Shown: one piece after another, positions 1 through 64,000 of the stretch
Layout: every line of letters starts with the position of its first letter
Numbering within the stretch: the first letter of the stretch is position 1
Assembly: GCF_902652985.1 (NCBI RefSeq)
Contig: NC_047016.1
Span: 1,488,001-1,552,000 of the forward strand
DNA length: 64,000 nt
Direction of reading: 5' to 3'
Origin: Pecten maximus
Taxonomy: Eukaryota
Notes under the pieces: generated by a model
The model's input: only the letters and a program-made list of their open reading frames with translations
Told to the model about the DNA's origin: nothing
Database searches by the model: none
Made by a program: the position numbers and the translations under genes

Positions 1-2140
1 GTTATTATAGACTTGGACAGCTGGCTAAATCTACATGAGAGTGAGGTAGGATACAGTTTTTATAGACTTGGACAGTAGGATACAGTTATTATAGACTTGG
101 ACAGTAGGATACAGTTATTATAGACTTGGACAGTAGGATACAGTTATTATAGACTTGGACAGCTGGCTAAATCAACTTGAGAGTGAGGTAGGATACAGTT
201 ATTATAGACTTGGACAGTAGGATACAGTTATTATAGACTTGGACAGCTGGCTAAATCAACTTGAGAGTGAGGTAGGATACAGTTATTATAGACTTGGACA
301 GCTGGCTAAATCAACTTGAGAGTGAGGTAGGATACAGTTATTATAGACTTGGACAGCTTGGCTAAATCAACTTGAGAGTGAGGTAGGATACAGTTATTAT
401 AGACCTTGGACAGCTGGCTAAATTAAACTGGAGAGTGAGGTAGGATACAGTTATTATAGACTTGGACAGCTGGCTAAATCAACTTGAGAGTGAGGTAGGA
501 TACAGTTATTATAGACTTGGACAGCTGGCTAAATCTACTGGAGAGTGAGGTAGGATACAGTTATTATAGACTTGGACAGCTGGCTAAATCAACTTGAGAG
601 TGAGGTAGGATACAGTTATTATAGACTTGGACAGCTGGCTAAATCAACTTGAGAGTGAGGTAGGATACAGTTATTATAGACTTGGACAGCTGGCTAAATT
701 AACTTGAGAGTGAGGTAGGATACAGTTATTATAGACTTGGACAGCTGGCTAAATTAACTGGAGAGTGAGGTAGGATACAGTTATTATAGACTTGGACAGC
801 TGGCTAAATCAACTGAGAGTGAGGTAGGATACAGTTATTATAGACTTGGACAGCTGGCTAAATCTACTGGAGAGTGAGGTAGGATACAGTTATTATAGAC
901 TTGGACTGCTGGCTAAATCAACTTGAGAGTAAGGTAGGATACAGTTATTATAGACTTGGACAGTAGGATACAGTTATTATAGACTTGGACAGTAGGATAC
1001 AGTTATTATAGACTTGGACAGTAGGATACAGTTATTATAGACTTGGACAGTAGGATACAGTTATTATAGACTTGGACAGCTGGCTAAATCAACTTGAGGG
1101 TGAGGTAGGATACAGTTATTATAGACTTTGGACAGTAGGATACAGTTATTATAGACTTGGACAGTAGGATACAGTTATTATAGACTTGGACAGTAGGATA
1201 CAATTATTATAGACTTGGACAGTAGGATACAGTTATTATAGACTTGGACAGCTGGCTAAATCAACTTGAGGGTGAGGTAGGATACAGTTATTATAGACTT
1301 GGACAGCTGGCTAAATTAACTTGAGAGTGAGGTAGGATACAGTTATTATAGACTTGGACAGCTGGCTAAATTAACTGGAGAGTGAGGTAGGATACAGTTA
1401 TTATAGACTTGGACAGCTGGCTAAATCAACTTGAGAGTGAGGTAGGATACAGTTATTATAGACTTGGACAGCTGGCTAAATCTACTGGAGAGTGAGGTAG
1501 GATACAGTTATTATAGACTTGGACAGCTGGCTAAATCAACTTGAGGGTGAGGTAGGATACAGTTATTATAGACTTGGACAGTAGGATACAGTTATTATAG
1601 ACTTGGGACAGCTGGCTAAATCAACTTGAGGGTAAAGGTAGTGATACAGTTATTATAGACTTGGACAGTAGGATACAGTTATTATAGACCTTGGACAAGC
1701 TGGCTAAATCAACTGGAGAGAGTGAGGTAGGATTACAGTTATATAGATTTTGGACAGCTTGCTAAATCAACTGGAGAGTGAGGGTAGGATACAGTTATCT
1801 ATAGACTTGGACAGCTGGCTAAATCAAATGGAGAGTGAGGTAGGATACAGTTTATTATTAGACTTGGGACAGCTGGGCTAAATCACTTGATGAGTGAGGT
1901 AGATACAGTTATTATAGACATTGGACAGCTGGCTAAATCTACTGGCGAGTGAGGTCGGAGTAGGATACAGTTATTATAGTACTTGGACAGCTGGCTACAT
2001 CAACTGTAGAGTAAGTAGGATGGATACAGTTATTACTAGACTTGGGCAGATAGGATACAGTTCTTATAGACTTGGACAGTAGGATACAGTTATTATAGAC
2101 CTTGGACAGAATAGAGAGTAGAACGATTATGGACGGTATC
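1..2140 (+). repeat. 55-bp minisatellite (29-bp short variant) containing an exon-end/donor-like motif
   Basis: Unit GTTATTATAGACTTGGACAGCTGGCTAAATCAACTTGAGAGTGAGGTAGGATACA; increasingly noisy after ~1600. Confidence 0.95.
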
Positions 2141-2838
2141 ATAGTGAGTGATCGTTATGACTTGGACAGTGTATCATGAGGTGAGTGATAGTATTAAGTG
2201 ACACGTATCACTAGGTGAGTGATACATTTTATGACTGACATGTAATACTGGTGATAGGTAGTTTATATGGTCTAATCAATAATGTAGACATTTATTGCTA
2301 GATAAGTTTATAGATACGTGGATCTTATTAAGAAGAAAGTTATAGACGGCAGTAGGAAATAAGATTGATATCAATGAGTGTAGCAGTATCTGAAGTGTAG
2401 TATAGACGACGTGTCATATAGATTATAGACTTTGATATAATGGTGTGTCATTAACGCTATCTTGTAAACTTAAGAAATAAAAGAAGTAAATCATTGATAA
2501 ATATTTGGTAAAATATACTGACAAAATTCACAATAAACATCCGTTGCATTTTCACTTACCATTTAGGAATAACTATTCATCAAAAAAAAAAAAAATTAGT
2601 CATATAGCTATATCACAGCTGTAATAAAAGGAGCAGTTATTTTTTCATTGGCTTAGATGATAAGTCATTATTCATCATGTAAATTTAACCTTTTTAAAAC
2701 TCGGAATGCATTTCCCTCATTAAAGACTAGAGTTCAATAATGATTTATTAAAGGAGCAGTAGACAAGTGGGGAACATTAAGTGATGTGATATATAATTCA
2801 CTACAAGGAGTATTGATTACGTTGTGTAAATGTTACAG

Positions 2839-4110
2839 TCGACTGTCGCTGAGGAGGTGGGGAGTGAGCCTAGCAGTCCGGAGCTACAACGACCGAAACC
2901 CAGGTCAAGTAAGTACATGTACTTACTAATGTAGTTCTATCGTAGTTATGTCTAATCTAATGATATGGGTAACTGGTATTTTTTTTGTTTGATTTAATGA
3001 TATGTTATACTGGTATGATAATGTCTATGTGATACCTATTTAACTTATAAGATGGTCTGGATGTCGCTTTTTAAACGTATTGTTCATTGTAGAGTCAACT
3101 ACGTCTGGAGAAATAGCAGAGAGGGATACAAGTGCCAAAAAGAAGAAAAAGAAGAAGAAAGACAAATCGGAGAAGGTAAATTCATCCAAAACAGATTTTA
3201 AACTTGCCAGATATATAATGTTCATACATTAAAGTCATCATTATATATACCGCAGTACATCATCTATGTCAGGTCTTTGTGTGTCAGTGTTAGCAGTTAA
3301 ACATATTATATATAACATACACATCAGGTCCCTGTGCATAAGTGTTGGTAGGTATACATATATACAACATATGTACTTCCGGGCCCTGTGCATCATTGTT
3401 AGCAGATAAACATAAATGCAACATGTATGTCAGATCCCTGTGCATCAGTGTTGGCTGGTAAACTTATATGTACAACATATACATCAGGGCCCAGTTGTTC
3501 AAAAGGTGATTAGGCTAATCAAGGTTTAACAACAAATTTAAAATCTTGATAAAGTCATTTTTGGTAAAACTAACTTAACAAAATTTCATGACATGATAAC
3601 ACTCGTCAGTTTCTTCCTACTTACCTATTTTAAGGAATACACACACTCAGGTTTGAATTAAAGTAGAAATGAGATTTTCACTAATCAAGTGATTAAGCTT
3701 ATCACCTTTTGAAAACTGGGCCCAGGTCCTGGTGTGTGTGTCAGTGTAGGCAGATTAACATATAAATAAAACTTCAATGTCAGGTCCCTGTGCGTCAAGT
3801 GTAGGCAGAGAAACTGTATAATACTTTACTTAAAGAAAGTTAGGTTCATAAAGGATGAGCTGGTGTATTTTGATTTTTTTTGATTTTGTAGGGAGAAGAA
3901 AATTCAACTTCAAAAAAGAATAAGAAAAAGGACAAACAAAAAACAGAAAAAGAGAAGGGTGAAACAAGCAAAAAGGAGAAGAAGAAAAAGAAAGAAAAAA
4001 TAGTTGTGTCACAAACTGAAAATGCAATGGAAAATATGGATGACTTGGAAGCATTCCTAAATGATGATCCTTCAACCCCTGGGGGCGGGGCAGGTTATGA
4101 GTCACTCTGA
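2839..4110 (+). CDS. RABL6: Rab-like protein 6, last three coding exons (5' part lies upstream of the window)
   Basis: Exons 2839-2908, 3093-3175 and 3892-4110 have AG/GT boundaries and compatible phases (0/1/0). They encode a Lys-rich tail ending MDDLEAFLNDDPSTPGGGAGYESL*, which resembles the RABL6 C-terminus (LEAFL...GGGDYEEL) as I recall it. Confidence 0.8.
3488..3722. mobile_element. PIF/Harbinger-type MITE, 3-bp TSD CAG
   Basis: TIRs GGCCCAGTTGTTCAAAAGGTGAT / ATCACCTTTTGAAAACTGGGCC with CAG on both sides. The neighbouring ~60-bp repeat shows the empty site CATCAG|GTCC. Confidence 0.75.
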
Positions 4111-4424
4111 TCTTTCAACCCCTGGGGATGAGGCAGGTTATGAGTCACTCTGATCCTTCAACCTTAACAGAAATGTTCTGTGTCACATCAACCCTGGGAG
4201 GCAAGATAATGGTTTCTGTGACTCATCAGCCTTGGGGGAGGGGATGGGATATGGGATCAAACATTCCTGGGATTAGGGAATGATAGTTCCTCTGGTTCAT
4301 TGACCTGGAGAGGGGACAGGAAAAGTGTTACTGTGATCCAACAATCCTGGGGTGGGGAATGATAGGATGTGTTATGCTGCTTCATAAGTTTTGGTTTTAG
4401 ATGGCCTCTAATATCCATTACCAG

Positions 4425-5130
4425 GGGTAGGGATGGGATGGGTAATTCTATAAATCCAGGGGTAGGGATGGGTAATTCTATAAACCCAGGGGTAGGGATG
4501 GGATTAGTCACTCTATAAACCCAGGGGAAGGGATGGGATTAGTCACTCTATAAACCCAGGGGTAGGGATGGGATGGGTAATTCTATAAACCCAGGGGTAG
4601 GGATGGGATTAGTCACTCTATAAACCAAGGGGTAGGTATGGGATTAGTCACTCTATAAACCCAGGGATGGGATGGGTAATTCTATAAACGCAGGGGTTGG
4701 GATGGGATTAGTCACTCTATAAACCCAGGGGTAGGGATGGGATTAGTCACTCTATAAGCTCCAGGGGTAGGGATGGGATAAGTCACTCTATAAGCTCCAG
4801 GGGTAGGGATGGGATTAGTCACTCTATAAACCCAGGGGTAGGGATGGGATTAGTCACTCTATAAACCCAGGGGTAGGGATGGGATTAGTCACTCTTTAAA
4901 TCCCAGGGGTTTGGATGGGATTAGTCACTCTATAAACCCAGGGGTAGGGATGGGATTAGTCACTGTATAAGCTCCAGGGGTAGGGATGGGATTAGTCACT
5001 CTATAAATCCCAGGGGTTTGGATAGGATTAGTCACTCTATAAACCCAGGGGTAGAAATGGGATTGGCATTATAAACCCAAGGGTTGGGATGCGATTACAT
5101 ACTCTAAACCCCAAGGGTTGGGATGGGATT
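4425..5130 (+). repeat. ~35-bp G-rich minisatellite downstream of the RABL6 stop
   Basis: Unit GGGGTAGGGATGGGATTAGTCACTCTATAAACCCA. Confidence 0.9.
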
Positions 5131-5514
5131 GTCAGTATAGAAGTATGGAGGGAGTCATTCTATAAACCACAAGTGTTAGGGGAGTCAGATGATACACCTA
5201 GAGGATCGCAGCAGGTTGTCACTATATACTTTGGGGGCCGGGATATGTTGTTAGCCCAATGGTTGGGTATGGAGTAAACAGAGGGGTTAGGATTTCATTA
5301 ATTATCATTATTTATTGAGATGTTTATACAGAGATGTATGTGTACAAGTGGAGTATATTGTGTGTAAACTAAATGAATGACAAACGAGATAAAATATGCT
5401 GAAAATACATTTTTGTAAACATTTAGAAGTAATTGTGTATTGATGTGATTTTAGTGCTAAAACTGAATAAATATGAAGTACAATGTTAATGTTGTTATCC
5501 TGCTTGGGGAACAT

Positions 5515-8500
5515 TGGTGACCAGGTGTGGATGTCTGGTGACAGTGTGTGGATGTCTGGTGACCGTGTGTGGATGTCTGGTGACCTTGTGTGGATGTCTG
5601 GTGACCATGTGTGGATGTGTGGCGACCTTGTGTGGATGTCTGGTGACCGTGTGTGGATGTGTGGCGACCTTGTGTGGATGTCTGGTGACCGTGTGTGGAT
5701 GTCTGGTGACCGTGTGTGGATGTCCGGTGACCTTGTGTGGATATCTGGTGGTTGTGTGTGGATGTCTGGTGACCTTGTGTGGATGTGTGGTGACCTTGTG
5801 TGGATATCTGGTGACCGTGTGTAGATGTCTGGTGACTGTGTGTAGATGTCTGGTGACTGTGTGTGGATATCTGGTGACCGTGTGTAGATGTCTGGTGACT
5901 GTGTGGATGTCTGGTGACCTTGTGTGGATATCTGGTGACCTGTGTGGATGTCTGGTGACTGTGTGTGGATGTCTGGTGACCTTGTGTGGATGTCTGGTGA
6001 CCTTTGTGTGGATGGATGTCTGGTGACCTGTGTGTGATGTCTGGTGACCTGTGGATTCTGGTGGTTGTAGATGTCTGGTGACTTGTGTGGATGTCTGGTG
6101 ACCTGTGTGTGGATGTCTGGTGACCGTGTGTAGATGTCTGGTGACTGGGATTGGTGTTGTGTGGATTGTGCTGGTGAGTCTGTGTGTGGATGTCTGGTGA
6201 CCGTGTGTGGATGTCGTGACCTGTGTGGATTGGTGACTGTGTGGATGTCTGGTGACCTTGTGTGATGTCGGTGACCTGTGTGGATGTCTGGTGACCATGT
6301 GTTGGATGTTGGTGACCATGTGTGGATGTCTGGTGACTGTGTGGATGTCTGGTGACAGTGTGTGGATGTCTGGTGACCGTGTGTGGATGTCTGGTGACCG
6401 TGTGTGGATGTTTGGTGACTGTGTGTGGATGTCTGGTGACTGTGTGTGGATGTCTGGTGACTGTGTATAGATGTCTGGTGACCTTGTGTGGATGTGTGGT
6501 GACCATGTGTTGATATCTGGTGACCGTGTGTGGATGTGTGGTGACTGTGTGTGGATGTGTGGTGACCTTGTGTGGATGTGTGGTGACCTTGTGTGGATGT
6601 CAGGTGACCTTGTTTGGATGTCTGGTGACCTTGTGTGGATGTGTGGTGACCTTGTGTGGATGTGTGGTGACCTTGTGTGGATGTCTGGTGATCTTGTGTG
6701 GATGTCTGGTGACCTTGTGTGGATGTCTGGTGACCTTGTGTGGATGTCAGGTGACCTTGTGTGGATGTCTGGTGACAGTGTGTGGATGTCAGGTGACCTT
6801 GTGTGGATGTCAGGTGACCATGTGTGGATGTCAGGTGACCATGTGTGGATGTCTGATGACCATGTGTTGATATCTGGTGACTGTGTGTGGATGTCTGGTG
6901 ACCTTGTGTGGATGTCTGGTGACTGTGTGGATGTCTGGTGACCGTGTGTGGATGTCTGGTGACTGTGTGGATGTCTGGTGACTGTGTGTGGATGTCTGGT
7001 GACCGTGTGTGGATGTCTGGTGACCTTGTGTGGATGTCTGGTGACCTTGTGTGGATGTCTGGTGACCTTGTGTGGATGTCAGGTGACCTTGTTTGGATGT
7101 CTGGTGACCTTGTGTGGATGTCTGGTGACCTTGTGTGGATGTCTGGTGACCTTGTGTGGATGTCTGGTGACCATGTTTGGATGTCTGGTGACCTTGTGTG
7201 GATGTCTGGTGACCTTGTGTGGATGTCTGGTGACCTTGTGTGGATGTCTGGTGACCTTGTGTTGATATCTGGTGGTTGTGTGTAGATACCTGAGCACATG
7301 ATGACCATATGGATTGGGTGACTGGATGTCTATATATGGTGACTGGGTGTCTATATATGGTGACTGGATGTCTATATATGGTGACTGGATGTCTATATAT
7401 GGTGACTGGATGTCTATATATGGTGACTGGATGTCTATATATGGTGACTGGATGTCTATATATGGTGACTGGATGTCTATATATGGTGACTGGATGTCTA
7501 TATATGGTGACATTGATGTTAATTTGTGACTTGGTGGAATATTGGTGACCCGTGGAGATATCTGGTAATCAGGTGTGGATATCTGGTGACGGTGTTATAT
7601 GTTTACTGTGACTTAATGGTTGTTATATTTGGTGACCAGGTATGGATAATCTGTAACTGGTGTGGACATCTGGTGACCAGGTGTTATATTAGTGACCAGG
7701 GTATGGATATCTGGTAACAATGTGTGGACATCTGGTGACCAGGTGTTAATATTTAGTGACCAGGGTATGGATATCTGGTAACATTGTGTGGACATCTGGT
7801 GACCAGGGTATGGATATCTGGTAACATTGTGTAGACATCTGGTGACCAGGTGTTGATATTTAGTGACCAGGGTATGGATATCTGGTAACATTGTGTGGAC
7901 ATCTGGTGACCAGGTGTTAATATTTAGCGACCAGGTTATGGATATCTGGTAACATTGTGTGGACATCTGGTGACCAGGTGTTAATATTTAGTGACCAGGT
8001 TATGGATATCTGGTAACATTGTGTGGACATCTGGTGACCAGGTGTTGATATTTAGTGACCAGGGTATGGATATCTGGTAACATTGTGTGGACATCTGGTG
8101 ACCAGGTTATGGATATCTGGTAACATGGTGTGGACATCTGGTGCCCAGGTGTTGATATTTAGTGACCAGGTTATGGATATCTGGTAACATTGTGTGGACA
8201 TCTGGTGCCCAGGTGTTGATATTTAGTGACCAGGGTATGGATATCTGGTAACATTGTGTGGACATCTGGTGACCAGGTGTTGATATTTAGTGACCAGGGT
8301 ATGGATATCTGGTAACATTGTGTGGACATCTGGTGACCAGGGTATGGATATCTGGTAACATTGTGTGGACATCTGGTGACCAGGTGTTGATATTTAGTGA
8401 CCAGGGTATGGATATCTGGTAACATTGTGTGGACATCTGGTGACCAGGTTATGGATATCTGGTAACATGGTGTGGACATCTGGTGCCCAGGTGTTGATAT

Positions 8501-8990
8501 TTAGTGACCAGGTTATGGATATCTGGTAACATTGTGTGGACATCTGGTGCCCAGGTGTTGATATTTAGTGACCAGGGTATGGATATCTGGTAACATTGTG
8601 TGGACATCTGGTGACCAGGTGTTGATATTTAGTGACCAGGGTATGGATATCTGGTAACATTGTGTGGACATCTGGTGACCAGGTTATGGATATCTGGTAA
8701 CATGGTGTGGACATCTGGTGCCCAGGTGTTGATATTTAGTGACCAGGTTATGGATATCTGGTAACATTGTGTGGACATCTGGTGCCCAGGTGTTGATATT
8801 TAGTGACCAGGGTATGGATATCTGGTAACATTATGTGGACATCTGGTGACCAGGGTATGGATATCTGGTAACATTGTGTAGACATCTGGTGCCCAGGTGT
8901 TGATATTTGATGACCAGGATATGGATATCTAGTAACATGGTGTGGACATCTGGTGCCCAGGTGTTGATATTTAGTGCCCTGTTGTTGGGA
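5515..8990. repeat. Compound 21-bp minisatellite grading into 41/62-bp higher-order units
   Basis: TGTGTGGATGTCTGGTGACCT (5515-7290), GGTGACTGGATGTCTATATAT (7316-7510), then GGACATCTGGTGACCAGGTGTTGATATTTAGTGACCAGGGTATGGATATCTGGTAACATTGTGT (7660-8990). Confidence 0.95.
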
Positions 8991-9789
8991 TGTCTTGTGT
9001 GGTATATGTCATTACACTGAGCTCCAAGCTGTGCCCAGGTGTTGATATTTAGTGCCCAGGTGTTGATATTTAGTGCCCTGTTGTAGGGATGTCCTGTGTG
9101 GTATATGTCATTACACTGAGCTCCAAGCTGTCTACTGATCATTTAGTAGGTACTCACTGATGAACAGGAGACCCTGTGAATAAGATCACATTTTGTGTTG
9201 TATATTTGTGATTTAATTTAACAAAGATTATATTTGAAGATAAACAGATCTAACAACACATGTTATAAACAACACATGTTATAAACAACACAAACAATAC
9301 CGTAAGATAAACGTCTGTTTATTAATTCCTGACTTTAACCTTTAAACTTCAAAATCTAGGTAATAAAGGAATGCTGTGAAGTTTAATGTGAAATTTTTAA
9401 ACTGGCATGATTACAAAGCAGCACTTATATAGTTAATCTGTATTATAGACAGGCTGTACAACTATACAATCAGTCATGGCAGTATCCATTGCCAGGAAAT
9501 AAAATCTCTGATTGCCATGATAGTATAACTTCAGGAACTACAATGAAAGTCAAATAAATATGTTTTTTTTTAAATTTGTTAATTTGTAACCTCAACAATG
9601 AGGACAAACAATAGGTAGAGAACAGATAATATCTACATTGTAACACAGTCTTTTGTCTCACACTGGTTTGGCTGGCTCTTCAGTATCCTTCTGTTAACTA
9701 CAGTGATAGCTGACACTGCATCATGAATGTACTGTTGGAGGGACATGTAGGTCTTTTTGTACCAGTGTGGAGTTAGTCTTATCATTAGC

Positions 9790-10290
9790 CAAACAAGTCA
9801 GTCGTATACAAACAAGTCAGTCGTATACAAACAAGTCAGTCGTATACAAACAAGTCAGTCGTATACAAACAAGTCAGTCATATACAAACAAGTCAGTCAT
9901 ATACAAACAAGTCAGTCGTATACAAACAAGTCAGGTTATATCCAAACAAGTCATTCGTATCCAAACAAGTTGGGTCATATCCATGCAAGTCTGTTCTATC
10001 CATACAAGTCTGTCCATATGAGTCGGTTGTTTACATACAAGTCTTTTCTATCCATATATGTCAGTTGTAGTGTCCATGTGTCAGTTGTAGTGTCCATGTG
10101 TCAGTTGTAGTGTCCACGTGTCAGTTGTAGTGTCCACGTGTCAGTTGAAGTGTCCATATGTCAGTTGTAGTGTCCATGTGTCAGTTGTAGTGTCCATGTG
10201 TCAGTCGTAGCGTCCATGTGTCAGTCAAAGCGTCCATGTGTCAATTGTAGTGTCCCTGTGTCAGTTGTAGTGTCCATGTGTCAGTTGTAT
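9790..10290. repeat. 19-bp and 20-bp minisatellites just 3' of the CCDC151 stop
   Basis: AAACAAGTCAGTCGTATAC (9790-9970) and TGTCAGTTGTAGTGTCCATG (10058-10290). Confidence 0.9.
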
Positions 10291-10327
10291 TCACATTTCT
10301 GCAAGTCACAATCTCCTTATACACATA

Positions 10328-13300
10328 TTACTTCATCTTCTTCTTCTTCTTTGTGGTGCGTCGTTTTGTCTTGGAATCAACAATAAATTGTGATTGTTTC
10401 TTAATTGCGGTGCGGCCCGGAACATCACCATCATCATCACCACTGTCATCTTCATCTGAAGGTAATTAAAACATGATTTATTAACAGACCATTTTGGATA
10501 ACTCATACAGACTTTAGTCTGGGGATAAACACACAAATCTTGGTTAATTAACATCAAGTGTTGTCTCACTAAAGTTGGGATGGCAGATTTCACTTATCAT
10601 GTGTCATTAGCATTTATTTCAACCTTTTCCAATAATCTCATTGTAATCAAATCGTACCAGATCTTTCTGAGGGAAAGACGTCAATAACATTCTCAGGCAG
10701 TGTTAGTAGGTGTAGTAAAACTGATCAACATATATTACTTGATCGCTTCATTTATATTTCTATATGGTGATCACTGATCATTAGGGCACGTTTATAGACG
10801 ATGTCTGGATTATGACATAATGCAATGGGCAATGCAAGAGGTATTAGGTCAGGTCAATGGGTGAGTGATACATGACCTGGAGTTGGTTCAATGGGGCAGT
10901 GATACGTGGCCTGGAGTTGGTTCAATGGGTCAGTGTTACATGGCTTGGAGTTGGTTCAATGGGGCAGTGATACATGTCCTGGAGTTGGTTCAATGGGTCA
11001 GTGATACATGTCCTGTAGTTGGTTCAATGGGGCAGTGATACATGGCCTGGAGTTGGTTCAATGGGGCAGTGATACATGTCCTGGAGCTGGTTCAATGGGT
11101 CAGTGATACATGGCCTGTAGTTGGTTAATTGGGGGCGTGATACATGGCCCGGAGTTGGTTCAATGGGGCAGTGATACATGGCCTGGAGTTGGTTCAATGG
11201 GTCAGTGATACATGGTCTGTAGTTGGTTCAATGGGTCAGTGATACATGGTCTGTAGTTGGTTCAATGGGTCAGTGATACATGGTCTGTAGTTGGTCTGTT
11301 GTTGGTTCAATGGGTCAGTGATACATGGCCTGTAGTTGGTTCAATGGGTCAGTGATACATGGTCTGTAGTTGGTTCAATGGGGCAGTGATACATGACCTG
11401 GAGTTGGTTCAATGGGGCAGTGATACATGACCTGTAGTTGGTTCAATGGGTCAGTGATACATGGCCTGTAGTTGGTTCAATGGGTCAGTGATACATGGCC
11501 TGGAGTTGGTTCAATGGGTCAGTGATACATGGTCTGTAGTTGGTTCAATAGGGCAGTGATACATGACCTGGAGTTGGTTCAATGGGGCAGTGATACATGA
11601 CCTGGAGTTGGTTCAATGGGGCAGTGATACATGGCCTGGAGTTGGTTCAATGGGGCAGTGATACATGGCCTGGAGTTGGTTCAATGAGTCAGTGATACAT
11701 GGCCTGGAGTTGGTTCAATGGGGCAGTGATACATGGCCTGGAGTTGGTTCAATGGGTCAGTGATGTGCGGCCTGCATACGAGGCTGTACATGGGTCAGTG
11801 ATATGTGACCTGTATACAAGGTTGTACATGGGTCAGTGATACGTGACCTGGAGTTGGTTAATAGGGTCAGTGATACGTGACCTGTATACCAGGCTGTACA
11901 TGGGTCAGTGATACGTGACCTGTATACAAGGTTGTACATGGGTCAGTGATACGTGACCTGGAGTTGGTTAATAGGGTCAGTGATACGTGACCTGTATACC
12001 AGGCTGTACATGGGTCAGTGATACGTGACCTGTATACCAGGCTATACATGGGTCAGTGATACGTGACCTGTATACAAGGCTGTACATAGGTATATAATTT
12101 AAGTGACATGTATATGACAAGTGGATAGATGCTTAATTTGTTTAGCAAAGATAAAGCAAAGGTACATATTTCATGCATATAATATGATCTAACTGAAGTT
12201 TCTGTTTCATGAGATTTATTATACAATTCAAGAGTTTCTGACAATTTTCATAATCTTGTGTGAAATGGAAAGATCTTTTTATCACATGATTAAGATTTAA
12301 TTAACAATATCCTAGAAAATATGCATTTCCGTGTAATTTTTGAAATTATCTTGACTCTAAGTCTCTATATTCCTTGTCTTCATCATTACAACATTTTATT
12401 GTCATTTTATAATGTCACATTAAGTGAAATGATGTACCAGGTATTATATATGCAGGAATATGATATGGGTGTGTTTACGGAATAACACAGCAATCGTGAT
12501 CAAAAAATCAAAATCAACATTCAGCCAATCAAAAATAATCCACTCAAAATAAAAAGTCACGGTATATAATGGGCACGCATAAATAGTTGTGTGACTGAAT
12601 ATGATCCAAGTGGGTTGGAGCCCAGCAACCACCAGGAGGACAGATGAACAACCTGGTAACCAGGGCAACTGAATGTCCATCTGTTGCCAGGCTCGGATAC
12701 CCTCTCGACACAACCCAACATGGCAGTCTGATTTACTTAGGATTCCTCTACTCGTACCTCCGAGTACAACCCAGACAACCTGACATGGGGGCAGAGAAGA
12801 GAGGATATCCTTACTGTGAGGGTAGCAAGGCAGTAAACCCTGTGTAATAACTTACATCCTCCGTAAAGGGTTCGCGTAATGTCTTTATAGCAAAATCACA
12901 CAAATAAATACATGTATTATTAGATATTAGTCCATATCTTCATAGTGAATCCACACAAATTGATACATTATTAAGTATCGGCCCATTCATAGCACAACCA
13001 CACAAATTCATACATTTATTATAAAAATTTGTCTATAACATCATTGCAAACTCGATTCACTGTTATAGAATGTTAGAGAATGTTAGAGAATGTTAGCAGT
13101 AATTTATTGTTAGTATATGCCAGGTTCCTGCAGTTACATGAGTGATGATATATCATGGATGTACAATTGTACTATGATGGTTAGTTCACACTAGCTATTA
13201 TTAGGCAGGCTTTAGTTAACTTCACACTAGCTGTTAATAGGCAGGCTAAGAAAATCAAGAAAAAACTTACCATCAAATCCCATATCCCGTTCTTTCTGGG

Positions 13301-16300
13301 GCAACTTAACTCTTGTGTTGTATTGTGGCAGTTTCCCTTCCATACTAGCATGGAACTAGAACAAAATATATTCTGCTGTAAAACTTGCACATAAGACAGT
13401 CACTTTTGATTTAATATGTAATCAATTATAGAATAACTAATATTCAATTTTCAAAAGCAGACAGTGTCCTCTTCTGATGGAATGCACCCTACTGATGGAG
13501 TGTCCCTTACTGACTGAACATCCCCTACTGATGGAGTGTCCCTTACTGACTGAACATCCCCTACTGATGGAGTGTCCCCTACTGATGGAGTGTCCCCTAC
13601 TGACTGAGTGTCCCCTACTGACTGAACATCCCCTGACTGAACATCCCCTACTGACTGAACATCCCCTACTGACTGAGTGTCCCCTACTGACTGAACATCC
13701 CCTACTGACTGAACATCCCCTACTGACTGATCATCCCCTACTGACTGAGTGTCCCCTACTGACTGAACGTCCCCTACTGACTGAACATCCCCCACTGACT
13801 GAACATCCCCCACTGACTGAACATCCCCCACTGACTGAACATCCCCTACTGACTGAGTGTCCCCTACTGACTGAACATCCCCTACTGACTGAACATCCCC
13901 TACTGACTGAACATCCCCTACTGACTGAACATCCCCTACTGACTGAACATCCCCCTACTGACTGAACATCCCCTACTGACTGAACATCCCCCTACTGACT
14001 GAACATCCCCTACTGACTGAACATCCCCTACTGACTGAACGTCCCCTACTGACTGAACGTCCCCTACTGACTGAACATCCCCTACTGACTGAACATCGCC
14101 TACTGACTGAACATCGCCTACTGACTGAGTGTCCCCTACTGACTGAACATCCCCTACTGACTGAACATCCCCTACTGACTGAGTGTCCCCTACTGACTGA
14201 ACATCCCCTACTGACTGAACATCCTCTACTGACTGAACATCCCCTACTGCTGAACATCCCCTACTGACTGAACATCCCCTACTGACTGAACATCCCCTAC
14301 TGACTGAGTGTCCCCTACTGACTGAGTGTCCCCTACTGACTGAACATCCCCCTACTGACTGAACATCCCCTACTGACTGAGTGTCCCCTACTAACTGAAC
14401 ATCCCCTACTGACTGAGTGTCCCCTACTGACTGAACATCCCCTACTGACTGAGTGTCCCCTACTGACTGAACATCCCCTACTGACTGAACATCCCCTACT
14501 GACTGAACATCCCCTACTGACTGAGTGTCCCCTACTGACTGAGTGTCTCCTACTGACTGAACATCCCCTACTGACTGAGCATTAGACCCCTCATGAGTAC
14601 CCCTTCACTGCATACCTCTTCCTCCTCCATCTGCTTGGTGATTTCATTGATCTCCTTGCCATCCAGTTCCTCCAGCAGTTTTAGAAGTTTCTCCTCACAC
14701 AGAGATAACTGGTCCAGGACATATTCATCTGATGTGGGCGCAATCTGTGCTGTTGGTACATGTCCTTTGTTCTACAAAGTAATGTATATAATATACTGTG
14801 ATTATTTAAAAGTCTGTGACGTATTGCCATGATATAGTGTAGTTTATGACTTACAGCTATGAGATGGTGTAGTTTATGACTTACAGCCATGAGATGGTGT
14901 AGTTTATGACTTATAACCATAAGATGGTGTAGTTTATGACTTACAGCCAAGATATAGTGTAGTTTATGACTTACTGCCATGAGATGGTGTAGTTTATGAC
15001 TTATAGCCATGAGATGGTGTAGTTTATGACTTACTGCCATGAGATGGTGTAGTTTATGACTTACTGCCGTGAGATGGTGTAGTTTATGACTTACTGCTAA
15101 GAGATGGTGTAGTTTATGACTTATAGCCATGAGATGGTGTAGTTTATGACTTATAGCCATGAGATGGTGTAGTTTATGACTTACAGCTATGAGATGGTGT
15201 AGTTTATGACTTATAGCCATGAGATGGTGTAGTTTATGACTTACTGCCATGAGATGTTGTAGTTTATGACTTACTGCCATGAGATGGTGTAGTTTATGAC
15301 TTACTGCCATGAGCAGCCTTTGACACTAACTTTCCAGGCCTTGGAGACCAACGGTCTCCTGATACTTAAATTCTTGGTGCCCTCCACAGAATCTTGGAGC
15401 CCACATTTTCAACAACAAAAAAATTATACAAAAAAGAAACTTATTTCATTTGTTCAAATATTTTATTATATCATTTCCATAAGAAGTTTAAAAGACTTCC
15501 GTTGAAGTTCAATAAGGTCCTGGTTATTGGCCAGTTTATCCTCCTCCTCCTGTAGTAAACGACCCGGTTTCTCCATGTTTACGACACAGTGTACAGTACA
15601 TGTGTACATCGTCGTAGCCCAACTAATTAAACTGTGTTTGCCAGGAGTTCTGGAACTTTCTTTTCTTTCTCGTATTGATGCTGTTGAACCCGTCGTTCCT
15701 TCGATGTCTTGGCTTTTTTCGGAGGAGGCGACAGCCCCAACCACCGATGCATCTCTGTATGTACGTGTGTTGTTTACCCTATGTCAATGCAAGTGAAGGT
15801 CACTTTCGCTTCGCGCCGACTTACCTTGGTCATATAGACGCTTGAAATAGTACTAGTTTATTGTCTAAAATTACAAGCGTTCCAAATACTCTGGCGACCG
15901 GAAAGACGGGAGTACACAAGTGCAGTTTTACATGCGTGCAACACATGGGTATAAACGACTGACGAATATTGAAATTAAATCGATAACTTTTTGGGTACAT
16001 TTTACTAAAAATTCCTACATTTTAAGAACACCTCAATGTAAAAATCTCAGTGCCCGACGGTCTCCAGGTAAGTGCAGTTTTTGGAGACCTCCAAATATTT
16101 TGGTGGACTCGGGCACCAGGTCTACCGTTAGTGTCGAAGGCTGATGAGATGGTGTAGTTTATGACTTACTGCCATGAGATGGTGTAGTTTATGACTTACT
16201 GCCATGAGATGGTGTAGTTTATGACTTATAGCCATGAGATGGTGTAGTTTATGACTTACTGCCATGAGATGGTGTAGTTTATGACTTACTGCTATGAGAT

Positions 16301-19300
16301 GGTGTAGTTTATGACTTACTGCCATGAGATGGTGTAGTTTATGACTTATAGCCATGAGATGGTGTAGTTTATGACTTAATTACTGCTATGAGATGGTGTA
16401 GTTTATGACTTACTGCCACGAGATGGTGTATTTATGACTTACTGCCATGAGATGGTGTAGTTTATGACTTATAGCCATGAGATGGTGTAGTTTATGACTT
16501 ACTGCCATGAGATGGTGTAGTTTATGACTTACTGCTATGAGATGGTGTAGTTTATGAGTTATAGCCATGAGATGGTGTAGTTTATGACTTACTGCCACGA
16601 GATGGTGTATTTATGACTTACTGCCTTCAGGTGGTGTAGTTTGTCAGTCAGGTGCTCCACACCAGCCTTGACAGACACCATGATGGTGCTGTTCCTGTGA
16701 AGTGTCTCCTCGGTCTCTTCCTGTCGGGTCTCCTCCTTCTGTAGCTGGGCCTGGAACTCCTCCAGCATTCTCTGTCCACTGTTACATTTTACAGAAAATC
16801 TTTAGTGTGTCTGATGTCTACCATAATTTTATTGTCCATTACCTTTGTCTACTGTAAAACATCAATATGACTGGCACTCATAGCACAAATAAATCTCTCT
16901 TACCTGGATAATTTAGCATCTCCAGAGTACTTCATCTCCTCAAACTCCTGCTGAAGTTTCTCCTTATCCTCACGCAGCCTTGTGATGGACTTTTCATTCT
17001 GATTCTTGAGATCTTCTAGGTGTTTGGTAGTGGCTCCTTGGCCCTCAAACCGATGGACCACTTCCTGTACAATGTATAAAGTTTCAACAATTGTAAAATG
17101 CATTTAAACTGTAAACTAAACCAATATTTCAGGCCAACAATGATCATAAGAATTTAAAGTGTTGAATCGTCTGTGATGAGTGACTTACCATAGTGTCAGA
17201 CACACCAGTGGCCTCCTTGATGTGTCGGAAGGCCTCTTCATACGAAGAGATCTTCTGCTGCTGTTCCTCTCCCTGAAGGGCCTGTTTCTCCTGGGGGTTA
17301 ATGTCATCAGCCTGGATAGACCCCCTCTGGGCCTGTAATACCAAAATATAACAAAGTTTCAACTGATGCTGTTAGCAGTATACATATTTGTAACTAGAAT
17401 TATCAGATGCAGCCAAAATATTTAATGGATATAACTGATAGGTGTAAAAATTTGATGGATATAACTGATAGGTGTAAATATTTGATGGATATAACTGATA
17501 GGTGTAAATATTTGATGGATATAACTGATAGGTGTAAATATTTGATGGATATAACTGATAAGTCTAAATATTTGATGGATATAACTGATATGTGTAAATA
17601 TTTGATGGATATAAATGATAGGTGTAAGAAAACTTACAATTCTGCGCTCAATCCTCTCGTGTTGTATCTTCTTATCCTCTGCTTCCTTCTTCATTTTCTG
17701 TAGTTCTATCTCGCGTTGTTTCCTCTCTGTGTAGACCACTTTTTCATTCTTTGCCAATTCTGCCTGGGCAGCCTCTTTTGAGATCTGGGCATCATCGTGC
17801 ATAGCCTTGAGTTCCTTAAGTTCACTTCTTGTGCTGCGGATCTCTGCTTCCATGGCATCAAGTACACATGGGAATTTCTCAGCTTCCTATACAAAGAGTC
17901 AAAATCAATGCTTTCTTCTTTTAGAGTTTACCTTTTGTTTTAAAAATATTTATAATCTTAATTCAAAATTCTCAGACACTTGTAATACATTTTGTTTCAT
18001 TTTGATATACCAGGCAGTTATCAGAATATATTTTCAATTGAATTTGACACAATGGCATAAATCAGACTTTGAAGTATGCAAAATTAAAAGGACATTTTGT
18101 TTGCATTTTTAAACATATACTGTAATTTCCTGCATATTGCCCATGAGCTATGCGGGCAATCTACCAGTGTGGGCTATCTGGAATTTATTTTACAAAAGCA
18201 TAAAAAATGCCTGAATTTACATCACACAGGCTATACCCCCAAGCGGGCAATACACAGGAAATGAAGGTAAGTAAATTGTTAATCTTGTAATGAAAAACCT
18301 ACCACTTCCAGCTTCTTCTTGATGTCCTCATAAATTCGTTTTAGATGCATGGCCTCATCAATCTTAAGACTAGTCTTATCATAACTGTTCTCCAAGTACC
18401 GCATTGTCTGAAAACAACCATTAACATTTTAAAGAGTAATTTATGGCTTTTAATTGATTATGAAGCAGTTCACATTTTGCTGTTGTATATGTCTATGCCA
18501 GTACACATGTATTTACACCTGTCATACAGTCAGTACCTGGGCGTCAGCAGATTCACCCTTGTCTGTAGCCACGGCCTCAGAACTATCCTGTACCATCTGT
18601 TCATACTTAGTCTGTAGCGTCTCAACTCTCTTTTGTTTGGAAGCTGTTTGGTGGCGCAGATTGTTGAGGCGCTTGACAGTGTCACACACTTTGTGGTCCA
18701 TGATCGTGATGGCTTGCTGCAACAAGAATTAAGCCAGTTCAGATAAATCATTTAATCAATTACTTTATGAACTTTTATTTCGTAAAATACATCGCATGCA
18801 GATTAAACATCCAGAGTTATTCTCTACTCACCCTTCCAGTTTTATTCTTCATGGCAGCTTTCTCTACAGGACGATCCCCAAATGCTTTGTTAATCACATG
18901 ATGGTCTTGCTGTTAATAAAAGAAAAGAATCCATTATCATATCTGCTTAAGTATAGGTATTAACATTTTAAACAGAAATAATCAAAACCCGGTGAATAAA
19001 TTATAGATAATCTATTAAAATTTTTATGGCAATTGATTATTTAATGAACTTAAATGTCAACCTACACACAAGGAGTCACTGAGCTTCTTCCTCACTTCCT
19101 TGTTTTCACGACGAAGCGTTAAAATGTTCTCTCTGTTCTTTTTCATTGCATACTGAGAGGTTTCGTAGTAAGCCTTTCGATCGCCCTCTGGAAAGCAGGA
19201 AATTGATTAATATAAAACAGGAAGACAATAGCAACATGTAAATACACAGATGTAAACAAAATATGATGTACTTATTTAGTTTAACTTAATCTTATTCTAA

Positions 19301-20012
19301 AATCTAGCCATGAGATTAATAAAACGATCAGGTCGGAATACCTCAAATGTAGTAAGTGTATAAATTTAACATGTCTGTGCGTTTCATAGAAATGGAATTC
19401 CACATGAAGACATATTCGTGAGGTTGTAGCCAGAGTTTCCTATAGCTTTGACATCATGTCTGTTCAGGGTAAACTCGGGCTAATGATAGTTATCAACTGT
19501 CAAAGACATCTAGCTCAGTCATATTACACGCATCTAGGCTGTACACGAATACTCAAATCACAGAAATACAGACAGTAAATATTGAGATATAGGCCTATAT
19601 AAAAAGCAAGGGTATTGAGGTAAAGAAGAATTGATATGACAATGCCATGTTCGTATGCAATGATGTATCTCGATTTACTCTGTTACTGTTAGAATATTGC
19701 AAAAGCCTGTCGCCCTGTGTTCAAATAATATTTGAAAATTGTGGTTGAAATCAGGCCCACATAAAATATTTCAACGCAGATCATCAAACGCAAAATCAAA
19801 ATATATATCGCATGAAGGACTTTCATTATCAAAGAAGGATACTATTAGTTTATGTGCCGTTCTGTGATCTGTGCTGTAGCGACATAGATCTAGATTTCTA
19901 TTTCTTTTCTTTTTTTTTACAAACAAACGGTCTTACCAAGGAGGGCGATCTTGGCCTTCAGTTCATCGATCAGCTCCGTCATCGGACGCTGCATCGTCGA
20001 TGTGACGGGCAT
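10328..20012 (-). CDS. CCDC151: Outer dynein arm docking complex subunit 3 (CCDC151), 12 coding exons, 546 aa
   Basis: Exons 20012-19937, 19187-19066, 18909-18832, 18716-18537, 18407-18303, 17886-17638, 17332-17189, 17064-16904, 16778-16622, 14771-14616, 13355-13271 and 10455-10328. All introns are GT-AG, phases are consistent and the total is 1641 nt. The motifs KIALLEGDRKAYYETSQ, EEEEFHASMEGKLPQYNTRVKLP and the acidic-then-basic tail fit CCDC151/ODAD3. Confidence 0.9.
10855..12090. repeat. 34-bp minisatellite (38-bp variant at right end) in CCDC151 intron 11
   Basis: Unit GGTTCAATGGGTCAGTGATACATGGCCTGGAGTT. Confidence 0.93.
13480..14580. repeat. 18-bp minisatellite in CCDC151 intron 10
   Basis: Unit CCCCTACTGACTGAACAT / CCCCTACTGACTGAGTGT. 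Confidence 0.95.
14835..16625 (-). repeat. 30-bp minisatellite built from the CCDC151 exon 9 donor junction, split by a hAT element
   Basis: Minus-strand unit AAACTACACCATCTCATGGCA|GTAAGTCAT versus the real junction AAACTACACCACCTGAAGGCA|GTAAGTCAT. Confidence 0.93.
15314..16143 (-). mobile_element. hAT-type DNA transposon deletion derivative, 17-bp TIRs, 5-bp TSD
   Basis: TIRs CAGCCTTTGACACTAAC / GTTAGTGTCGAAGGCTG. ATGAG is duplicated at 15309-13 and 16144-48, and the host satellite unit gives the empty site. An internal relic reads RKFQNSWQTQFN*LGYDDVHMYCTLCRKHGETGSFTTG (TTF/ZNF862-type zinc finger) at ~15661-15548. Confidence 0.85.
17420..17630. repeat. 30-bp minisatellite abutting the CCDC151 exon 6 donor
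   Basis: Unit GATGGATATAACTGATAGGTGTAAATATTT, about 7 copies. Confidence 0.9.
18118..18269. mobile_element. Short TA-flanked MITE in CCDC151 intron 5
   Basis: Inverted repeats TACTGTAATTTCCTGCATATTGCCC / GGGCAATACACAGGAAATGAAGGTA. Confidence 0.5.
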
Positions 20013-20569
20013 TTTCGGAGAATTCTCTGTATGTGTCAACAGAAAAGTTTACTCCTTCCTATGTCTGCCTACTGACTGCAAGATAAAGTGTTTTGACGTA
20101 TCCAAGGTGCCCTCACTTTTGCGCATGCTCAGCAAGGGAGACAACTCTTCTCCAAAACACACGGCCTTTCTCGACGCTCACCATGAACGTTGTAGTTGCC
20201 GATGCATTTCGTCCCTTTTTCTTCAACATTTTTGTTTCCTTTAGGCCTACATGTAACGTATCTTAAATTAATTCAAAACAGAATAGACCAAGAATCATTT
20301 CTTGTGACTCTGCCTATAAATATTACTGTAAATATGCAATGACAAGCCGTGTGGAAAGAAGAGACATTAGCTTACAGACTAGTATTAATATTAATTTGAT
20401 ACAGTAGATTGTCTACAAGACGTAGATTTCTAATTAAGTATTAATGTTAATAAATAGTTTAATATTGATATATACTACTTCTTTATTAATATGAATTAAT
20501 ATCAGTAAATGAATTAGTATCTAATGCCTCCACCCCCCTCTCTTTCTCTTTATCCCTTTTTTTTCTCTA

Positions 20570-20735
20570 ATTAATTGAATGTATGTCCATGTATACTGTT
20601 TCTACAGTATGTTTAAAAATTGCATACTCTTTTATAAATTGTGTCCATTGTTGCGGAAAGGGCGATTATACAAGTGGCAATAACTTGTGCCCAATCCTTT
20701 GTTAAATCTTTTGCAGTAAAATATGTTTAAACCCA
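20570..20735 (+). mobile_element. Possible 3' tail of a CR1/L2-type LINE
   Basis: The stem GGAAAGGGCGATTATACAAGT...AACTTGTGCCCAATCC followed by GTAAAATATGTTTAAAC resembles mollusc CR1 3' ends, from memory only. Confidence 0.3.
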
Positions 20736-21699
20736 AACTAATGATTTTTATTATAATATTAATAATGTTTGATATCATTGTCTACAATATAGGCGTATCT
20801 ACATGTATATCAATTCATTTCTTTATATTACAAATTAAGTTCTTCTATTAAAATAATTTCTTAATATCAGTAAGCGATTTTATCCATTAAAATAAATGGG
20901 GAAGAGGATTAAATGAATTCTGAATAAATGAATTATTCCACAACGGCTTGAAGTAATATCTTATATAGTGTATATATTTACATCTAATTTGAAATAGCCT
21001 AAAGTTGATAATGCAAATAATTTATTCAAAGATTTTTTTTTCACATGTATAAATCTGTATGTATTTTATAGTTTTTCAAGTTTTTACAATACAGTAAAGA
21101 GAAGTAACAACATTACATTAAAAATTCCTGACATTCCTACACACTGAAAATACATGATTATAACATACTAAAAAAAAAAAAAAAAAAAAAGACTTAGATA
21201 ATAACAAAAACATGTAAAACGCTTTATATACAAGAAAATAATCTATCTGGAATTAATTGAATCGTCAATATTGAAAAGGCTTTTGATTGTAATACTTGGA
21301 ATTTTATTGATAAAATACTGATATTTTTTATTCAATAATTTATTTTAATCTTCGTAGTGTTATCAGAAATTGGGTAAAATTATTCTCAATAATTGTGTGT
21401 TGGATTTAATTGAAAGGGTAGTCTCTCTTCTTTGTTTTATATTAGGAGGGACTGCCATCAAGGTAACCCCATATACCCATATTTTAATTTTTAGATTGTG
21501 TGATTAAAAACACTCAATCAAATTAGAAATAACTAGAGCATCAATGGTATACAGCTAGATGACTCTCGTTTCTTAATATGTGGATAATCTCTCTTATTTC
21601 ATATATGTGGAACAAAGAAATTTTACAAGCATTTCAGGTCTAAATATTGAAACGTTAAAACTTGTTACATGGATTGGCAATATGTAATACAATGTACAA

Positions 21700-22525
21700 T
21701 GGTTTCTGTAATTCAAACGTTACCAGCTATGGGGGTTAACTCTGTAATTAAAACGTTACCAGCTATGGGGGTTAACTATGTAATTCAAAAGTTATCAGCT
21801 ATGGAGGTTAACTCTGTAATTCAAAAGTTATCAGCTATGGGGGTTAACTATGTAATTGAATGTTATCAGCTATGGGGGTTAACTATGTAATTCAAAAGTT
21901 ATCAGCTATGGAGGTTAACTATGTAATTCAAAAGTTATCAGCTATGGGGGTTAACTATGTAATTCAAAAGTTATCAGCTATGGAGGTTAACTCTGTAATT
22001 CAAAAGTTATCAGCTATGGGGGTTAACTATGTAATTCAAAAGTTATCAGCTATGGGGGTTAACTCTGTAATTAAAACGTTATCAGCTATGGGGGTTAACT
22101 CTGTAATTAAAACGTTATCAGCTATGGGGGTTAACTCTGTAATTCAAAAGTTATCAGCTATGGGGGTTAACTCTGTAATTAAAACGTTATCAGCTATGGG
22201 GGTTAACTATGTAATTAAAACGTTATCAGCTATGGGGGTTAACTCTGTAATTCAAAAGTTATCAGCTATGGGGGTTAACTATGTAATTAAAACGTTATCA
22301 GCTATGGGGTTAACTCTGTAATTCAAAAGTTATCAGCTATGGGGGTTAACTATGTAATTCAAAAGTTATCAGCTATGGAGGTTAACTCTGTAATTAAAAC
22401 GTTATCAGCTATGGGGGTTAACTCTGTAATTAAAACGTTATCAGCTATGGGGGTTAACTCTGTAATTAAGATGTTATCAGCTATGGGGGTTAACTCTGTA
22501 ATTAAAACGTTATCAGCTATGGAGG
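21700..22525. repeat. 39-bp minisatellite
   Basis: Unit TTATCAGCTATGGGGGTTAACTCTGTAATTAAAACG-like. Confidence 0.93.
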
Positions 22526-22679
22526 AATGACTGTGAATGTTAAATTAAGATATCGAACTTGCATTGTTGAAAACAAAAGAGAATAAACGTTCCAATTTTT
22601 TTTAAGCGCAGTCTTTTCCATTTAGTTTCATAAAAACATGTAGCTAGGAGCCACAGAGCCACTCCATCTCTATAATGTT

Positions 22680-25570
22680 GATTCTCCCCAACACCAATAC
22701 CAGTACTGTAATATAAACCTGTTTATCCCCAACACCAATACCAGTACTGTAATATAAACCGGATTCTCCCCAACACCAATACCAGTACTGTAAATATAAA
22801 CCTGATTCTCCCCAACACCAATACCAGTACTGTAAATATAAACCTGCTTCTCCCCAACACCAATACCAGTACTGTAAATATAAACCTGATTCTCCCCAAC
22901 ACCAATACCAGTACTGTAAATATAAACCTGCTTCTCCCCAACACCAATACCAGTACTGTAAATATAAACCTGTTTATCCCCAACACCAATACCAGTACTG
23001 TAAATATAAACCTGATTCTCCCCAACACCAATACCAGTACTGTAAATATAAACCTGCTTCTCCCCAACACCAATACCAGTACTGTAATATAAACCTGTAT
23101 CTCCCCAACACCAATACCAGTACTGTAAATATAAACCTGTTTATCCCCAACACCAATACCAGTACTGTAATATAAACCTGATTCTCCCCAACACCAATAC
23201 CAGTACTGTAAATATAAACCTGATTCTCCCCAACACCAAAACCAGTACTGGTAAACCTGTATCTCCCCAACACCAATACCAGTACTGTAATACAAGAGGC
23301 CCAATGGGCCTGTATCGCTCACCTGGCTCTACTGCAACTTTGAAGTTGATTGAGGTCATTTCTACATATACTATGCTGATTATCATAGTAAGCTAGGTTT
23401 ATTCATATTAATAAATTTTCTAGTCCTTCATTCCAGCATTTTATTGGCCAAATATCTGGTCTAGGAGGCTCTTGGCTATCGCAAAATTATTGTTTACAGA
23501 TTTAAGCCGATTTCACCCCTGTGACCTTAAATGTAGGTCAAGGGTCATTCATTTGAACAAACTTTGTTGCCCTTCACCCCAGCATGCTACAGGCCCAATA
23601 TCAAGTCCCTGGGCCTCTTGGTTATTAAGAAGAAGTCATTTGAAGAATATAGCCTATTTGACCCATGTGACCTTTAATGAAGGTCAAGGTCATTTATTTG
23701 AATAAACTTTGTAGCCCTTCATCCCAGCTTGCTACAGACCCAATATCAAGTCCATGGGCCGCTTGGTTATTGAGAAGAAGTCGTTTGAAGATTATAGCCT
23801 ATTTGACAAATGTGACCTTGAATGAAGGTCAAGGTCATTTATTTGAACAAACTTTGTAGCCGTTCACCCAAGCATGCTACAGGCCCAATATCAAGTTCCT
23901 GGGCCTCTTGGTTATTGAGAAGAAGTCGTTTGAAGATTATAGCCTATTTGACCAGTGTGACCTTGAATGAAGGTCAAGGTCATTTATTTGAACAAACTTG
24001 GTAGTCCTTCACCCCAGCAAGCTACAGGCTCAATATCAAGTCCCTTGGCCTCTTGGTTATTGAGAAGAAGTCGTTTGAAGATTATAGCCTATTTGACCCA
24101 TGTGACCTTGAATGAAGGTCAAGGTCATTTATTTTAACAAACTTAGTAGCCCTTCATCCCAGCATGCTACAGACCCAATATCAAGTCCCTGGACCTCTTG
24201 TTTATGGAGAAGAAGTCGTTTGAAGATTATAGCCTATTTGACCCATGTGACCTTGAATGAAGGTCAAGGTCAATTATTTGAACAAACTTGGTAGCCCTTC
24301 ATCCCAGTATGCTACAGGCCCAATATGAAGTTCCTGGGTCTCTTGGTTATTGAGAAGAAGTTGTTTAAATGAAAAAGTTGACGCCGGACGGCCGGACGGC
24401 CGGACGGACGGACGGACGACGGACGCCGCACCATGGCATAAGCTCACTTGCCCTTCGGGCAGGTGAGCTAATAAACCTGATTCTCCCCAACACCAATACC
24501 AGTACTGTAATATAAACCTGATTCTCCCCAACACCAATACCAGTACTGTAAATATTAACCCGATTCTCCCCAACACCAATACCAGTACTGGTAAACCTGT
24601 ATCTCCCCAACACCAATACCAGTACTGTAAATATAAACCTGATTCTCCCCAACACCAATACCAGTACTGTAAATATAAACCTGATTCTCCCCAACACCAA
24701 TACCAGTACTGTAATATAAACCTGATTCTCCCCAACACCAATACCAGTACTGTAAATATTAACCCGATTTCCCCAACACCAATACCAGTACTGGTAAACC
24801 TGTATCTCCCCAACACCAATACCAGTACTGTTAATATAAACCTGTTTCTCCCCAACACCAATACCAGTACTGTAATATAAACCTGTATCTCCCCAACACC
24901 AATACCAGTACTGTAAATATAAACCTGTTTATCCCCAACACCAATACCAGTACTGTAATATAAACCTGCTTCTCCCCAACACCAATACCAGTACTGTAAA
25001 TATAAACCTGATTCTCCCCAACACCAATACCAGTACTGTAAATATAAACCTGATTCTCCCCAACACCAATACCAGTACTGTAATATAAACCTGTTTATCC
25101 CCAACACCAATACCAGTACTGGTAAACCTGTATCTCCCCAACACCAATACCAGTACTGGTAAACCTGTATCTCCCCAACACCAATACCAGTACTGTAAAT
25201 ATAAACCTGATTCTCCCCAACACCAATACCAGTACTGTAAATATAAACCTGATTCTCCCCAACACCAATACCAGTACTGTAATATAAACCTGTTTATCCC
25301 CAACACCAATACCAGTACTGGTAAACCTGTATCTCCCCAACACCAATACCAGTACTGTAAATACAAACCTGATTCTCCCCAACACCAATACCAGTACTGT
25401 AAATATAAACCTGTTTATCCCCAACACCAATACCAGTACTGGTAAACCTGTATCTCCCCAACACCAATACCAGTACTGTAATATAAACCTGATTCTCCCC
25501 AACACCAATACCAGTACTGTAAATATTAACCCGATTCTCCCCAACACCAATACCAGTATTGGTAAACCCG
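22680..25570. repeat. 39-44-bp minisatellite interrupted by a HINE
   Basis: Unit GATTCTCCCCAACACCAATACCAGTACTGTAAATATAAACCT. Confidence 0.93.
23292..24470 (-). mobile_element. Non-autonomous Helentron-type (HINE) element with ~145-bp internal tandem repeats
   Basis: Minus-strand 5' end TAGCTCACCTGCCCGAAGGGCAAGTGAGCT, then a (GTCC)n tract. The 3' end is CAGGTGAGCG plus the hairpin AGGCCCATTGGGCCT. About 6 core repeats. It is inserted in a satellite unit without a TSD. Confidence 0.8.
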
Positions 25571-26333
25571 ATAGAAAGCCCTGACAGTTACAGATGGATG
25601 ACCCTGTCCCTCTACATGCATTCCCGTCTCCCTATCTGGCCTCTCGCGGCAGTAGGAAGGATTTACTGGGGATAATCCAGGACGACACTTGGAGGACCAC
25701 GTCAAACACTCGTAGGAAGTGAAAATTAATGTCCCTGTAATTGTCTCCCTTTCTTTTGATTTCACGAAGAATGCCCCCTCACAATATACAGGATATTAGT
25801 TTGAATTGTTGAAGATTACTTCAGTTTGCAGTATTTTCCCTATAATTTTGTGTAACACATAAAACGATACATGTTTTTGTTGTGATAAATTAAGTTTATT
25901 CTTTCCTCTTTACAAGTTAAACAGTTGATAAACAAAACCTATCGTCTTCACTTTCATAAACTTAACATTCTACACGTAGATAACAAATTAATACATTATG
26001 CTATAGATGTACACATATAGGTTACACAAGTCATTTAAATAAAAATCAAATGTCCACATATCAATGTCAAGGCCATCATTAGGAATGTTAAGGCTCCGAG
26101 TATTAATTAATGGTTTGATCAGGATTTATACATAAAAAGCCCATTTTTGTCGTTGTTGAATATCACTGATGAATAATGCATGTGTTTTGAAAAGGCACTT
26201 GTGACGATGTATTAATTCGGTGTCTGTACTAAAACTCACCAACACTACAACCTTTAACTACCTACACCTATCCAAGCCTAGAAGCACATATTTCTTCACT
26301 GTGGTGGACTAATTAATATAAACATCACTGGGA

Positions 26334-26517
26334 TTAGGCTATTTGGCTGGTCTGCAGGGACTTACAGAGTTTCTGCTTTAGAACCATATATGAATGAACA
26401 AGAGACTTCAGAGGGATCTTTGTGCCCACCATTGAATAATCTTTATCGGATCTATGGAAGACTTCCTGCCTCATCTTTCCTCTTTTTAAGAAATTTGAAG
26501 AGGATTCACGTAACACC
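26334..26517 (-). CDS. Probable terminal coding exon of the VPS9-domain gene
   Basis: Strong acceptor (ttctctctctatttctcaaag|G). Its phase 2 matches the donor at 34946 (TT|G = Leu). It is open for 60 codons to TAA, with AATAAA on the minus strand near 25895. Confidence 0.5.
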
Positions 26518-27244
26518 CTTTGAGAAATAGAGAGAGAATGTAATATTCAAAATGGTCACCTGTAGACCATCTTGTTTTCGGATCACTCTCAAAATTAAAC
26601 ATGAACATCTAGAGACCAAGGCAAGCCTACTTAGGGTATGGAATTGAAGAAAGATCTATAAAGAAATACTGTAGAGCTATCTAACTTCAAAAGTCGAGAT
26701 TCAAAGTTTTCCAATCAGTCTTAAAAATTGTATACACATCTAGAGACCAAGAGGAAATTACATATCAATTTTAAGAAATATCCTTCCAGTACATGTACTT
26801 CTTATGAAATAGCAATAACAAACTTAAACTGTCAAAATCCAAGATTGCCGCATGTCAGCCATTTTGTGTTCCCAAACACACTCAAAATTAAATGGTCACA
26901 ACTTAGGGACAAGATGAACCTTACTGTGGAGTTGGAGAAACATCCTTCAGTATTTCTCTCAAGAAATAACGATATACACAAGGATTGTTTACGGCCAGAC
27001 CATGAACCACAGGCGTAGGGCAATTTGAGCTAAAAACACATTTCCCCCAGTAATCTAACAGATAAACATAAGTAACTTGTAAGCCAGCATTGTTTAATGG
27101 CGACATGTGATACCTATCTGTATCAAAGCTAAGTACCAGTATCATTTCATGCATTACATCACATTGTATAATTGAATGATAATATGGAGGCCAATATTTC
27201 TAGTGAACTTCCACACATTATATAACATATACAAACTTCTGTTT

Positions 27245-30200
27245 AACCTATCCATACATATAAACACCTGTTTTCTGTGAACCGTGTCCACACATATAAA
27301 CACGTGTTTTCTGTGTACCGTGTCCACACATATAAACACATGTTTACTGTGAACCGTGTCCACACATATAAACACGTGTTTTCTGTGTACCACGCCCACA
27401 CATATAAACACGTGTTTTCTGTGTACCGTGTCCATACATATAAACACGTGTTTTCTGTGTACCGTGTCCACACATATAAACACGTGTTTACTGTGTACCG
27501 TGTCCACACATATAAACACCTGTTTACTGTGTACCGTGTCCACACATATAAACACCTGTTTACTGTGTACCATGTCCATACATATAAACACCTGTTTACT
27601 GTGTCCACACATATAAACACGTGTTTACTGTGTACCGTGTCCACATATATAAACGTGTTTTCTATATACTGTGTCCACACATATAAACACATGTTTTCTG
27701 TGAACCGTGTCCACACATATAAACACGTGTTTTCTGTGTACCACGCCCACACATATAAACACCTGTTTTCTGTGTACCGTGTCCACACATATAAACACCT
27801 GTTTTCTGTGTACTGTGTCCACACATATAAACACGTGTTTACTGTGTACCGTGTCCACACATATAAACACCTGTTTTCTGTGTACTGTGTCCACACATAT
27901 AAACACCTGTTTTTCGGTGTACCGTGTCCACACATATAAACACTTGTTTACTGTGAACCATGTCCACACATATAAACACGTGTTTTCTGTGTTCCACGCC
28001 CACACATATAAACACCTGTTTTCTGTGTACTGTGTCCACACATATAAACACGTGTTTACTGTGTACCGTGTCCACACATATAAACACGTGTTTACTGTGT
28101 ACCGTGTCCACACATATAAACACCTGTTTACTGTGTACCGTGTCCATACATATAAACACGTGTTTTCTGTGTACCGTGTCCACACATATAAACACATGTT
28201 TACTGTGAACCGTGTCCACACATATAAACACGTGTTTTCTGTGTACCATGCCCACACATATAAACACCTGTTTACTGTGTACCGTGTCCATACATATAAA
28301 CACCTGTTTTCTGTGTACCGTGTCCACACATATAAACACGTGTTTACTGTGTACCGTGTCCACACATATAAACACCTGTTTTCTGTGTACTGTGTCCACA
28401 CATATAAACACCTGTTTTTCGGTGTACCGTGTCCACACATATAAACACTTGTTTACTGTGAACCATGTCCACACATATAAACACGTGTTTTCTGTGTTCC
28501 ACGCCCACACATATAAACACCTGTTTTCTGTGTACTGTGTCCACACATATAAACACGTGTTTACTGTGTACCGTGTCCACACATATAAACACGTGTTTAC
28601 TGTGTACCGTGTCCACACATATAAACACCTGTTTACTGTGTACCGTGTCCATACATATAAACACGTGTTTTCTGTGTACCGTGTCCACACATATAAACAC
28701 ATGTTTACTGTGAACCGTGTCCACACATATAAACACGTGTTTTCTGTGTACCATGCCCACACATATAAACACCTGTTTACTGTGTACCGTGTCCATACAT
28801 ATAAACACCTGTTTTCTGTGTACCGTGTCCACACATATAAACACCTGTTTTCTATGTACTGTGTCCACACATATAAGCACGTGTTTTCTGTGTACCGTGT
28901 CCACACATATAAACACGTGTTTTCTGTGTACCGTGTCCACACATATAAACACATGTTTTCGGTGTACCGTCTCCACACATATAAACACGTGTTTTCTGTG
29001 TACCACATCCACACATATAAACACGTGTTTACTGTGTACCGTCTCCACACATATAAACACGTGTTTTCTGTGTACCACGCCCACACATATAAACACATGT
29101 TTACTGTGAACCGTGTCCACACATATAAACACGTGTTTTCTGTGTACCACGCCCACACATATAAACACCTGTTTACTGTGTACCGTGTCCACACATATAA
29201 ACACCTGTTTTCTGTGTACCATGTCCACACATATAAACACTTGTTTTCGGTGTACCGTGTCCACACATATAAACACCTGTTTTCTGTGTACCACGCCCAC
29301 ACATATAAACATGTGTTTTCTGTGTACCACGCCCACACATATAAACATGTGTTTTCTGTGTACCGTGTCCACACATATAAACACATGTTTTCTGTGTACC
29401 GTGTCCACACATATAAACACATGTTTTCTGTGTACCGTTTCCACACATATAAACACGTGTTTTCTGTGTACCGTGTCCACACATATAAACACATGTTTTC
29501 GGTGTACCGTCTCCACACATATAAACACGTGTTTTCTGTGTACCGTGTCCACACATATAAACACATGTTTTCTGTGTACCGTCTCCACACATATAAACAC
29601 GTGTTTTCTGTGTACCGTGTCCACACATATAAACACCTGTTTTCTGTGTACCGTGTCCACACATATAAACACGTGTTTTCTGTGTACCGTGTCCACACAT
29701 ATAAACACGTGTTTTCTGTGTATCGTGTCCACACATATAAACATGTGTTTTCTGTGTACCGTGTCCACACATATAAACACGTGTTTTCTGTGTACCGTGT
29801 CCATACATATAAACACGTGTTTCCTGTGTATCGTGTCCACACATATAAACCTGTTTACTGTGTACCACGCCCACATATATAAACACCTGTTTTCTGTGTA
29901 CTGTGTCCACACATATAAACACGTGTTTACAGTGTACCGTCTCCACACATATAAACACGTGTTTTCTGTGTACCGTGTCCACACATATAAACGTGTTTAC
30001 TGTGTACCACATCCACACATATAAACACATGTTTTCTGTGTACCGTGTCCACACATATAGACATGTGTTTTCTGTGTACCGTGTCCACACATATAAACAC
30101 GTGTTTTCTGTGTATCGTGTCCACACATATAAACGTGTTTACTGTGTACCACATCCACACATATAAACACGTGTTTTCTGTGTACCGTGTCCACACATAT

Positions 30201-30515
30201 AAACACATGTTTTCTGTGTACCGTGTCCACACATATAAACACATGTTTTCTGTGTACCGTGTCCACACATATAAACGTGTTTACTGTGTACCACATCCAC
30301 ACATATAAACACGTGTTTTCTGTGTATCGTGTCCACACATATAAACTTGTTTACTGTGTACCACATCCACACATATAAACACCTGTTTTCTGTGTACCAC
30401 ATCCACACATATAAACGTGTTTACTGTGTACCACATCCACACATATAAACACCTGTTTTCTGTGTACCACATCCACACATATAAACGTGTTTACTGTGTA
30501 CCACATCCACACATA
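27245..30515. repeat. 36-bp minisatellite with a 505-bp higher-order block
   Basis: Unit CCACACATATAAACACGTGTTTTCTGTGTACCGTGT; the variant TTTTTCGGTGTACC recurs at ~27910 and ~28415. Confidence 0.95.
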
Positions 30516-31957
30516 GACAAAATGGGAAGGAAAACAAGTAATAATGTTGTAAAACCTTTGTACAATGCTTACGTTGAACATTTAGAAACAAATCAGGGTA
30601 ACTTTTAATATAACATAACCCTGGCTGTAAAACACCAGGGATGTAGATAACACTGCTTGTATTTATCTGTAAACAGTGGAACAGGTATATTAATAAACTA
30701 GTACTGTTTCTATACATTTATCCGAAAGCAGCAACTGGTGGACATTGGGCAAGTATACAATTTAAAACTGAATATATTCATCAAGAATCAATACGTATCT
30801 CTTTTCTGTATGAACAGGAACTTTACAAAAAAAACCACACAAATTGGATAAAAGTAAGCAGAATAATGGACATTTAATTTAGACTTTTTACATGAATATT
30901 TGGTGTTCTAGCCATTAAAAACAAATACTGATCATGCACAATGTTATGAGCCCTTAAAATTTGCAAAATAATGAGAAAAATATACATGTATATGGCATAA
31001 AATATGATGGTCCCAGTTTGTGATAAATGTTGTACAATTTGATGGTCCCTGTAACATATTCAATGTAAACCATTAATACAAAGAATAGATAATAAATTAA
31101 CACAAAATAAAACCACAGACAATTAACACCAGTAGTTAAAATCTGTTTTCTTACTACATGTGTATAATCAATTATTAATATTTATATTTCCACTCAATTC
31201 AGACTCAATGAACCTTCCACAATTAACTCGAGTCATTTTTCAATGAACTATATCAAGTCCGGCGTAGGAATACATTTGTCGAGCTTAGACTATATTTTTT
31301 TTTAATTCCTTTTCAAAAGTGATCATATTTATATGAAATAAATTCCTTTAAAACTAATATTTGTTTTAATTCGCTATTAAGTTTGTTAACGAAAGAAATC
31401 CTAAAAGTATTAACCATATGTAGACGAAGAGTGATGACATATATTTGGTAAGTTCTGTGGTAGACTTGCACAAGTCCCTACTTTGCAGTTCATAATAAAT
31501 TTGTCTCAAGACCTATTGAGGTTTATACCCCCATACACCTCAACATAACTTTATTCAATCCTTATATTTATATTTTTTGTGATGACGTACATTTCGGTAA
31601 GTTCTGTGGTAGACTTGCACAAGTCCCTATTTGTCAAAGACAAAATATTGTACAAAATATCAAAAAATATAAATATAAGGATTGAATGCAAGTTATGCAC
31701 AAAGGATGGCATACGGAGGTTTGCAGACGGCGGACAACAACAGACGAAGCATGATGACTACCCAGAGATGTAAAAATATTAGTTTTATCCATATAGTTTA
31801 GTATGACTGGATGTTTGTATCAACTCTTCTACATGGTTGGCCTAATTATGATTATAGATTAACATATAAACAAGTGTTCCATATACAAGTTATCAAATGT
31901 TTTACAGAGGGGCACCCCTAGTAGCAGAATATACAGAAATAATGCAGTCAATAGTTT

Positions 31958-32120
31958 CTAAAACAATCACTATTCTCTAAAACAATCACTATTATCTAAA
32001 ACAATCACTATTATCTAAAACAATCACTATTCTCTAAAACAATCACTATTTTCTAAAACAATCACTATTCTCTAAAACAATCACTATTATCTTAAACAAT
32101 CACTATTCTCTAAAACAATG
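31958..32120. repeat. 19-bp minisatellite
   Basis: CTAAAACAATCACTATTCT, about 8 copies. Confidence 0.9.
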
Positions 32121-33316
32121 TGACTGACCAAGTTGTCACTTGTGCTAATTGTATATTAACCTTTCTCACTTCAGCTCAAAGTAATCTTAGTCCAAGCTTG
32201 TAATCCTAGTGGAGGCGACAGTGGAGGGTATACTGAGAAAATCTTTTTCCTAAGTACAGGAAGCAGGAAGTATTTAAACAAAGTTCATCTGTGAAATCAT
32301 AGGAACAATGAATTTGTTCCCTGATATGCTTTATAGATTTAAATGTTGGCAATCTCTGCTAAAAAAACAACATTTCTGCTTCATAGTATCGTCAGTATGA
32401 TGTACAACATCAGAAAAACAGAACAAACTACTTTATACACTACAACCATCATGTTACACAGTAAACATTTCTTTTAAATGTAATTAGTATCACAGATAAT
32501 CCAACATAACATTGAAATAAGATCCCCATCACTCACCCTCACCTTTCACTACAAAGTCAATGTTTAATTTTCTAACAGTTTGAGTACTACCAGTAATCAG
32601 AAGTTATTAAGTCTTCAACTCATTAAATACAACTTGATATCATGATAAGAAACCTACCTCGTTTTAAAATCAGTTGATAATATAGGATATCAGGACAAAA
32701 ATCAACAACTGAACTAAACAAAGGAGAATTACTTCTGCAAAAATAGTTGAATCAAAATGCCCCTCAAGTAAACACAACTTTATATTATGGTTATTATGCA
32801 TATCAAGTTTCAAAGAAACCAGTTTAAAATTGTTGGAGGACATTTCTGGACAAAATCAAATAACAAATTAAACAATGGGCAATAACTTTTGCAAAATTAG
32901 TTGAATCAAAATGCCTCTAACACAAAAACAACTTCACGTGTGTATATCATGGTTATAAAAATTACCAAGTTTCAAAGAAATTTGGTGAAAAATGTAGAAG
33001 TTTGGACAAATAATCAAATACTGATCAAACAAAGGGGTTTTGCAAAATAAGTTGAATAAAAATTCCTTTCAAGATTATAATGCATACCAAGTTTTGGTAG
33101 ATAAAGGTAGACAGATCAAAGTTGATGCTGGCAAGACGGACATTCAATGCCATACTATAATGCACGTCAAATTTGACAGGCGTATCAAATTGAGAGCCAA
33201 CTCACAATTCCAGATTTAATTTTAGCTTGTGACAAGGATGGAGAGATAATTCAGCTTTCCTTGGATGACATGACAGGGACAAAGTCTTCCCCCCCCCCCC
33301 CCCCCCTTTACTTTAA

Positions 33317-34050
33317 ACAAGAGGCCCAATGGGCCTGTATCGCTCACCTGGCTCTACAACAACTTTGAAGTTGATTGAGGTCATTTCTACAGATACTTTG
33401 CTGATTACATCTTTATTCAAATATCAGAGTAGGATAGGTTTATTCATATCAATAAATTTTCTAGTCCTTCATTCCAGCATACTATTGGTCTAATATCCGG
33501 TCTCGGACACTCTTGGCTATCGCAAAATTATTGTTTACAGATTTAAGCCGATTTCACCCCTGTGACCTTGATTGTAGGTCAAGGTCATTCATTTGAACAA
33601 ACTTGGTAGCCCTTCACCCTAGCATGCTACAAGCCTAATATCAAGTCCCTTGCCCTCTTGGTTATTGAAAAATAAGTCATTTGAAGATGATAGCCTATTT
33701 GACCCATGTGACCTTGAATGAAGGCAAAGGTCATTTATTTGAACAAACTTGGTAGCCCTTCACCCCAGCATTATTCAGGCCCAATATCAAGTCCCTGGGC
33801 CTCTTGGTTACTGAGAAGAAGTTGTGTGAAGATTATAGCCTATTTGACCCATGTGACCTTGAATGAAGGTCAAGGTCATTCATTTTAACAAACTTTGTAG
33901 CTCTTCAGCCCAGGATACGACAGGCCCAATATCAAGTCCCTGGGCCTCTTGATTATTGAGAAGAAGTTGTTTTAATGAAAAAGTTGACGCCAGACGGCCG
34001 GACGGACAACGGACGCTGCACCATGGCATAAGCTCACTTGCCCTTCGGGA
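33317..34050 (-). mobile_element. Second copy of the same HINE family with fewer core repeats
   Basis: Same 3' hairpin end, body and GTCC tract as 23292-24470; about 3 core repeats and a slightly truncated 5' tip. Confidence 0.8.
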
Positions 34051-34069
34051 CAAGGAGATAACAGAAGAT

Positions 34070-34800
34070 CAACAAATCAAACTCACAATCAATGACGTAA
34101 GGGGAAGATATCTCATCAATCAAACTCACCATCAATGACGTAAGGGGAAGATATCTCATCAATCAAACTCACTATCAATGATGTACGGGGAAGATATCTT
34201 ACAAATCAAACTCACTATCAATGACGTAAGGGGCAGATATCTTACAAATCAAACTCACTATCAATGACGTAAGGGGAAGATATCTCATCAATCAAACTCA
34301 CCATCAATGATGTAAGGGGCAGATATCTTACAAATCAAACTCACTATCAATGACGTAAGGGGCAGATAACTCAAAAATTAAACTCACTATCAATGATGTA
34401 AGGGGCAGATAATTTACAAATCAAACTCACCATCAATGACGTAAGGGGCAGATAACTTACAAATCAAACTCACCATCAATGATGTAAGGGGAAGATAACT
34501 CATCAATCAAACTCACCATCAATGACGTAAGGGGCAGATAACTCACCAATCAAACTCACCATCAATGATGTAAGGGTCAGATAACTCACCAATCAAATTC
34601 ACCATCAATGACTTGAGGGGCAGATAGCTTACAAATCAAACGCTTCACCAATGATACAAGCGGAATATATCAACCAAATTAAACTCTCCATCAATGATGT
34701 GAAGGGCAGATAACTCACAAATCAAACTCACCATCAATGACATGACAGGGAGATAATTCACAAATCAAACTCTCTACCAATGAGGTGAGGGAAAATAAAT
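34070..34800. repeat. 43-bp minisatellite
   Basis: Unit AATCAAACTCACCATCAATGACGTAAGGGGCAGATAACTCACA-like, decaying towards the VPS9 exon. Confidence 0.9.
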
Positions 34801-34941
34801 CATAAATCAAACATTTCTCAAAGATATTGAGGTTAATAATTCCATGCTCTAATCAAAATGAGGGAAGATCAAAACATTCCAGTCCGTCATTGAACTGTCT
34901 CAGTGATATCCAGTTCTCACCAGTGACATGCAGGAAATAAC

Positions 34942-37581
34942 TCACAAATCCAGTTCTCTGCTGCTCCTCGCCTGATTCAGGACGTGCCTATCAAACAGGT
35001 ACTGGAAAGCGATGTGGAAATTCATCAGAGCACAGTCATGTTCACTTCCATTCATGAATGGAGGCATCAAGTCAAGGACCATGTTCAAATGGGCATAAAG
35101 TTTTGTGAACATTTCCTTTTCCAGTTGAGTCAGCATGACAATGATTACCGTAAGCATGTCGTCTGCACACGGTTGGTATACACAGCCAGGGGGAGAGGAA
35201 TCCACTTTTAACTTGGATACCTCCTTAGCAACTATCTTGAAAGCTTTTGTGATATTTTTCATTTTTAAATTAATTGGTGCTACTTTGATCACCTCCTCGA
35301 TGTTGCTGCTGAACCTTCTTACAGATTCCTCAGATGAGAGACTCTGCATTCTGCCACCAGAGGACAGCACCTCTGTATCACTCAGAGATGTGAATATTTC
35401 AGCACCCTCTGGCATTTTAGATACTTCCTCGTATGACGGTAGAGGTAGATGGGCGTCTGATGTATCAGCCATTGCTGAAGCCTCCTGATAGGATGGAGGT
35501 TTTGTGTTCACCTCATTTCTTCGATTTCCTCCTTGCCATGAATACATCTCACTTTCTGTGTCATCCTCCTCAGTCTCACTAAATGGAAAATCATCAATGC
35601 CTCCCATATCCTCCAACTCTCTATTAGCACACAGATAAAGTCTATCAATGGACATTGCTCCAAGTGTGCTCGATAACTTTTTTATCTGATCTTGTCTTTT
35701 GTTCCCACTTTTTCCAGGATTCCTTAGTGTTACAGAGTCCATATCATCCAAAGGTACCTTTCGTTCGGTGTTTTCCCAGTCCTCTGGTTCACTTACAATC
35801 GCTAGCCAGGGATCATCAATGCCAAGTTCATTCATAGAAACCCCTACAAGTTTCTCTGCCAAATTTGTTGACTTTCTCTTGTATCTGTTTTCATACAGCA
35901 TATTCAGTCTGACAGAAATTCTCTCATACAAATGAGATTCATAGCAAAGCCAAACATTTTTATATGTGTCCTTATTGTTCTTCTGCCTTGTTTTTGAATT
36001 TTCTCTCAGATCTTCTTGTCTGAGGATATAAATTATGCGCTGACACATTTCATCCATGTGCTTTTTTATCTCAGACTTAACAGAGTCCATGAGTGAGTGA
36101 AGTGGCAGTGTGTTAGAGTGGTAAACTTCTCCATGGTCCAACACTGGTTTTGACTGGGCATGCTGGGAGGATAACAGTTTGTCTTTATTAGCATTTATAT
36201 CTGGGAAACCTTCATGTTTACAAATGTTCACAAATCCTTCACATTCTGGATCTTGGCCATCTTCTGACAATTGAGAAAGGAAACTAGTTTCATCCATAGA
36301 TCCATCGATTTTCTGTAAAATATTTTCACAGAAATGATGATACTGGTGCTGTATGTCACCACTGTTGACAACAGATGAGACTCGTTCCCCAATGGTTGTC
36401 CATTCCTTTGGTTTAGTACTCAAGATTCCAACATCGGTTGAACTGCAGGCTCCATCATAAAGTGACTGCCAACCCAATGAATGCCCTACTGTATCCAGTT
36501 CTCCAAGTGCCAAACAAATAGCTTCTCTGACTGATGCTATTTTCACCTTCCTTAGAATTAGTTTGTGCATGACTTCCTTTTCACTTCGAAGTCTCACTGT
36601 GATCTCCAAGTAAATCTCATGGAATACTTTTAAACTTACTTTCCGTGATCTTCTCCTTCTGGATGATTGTATTTGTTGACGAACAACTACATTCTTGATA
36701 TTTTCACGCATCATTTGCATTTTTATAAGTACTTGGTGTACTTTATCCCTCTCTTTGCGAGCTCTATCCAACTGCTCCTTCACGTGGTTACCTTGAATGT
36801 CCCTCAACTCATTGACATGGGTTTGACATCTTTGCATTTGTTCAGCTTCTTGTTGAATATCTTTTTCCAAATGAAGGAGAAATAACTTTAAGAAATCAAC
36901 ATTGCATTCCCTGATGTAGCTTTCTCTTTCAAATTTTGGATCCTTAAGAAAACTATCCCTCTGCTTACGCAATGAACTCTCAGTCAACGAAATAGCCTTG
37001 TCTTTTTGAAGGATTTCTGTTTCCGCATTTTTTAGACAAACTTCAATACATTGGAGAGCTGTCTTCAGAGAAGGTGAATCATCAATGTTCAGGTTAATAG
37101 ATGGTAAAATATAGCAGTGTACCAAACGGAGAATCTCCTGGTTGAATCTAGATGGCAGATGATCTTCAATGTCTGGCTCAACACTCATACATACAGAAGC
37201 TCTTAGTGGTAAGATTTGTGGATTTTCAAAAAAGGCCCTAGCAGAGTGAAATAAATCATCCACTTCCGAATCAAATTCCATGCACTGACTGCTTTCTGTA
37301 CTCTCTTTAAGACCGAGGACTTCTAGTTGTTTATCTGGCGACATTGAAGCCCGTTCCTCTGGCGACAATGGACATAGATTGTCGTTTGATTTTATCCATC
37401 GCAGGACTTTGAAATCACACTCAACCAAAACGGAGTCGATTATCAAAGTTTTAAACCAAATTCCGGGCTCAATAAATTTCAAGTCCCCTCCCACTTTGCC
37501 GACCATCGGTAGGAAGCCGTCATGGAGATTCACATCTGGGACAACGAACGTTTCACCATTAAACTTGAAATAGATGTACAT
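34942..37581 (-). CDS. Coiled-coil plus C-terminal VPS9-domain protein (putative Rab5-family GEF); 2.6-kb uninterrupted exon
   Basis: 879-codon non-repetitive ORF. The C-terminal PCADDMLTVIIVMLTQ...LYAHLNMVLDLMPPFMNGSEHDCALMNFHIAFQYL fits the VPS9 consensus (ADD catalytic Asp, GE.Y/C-like helix). The ORF's TGA lies inside a GTGAGT donor (exon end 34946), so splicing probably extends it. Confidence 0.8.
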   Translation of the reverse strand: MYIYFKFNGETFVVPDVNLHDGFLPMVGKVGGDLKFIEPGIWFKTLIIDSVLVECDFKVLRWIKSNDNLCPLSPEERASMSPDKQLEVLGLKESTESSQCMEFDSEVDDLFHSARAFFENPQILPLRASVCMSVEPDIEDHLPSRFNQEILRLVHCYILPSINLNIDDSPSLKTALQCIEVCLKNAETEILQKDKAISLTESSLRKQRDSFLKDPKFERESYIRECNVDFLKLFLLHLEKDIQQEAEQMQRCQTHVNELRDIQGNHVKEQLDRARKERDKVHQVLIKMQMMRENIKNVVVRQQIQSSRRRRSRKVSLKVFHEIYLEITVRLRSEKEVMHKLILRKVKIASVREAICLALGELDTVGHSLGWQSLYDGACSSTDVGILSTKPKEWTTIGERVSSVVNSGDIQHQYHHFCENILQKIDGSMDETSFLSQLSEDGQDPECEGFVNICKHEGFPDINANKDKLLSSQHAQSKPVLDHGEVYHSNTLPLHSLMDSVKSEIKKHMDEMCQRIIYILRQEDLRENSKTRQKNNKDTYKNVWLCYESHLYERISVRLNMLYENRYKRKSTNLAEKLVGVSMNELGIDDPWLAIVSEPEDWENTERKVPLDDMDSVTLRNPGKSGNKRQDQIKKLSSTLGAMSIDRLYLCANRELEDMGGIDDFPFSETEEDDTESEMYSWQGGNRRNEVNTKPPSYQEASAMADTSDAHLPLPSYEEVSKMPEGAEIFTSLSDTEVLSSGGRMQSLSSEESVRRFSSNIEEVIKVAPINLKMKNITKAFKIVAKEVSKLKVDSSPPGCVYQPCADDMLTVIIVMLTQLEKEMFTKLYAHLNMVLDLMPPFMNGSEHDCALMNFHIAFQYLFDRHVLNQARSSRELDL

Positions 37582-37945
37582 TTCGGAGAGATCTTTAATC
37601 CTTCCACATTATATCCGAGCGGCTGAGTCACAAAAGTTGACCTCGGGGAAGTATGTAGAGTATGTATACATGTACGTTGTTAATCGAAATAGAAAGTAGG
37701 AACGAGTCGCTTAAGATATAATAAATAATACATATATTTCAAATCCATATAATTACCAAATCAGTATCAAACAATCAACTGATTATGGATATTATTGTTG
37801 TTGTTATTTTTAAAACGTGTATTAAAATATGTATTACACAAAGGATATCTTTAATTAATAATGTGCTTTAATTTTTGTGTGCCTATGCGGCTCATTTTAG
37901 ACAGTGAATTTCCGATGTATTTTCCAAAGAACCAGCAAACAAGTA
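37582..37945. promoter_or_regulatory. Probable bidirectional promoter (VPS9 gene / DR1 non-coding first exon) with an ARE/AP-1 motif
   Basis: GCTGAGTCAC at 37622-37631 (GTGACTCAGC on the minus strand). A plus-strand donor AA|GTAAGT at 37943 and an acceptor TTTTAAAG| at 39804 lie upstream of the DR1 ATG. Confidence 0.4.
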
Positions 37946-38349
37946 AGTCCTTCGCTTTCGAAGATGCACGCGGCGTAGACTAAATTCTGATATGATGAAT
38001 TGGGGGCTTTAGGTTGATGCATATGACTTAAATCTATATCACAAATCGCATAACAATTGCATTGTCTTAACGATCTCTGATGGATAAAATGTTGACACAT
38101 CTTTTACCAGTGTTTACAGTCTACTGTTATATTGTTTACTGTTGATTTCTTTGTTAAAGTAGGTCCTAGACAATACTTCCTTCTGTATTGTTCTGTATAC
38201 AAGGATAAGACTTACGGAATGTCTAACTTTATTGCATAAGAAATTCTACAATATTTAAAAATAATGTTTGTAGAACATAACCAGTGTAATTAAATGACAT
38301 TCGGCCATATAAAACATGCTTTTACATATTGGGTTTGGGTATATGAATG

Positions 38350-38777
38350 TGTAACAGGAAAGAGAGTCGTGTGTCTCCAACGGGGATCGAACCAGCGACC
38401 CCCGGCTTACTGGTTCACCGCTCTACCGACTGAGCTAAAGGGAAATTCCCCCTAGCGCGAAGCTAGAAAGCGACTATTTCACTATGTACAATTAAAACCT
38501 GCCACACTACTCTCCCCCCTTTCAAATGTGTTCACCCCCAAACTCACAACCCAGGTTCTATCTCCAACAAAGTCTCTCATTCTCCTATAGCTTACACTTG
38601 GAGTGGTTAACGACACCAAATGTAACAGGAAAGAGAGTCGTGTGCCTCCACCAGGGATCGAACCAGCGACCCTCGGCTTACTGGTCTGCCGCTCTATCGA
38701 CTGAGCTAAAGGGAAATTCCCCCTAGCGCGAAGCTAGAAGGCGACCATATCACTATGTACAATTAAAACCTGCAACA
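38350..38777 (-). mobile_element. Non-autonomous LTR retrotransposon (TRIM) with tRNA-like sequence in both LTRs (Helenus-like)
   Basis: Two 157-bp direct repeats, 38350-38506 and 38621-38777, with TGT...ACA ends. AATG TSD at 38346-49 and 38778-81. On the minus strand, PBS TGGTGTCGTTAACC follows the 5' LTR and PPT AAAGGGGGGAGAGTAG precedes the 3' LTR. The internal region is 114 bp. Confidence 0.9.
38373..38444 (-). ncRNA. tRNA-derived Pol III promoter cassette in the 3' LTR (second copy ~38644-38715); not a functional tRNA
   Basis: A box TAGCTCAGTCGGTAGAGC and B box GGTTCGATCC, with an AGT-like triplet in the anticodon position. The acceptor and anticodon stems are imperfect. Confidence 0.7.
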
Positions 38778-39272
38778 AATGATACTCTGATTTTCCTCTG
38801 GACCTGACAATAGACTTAGACATTTTGACAGCTAGATGTCTGGTGTAGGGCCAGAGCACATGTCTTCTCTTATGAAAATGTGGAATTCTTCATCAAATAT
38901 CTGATGGAAATACAGATCATTGGTATGTTATGAAGATCAGACGGTGTCTGGTTTGGGTTCATGTTCAGATGTTCAACCAACCAATGATCATAGTTTAACT
39001 GGTAAAATTTTGCTAGAATCTACTTCCTCTTGGCAACTTCATGGTTTGTCCATATTGAATAGATTGTATTCCAGAGTCCCTAATGTCAATCAAACTAAGA
39101 TGGATGCACTCATCGCCAGCCTGTTGTCCAAAACAATGTTTATTGTGTAGATTGTAGAGTTTTCATTGTAACAGACGATGCTACAGAAAGAAAAGAAGTA
39201 GTAAAACAATGGATAGATCAGAGGCTAATTAACATTTTCAATAATTTTTCAATTTCAATTGATTCATCTTCT

Positions 39273-39446
39273 TTATTGTGGTCTAGATGTCGTTGACATA
39301 TTTCAACTGCTAGGAAGCTGTCATCAAGATGATTTATACAAATTCCATATGCCCTGAAGTACACTTTTGCAGTTCAAGATTGGTTAATGTCGTCCTCATA
39401 ACGGCCTTGTGGTTGAAACACGTCAACGACATCTAGACCACAATAA
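39273..39446. mobile_element. Inverted-repeat remnant, possibly a Penelope-like pLTR pair
   Basis: ~35-bp near-perfect inverted arms TTATTGTGGTCTAGATGTCGTTGAC..TTTCAAC, each with a degenerate (C/T)TGATGA..GAAA motif. Confidence 0.45.
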
Positions 39447-40052
39447 GAAAACATTATGTTCATTACATAGGTAGAATCTCTACTTTATACCACAAGGTAC
39501 TATCCAAGAAGATTATGGCCATTGGAGACAATAGGAGTGTTGGTTCTCCTGCCATTGGTAGTTTCTATAATGGTACACTGACTTTTAGTAAAACTTTTAG
39601 TATTGTTTGATTCAAATATATATCACAATTGCCTGATAATTTGAGATGAAAGTTGCACTTTGAAATATTTCATTGTTATCATTTTATTATTTCTTTTTTT
39701 ACAAATTTTTAAATAACAACATTACATCTAATCAATAAATTTTAGCTAAGATTGCACTGTAAATTATATGTCATTTTTACTTTCTATCTCTTTTTATTTT
39801 AAAGGTGAAGTCAACTTAATTGAAGCAACATCCATGAAATATGATATCAAAGTGCCAGAGTGAAGCAGTATACTTCCATATCACCACATTTCAATGAATG
39901 TTACCAGCCTCAGTCATCAGTGATAACTGTACTGTAACAAATTCTCCTAGTGAAACATCTACAGAAAATAGAAAGCTTGTTTAACATAAATGTGGATTTG
40001 CTGATTGAGAATCTGATCAATTAAGGAGTATATAGTACCTGACATATAAAAT

Positions 40053-42880
40053 ATGGCGGACAATAGAGAAGATGATGAACTCAGTATACCAAGAGCAGCA
40101 CTGAATAAGATGATCAAAGAACTGATACCAAACATACGGGTAGCAAATGATGCAAGGGAGTTAATTCTCAACTGCTGTACAGAATTTATCCACCTTGTAT
40201 CTTCAGAGGCAAATGACATTTGTAATAAACAACAAAAGAAGACAATATCTCCAGAACATGTATTAGCAGGTAAATGTTAACCTTTTTTAATTGAAAGGGG
40301 TTACGGGTATCCATATTCATCAAATCTCGCACTCTATTGTTCTAGATCTGTTGAGGTAGAAACAGTTTAACAAAAATGTCACTTTAAAGAATATTAACCC
40401 CTGTTTGCACTAATTTTAGAAAATATCTTCTATGCAATGATTTATGATGCTTCAAACAAAGAGTACAGTACACGGAATATGTGACTTAAAAATCAAATAT
40501 ACAGATATGAAAAAGTGAGACTTGGTAATCATAGTTCATAATAGATTAATTTGATCATAAGCAATGAAAAGTAAATTTGACTCTAGGTTATTATGTATAT
40601 ACCAGGTAAACATATATTATACTTATAGTGACTAGGATGATACTGTAAGATGTATTATGATGGTTGAAATCCTTGGACAGCCTCGGCTTCAGTGGACTTG
40701 TGTATAAACATATAATTTATATTATAGTGACTAGCTATATAGGATGATACTGATATTATAATTGTTTACAGCCTTGGACAGCCTCGGCTTCAGTGGACTT
40801 GTGTATAAACATGTATTATAGTGACTAGGATGATACTGTAAGATATGATGGTTTACAGCCTTGGACAGCCTCGGCTTCAGTGGACTTGTGTATAAACATG
40901 TATTATAGTGACTAGGATGATACTGATATTATAATAGTTTACAGCTTTGGACAGCCTCGGCTTCAGTGGACTTGTGTATAAACATGTACATGTATTATAG
41001 TGACTAGGATGATACTGATATTATGATGGTTTACAGCTTGGACAGCCTCGGCTTCAGTGGACTTGTGTATAAACATGTATTATAGTGACTAGGATGATAC
41101 TGATATTATGATGGTTTACAGCTTGGACAGCCTCGGCTTCAGTGGACTTGTGTATAAACATGTATTATAGTGACTAGGATGATACTGATATTATGATGGT
41201 TTACAGCCTTGGACAGTCTCGGCTTCAGTAGACTTGTGTATAAACATGTATTATAGTGACTAGGATGATACTGATATTATGATGGTTCACAGCCTTGGAC
41301 AGTCTCGGCTTCAGTAGACTTGTGTATAAACATGTATTATAGTGACTAGGATGATACTGATATTATGATGGTTTACAGCCTTGGACAGCCTCGGCTTCAG
41401 TGGACTTGTGTATAAACATGTATTATAGTGACTAGGATGATACTGATATTATGATGGTTTACAGCCTTGGACAGCCTCGGCTTCAGTGGACTTGTGTATA
41501 AACATGTATTATAGTGACTAGGATGATACTGATATTATGATGGTTTCCAGCCTTGGACAGCCTCGGCTTCAGTGGACTTGTGTATAAACATGTATTATAG
41601 TGACTAGGATGATACTGATATTATGATGGTTGACAGCCTTGGACAGTCTCGGCTTCAGTGGATACAAGGAGGATGCTGTAGCTGTTCTAGAAGAGGCTAA
41701 AGCTGTTGCTGCAAAGAAACGTAAGGGAAGTTCCCGTTTGGAGAACCTTGGAATCCCAGAGGAAGAACTATTACGTCAACAACAAGAGTTATTTGCCAGA
41801 GTAAGTGACCATTAACTTCCAGTATACTGTAAACGTGGAAATTCACGTGAGGGGGAAATTTATGCCAATTGATCGGATCCGTTTTGATTGCGAAAATTTC
41901 TCCCACGTGTATTATTTTGATGTTAATTTGATTAACTCGAACTACAAACAAAGGTGGGTCAATCGTGAAAATTACCCCTGTGCGTATAGCTTACGTATCA
42001 AAATTGTGAAATTAAACCCCCGCGAAAATAACCACATTTACCGTAGGTATTGTATTGTTTAACAAATACATATTACAAGCAATAATGTTTAAAATCAACT
42101 TATTAAGTCTGATGAGTTTCATTGACTTTGAAATGATTATATCAAAACATTTTAAGTAGTTTAATAGGAAAGTTGTAAGACACATCTGTTATCCATTATT
42201 ATTATTTAATTATTGATCTGTATCTTTATATAATGATGTTGGTTTCATACAGGTAGATTATATAATGGTATCGCCCTGTGTGGTAGATTGTTAGCTCACC
42301 TGGCCTGCAGACTTTTCACATTTCAATGGCAGCCATCTTGAAAAACACATTTTAAACTTCTTCTCCTGTTACACTGATGCCATTGAGCTGGAAATCGGTT
42401 AGATGTTAAGCAAGTGGAGCCAACAAAGTGTTATTATTTTTTGGCCTGGGTAAAATTTTGACATGGCAGCCACAGCGGCCATTTTGTAACATGATTGTGC
42501 AAGCATGGTCTTCCTTAACATCACCGATGGGATTGAGCTGAAACTTGTCTGGAATGATCCTGAGGTGGTCCTTCCCAAGTATTGTTATTTTTCGAGTCGG
42601 TATGAAATTGAAGATGGCCAACATAGCAGTCATCTTGAAAAACACATTTTAAACTGGTGGCCAATTTGTAACATGATTGTGTAATCATGGTTTCCTGAAC
42701 AACACCTATTTCAATACAAGTATACTGTGTAAATGTATTGTGTTTCCTTATTAGGCACGACAGGAACAAGCTCAACTAGAACAACAACAATGGATACAGA
42801 TGCAACAGGCATTACAACAACAACAACAACAACAGCAGCAGCAACAACAACAACATGACGGTGATGATGATTACTCATAG
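40053..42880 (+). CDS. DR1: Protein Dr1 / NC2-beta, histone-fold TBP-associated repressor, 168 aa
   Basis: Exons 40053-40269, 41637-41800 and 42755-42880. DDELSIPRAALNKMIKELIPNIRVANDARELILNCCTEFIHLVSSEANDIC and RLENLGIPEEELLRQQQELFA are characteristic DR1 sequences, followed by a Q-rich tail. Confidence 0.96.
40600..41660 (+). repeat. 86-bp minisatellite built from the DR1 exon 2 acceptor junction
   Basis: About 12 units ...GATGGTTTACAG|CCTTGGACAGCCTCGGCTTCAGTGGA...; the last unit is the real exon start at 41637. Confidence 0.95.
41827..42043. mobile_element. TA-flanked MITE in DR1 intron 2
   Basis: TA|CTGTAAACGTGG ... CCACATTTACCG|TA imperfect TIRs with internal CGCGAAAAT-type motifs. Confidence 0.55.
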
Positions 42881-43598
42881 CAGTGACCACATTGATAAGG
42901 ACAGATGTAGCCACACAGGGAAAACAACATCCGACGCCCCCTAAATGTTACAGAAAATTAAACAGGACATCCACTGTTATACTGATTCAGGAGAAAGTGT
43001 GTAAATGATAAAGCTCAAAGACGATGAAGAGATTCTCAGGATATGTGATTGATATACTGTTCAACTCAAGCTTCTAAAAAGACTGACATAAAATCAGAAA
43101 TGTGAATTTCATTTTAATAGAAAGATTGTAATATTAAAGCTACACAAAAGATACCCAACTTTATATCAGCGTGAAATTGAAAATTTTTAATCCATTAGAG
43201 TTGTATTTACACACCTGTAACTTTGTCAGTGAGAATTTCTAGTACAGACTGGTTTATTAGCTCACCAGGCTCAAAGGGTCAAGTGTCACCAGGTCCAAAG
43301 GGTCAAGTGTCACCAGGCCCAAAGGGTCAAGTGAGCTTATGTCATGAAGCAGCATTTATCGTCTGTCCGTTGTCCGTTGTCCGTCATCCGAACTTCATAT
43401 TTAAGGTCACAGGTGTCTTATTCCTTCAATCATTTCAATGACTTCTCATCATTCAAGAGTCCTGATATATAGCTGATAGGTTCCCTTTGTGAGGCCCAAC
43501 AACTTTTGCGAAAAGAAATTATGGTTTGTACAGACCTTGAAAAGTGCTTTAATTTCAGGTCTTACAGTGTTTGAAAGTCCTGAAATTTTCATATTTTT

Positions 43599-45518
43599 AG
43601 GTCATCTGACCCAAAGGGTCAGGATGACCTATAGTCATCGTGTTTCGTCCGTCGTCGTCCGCCGTGCGCCGTGCGCCGTCCGTAAACTTTTTCTTTCAAA
43701 ACGCTACTCCTCCTTAACGCTTGGGTGGATTACTTCCAAATTTGGTTTGAAGCATCATTGGGGGAGGGCAATCATATTTTATATAAATGAGGCTGGTCTG
43801 ACCCCTGGGGCCAGAAGGGCGGGGCGCCAAAAAGGGAACTTAGGTGAATATTGCTATAAAATCCTACTCCTCCTTTACCCTTGGGCGGATTACAACTAAA
43901 TTTGGTTTGAAACATCATTGGGGGAGGGCGGTCATATTTTATATAAATGAGGCTGGTGTGAGCCCTGGGGCCTGAGGGGCGGGGCCCCAAAAGGGGAACT
44001 TTGATGAAATTTTGCTATAAAATCCTACTCCTCCTTAACCCTTTGGTGGATTTCAACCAGATATTGTGTGAAACATCATTTGGGGAGGGTGATCATATTT
44101 TATATAAATGAGGCTGGTGTGACCCCTAGGGCCTGAGGGGCGGGGCCCCAAATGGGGAACTTTGATGAAATTTTGCTTTAAAATCCTACTCCTCCTTAAC
44201 CCTTTAGTGGATTTCAACCAGATATGTTGTGAAACATCATTTGGGGAGGGCGGTCATATATTTTATATAAATGAGGCTAGTGTGACCCCTGGGGCCTGAG
44301 GGGCGGGGCCCCAAAAGGGCAACTTTGATGAAATTTTGCTTTAAAATACTACTCCTCCAAAACCCAAAAGTAGATTATTACAAAATTTGGTGTGGAACAT
44401 CGTTAGAGGAGGACAATCATGTTTTATATAGATGAGGCTGGTCTGACCCCTGGGGCCAGAGGGGCCGGGCCCCAAATAGGGAACTTTCGTGGATATTTGC
44501 TATAAAATCCTACTCCTCCTTTACCCTTTGGTGGATTACAACTAAATTTGGTGTGAAACATCATTGGGGGAGGGTGGTCATATTTTATATAAATGAGGCT
44601 GGTGTGAGCCCTGGGGCCAGAGTGACGGGCCCAAAAAAGGGAACTTTGATGAAATTTTGCTATAAAATCCTACTCGTCCTTAACCCTTTGGTGGATTTCA
44701 ACCAGATATTGTGTGAAACATCATTGGGGGAGGGTGGTCATATTTTATATAAATGAGGCTGGTGTGGCCCCTGGGGCCAGAGGGGCGGGGCCCCAAAAGG
44801 GGAACTTTGATGAAATTTTGCTTTAAAATACTACTCCTCCTAACCCCCATAGTGAATTATTACCAAATTTGGTGTGAAACATCATTGGAGGAGGACAATC
44901 ATATCTTATATAAATGAGGCTGGTTTGACCCCTAGGGCCAGAGGGGCGGGGCCCAAAAAGGTGAACTTTGGTGAATTTTTGCTATAAATCCTACTTCTCT
45001 CTAACCCTTGGGTGGATTAATACGAAATATGGTGTAAAACATCCTTTGGGAAGGGTGGTCATATTTTATATAAACGAGGCTAGTGTGACCCCTGGGGCCT
45101 GAGGGGCAGGGCCCCAAAAGGGTGGTGAATATTTGCTGTTAAATCCTAATCCTCCCTAACCTTTTGGTGGATTACAACCTAATTTGATGTGAAACATAAG
45201 GTGACGGCAATCATATTTTTTAATGAGACAGGTTTGACCCATGGGGAAAAAAAGATGGGGCAAAAGGAGCGCTTAGGTTAAACATTTCATAAAAATGCAA
45301 TTCCTCCTTAATGCCTTAATTGATTACAACCATATTTAGTATGAAACATCATTGGGGAAAGGCAATCCTAATTGTTATAAATGAGTCTTTTCTGACCCAT
45401 TGGGACAGAGGGGCATGCCCCAAAAATGGGAACTTGGCTAAAATTTTGCTTTATGATGCTGCTCTTCCTGGACAAGCTAAATGGATAAAAACCAAATTTG
45501 ATCCAAAACATAACTGGC
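43599..45518 (+). mobile_element. Helentron-type element with ~161-bp tandem array, 3'-truncated
   Basis: Begins in a T-run with the hairpin AGGTCATCTGACCCAAAGGGTCAGGATGACCT and a CGTC-rich tract, then ~11 copies of a 161-bp unit (ATCCTACTCCTCC...GAGGGGCGGGGCCCCAAAAGGGG). No 3' terminus is visible. Confidence 0.72.
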
Positions 45519-46204
45519 CATATTACAAGCAATAATGTTTAAAATCAACTTATTAAGTCTGATGAGTTTCCTTGACTTTGAAATGATTATATCAAAACAT
45601 TTTAAGTAGTTTAATAGGAAAGTTGTAAGACACATCTGTTATCCATTATTATTATTTAATTATTGATCTGTATCTTTATATAATGATGTTGGTTTCATAC
45701 AGGTAGATTATATAATGGTATCGCCCTGTGTGGTAGATTGTTAGCTCACCTGGCCTGCAGACTTTTCACATTTCAATGGCAGCCATCTTGAAAAACACAT
45801 TTTAAACTTCTTCTCCTGTTACACTGATGCCATTGAGCTGGAAATCGGTTAGATGTTTAGCAAGTGGAGCCAACAAAGTGTTATTATTTCTTGGCCTGGG
45901 TAAAATTTTGACATGGCAGCCACAGCGGCCATTTTGTAACATGATTGTGCAATCATGGTCTTCCTTAACATCACCGATGGGATTGAGCTGAAACTTGTCT
46001 GGAATGATCCTGAGGTGGTCCTTCCCAAGTATTGTTATTTTTCGAGTCGGTATGAAATTGAAGATGGCCAACATAGCAGTCATCTTGAAAAACACATTTT
46101 AAACTGGTGGCCATTTTGAAACATGATTGTGCAATCATGGTTTCCTGAACAACACCTATTTCAATACAAGTATATTGTGTAAATGTATTGTGTTTCCTTA
46201 TTAG

Positions 46205-46333
46205 GCACGACAGGAACAAGCTCAACTAGAACAACAACAATGGATACAGATGCAACAGGCATTACAACAACAACAACAACAACAACAGCAGCAGCAACAA
46301 CAACAACATGACGGTGATGATGATTACTCATAG
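46205..46333 (+). CDS. DR1: Second copy of the DR1 terminal exon (14 Q versus 13 Q) inside a 1.5-kb duplication
   Basis: Same acceptor and intact frame to TAG, with one extra CAA codon. It may be an alternative last exon or an uncollapsed allele. Confidence 0.5.
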   Translation, partial: ARQEQAQLEQQQWIQMQQALQQQQQQQQQQQQQQHDGDDDYS

Positions 46334-46709
46334 CAGTGACCACATTGATAAGGACAGATCTAGCCACACAGGGAAAACAACATCCGACGCCCCCTAAATG
46401 TTACAGAAAATTAAACAGGACATCCACTGTTATACTGATTCAGGAGAAAGTGTGTAAATGATAAAGCTCAAAGACGATGAAGAGATTCTCAGGATATGTG
46501 ATTGATATACTGTTCGACTCAAGCTTCTAAAAAGACTGACATAAAATCAGAAATGTGAATTTCATTTTAATAGAAAGATTGTAATATTAAAGCTACACAA
46601 AAGATACCCAACTTTATATCAGCGTGAAATTGAAAATTTTTAATCCATTAGAGTTGTATTTACACACCTGTAACTTTGTCAGTGAGAATTTCTAGTACAG
46701 ACTGGTTTA

Positions 46710-48378
46710 TTAGCTCACCAGGCTCAAAGGGTCAAGTGTCACCAGGTCCAAAGGGTCAAGTGTCACCAGGCCCAAAGGGTCAAGTGAGCTTATGTCATGA
46801 AGCAGCATTTATCGTCTGTCCGTTGTCCGTTGTCCGTCATCCGAACTTCATATTTAAGGTCACAGGTGTCTTATTCCTTCAATCATTTCAATGACTTCTC
46901 ATCATTCAAGAGTCCTGATATATAGCTGATAGGTTCCCTTTGTGAGGCCCAACAACTTTTGCGAAAAGAAATTATGGTTTGTACAGACCTTGAAAAGTGC
47001 TTTAATTTCAGGTCTTACAGTGTTTGAAAGTCCTGAAATTTTCATATTTTTTTTTAAGTCCTTGAAAAGTGCTTGAATTGTCATTTTTTTGTACTTTAGT
47101 TTTACTGAAAGTGCTTGATTTTTGTGTGTTACAGAATCAGTAAGAAAAATCCAGGATGTTTTAATCTATATTGATTTATTAATGTAACTGTCAATCTTAT
47201 CCATTTAGTAACCTATTTAAAACAAAGTGCAGTCTTTTGAGCACTTTACTTACACAACATAATTATATACTGTATTCAAGCATCTAGGAGATCTAGGCAG
47301 CATGTGTTACAAAGAGAAAGTAGGTTGCTTGATGGAGCCTCCTAGATATAGTTATAACTACAAATGGAAACAGAATTACCAATGCATGGGAAAAGGCTGT
47401 CTCTGGGGAATATGACATATACAGCTTGGTGTGTGAAAGGATATAGAAATGGGTATACCAAGGTAATTAGTGGCAGTCGGAGAAACAGATAATGTGAAAA
47501 TGTTCATCATACAAGTATAACAATGAAAGGTCGGAAAGCTTAATATCCCATCACAACAAAGAGCATACAAACAAATTCTACCAATATTATACAAGCCATT
47601 CTAGAATCTCCATTTCTTTACTATGTGGAAGTGAAACATCCTCATTTAAGTTTTGTAGACGATGCAAGCAGTAACAAATCACTTGTCCTATACATTCAAT
47701 GTATATTATTCCCAGGTCTTTATATAGCTACAGCTGTACATGTTTTTGAACAGTGTTATACCTTGGGGGGAAAGACAGTATGCAGTTGCATATTTAGCAT
47801 TGCAGAACATATCAAAGATATGTTGTCTAAATAGATATACACTTATTATGTAATCACTTCATTTTATTTGATGAATTCTAAAGCCAAAGAAACATATTTC
47901 AATGCAGATTCTGGGACAACAGTAATAAAATATTCATGGTAATATTCTGATATTTTACACATTAAAGATAAAAAGAGAACTCATTTCACTACAAGTTTGG
48001 CAAAAAAAAAAGGTACAAGGAAAATTGACAAAAGTGCTTCAATTTTAGTATGAAAAATCTGTACGAACCATGGAAATGACCTTGACTATATTAAAGATCA
48101 CAGGTGTCAAACTGCTCCAAACATTTTAATGACTTCTTATCACTATCCAAGACTCAAAGAGTCAAAATATTTGGGTAATAGGTTCCTTGGATGAGGCCCA
48201 ACAAAGTTTGCAAAAAGAAATAACATTGAACTGTATATTCAAGGTCACAGATGTCATATTGTTCAATCATATGAAGGACTTCTTCTGATTTCCTGAAAGG
48301 CCTAGAATTAATGGCAGAGAATCATCAAACAATTAAGTTAATACCAGGTGAGCGACACAGGCCCATTGTACCTCTTGT
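46710..48378 (+). mobile_element. Helentron-type (HINE) element, host of the 46973-48072 insertion; 5' part duplicated at ~43257-43519
   Basis: 5' TTAGCTCACCAGGC...GTGAGCT with a CGT/GTCC tract; 3' CAGGTGAGCGACACAGGCCCATTGTACCTCTTGT. Confidence 0.65.
46973..48072. mobile_element. Non-autonomous TIR element with 5-bp TSD (hAT5-like), nested in a Helentron-type element
   Basis: TIRs TATGGTTTGTACAGA / TCTGTACGAACCATG, GAAAT on both sides, and subterminal TTGAAAAGTGCTT/AAGTCC motifs. Its left end is also present at 43520-43598. Confidence 0.7.
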
Positions 48379-50068
48379 TGTATAAAGCATCAAACATATT
48401 GTATATCATTATCATCAGTAAAATCTACATTACTCATTACAGCTGTGTTTATTTTGTATTTTCCTAGAAATTCAAACATTTTTTCTTCCATATTCTAAAA
48501 TAATTGAATTTCCTGTTTGAATGGATTCTGTCCTGTAAGTCTGACTACCACCTTTCTGTGGCAGTGATTTTGCAAAATTTGATATTTGTCTTGTACTGCA
48601 TCAAAGTCAACACATGTCTATATACAGGCGGGTGCTTCCATCATATCCAGTGTTTTTGGTTGTTTTTAGAAAACACTGAAGTTTTTGTGATTTTTGGAGT
48701 TTACTATACTGACAAAGCGGAACAGGTGAGACATGTAATTTTGTGTAATTCTTATATATACATCAATGTAGTTTAAAATTTTCTCTTAGTTTTAAAACTT
48801 CACAGTTCACAGAGGTCAAATTTGTTAAAACATTCAAGAATTATTTTCCCATCTTAAAGAAGCTAAGACACATGCAGATTATTGATAGTTTTCCAGCAAA
48901 ATTGTACCTAAGAATGGAGTGCTTTAAAGTTTCCTCATATAAGTGACCTTGAGCTAAAGGTAATTGAGGCCATATACCTAAAAACATTTTTTTCAAGTTT
49001 TATAAGTGGGTACTGATATTTGGCCAGTAGATACATGAAACATAGTGCTGTAAATTCTCATTTGTATATCACAGGAATTAAGATAAATTTTGTTAAGTAT
49101 TCCAATGACTCTTAGTATAGAATCAGCATGAAGACTTCATATACTATACAGGATATCAGTTAGCTGCATTCTTTCTTTTGCTTACATGACTTTCAGCCAT
49201 TTCCATGTTATAACTGATTAATCAAAAGTACCAATTATTAAAACACTAGAGGTAATTTTTGGTTTGTTAAAATCAACTAACTGACAATTAAGCATCAATG
49301 TGGCACTCATTCACCAATGTGCTGGTGAAGCACTAACACCACTGTTAGAAAGGATATGTACCATTTCCTGAAACATCGCTAACATATTATTCTTTGGTTA
49401 ACATCAAAATCCCTCCAACTGATGTCAGTCAGGTATGTTTGGTGTAACCAGAGACTATATATGTCTCTGGTCTAACCCTCCTGACTGGGTGTGGGAATAC
49501 CTGAGATCCCTGCCTGGCCCATCGATTCAGTTTCCCCTTTTGGGTTTCCTTCTGTAATAATACTATTGATACTCCCAACAAAATTGGAATATACCTCAGG
49601 TGTCAGAATAAACTAGGATCTCCTGTAACTCTTCGAAGTGAAAATTAAAATCACTGGTGGAGACTCAAATCTAGGATATCACTGACAAATCTGTCCTGGA
49701 GTTGGCCCAGATTTGTTAAATTTATTATATTTTATCTATGAAATAAGGAGGTTGACGTTGCAATCTGCTTTCACTTATGCCTTTTGGCTCTATATCAGGA
49801 CAGACGTAAATATATAATATTATGTATACGTCCCTAACTGATAGAAAGGTCCCTTTAACAATTAATGTAAAGTTCATTAGTACACTATTCTTATCCTGTT
49901 ACTTGGACCAGGGTGTAGACAAAGACTGATTGGTTTAATTAATTATTCAGGACATGGGCATATTGATAAAGTACGGGCACATGCAGCTTTAAAAAATAAA
50001 TTAGAATCGCACTCCGTTTCATGCAAACGCTTCACTGACACTGATCGGGCACCTAGCAAACTAGCAAA

Positions 50069-53000
50069 ATGGCCGACGAGATACCTGTTATTCCCAAAGT
50101 GACAAGTGTAGTTGTTCACAGTGGAAATATTGTCAACTGGAACAGACTAAAACGAAAACCAAATCAGACACCGTCAGAAGAGGTAAGTTAACGAGTGAAA
50201 ATGTTTCAATGACACGATGACATTGCTACAGAAATCGAGATGTTTGCGTTGTGTACTTCAGAATTGGGTTTGTTTATATTGGTGAAATGTCTGTTTTATG
50301 TTTAACTGTGAATTACAGTGATATTTCCAACTGTGACCATATTAACTCGCAGTATAATCGACTCCTTATTATTGTGAACTCTGAAATCATACTGTCTTAA
50401 CGAATCGAGTTATTATAGTATTGGGTATGATGATGGTATTGGCCATGTGCCGTCTGCCGGTCTGGTTTGTGACCGCAAACAGATCTACATAATTAATGTG
50501 TCTAACTTCAGTGATGTACTCAGCGTGATTTACGGTATAGCCTGTCTTGAGACACGAGATACTCGCTGTTTATTTTTGAATAATTATTTTGGGATGGAAT
50601 GAGATGAGGCAGTCGTGATATTCAGGACAGGATATATATATTAAGACCATGACTATGCATTTTTCTGGAAATTACGTACTTTTTTTTAGTTTGTTATATA
50701 TGCTAACCGCCTACAAGACCTCGGAACACATTAAGTGACAATTGTTCATAAGATTTTAACAGGGGTAACACACAAATTAGCAATTCATAATTTGTGTTCT
50801 TGATCTTGTATCAATATATTCCAGTAAATAACTTGTTTGACATATATAGAACAAGTTCTAGAAGGAGGTAAGGTATGGTCAAGTGTCACAGTGGAGAATC
50901 ATGTTTGATTATCACCAAGGTGACCATTGTTCAATAACCAGATCAGATGTGAACATATGAGGTTGACACTTGACCAACCAAATCACATGCTTGCGTTTCC
51001 CCCAGAACCCTGGTTTCCTCCCTCTGCATGCATCTATCCAGATTAAATCTTAATGGTTGTAAATCAAACAAAAATGTATCATAAATAAGTTCCTAAAATA
51101 CTGATACCTAACAAACATGAAACGTGGAGGAGCAAATTCTGAGACAACTCAAGTTGTAGATGCTGCTGTCATTGTACCAGTTTTGAAGTTTGTGTCTGAA
51201 GATGAATGGGGTCACCTGCCTGACCATGTGGGTTTTCCCCCGGGTAGTCAAAGGGTTTAGTCCAGTTTTGTCAGTCTATAAAACCCCTAATCCGAAGGGT
51301 TCTGATGTTAATATCGCTAAAAGCATAGTAAGATCGTCAGAAAATTCGGACTATAAAACCCCTAGCTCAAGTGTGACTAATATAAGTTGGTTTTACTCGT
51401 TTTGCAATTGTTGTAAGATAGATAAAGTTTAATTACAAACAAAACTACCCATATCATGTAATGATGATTGTTTGGTTTTCCTTTTTTCATAGCTTGTGGA
51501 ATGTGTTTCAAATTCTCTGGATAGTTTCTTCGATACAGCAGACAAAAATGAACTTCAGGTAAGAAATTGACAAAAAGGCGAGGAACTGACAGAATCTAAC
51601 ATTACGTAAGGGATGGGATAAAGGTCAACATCAGGTAGGGGAAGATATAACAGCAGGTTAACTTCATGTAAGGGCAATAATACAGGTAAACTTCATGTAA
51701 GGGCAATAATACAGGTAAACTTCATGTAAGGGCAATAATACAGGTAAACTTCATGTAAGGGCAATACTACAGGTAAACTTCATGTAGGGCAATGATACAG
51801 GTAAACTTCATGTAAGGCCAATAATACAGGTAAACTTCATGTAAGGCCAATAATACAGATAAACTTCATGTAAGGGCAATGATACAGGTAAACTTCATGT
51901 AAGGGCAATGATACAGGTAAACTTCATGTAAGGGCAATGATACAGGTAAATTTCAGTATAGGGAAGGAATATAGGTAAACTTTTGGTAAGGGAACATCAG
52001 GGATTCAGGTGGTGTTCGCTGTACTTAATGTTACTTAAATCTTATTTTTGTGTGTATTTTTTTCTCGCTAACCTGGCCTGAATGGCCAGTGATCATTTAC
52101 CATGTACAGTGCCTGTCGTCAGTCATTGATTCCTAAAAATTGCTGTTAGTCATGAACGTCGGACACTGTGGATTTTGACCAAATTTGGTCTGAAGTATCC
52201 TTTGGTGAAAGAATGTAATCACTTTTGTATAAATAGTTGGCATGGTCCCCAAGGGGCCCCAATAGCGGAAACACCTTTGTATTGTAGAGAAGAGATTAGT
52301 TTTAAAAGAGATCCAGGTGAGAGAGATACAGGCCCTCTGGGTCTATTTTAAAGATATGAATACTAAGTCGACAGTATATACATGTATAATTGGAATTCCA
52401 ATTGAATATCTAAATGGTTTATATTTCCTTGTTCCCTGACAGTATGCTACAAAGCTAGATTGTGTCCACTCCGAGTTTAAGAAGACACTGGCCATCGACA
52501 GTAACGATAGGGGTGACCTAAAACTAACAGGTATGTGTCTTAAACAGATTGATCTCATTATATATTTCATCCCTTTTACATAATTTTGATACATCAATAA
52601 TCCATTGTATTTAAGCATTGATGTCTTTTTTTTTAGTTTCATCGGGGTATGAAACAAATTTTGTTTGCAAACTGTATGAATCCGCGATGCGGATTCTTAC
52701 AGAAGTTTGCAAACAAAATTTGTTTCATACCCCGATGAAACTAAAAAATAATTGACATCAACGTTTATAATTAATTTTTGAAAATGATTTTCTAATTTAA
52801 AACATATTTTATGTACAATTTTACTGGTTTTAAATGGGATTCTTTTTCTCAAATCAATATGCAACGTCAATTGTCGTATTGTGACGTCACATTTTTCGCG
52901 CCATTCTCGGAATTTCTTTCATAGAAGAATGAAAAGAATTTTTTTGACCAATCACATTTGAGTATTTACCATGAAAACAAAGAAAAATTAATTATATACA

Positions 53001-54768
53001 TATAATCACTTCCACATAAAAAATAATGTGTTTGCGATACCTGTATATGTGTACATTATCAGTTTTATTTTCCATACTTCAGTCAAAATATTCCTGTGTC
53101 GATTGATGCTTCCGGAAGTCATCAAACAGGCTGTAAAAAAAGGTTTGTATCTTTTTGTTCATCCATGTATTTTTCAAATGTAATGAATAACTTAATGCCA
53201 TCAATAAATATCCTGCCATAATCATTAATACAGTCAAACCTGTATTAAGCGGCCACCCAAGGGACCGACAGATATTGGCTGCTTAAGACAGGTGGCTGCT
53301 TAAATAAGGTTGGCCAGAAACGGCCAGTTGCCCAATTCTTTTTTCAACAGTTTATGGAATTTATCATATCATAATGCACTTATTGATATTGATAACAATA
53401 TACCACGAACAGTGTATTTTGAAATGAAAACCAACAAAGATCAAAGTTTTGATGAATTTGATGAAAATGTCTGACCATGTGATCATCGCGGATGTCTACT
53501 TTCGGACAAAATGGCCGCTTAATACAGGATGATACAACGTCGTGGGGCAGATTTTTGTGGCCATTGGCAGCCTTAGACAGGTGACCGCATATTTAAGGTT
53601 CATTATATAGTGTTTTCCATTGGGTGGACCACAGACTGACCACTTAACGGAGGTGGCCGCTTATTCAAGGTGGCCGTAAGAGCAAGTTTTACTGCATATA
53701 TGATATGATAACAGGTACAATTTATGGTTTCTAAATTAGAGAGCATGTGTAGGGGTGATAACTCTGACATGCTGCTCTCAAACTTGGTGTGACATTCAAT
53801 TGGAAATCCTTTTCTTGGGAGATAGTATTTTATTGGTGTATCATATCACATTTAAGTCTTTAGAAAACTTTGAATGGCTATTCCAGACTAACACTGTAAA
53901 TCAGTGGTTTGTAAGAATTAATACGACTAGTTGATTTCTTGTTTAGTGTTGGAGGAGTTGGACACATCGTTTGTGGATGTAGTGCTGTTGGCTTTCCCCT
54001 GACTTAAACGAGGAAAGTATCACATTGGACCTTATCAAACCATATTGGGAGGTCCTGGAGGAGCTAAAAACAGCCGAAGTGGTCCTGTCCTTAGGTATAT
54101 CTGACCTTGACAAGTGTGCCCTGGAGGAGCTGTTTAACTGGGCGACGGTAAGCTGATAGAAAGTCACAAATGGTAGTGTAGTGAAGGGCTCTATAAAGCC
54201 ACCATCCTAATGTCACACATGTACAGTACAAAATATTTTCACTCATTGCAACAAAGTAATATATAGATAAAAAATCTAAAAATATCTGTTAACCTTTCAT
54301 TTGTAGTTAGAATTGTAACTTTATTCATGACTGATATTTCAGGTTAAACCAACGATCAACCAGGTGAATCTCGAGTCATGCTGTGTAATGCCTAAGGACC
54401 TGACAGATTACGCCAAAGAGAACGACATCCAACTTCTAACTCACATTGACCCACGAGGTACATCTCTTAATGTTCAATGCTATCTTGTTTTGGTAGGAAA
54501 TTACTTAATGAATCTTGTCTTGAAAAGCACATCATACTTCACATACAACGTTTTCAACTATTGTATTTCAGATATCCTGACAAGTGAGAAAGTGTCACAG
54601 CTGGTGTCAGCCAGGTGTACGGACAAAGATGGTGAAGGATGGGATTCTGATTGGGCTGCAAGATTCTCAGTGATGATCAAGTGTCGAGGCATCATCAAAA
54701 CAAAGGGATATATTGTCAAGGCGTCGCGGGACATGACAAAAAGGAAAAGTACACAACAAGTACTGTAA
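50069..54768 (+). CDS. GCLM: Glutamate-cysteine ligase regulatory (modifier) subunit, 7 exons, ~279 aa; +1 frameshift in exon 5 as assembled
   Basis: Exons 50069-50182, 51493-51558, 52443-52530, 53083-53142, 53947-54147, 54343-54457 and 54572-54768. Motifs VHSGNIVNWNRLKRK, IKPYWEVLE, LGISDLDK, VKPTINQVNLESCCVMP, DIQLLTHIDP and IKCRGIIKTKGY. One extra C at 53996-53999 creates TGA at 54000. Confidence 0.93.
50217..50226 (+). promoter_or_regulatory. ARE-consensus motif at the start of GCLM intron 1
   Basis: ATGACATTGC matches RTGACnnnGC; GCLM is a canonical Nrf2 target. Confidence 0.3.
51650..51990 (+). repeat. 29-bp minisatellite resembling the GCLM exon 2 donor
   Basis: Unit CAGGTAAACTTCATGTAAGGGCAATAATA versus the junction AACTTCAG|GTAAG. 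Confidence 0.85.
52063..52345 (+). mobile_element. Degenerate HINE-type element in GCLM intron 2
   Basis: 5' GCTAACCTGGCCTGAATGGCCAGTGA; 3' CCAGGTGAGAGAGATACAGGCCCTCTGGGTCT. Confidence 0.45.
52615..52765. repeat. Long palindrome (hairpin element)
   Basis: TTAGTTTCATCGGGGTATGAAACAAATTTTGTTTGCAAACT and its exact reverse complement flank the central GAATCCGCGATGCGGATTC. Confidence 0.8.
53231..53694. mobile_element. Tc1/mariner (pogo/Tigger-like) MITE in GCLM intron 4
   Basis: Left end TA|CAGTCAAACCTG, right end CAAGTTTTACTG, with repeated subterminal GGTGGCCGCTTA motifs. Confidence 0.65.
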
Positions 54769-54934
54769 AAGTGAACCATGAGACTGTACAGTAACAGGGA
54801 CCAGAGGCTTCTGTCAGGCATAACTAGTTAGTGTTACAGAGGGGAGGGCTAATTAGCTAATACTACAGAATTATATCACTGTTTGCCTCGATTGAATCGT
54901 GATTTCAGGGATGGCGTTCACTCCAGTGACCACA

Positions 54935-55230
54935 AGTAATATCATTACACATCAGTAGTCATGTTATATTGTTACACTTCAGTGATTAGATGTAATATTG
55001 TTACACTGCATTGATCATATGTAATATTGTTACACTTCAGTGATCATATGTAATATTGTTACACTTCAGTAATCATATGTAATGTTGTAACGCTTCAGTG
55101 ATCATATGTAATATTGTTACACTTCAGTAATCATATGTAATATTGTTACACTTCAGTGATCATATGTAATATTGTTACACTTCAGTGATCATATATAATA
55201 TTGTAACACTTGAGTAATCATATGTAATAT
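54935..55230. repeat. 29-bp minisatellite in the GCLM 3' region
   Basis: Unit GTAATATTGTTACACTTCAGTGATCATAT. Confidence 0.88.
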
Positions 55231-58200
55231 AAGGAATTTAATGTTATATCACACTTCATTGACCAAATATATTATTGACATAATATTGAAACACTGCAAC
55301 TACCACCTGTACTTCGGTGATAATTGCTGTTAGAAAGGAATTTGGGTTAGTATTTATCTCAGCAACATTAGAAGCCATGCAATGCTTATCTTAATGGTTA
55401 ATGTCCGGTACATATAGAGCTTCCCATTATTGTAGTATACATCGTTGATCCATTGTTGATGATCTGTGTTTCTGTTAAGTGTTTGTCAGATATATTTATT
55501 GATCTCCCGTGTGTGATCTAAACTATCTTCACATCTTAATTCCACCTTAACAGTCAACAACAGGTTACAATCCATTATTTTACCCCAACTGAAGATTTTC
55601 AAATACTTATTTTACCAGTTTTCCCCACTGTTCCTTGTTACATTAATGATAAATCTTACTTTTGTATTGACAAAAGGTAATATTGTTTTAACATTTAAAG
55701 CTTTCTTATTATGATAAAATTATGCATCTTACCAAAAAGTTCCACAAAGACAAAATCTGCAAATCTTACTTGAACAGTTGGCCTGGTTCCCAAGGTCTAT
55801 ATGATTTCAAGGGGGAGAACTCCCTACAGATTGCATGTATGTATTCAAGTGGTGATATTTATCAATCATGAAGTTGATTTATAAGTACATGTATATATGC
55901 AGAAATCAAATATAGAGAAAAAGTGTTTTTAGTGTTACCAGAAACAGGGTAAAAAAACCCACCAAAGGTATACAATATAGTTAGGGTTTTTAGTTCTCGC
56001 ACCATGTCAGAATTTTATATTTATTATAATTAGCATAAGATATAATGTGTATACAGCAATGATCATGTCCTATTTGTAGTCAATAGCAAACTTGGGTTTT
56101 ATTTTAATAAATTAAATAAAGATTGTTCCTTATTTAATAGTATTAAATAATTGGCCCATGACACTTCTGGTTTTTCTTATTTTTTTGTGAGATTTACGGC
56201 TGTTTTGCTGATAGCCCACATGGTACGAAGTGCCTGTCACCTTAAGGTTTGGAGTAGGAGTGGTTCGTCAAATATTTACATTATCTAGAGAAAATGTGGA
56301 AGAATCTTCTTAGAATACCCAGAGGGGTTATGAGTTTCCTCATCTAATTGACCTTGACTTGTTTGAAGGTCACAGTGGTCAGGTTCTCGGGATGGAATGC
56401 TATCAAATATAACTTCTCATGCAAATGATCTTCGGACTTATTTAAAATAAAAATCCTGTGAATTTCTGTGGGAATCTGCTTCTCAAGTTCTTGAAGACTC
56501 GGGATATTGATATTTGGCAAGTAGGTAAACTGAAATGAAGCACTACCAAATTCAATGTCACTGGGGTGAAATATGTTAAAAAACCATGATTCACTTTCTA
56601 AAGTATTTCAAGTGTAATTAAAATGAGAAACAGGTGAGTGATACAGACCAAATGGGTCTGAAGCATGTAGACTGGGTGTTGATGTCAGTCGGAAGGACTG
56701 TTTGGTTTTATGTAAATATAACAAGCTCCTGTTTGGTTTTATGTAAATATAACAAGCTCCAGTTTGGTTTTATGTAAATATAACAAGCACTATTTTGATC
56801 CTTACTATATACTTTATTGTATCGTACAAAAAGATTGCAGCCAGACTTACCAGAAGTTGGATCAACACAAAGTTTGTACACAGCTTGTAACATCGTATAT
56901 TTACAGTGAACAAAATGTTATTCTCTTGCATCTATGGTGGCAAATATGGATATTTTTAGTTGATGACCTGGGTTAATTATAAGGGAATAGTTTTTGCATT
57001 ACTGAGTTGATATATAGATTGTAGGGTTACACAACCATTAGTACAAAGGATTTAGATAGGGAATGGTCCTTGTCAATGAGGGTTTACCTTGTAACAGATC
57101 ACCATGACGATACAGAGATGAGCAATATTGTTTATCACTTGTAATTTGGAAGTGGTATAATTCTTAAGCATTGGTATAACAAGGGTACATCTTAGAAACA
57201 GAAATATTTTATATCATTTATTAAAGTCATAAGATCTTTAATATTCAGGTGAAAAAGATATGTTCATTTTTTGTTTTCACTGTCATAATTTTAATTAAAG
57301 GGATATTGGTGATTATTTTCTGCCACCTCAATATTATCATATTTATAACAATCACCTACCACTTTTCAACATGAACAGAACACATTTTCTCACGTAATAT
57401 TAAGGGTGAAAGAAAGGTTCACACATTTTTTCTTCATACATTACATAGGTATATCAATTAAAACATGTTTTTGTGTGGAAATATTGCAGATCCTATGCCT
57501 TTAAAGCAATAGCAAAAATAGGGCTAAAATGAAGTGATGTCAAAGACCGACACCACAGCATACTGAATGTTTTTTTAATGAATATTGTATACCTATAGCT
57601 ATATTTCATGAGCATATTAGAATACATTGTACTATTTTCCATACATATAAAATCTGCATATGTGTCAATGTACACGGTATTAAATATGCTCAATGAGGAG
57701 ACCATCGAATGTTCTATTTTATAAATTTGCTTTTAAAAATTGGAAACTCTGTCAACTATTTATTTGAAAAACCTACTAGTTCAGAATGTCGGAACGAATT
57801 TCGATCAAATATGGTCTGCGCTATTGTCGGTTGATGACAACTCAAACTTGTAATCGAATGTATAACAATAAACAAGACACTCGCCTACTAGGGAGAAACA
57901 GGAAGGACCCAATTAGGGAGATGGAATTATAATATATAGCAGGTTTTCGTATCACATTTCATTATCATAAGTTATAACTGGTTGTACTGTACATTTGTAC
58001 TACAAATGTGATTTTGTACCTATACTTTTCCATATTTTCTCCATTTCATTTCGCAACAAATTCATTAAAACAAAACATCTCTACATTCATACAATGAATG
58101 TTCATCATTACATGTAAATACGAAAAAGGGATGATCAATGTGATCAGATTGTATAATAAAAAAAACTTCATACAAAACATTCCTTTTACACCATGACTTC

Positions 58201-58452
58201 TGATATGAATTTCAAATAACGAAACTTCAACCCAGGTTACTTAAATGTAGCTACCCATAATTGAATCTGTAGACAAGCTTTGATATTATTAAAACTATTG
58301 CACTATTATAATAGAATCACATTTATAAATATCAAAACCAATTATAAACTGACCTAGACATGTTCATACTTATGATATGTCAATATATATATAAATGAAC
58401 TCTCACTTCAAAAACAATTGTGAAACATTAAGAATGATATCTTTTGATTACC

Positions 58453-61400
58453 AACACTAATAGTGAATAATCTTAGAGAGAAACACTAATAGTGGATAAT
58501 CTTAGAGAGAAACACTAATAGTGGATAATCATAGAGAGAAACACTAATAGTGAATAATCATAGAAACACTTATAGTGGATAATCTTAGAGAGAAACACTA
58601 ATAGTGGATAATCTTAGAGAGAAACACTAATAGAGGATAATCTTAGAGAGAAACACTAATAGTGGATAATCTTAGAGAGAAACACTAATAGAGGATAATC
58701 TTAGAGAAACACTAATAGTGGATAATCTTAGAAACACTTATAGAGGATAATCTTAGAGAGAAACACTCATAGTGGATAATCTTAGAGAGAAACACTCATA
58801 GTGGATAATCTTAGAGAGAAACACTAATAGTGGATAATCTTAGAAACACTTATAGAGGATAATCTTAGAGAGAAACACTCATAGTGGATAATCTTAGAGA
58901 GAAACACTAATAGTGGATAATCTTAGAGAAACACTAATAGTGGATAATCTTAGAAACACTTATAGAGGATAATCTTAGAGAGAAACACTCATAGTGGATA
59001 ATCTTAGAGAGAAACACTAATAGTGGATAATCTTAGAGAGAAACACTAATAGTGGATAATCTTAGAGAGAAACACTAATAGTGGATAATCTTAGAGAGAA
59101 ACACTAATAGTGGATAATCTTAGAGAGAAACACAAATAGAGGATAATCTTAGAGAGAAACACTGATAGTGGATAATCTTAGAGAGAAACACTAATAGTGG
59201 ATAATCATAGAGAGAAACACTAATAGTGGATGATCTTAGAGAGAAACACTTATAGAGGATAATCTTAGAGAGAAACACTAATAGTGGATAATGTTAGAAA
59301 CACCTGTTAACAAAACACATAAATATCAGTTAATGACACTAATAGTGGATAATCTTAGAGAAACACTAATAGTGGATAATCTTAGAAACACTTATAGAGG
59401 ATAATCTTAGAGAGAAACACTCATAGTGGATAATCTTAGAGAGAAACACTAATAGTGGATAATCTTAGAGAGAAACACTAATAGTGGATAATCTTAGAGA
59501 GAAACACTAATAGTGGATAATCTTAGAGAGAAACACAAATAGAGGATAATCTTAGAGAGAAACACTAATAGTGAATAATCTTAGAGAGAAACACTAATAG
59601 TGGATAATCTTAGAGAGAAACACAAATAGAGGATAATCTTAGAGAGAAACACTGATAGTGGATAATCTTAGAGAGAAACACTAATAGTGGATAATCATAG
59701 AGAGAAACACTAATAGTGGATGATCTTAGAGAGAAACACTTATAGAGGATAATCTTAGAGAGAAACACTAATAGTGGATAATGTTAGAAACACCTGTTAA
59801 CAAAACACATAAATATCAGTTAATGACACTAATAGTGGATAATCTTAGAGAAACACTAATAGTGGATAATCTTAGAAACACTTATAGAGGATAATCTTAG
59901 AGAGAAACACTCATAGTGGATAATCTTAGAGAGAAACACTAATAGTGGATAATCTTAGAGAGAAACACTAATAGTGGATAATCTTAGAGAGAAACACTAA
60001 TAGTGGATAATCTTAGAGAGAAACACAAATAGAGGATAATCTTAGAGAGAAACACTAATAGTGAATAATCTTAGAGAGAAACACTAATAGTGGATAATCT
60101 TAGAGAGAAACACTAATAGTGGATAATCTTGGAGAGAAACACTAATAGTGGATAATCTTAGAGAAACACTAATAGTGGATAATCTTAGAGAAACACTAAT
60201 AGTGGATAATCTTAGAAACACTTATAGAGGATAATCTTAGAGAGAAACACTCATAGTGGATAATCTTAGAGAGAAACACTCATAGTGGATAATCTTAGAG
60301 AGAAACACTAATAGTGGATAATCTTAGAAACACTTATAGAGGATAATCTTAGAGAGAAACACTCATAGTGGATAATCTTAGAGAGAAACACTAATAGTGG
60401 ATAATCTTAGAGAAACACTAATAGTGGATAATCTTAGAAACACTTATAGAGGATAATCTTAGAGAGAAACACTCATAGTGGATAATCTTAGAGAGAAACA
60501 CTCATAGTGGATAATCTTAGAGAGAAACACTAATAGTGGATAATCTTAGAAACACTTATAGAGGATAATCTTAGAGAGAAACACTCATAGTGGATAATCT
60601 TAGAGAGAAACACTCATAGTGGATAATCTTAGAGAGAAACACTAATAGTGGATAATCTTAGAGAGAAACACTAATAGTGGATAATCATAGAGAGAAACAC
60701 TAATAGTGGATAATCTTAGAGAGAAACACTAATAGTGGATAATCTTAGAGAGAAACACAAATAGAGGATAATCTTAGAGAGAAACACTGATAGTGGATAA
60801 TCTTAGAGAGAAACACTAATAGTGGATAATCATAGAGAGAAACACTAATAGTGGATAATCTTAGAGAGAAACACTAATAGTGGATATTCATAGAGAGAAA
60901 CACTTATAGTGGATGATCTTAGAGAGAAACACTTATAGAGGATAATCTTAGAGAGAAACACTAATAGTGGATAATGTTAGAAACACCTGTTAACAAAACA
61001 CATAAATATCAGTTAATGACACTCATAGTGGATAATCTTAGAGAGAAACACTCATAGTGGATAATCTTAGAGGGAAACACTAATAGTGGATAATCTTAGA
61101 AACACTTATAGAGGATAATCTTAGAGAGAAACACTCATAGTGGATAATCTTAGAGAGAAACACTAATAGTGGATAATCTTAGAGAAACACTAATAGTGGA
61201 TAATCTTAGAAACACTTATAGAGGATAATCTTAGAGAGAAACACTCATAGTGGATAATCTTAGAGAGAAACACTCATAGTGGATAATCTTAGAGAGAAAC
61301 ACTAATAGTGGATAATCTTAGAGAGAAACACTAATAGTGGATAATCATAGAGAGAAACACTAATAGTGGATAATCTTAGAGAGAAACACTAATAGTGGAT

Positions 61401-62260
61401 AATCTTAGAGAGAAACACTAATAGTGAATAATCTTAGAGAGAAACACTAATAGAGGATAATCTTAGAGAAACACTAATAGTGGATAATCTTAGAAACACT
61501 TATAGAGGATAATCTTAGAGAGAAACACTCATAGTGGATAATCTTAGAGAGAAACACTCATAGTGGATAATCTTAGAGAGAAACACTAATAGTGGATAAT
61601 CTTAGAAACACTTATAGAGGATAATCTTAGAGAGAAACACTCATAGTGGATAATCTTAGAGAGAAACACTAATAGTGGATAATCTTAGAGAAACACTAAT
61701 AGTGGATAATCTTAGAAACACTTATAGAGGATAATCTTAGAGAGAAACACTCATAGTGGATAATCTTAGAGAGAAACACTCATAGTGGATAATCTTAGAG
61801 AGAAACACTAATAGTGGATAATCTTAGAAACACTTATAGTGGATAATCTTAGAGAGAAACACTCATAGTGGATAATCTTAGAGAGAAACACTAATAGTGG
61901 ATAATCTTAGAGAAACACTAATAGTGGATAATCTTAGAAACACTTATAGTGGATAATCTTAGAGAGAAACACTAATAGTGGATAATCTTAGAGAGAAACA
62001 CTAATAGTGGATAATCTTAGAGAGAAACACAAATAGAGGATAATCTTAGAGAGAAACACTAATAGTGGATAATCTTAGGGAGAAACACTAATAGTGGATA
62101 ATCTTAGAGAGAAACACTAATAGTGGATAATCTTAAAGAGAAACACTCATAGTGGATAATCTTAGAGAGAAACACTCATAGTGGATAATCATAGAGAGAA
62201 ACACTAATAGTGGATAATCATAGAGAGAAACACTAATAGTGAATAATCATAGAAACACCT
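58453..62260. repeat. 29-bp minisatellite (27/25-bp variants) with internal copies of its right flank
   Basis: Unit AGAGAGAAACACTAATAGTGGATAATCTT. Confidence 0.95.
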
Positions 62261-62874
62261 GTTAACAAAACACATAAATATCAGTTAATGACTCTTGTAA
62301 CAAAACATGTTCTGTTGTCAGAAGATACCATGTGGACATCACAGAATCTCCCAATAAAGAAACAAAACTTGGTTTGTTGTCAGCAGATACAACAGACATC
62401 ACAGAACCTCCCGATAAAGTAACAAAATCTGGTCTGTTGTCAGCAGATACCCCACAGACATCACTCAAAATCTCCCGGTAAAGTAACAAAATCTGCCCTC
62501 GATATTATTTTCCACATGACAACACACCCAGATAGCCTAGCACTAGAAACATCTATACACAAACTGATAAACTCTGTTACGTCAGGTACGTACAGTAATA
62601 CACACCTAAAATATTATATCAGACATATAATAATCTATGGAAAATAATTATGATTTCTTAATAAATAAACATCTGTTCCTAGTTAAATAGCAAATGTCTC
62701 ATACATGAAGCACCTTGGTTATAGAAATTGGAAAGCCATAGTAATCTTCTTCATTTGACAATGGTCAATGTATAGACATGTGACAGCATTCATAATTACT
62801 TTGGTAAGACAATGGAAGACTATAGGTGTGATGAAATCACAAAATATGTTGTGAATGTCTGGTAGATGTGATCA

Positions 62875-63257
62875 TTAGGAATGTCCAGCAGAAGCTAACA
62901 GAGATATATTCCTTTTCACAGACATGCTGCGTAGTGGTGACAGAAGAGAGTTACCTCCCTTCTCTGGAGACACCGGTAACAAGCGTTTTCCTCTTGGTGT
63001 AGAGATAAGTTTCTCAAGGTCTATAATTTCCTTGGCCTGTTCTATAAGAGCACCTGCAGCCAGGTTAACATCCTGAGCAGCAAATTCTAATCGTTCCGTT
63101 TGGGAGTCGGACAACACGGACACATTGGTAAGGTCACTACTACAACTTGTCTGGAGCAGCAGGCTGTTGTCCTGTCCAGAAACTGCCATCAACTTGGCTG
63201 TACCTTTTTGTATCAGCTCAGAACAGCGACAAACCTTTCGCACATCATCTGTTTTAC
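62875..63257 (-). CDS. Terminal coding exon of an unidentified gene continuing beyond the window
   Basis: Acceptor ccccttactatttacag|GT followed by ~126 open codons (KTDDVRKVCRCSELIQKG...LLASAGHS*). The sequence is non-repetitive and protein-like, but I did not recognise the family. Confidence 0.65.
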
Positions 63258-64000
63258 CTGTAAATAGTAAGGGGTGGTATGTGTTTATACATGAACAGTT
63301 ACCAGTAAATAGTAAGGGGTGGTATGTGTTTATACTGAACAGTTACCTGTAAATAGTAAGGGGTGGTATGTGTTTATACATGAACAGTTACCAGTAAATA
63401 GTAAGGGGTGGTATGTGTTTATACTGAACAGTTACCTGTAAATAGTAAGGGGTGGTATGTGTTTATACTGAACAGTTACCTGTAAATAGTAAGGGGTGGT
63501 ATATGTTTATACTGAACAGTTACCAGTAAATAGTAAGGGGTGGTGTGTGATAGTTTATACTGAACAGTTACCAGTAAATAGTAAGGGGTGGTATGTGTTT
63601 ATACTGAACAGTTACCTGTAAATAGTAAGGGGTGGTATGTGTGTTTATACTGAACAGTTACCTGTAAATAGTAAGGGGTGGTGTGTGACAGTTTATACTG
63701 AACAGTTACCTGTAAATAGTAAGGTGTGGTATGTGATAGTTTATACTGAACAGTTACCTGTAAATAGTAAGGGGTGGTGTGTGAAAGTTTATACTGAACA
63801 GTTACCTGTAAATAGTAAGGGGTGGTATGTGAAAGTTTATACTGAACAGTTACCTGTAAATAGTAAGGTGTGGTATGTGAAAGTTTATACTGAACAGTTA
63901 CCTGTAAATAGTAAGGGGTGGTGTGTGTTTATACTGAAAAGTTACCAGTAAATAGTAAGTTGTGGTATGTGAAAGTTTATACTGAACAGTTACCTGTAAA
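63253..64000 (-). repeat. 44/48-bp minisatellite built from the acceptor of the 62875-63257 exon
   Basis: Minus-strand unit CACATACCACCCCTTACTATTTACAG|GTAACTGTTCAGTATAAA. Confidence 0.93.

What the first reader, a model, noticed from the sequence alone, without database searches (positions are those of the whole stretch)
40600..41800. DR1 exon 2 is preceded by ~11 decoy copies of its own acceptor and first ~25 coding bases
Decoys read TTTACAG|CCTTGGACAGCCTCGGCTTCAGTGGA, and one reads TTTCCAG. The real site is TTGACAG, apparently weaker than its decoys. Using a typical decoy gives ALDSLGFSGLVYKHVL* and a premature stop. A conserved transcription cofactor must therefore select the last of about 12 near-identical acceptors. 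Copy number could tune productive splicing (inference).
Basis: partly seen in the sequence, partly recalled or inferred. Interest (0 to 1): 0.7.

Follow-up and report, generated by a model that had tools for sequence, protein, structure and literature searches.

The report
Repeated splice acceptor in DR1 intron
In an invertebrate's single DR1 gene, an 86-base piece spanning the end of an intron and the start of the next exon is repeated twelve times, yet the assembled RNA joins to the last, genuine copy, so this is likely harmless clutter of a repeat type already described in lancelets.

Summary
The array is real. Twelve copies of an ~86-nt unit (40607-41662) carry the intron end plus the first 26 bases of DR1's second coding exon, which is transcript exon 3. 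Ten upstream copies keep the AG. All ten would give a premature stop, and all ten outscore the true site on a matrix built from this genome (5.0-8.9 against 4.4 bits). RNA contigs from 4 of 4 runs (four studies) join the donor at 40269 to the true exon. Contigs drop rare forms, so low decoy use is not excluded. This is a 'mirage' minisatellite, described in amphioxus Adh3, globins and PGBD5. It is common here: 8 of 198 predicted kinase splice sites carry one, and acceptors (2 of 99) sit at chance level. The last copy likely wins by exon definition, with NMD as back-up (both inferred). Nothing supports tuning by copy number. The scan already found this kind in this genome and in at least 12 genomes. 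Ordinary.

The parts
37913..37942 (+). 3' end of the non-coding first exon of DR1 (at least 56 nt long in one run); donor GT at 37943
   Evidence: loose ends before 39805 in 3 of 4 runs, located; donor 10.4 bits
39805..40269 (+). exon 2 (first coding exon; ATG at 40053), histone fold of DR1/NC2-beta; phase-1 donor at 40270
   Evidence: PF00808 E 2.7e-21; 1JFI_B E 4.4e-34; one match in G000; contigs
40270..41636 (+). intron of 1367 nt, GT..AG, holding the array
   Evidence: run X3 contig (738 nt, depth 14): letters 21-482 on exon 2, letters 483-649 on the true exon
40607..41662 (+). minisatellite ('mirage'): 12 copies of an ~86-nt unit, about 60 nt of intron with a branch-point-like word and AG plus 26 nt of exon
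40653..40740 (+). edge unit 1, diverged, no acceptor AG
   Evidence: 12-15 differences in 56 nt from the other units
40770..41550 (+). ten decoy acceptors; first exon-like bases at 40772, 40859, 40945, 41037, 41122, 41207, 41293, 41379, 41465, 41551; each leads to a stop 200-979 nt before the last junction
40772..40837 (+). possible 66-nt stop-containing cassette (decoy acceptor 8.6 bits, donor-like GT at 40838, 4.7 bits); predicted only, not seen in RNA
   Evidence: no contig covered 40807-40850 in 4 runs
   Evidence: 1JFI_B residues 78-131, E 3.1e-17; covered by one contig in 4 of 4 runs
42755..42880 (+). coding part of exon 4 (Gln-rich tail, stop at 42878-42880); whole protein 168 aa
   Evidence: joint 41800 to 42755, GT..AG, in 4 of 4 runs; translation

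Best explanation
An ~86-nt piece spanning an intron/exon border of DR1 is repeated twelve times and the assembled mRNA enters the exon at the last copy, likely because only that copy is followed by the full exon and its donor, which makes the array a likely neutral by-product of this genome's minisatellite turnover. Shown: the anatomy, the stops behind each decoy, the spliced form in contigs, and the same arrangement at other genes. Inferred: (a) origin by a local tandem duplication and unequal exchange. (b) Selection by exon definition. The true site makes a 164-nt exon; decoys would make exons of 250-1029 nt, against 68-301 nt for 47 predicted kinase exons. Each decoy runs into A+T-rich intron sequence without a good donor, while the true site is followed by purine-rich exon sequence. 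(c) NMD would clear any decoy-spliced RNA.
For: Contigs join donor 40269 to the 26 shared bases and go on with true-exon sequence in 4 of 4 runs from 4 studies. One contig covers the true exon and joins exon 4 in 4 of 4 runs, of which X2 and X15 look like one data set. Typical units hold no GT above 2 bits; only 40645 and 40838 reach 4.7. The 60 nt after the shared part hold 4 GAR words at the true site and 0 in a decoy. TRF covers 43% of the window and 21% of 60 kinase regions. 8 of 198 predicted splice sites carry such arrays, and acceptors (2 of 99) match the 1.85 expected by chance. Precedents: acceptor-side mirage in amphioxus BflGb6 with regular splicing; duplicated beta-globin acceptors spliced only to the distal site, though very inefficiently.
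Against: The true acceptor scores among the lowest (4 of 99 score as low or lower) and below all 10 decoys, whereas at the two kinase acceptor arrays the true site equals or beats its copies. A plain 5'-to-3' scan would pick an upstream AG; early globin duplication experiments used the proximal copy, with an opposite result from another group (F7 paper discussion). The nearest decoy would give a 250-nt exon, inside the normal range. Contigs drop rare forms and NMD would hide decoy products, so leak is not measured.
Confidence: 0.82

Rival explanations
1. The array drains some transcripts into NMD, so unit number tunes DR1 dose.
For: All 10 decoys outscore the true site and all give NMD-type stops 200-979 nt before the last junction. 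A 66-nt stop-containing cassette can be drawn at 40772-40837.
Against: No decoy-spliced contig in 7 runs laid. The same arrangement occurs at unrelated kinase genes at chance rate for acceptors. Mirages elsewhere are reported not to give aberrant mRNA.
Confidence: 0.08
2. Arrays are born at splice junctions more often than by chance (a splicing- or transcription-linked duplication process), and DR1 is one product.
For: Donors: 6 of 99 against 1.5 expected, p about 0.004; both sides 8 of 198 against 3.3, p about 0.02. Several other arrays in the window seem to abut exons (not checked against RNA).
Against: Acceptors, the case in hand, show no excess (2 of 99 against 1.85). The TRF-based version gives 7 of 198 against 3.9, p 0.09. 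The sample is small, one family, the introns are predicted, and the null positions are not independent. Longer survival of arrays seeded from G+C-richer exon sequence could give the same excess.
Confidence: 0.2
3. The array, or its copy number, is an assembly artefact.
For: No raw DNA reads were available. The nearby duplicate of exon 4 (42069-43599 against 45519-47052, 1520 of 1530 identical) may be an unmerged haplotype, so the local assembly is not beyond doubt.
Against: Structured variants shared by neighbouring units and a strongly diverged edge unit; unspliced array contigs in run X1.
Confidence: 0.04

Closest known systems
Amphioxus 'mirage' minisatellites: globin BflGb6 (acceptor side) and BflGb9 (PMC3087553, passages read); Adh3, troponin C, PGBD5 (PMC3902484, passages read). 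The original Adh3 paper (PMC117041) was not held and is known to me only through these citations and recall.
   Same: The tandem unit spans the intron end and exon start; many but not all units keep the AG; regular splicing persists; the far edge unit escapes homogenisation; the 86-nt unit lies within the reported 10-160 nt.
   Different: Another animal lineage (earlier scan notes call the genome a scallop; not checked here); 12 units against 3-6 in BflGb6; the true site scores below every decoy; length variation between alleles is not tested.
Human F7 intron 7 37-bp VNTR (PMC1557585; abstract and discussion read)
   Same: A minisatellite whose end unit spans an exon-intron border; several potentially functional pseudo-sites stay silent, and the site next to the exon wins even against stronger copies.
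   Different: Donor side, where first-come scanning explains the choice. For an acceptor array the winner is the last site, so exon definition is needed. F7 was tested by mutagenesis, DR1 was not.
Engineered duplicated beta-globin 3' splice sites with 14, 55 or 205 nt of exon behind the proximal copy (PMC5389562, passages read; Reed and Maniatis 1986 seen only as its reference)
   Same: An upstream copy followed by a truncated exon loses to the distal copy.
   Different: In vitro, two sites only, and splicing there was very inefficient.

Membership tests
mirage minisatellite | tandem repeat whose unit spans an exon-intron boundary | tested here: met
   12 units, about 60 nt intron plus 26 nt exon; boundary fixed by contigs
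mirage minisatellite | splice signal duplicated in many but not all units | tested here: met
   10 of 11 upstream units keep AG; 9 of 10 keep a branch-point-like word at -19
mirage minisatellite | regular splicing to the authentic site persists | tested here: met
   main form in 4 of 4 runs directly; rare forms not measurable with contigs
mirage minisatellite | length instability between haplotypes or in soma | not testable with these tools
   one assembly, no raw DNA reads served
mirage minisatellite | inner units homogenised, edge units excluded | tested here: inconclusive
   unit 1 differs at 12-15 of 56 positions and inner units at 0-8, but the authentic unit 12 differs from inner units at only 2-7
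DR1 / NC2-beta | N-terminal histone fold followed by the conserved C-terminal helices, colinear with human NC2-beta | tested here: met
   best PDB hit 1JFI_B for both coding exons, residues 8-75 and 78-131; NF-YB far weaker (E about 1e-9)
regulated poison exon / AS-NMD switch | measurable, regulated inclusion of the stop-containing form | tested here: inconclusive
   no such contig in 7 runs; contigs cannot show absence
regulated poison exon / AS-NMD switch | conservation of the element in related species | not testable with these tools
   G000 has no relatives in the genome tool

The most novel reading that the evidence does not exclude
The inner units have drifted to better acceptors than the authentic one, so the array is a natural copy-number rheostat: each added unit sends more DR1 pre-mRNA to premature stops and NMD, setting the dose of a general transcription cofactor allele by allele.
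Probability: 0.07. Interest if true: 0.6.

Novelty: new member of a known kind. Interest (0 to 1): 0.17.

Why it matters
As a single case it matters little: one more mirage in a repeat-rich genome. It is a tidy natural substrate for 3' splice-site choice, because ten stronger-scoring copies with the same branch-point region lose to the last one, which makes exon definition easy to test with minigenes. Such arrays can also mislead gene prediction and short-read mapping. If tuning by copy number were true, it would show a minisatellite acting as a splicing QTL on a core transcription factor.

Tried and rejected
Different exon boundary: rejected. Contigs and the human NC2-beta alignment agree on 41637. 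My in-script frame filter was off by one base and its 'open' label was not used.

Paralog or retrocopy as source of the RNA: one match for exon 2 in G000.

In-frame mini-exons inside a typical unit: the GT positions at 21 and 78 nt are in frame, the 78-nt form holds a stop, and no GT in a typical unit scores above 2 bits. One search used an exon 4 start one base off, corrected.

RNA structure hiding the decoys: predicted unpaired probability at -25..-1 was 0.25, 0.25 and 0.34 for three decoys and 0.41 for the true site; too small to lean on.

Lack of contig cover over the last decoy (41520-41633) is not counted as evidence, because unique intron sequence was also uncovered.

The 'n stronger' column for donors is distorted by rounding and was not used.

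Pfam named none of 8 neighbouring frames above its cut-off, so other arrays in the window stay unverified.

Literature searches that found no bivalve or acceptor-VNTR paper: 0 papers; 1, a placozoan repeat survey; 0; 9 listed, titles only, none clearly on point. Most subscription journals are not covered, so this does not show absence from print. No supplements were read; the BflGb6 unit alignment is in one.

Full report
Setting. The window is G000:C2:1488001-1552000, in a 918-Mb genome. Tandem repeats cover 43% of the window. The gene is DR1/NC2-beta: exon 40053-40268 hits PF00808, and both coding exons tested have human NC2-beta (1JFI_B) as best solved relative, at residues 8-75 and 78-131. 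The first coding exon has one match in G000, and the repeat unit matches only here, 12 times.

Observation. Twelve copies of the core lie at 40673-41639, mostly 85-87 nt apart. A unit holds about 60 nt of intron with a branch-point-like word at -19, the AG, and 26 exon bases. Unit 1 has no AG. Ten decoys keep it: 8 TTTACAG, 1 TTCACAG, 1 TTTCCAG. Joining the donor to any of the ten gives a stop after 88-90 aa, 200-979 nt before the last junction. Five give the quoted peptide, three give variants, and two are frameshifted.

RNA. The run search listed 24 runs, 20 holding part of the stretch, all kept as contigs and none as raw reads. I laid 7 of the 20. On 39700-40850 (X3, X1, X7, X16; four studies) each run has one contig covering exon 39805-40269. 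It jumps to the 26 shared bases, which the tool placed on the only AG decoy in that stretch, and goes on with the true exon's sequence as a loose end in 4 of 4 runs. On 41520-43250 (X2, X8, X3, X15) one contig per run covers 41634-41800 and joins 42755 by GT..AG. X2 and X15 give near-identical depths and are probably one data set. The X3 contig (738 nt, depth 14) appears in both calls with adjoining letters, so it spans the intron cleanly. No contig showed a join to a decoy followed by decoy sequence. Contigs drop rare forms, so this shows the main form only. X1 also holds two 61-nt unspliced contigs of array sequence (depth 2-3); the mismatch and gap counts of one fit units 5/6. This is weak, independent support for the array.

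Site strength. I searched G000 with PF00069 (135 matches) and fetched 10-kb regions around 60 short-exon matches of my choosing. I built a profile from 29 long-exon loci, found 175 exon hits and predicted 99 introns. On the resulting matrix the true DR1 acceptor scores 4.4 bits and the ten decoys 5.0-8.9. Only 4 of 99 training sites score as low; training scores are inflated because the matrix helped choose them. It is less strange than it sounds: 33 of 99 introns hold an AG scoring above their own acceptor, 5 of 99 hold ten or more, and the DR1 intron has three such AGs upstream of the array.

How common. With a junction-word test, 8 of 198 predicted boundaries carry at least two copies of their own junction on the intron side: 6 of 99 donors and 2 of 99 acceptors, against 1.5 and 1.85 expected from intron positions (p about 0.004 and 0.55; both 0.02). 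A TRF-based test gave 6 donors and 1 acceptor, 7 against 3.9 expected, p 0.09. So a few percent of splice sites sampled here look like this. Acceptor arrays need nothing beyond the genome's repeat density (21% TRF cover in these regions). A donor excess is possible but rests on small numbers, one gene family, predicted introns and a null with dependent positions.

Mechanism. A duplication across an acceptor always leaves the copy with the complete exon last, so the geometry follows from the origin. The choice is best explained by exon definition (established knowledge, not tested here). Pairing with the donor at 41801 gives 164 nt for the true site and 250-1029 nt for decoys; 47 predicted internal exons measured 68-301 nt. 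Typical units hold no donor-like GT and run into 32% G+C sequence with no GAR words, while the true site is followed by 45% G+C sequence with four. NMD would remove leaks (inference). Against this: the nearest decoy's 250 nt is a normal exon size; at the two kinase acceptor arrays the true site is not outscored; and older duplication experiments disagree on which copy wins.

Comparison. Tandem repeats spanning exon-intron borders are named mirages. PMC3087553 describes an acceptor-side case in amphioxus BflGb6 with 6 and 3 units on two haplotypes and regular splicing (passages). PMC3902484 lists globin, Adh, troponin C and PGBD5 cases (passages). The human F7 VNTR is the tested donor-side analogue (abstract and discussion). 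PMC5389562 reports distal-site use with duplicated beta-globin acceptors, at very low efficiency (passages). I reached the mirage reading. The scan's own notes then showed three cases in this genome and 48 findings in at least 12 genomes holding the search words; those are unchecked AI notes and are not counted as support.

Verdict. Observation confirmed with small corrections. It is a new member of a known kind, likely neutral. Tuning by copy number is untested and unlikely (0.07). Interest 0.17.

Noticed in passing
window 42069-43599 and 45519-47052 (+): DR1's last exon with 3'UTR and part of the intron before it is present twice, 1520 of 1530 letters identical. RNA contigs of X2/X15 carry the first copy's letters at 42907 and 43063, those of X8 and X3 the second copy's. 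This fits an unmerged haplotype in the assembly, or a real duplicate last exon.
   Followed up: partly
window 14826-16642 (-), donor at 16621: A 30-nt array copying the end of a coiled-coil exon (weak ODAD1 hit, E 0.0019) and its donor, about 33 units, split by an ~830-nt insert whose ends look like inverted repeats. Donor-side mirage; no RNA check.
   Followed up: partly
window 63254-64000 (-): An array of 16 or more units that seems to copy the acceptor and first bases of an open frame running to 62878; a second acceptor-side candidate, unverified.
   Followed up: no
window 9790-9970, 10854-12091, 1-2110, 51654-51982 (+); 22679-25558 (-): Further arrays whose units hold donor- or acceptor-like words at an array edge; the exons are not established.
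   Followed up: no
L040 (acceptor 4807), L083 (7987), L059, L092, L094, L096, L099 (positions on the gene's strand): Clear mirages in kinase genes elsewhere in G000, up to 59 donor copies in one 3.8-kb intron of L094.
   Followed up: partly
window 34945-37608 (-): An 888-codon open frame with no Pfam hit, head to head with DR1's non-coding first exon about 300 nt away; possibly a shared promoter.
   Followed up: no
window 40606 (+): At the array's upstream edge an AG|GT site scores 7.5 bits both as acceptor and as donor, like a recursive splice site; no RNA support.
   Followed up: no
window 38360-38780: Two direct copies of a ~250-nt element with a tRNA-like head on the minus strand, in DR1's first intron (read by eye); probably a SINE.
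   Followed up: no
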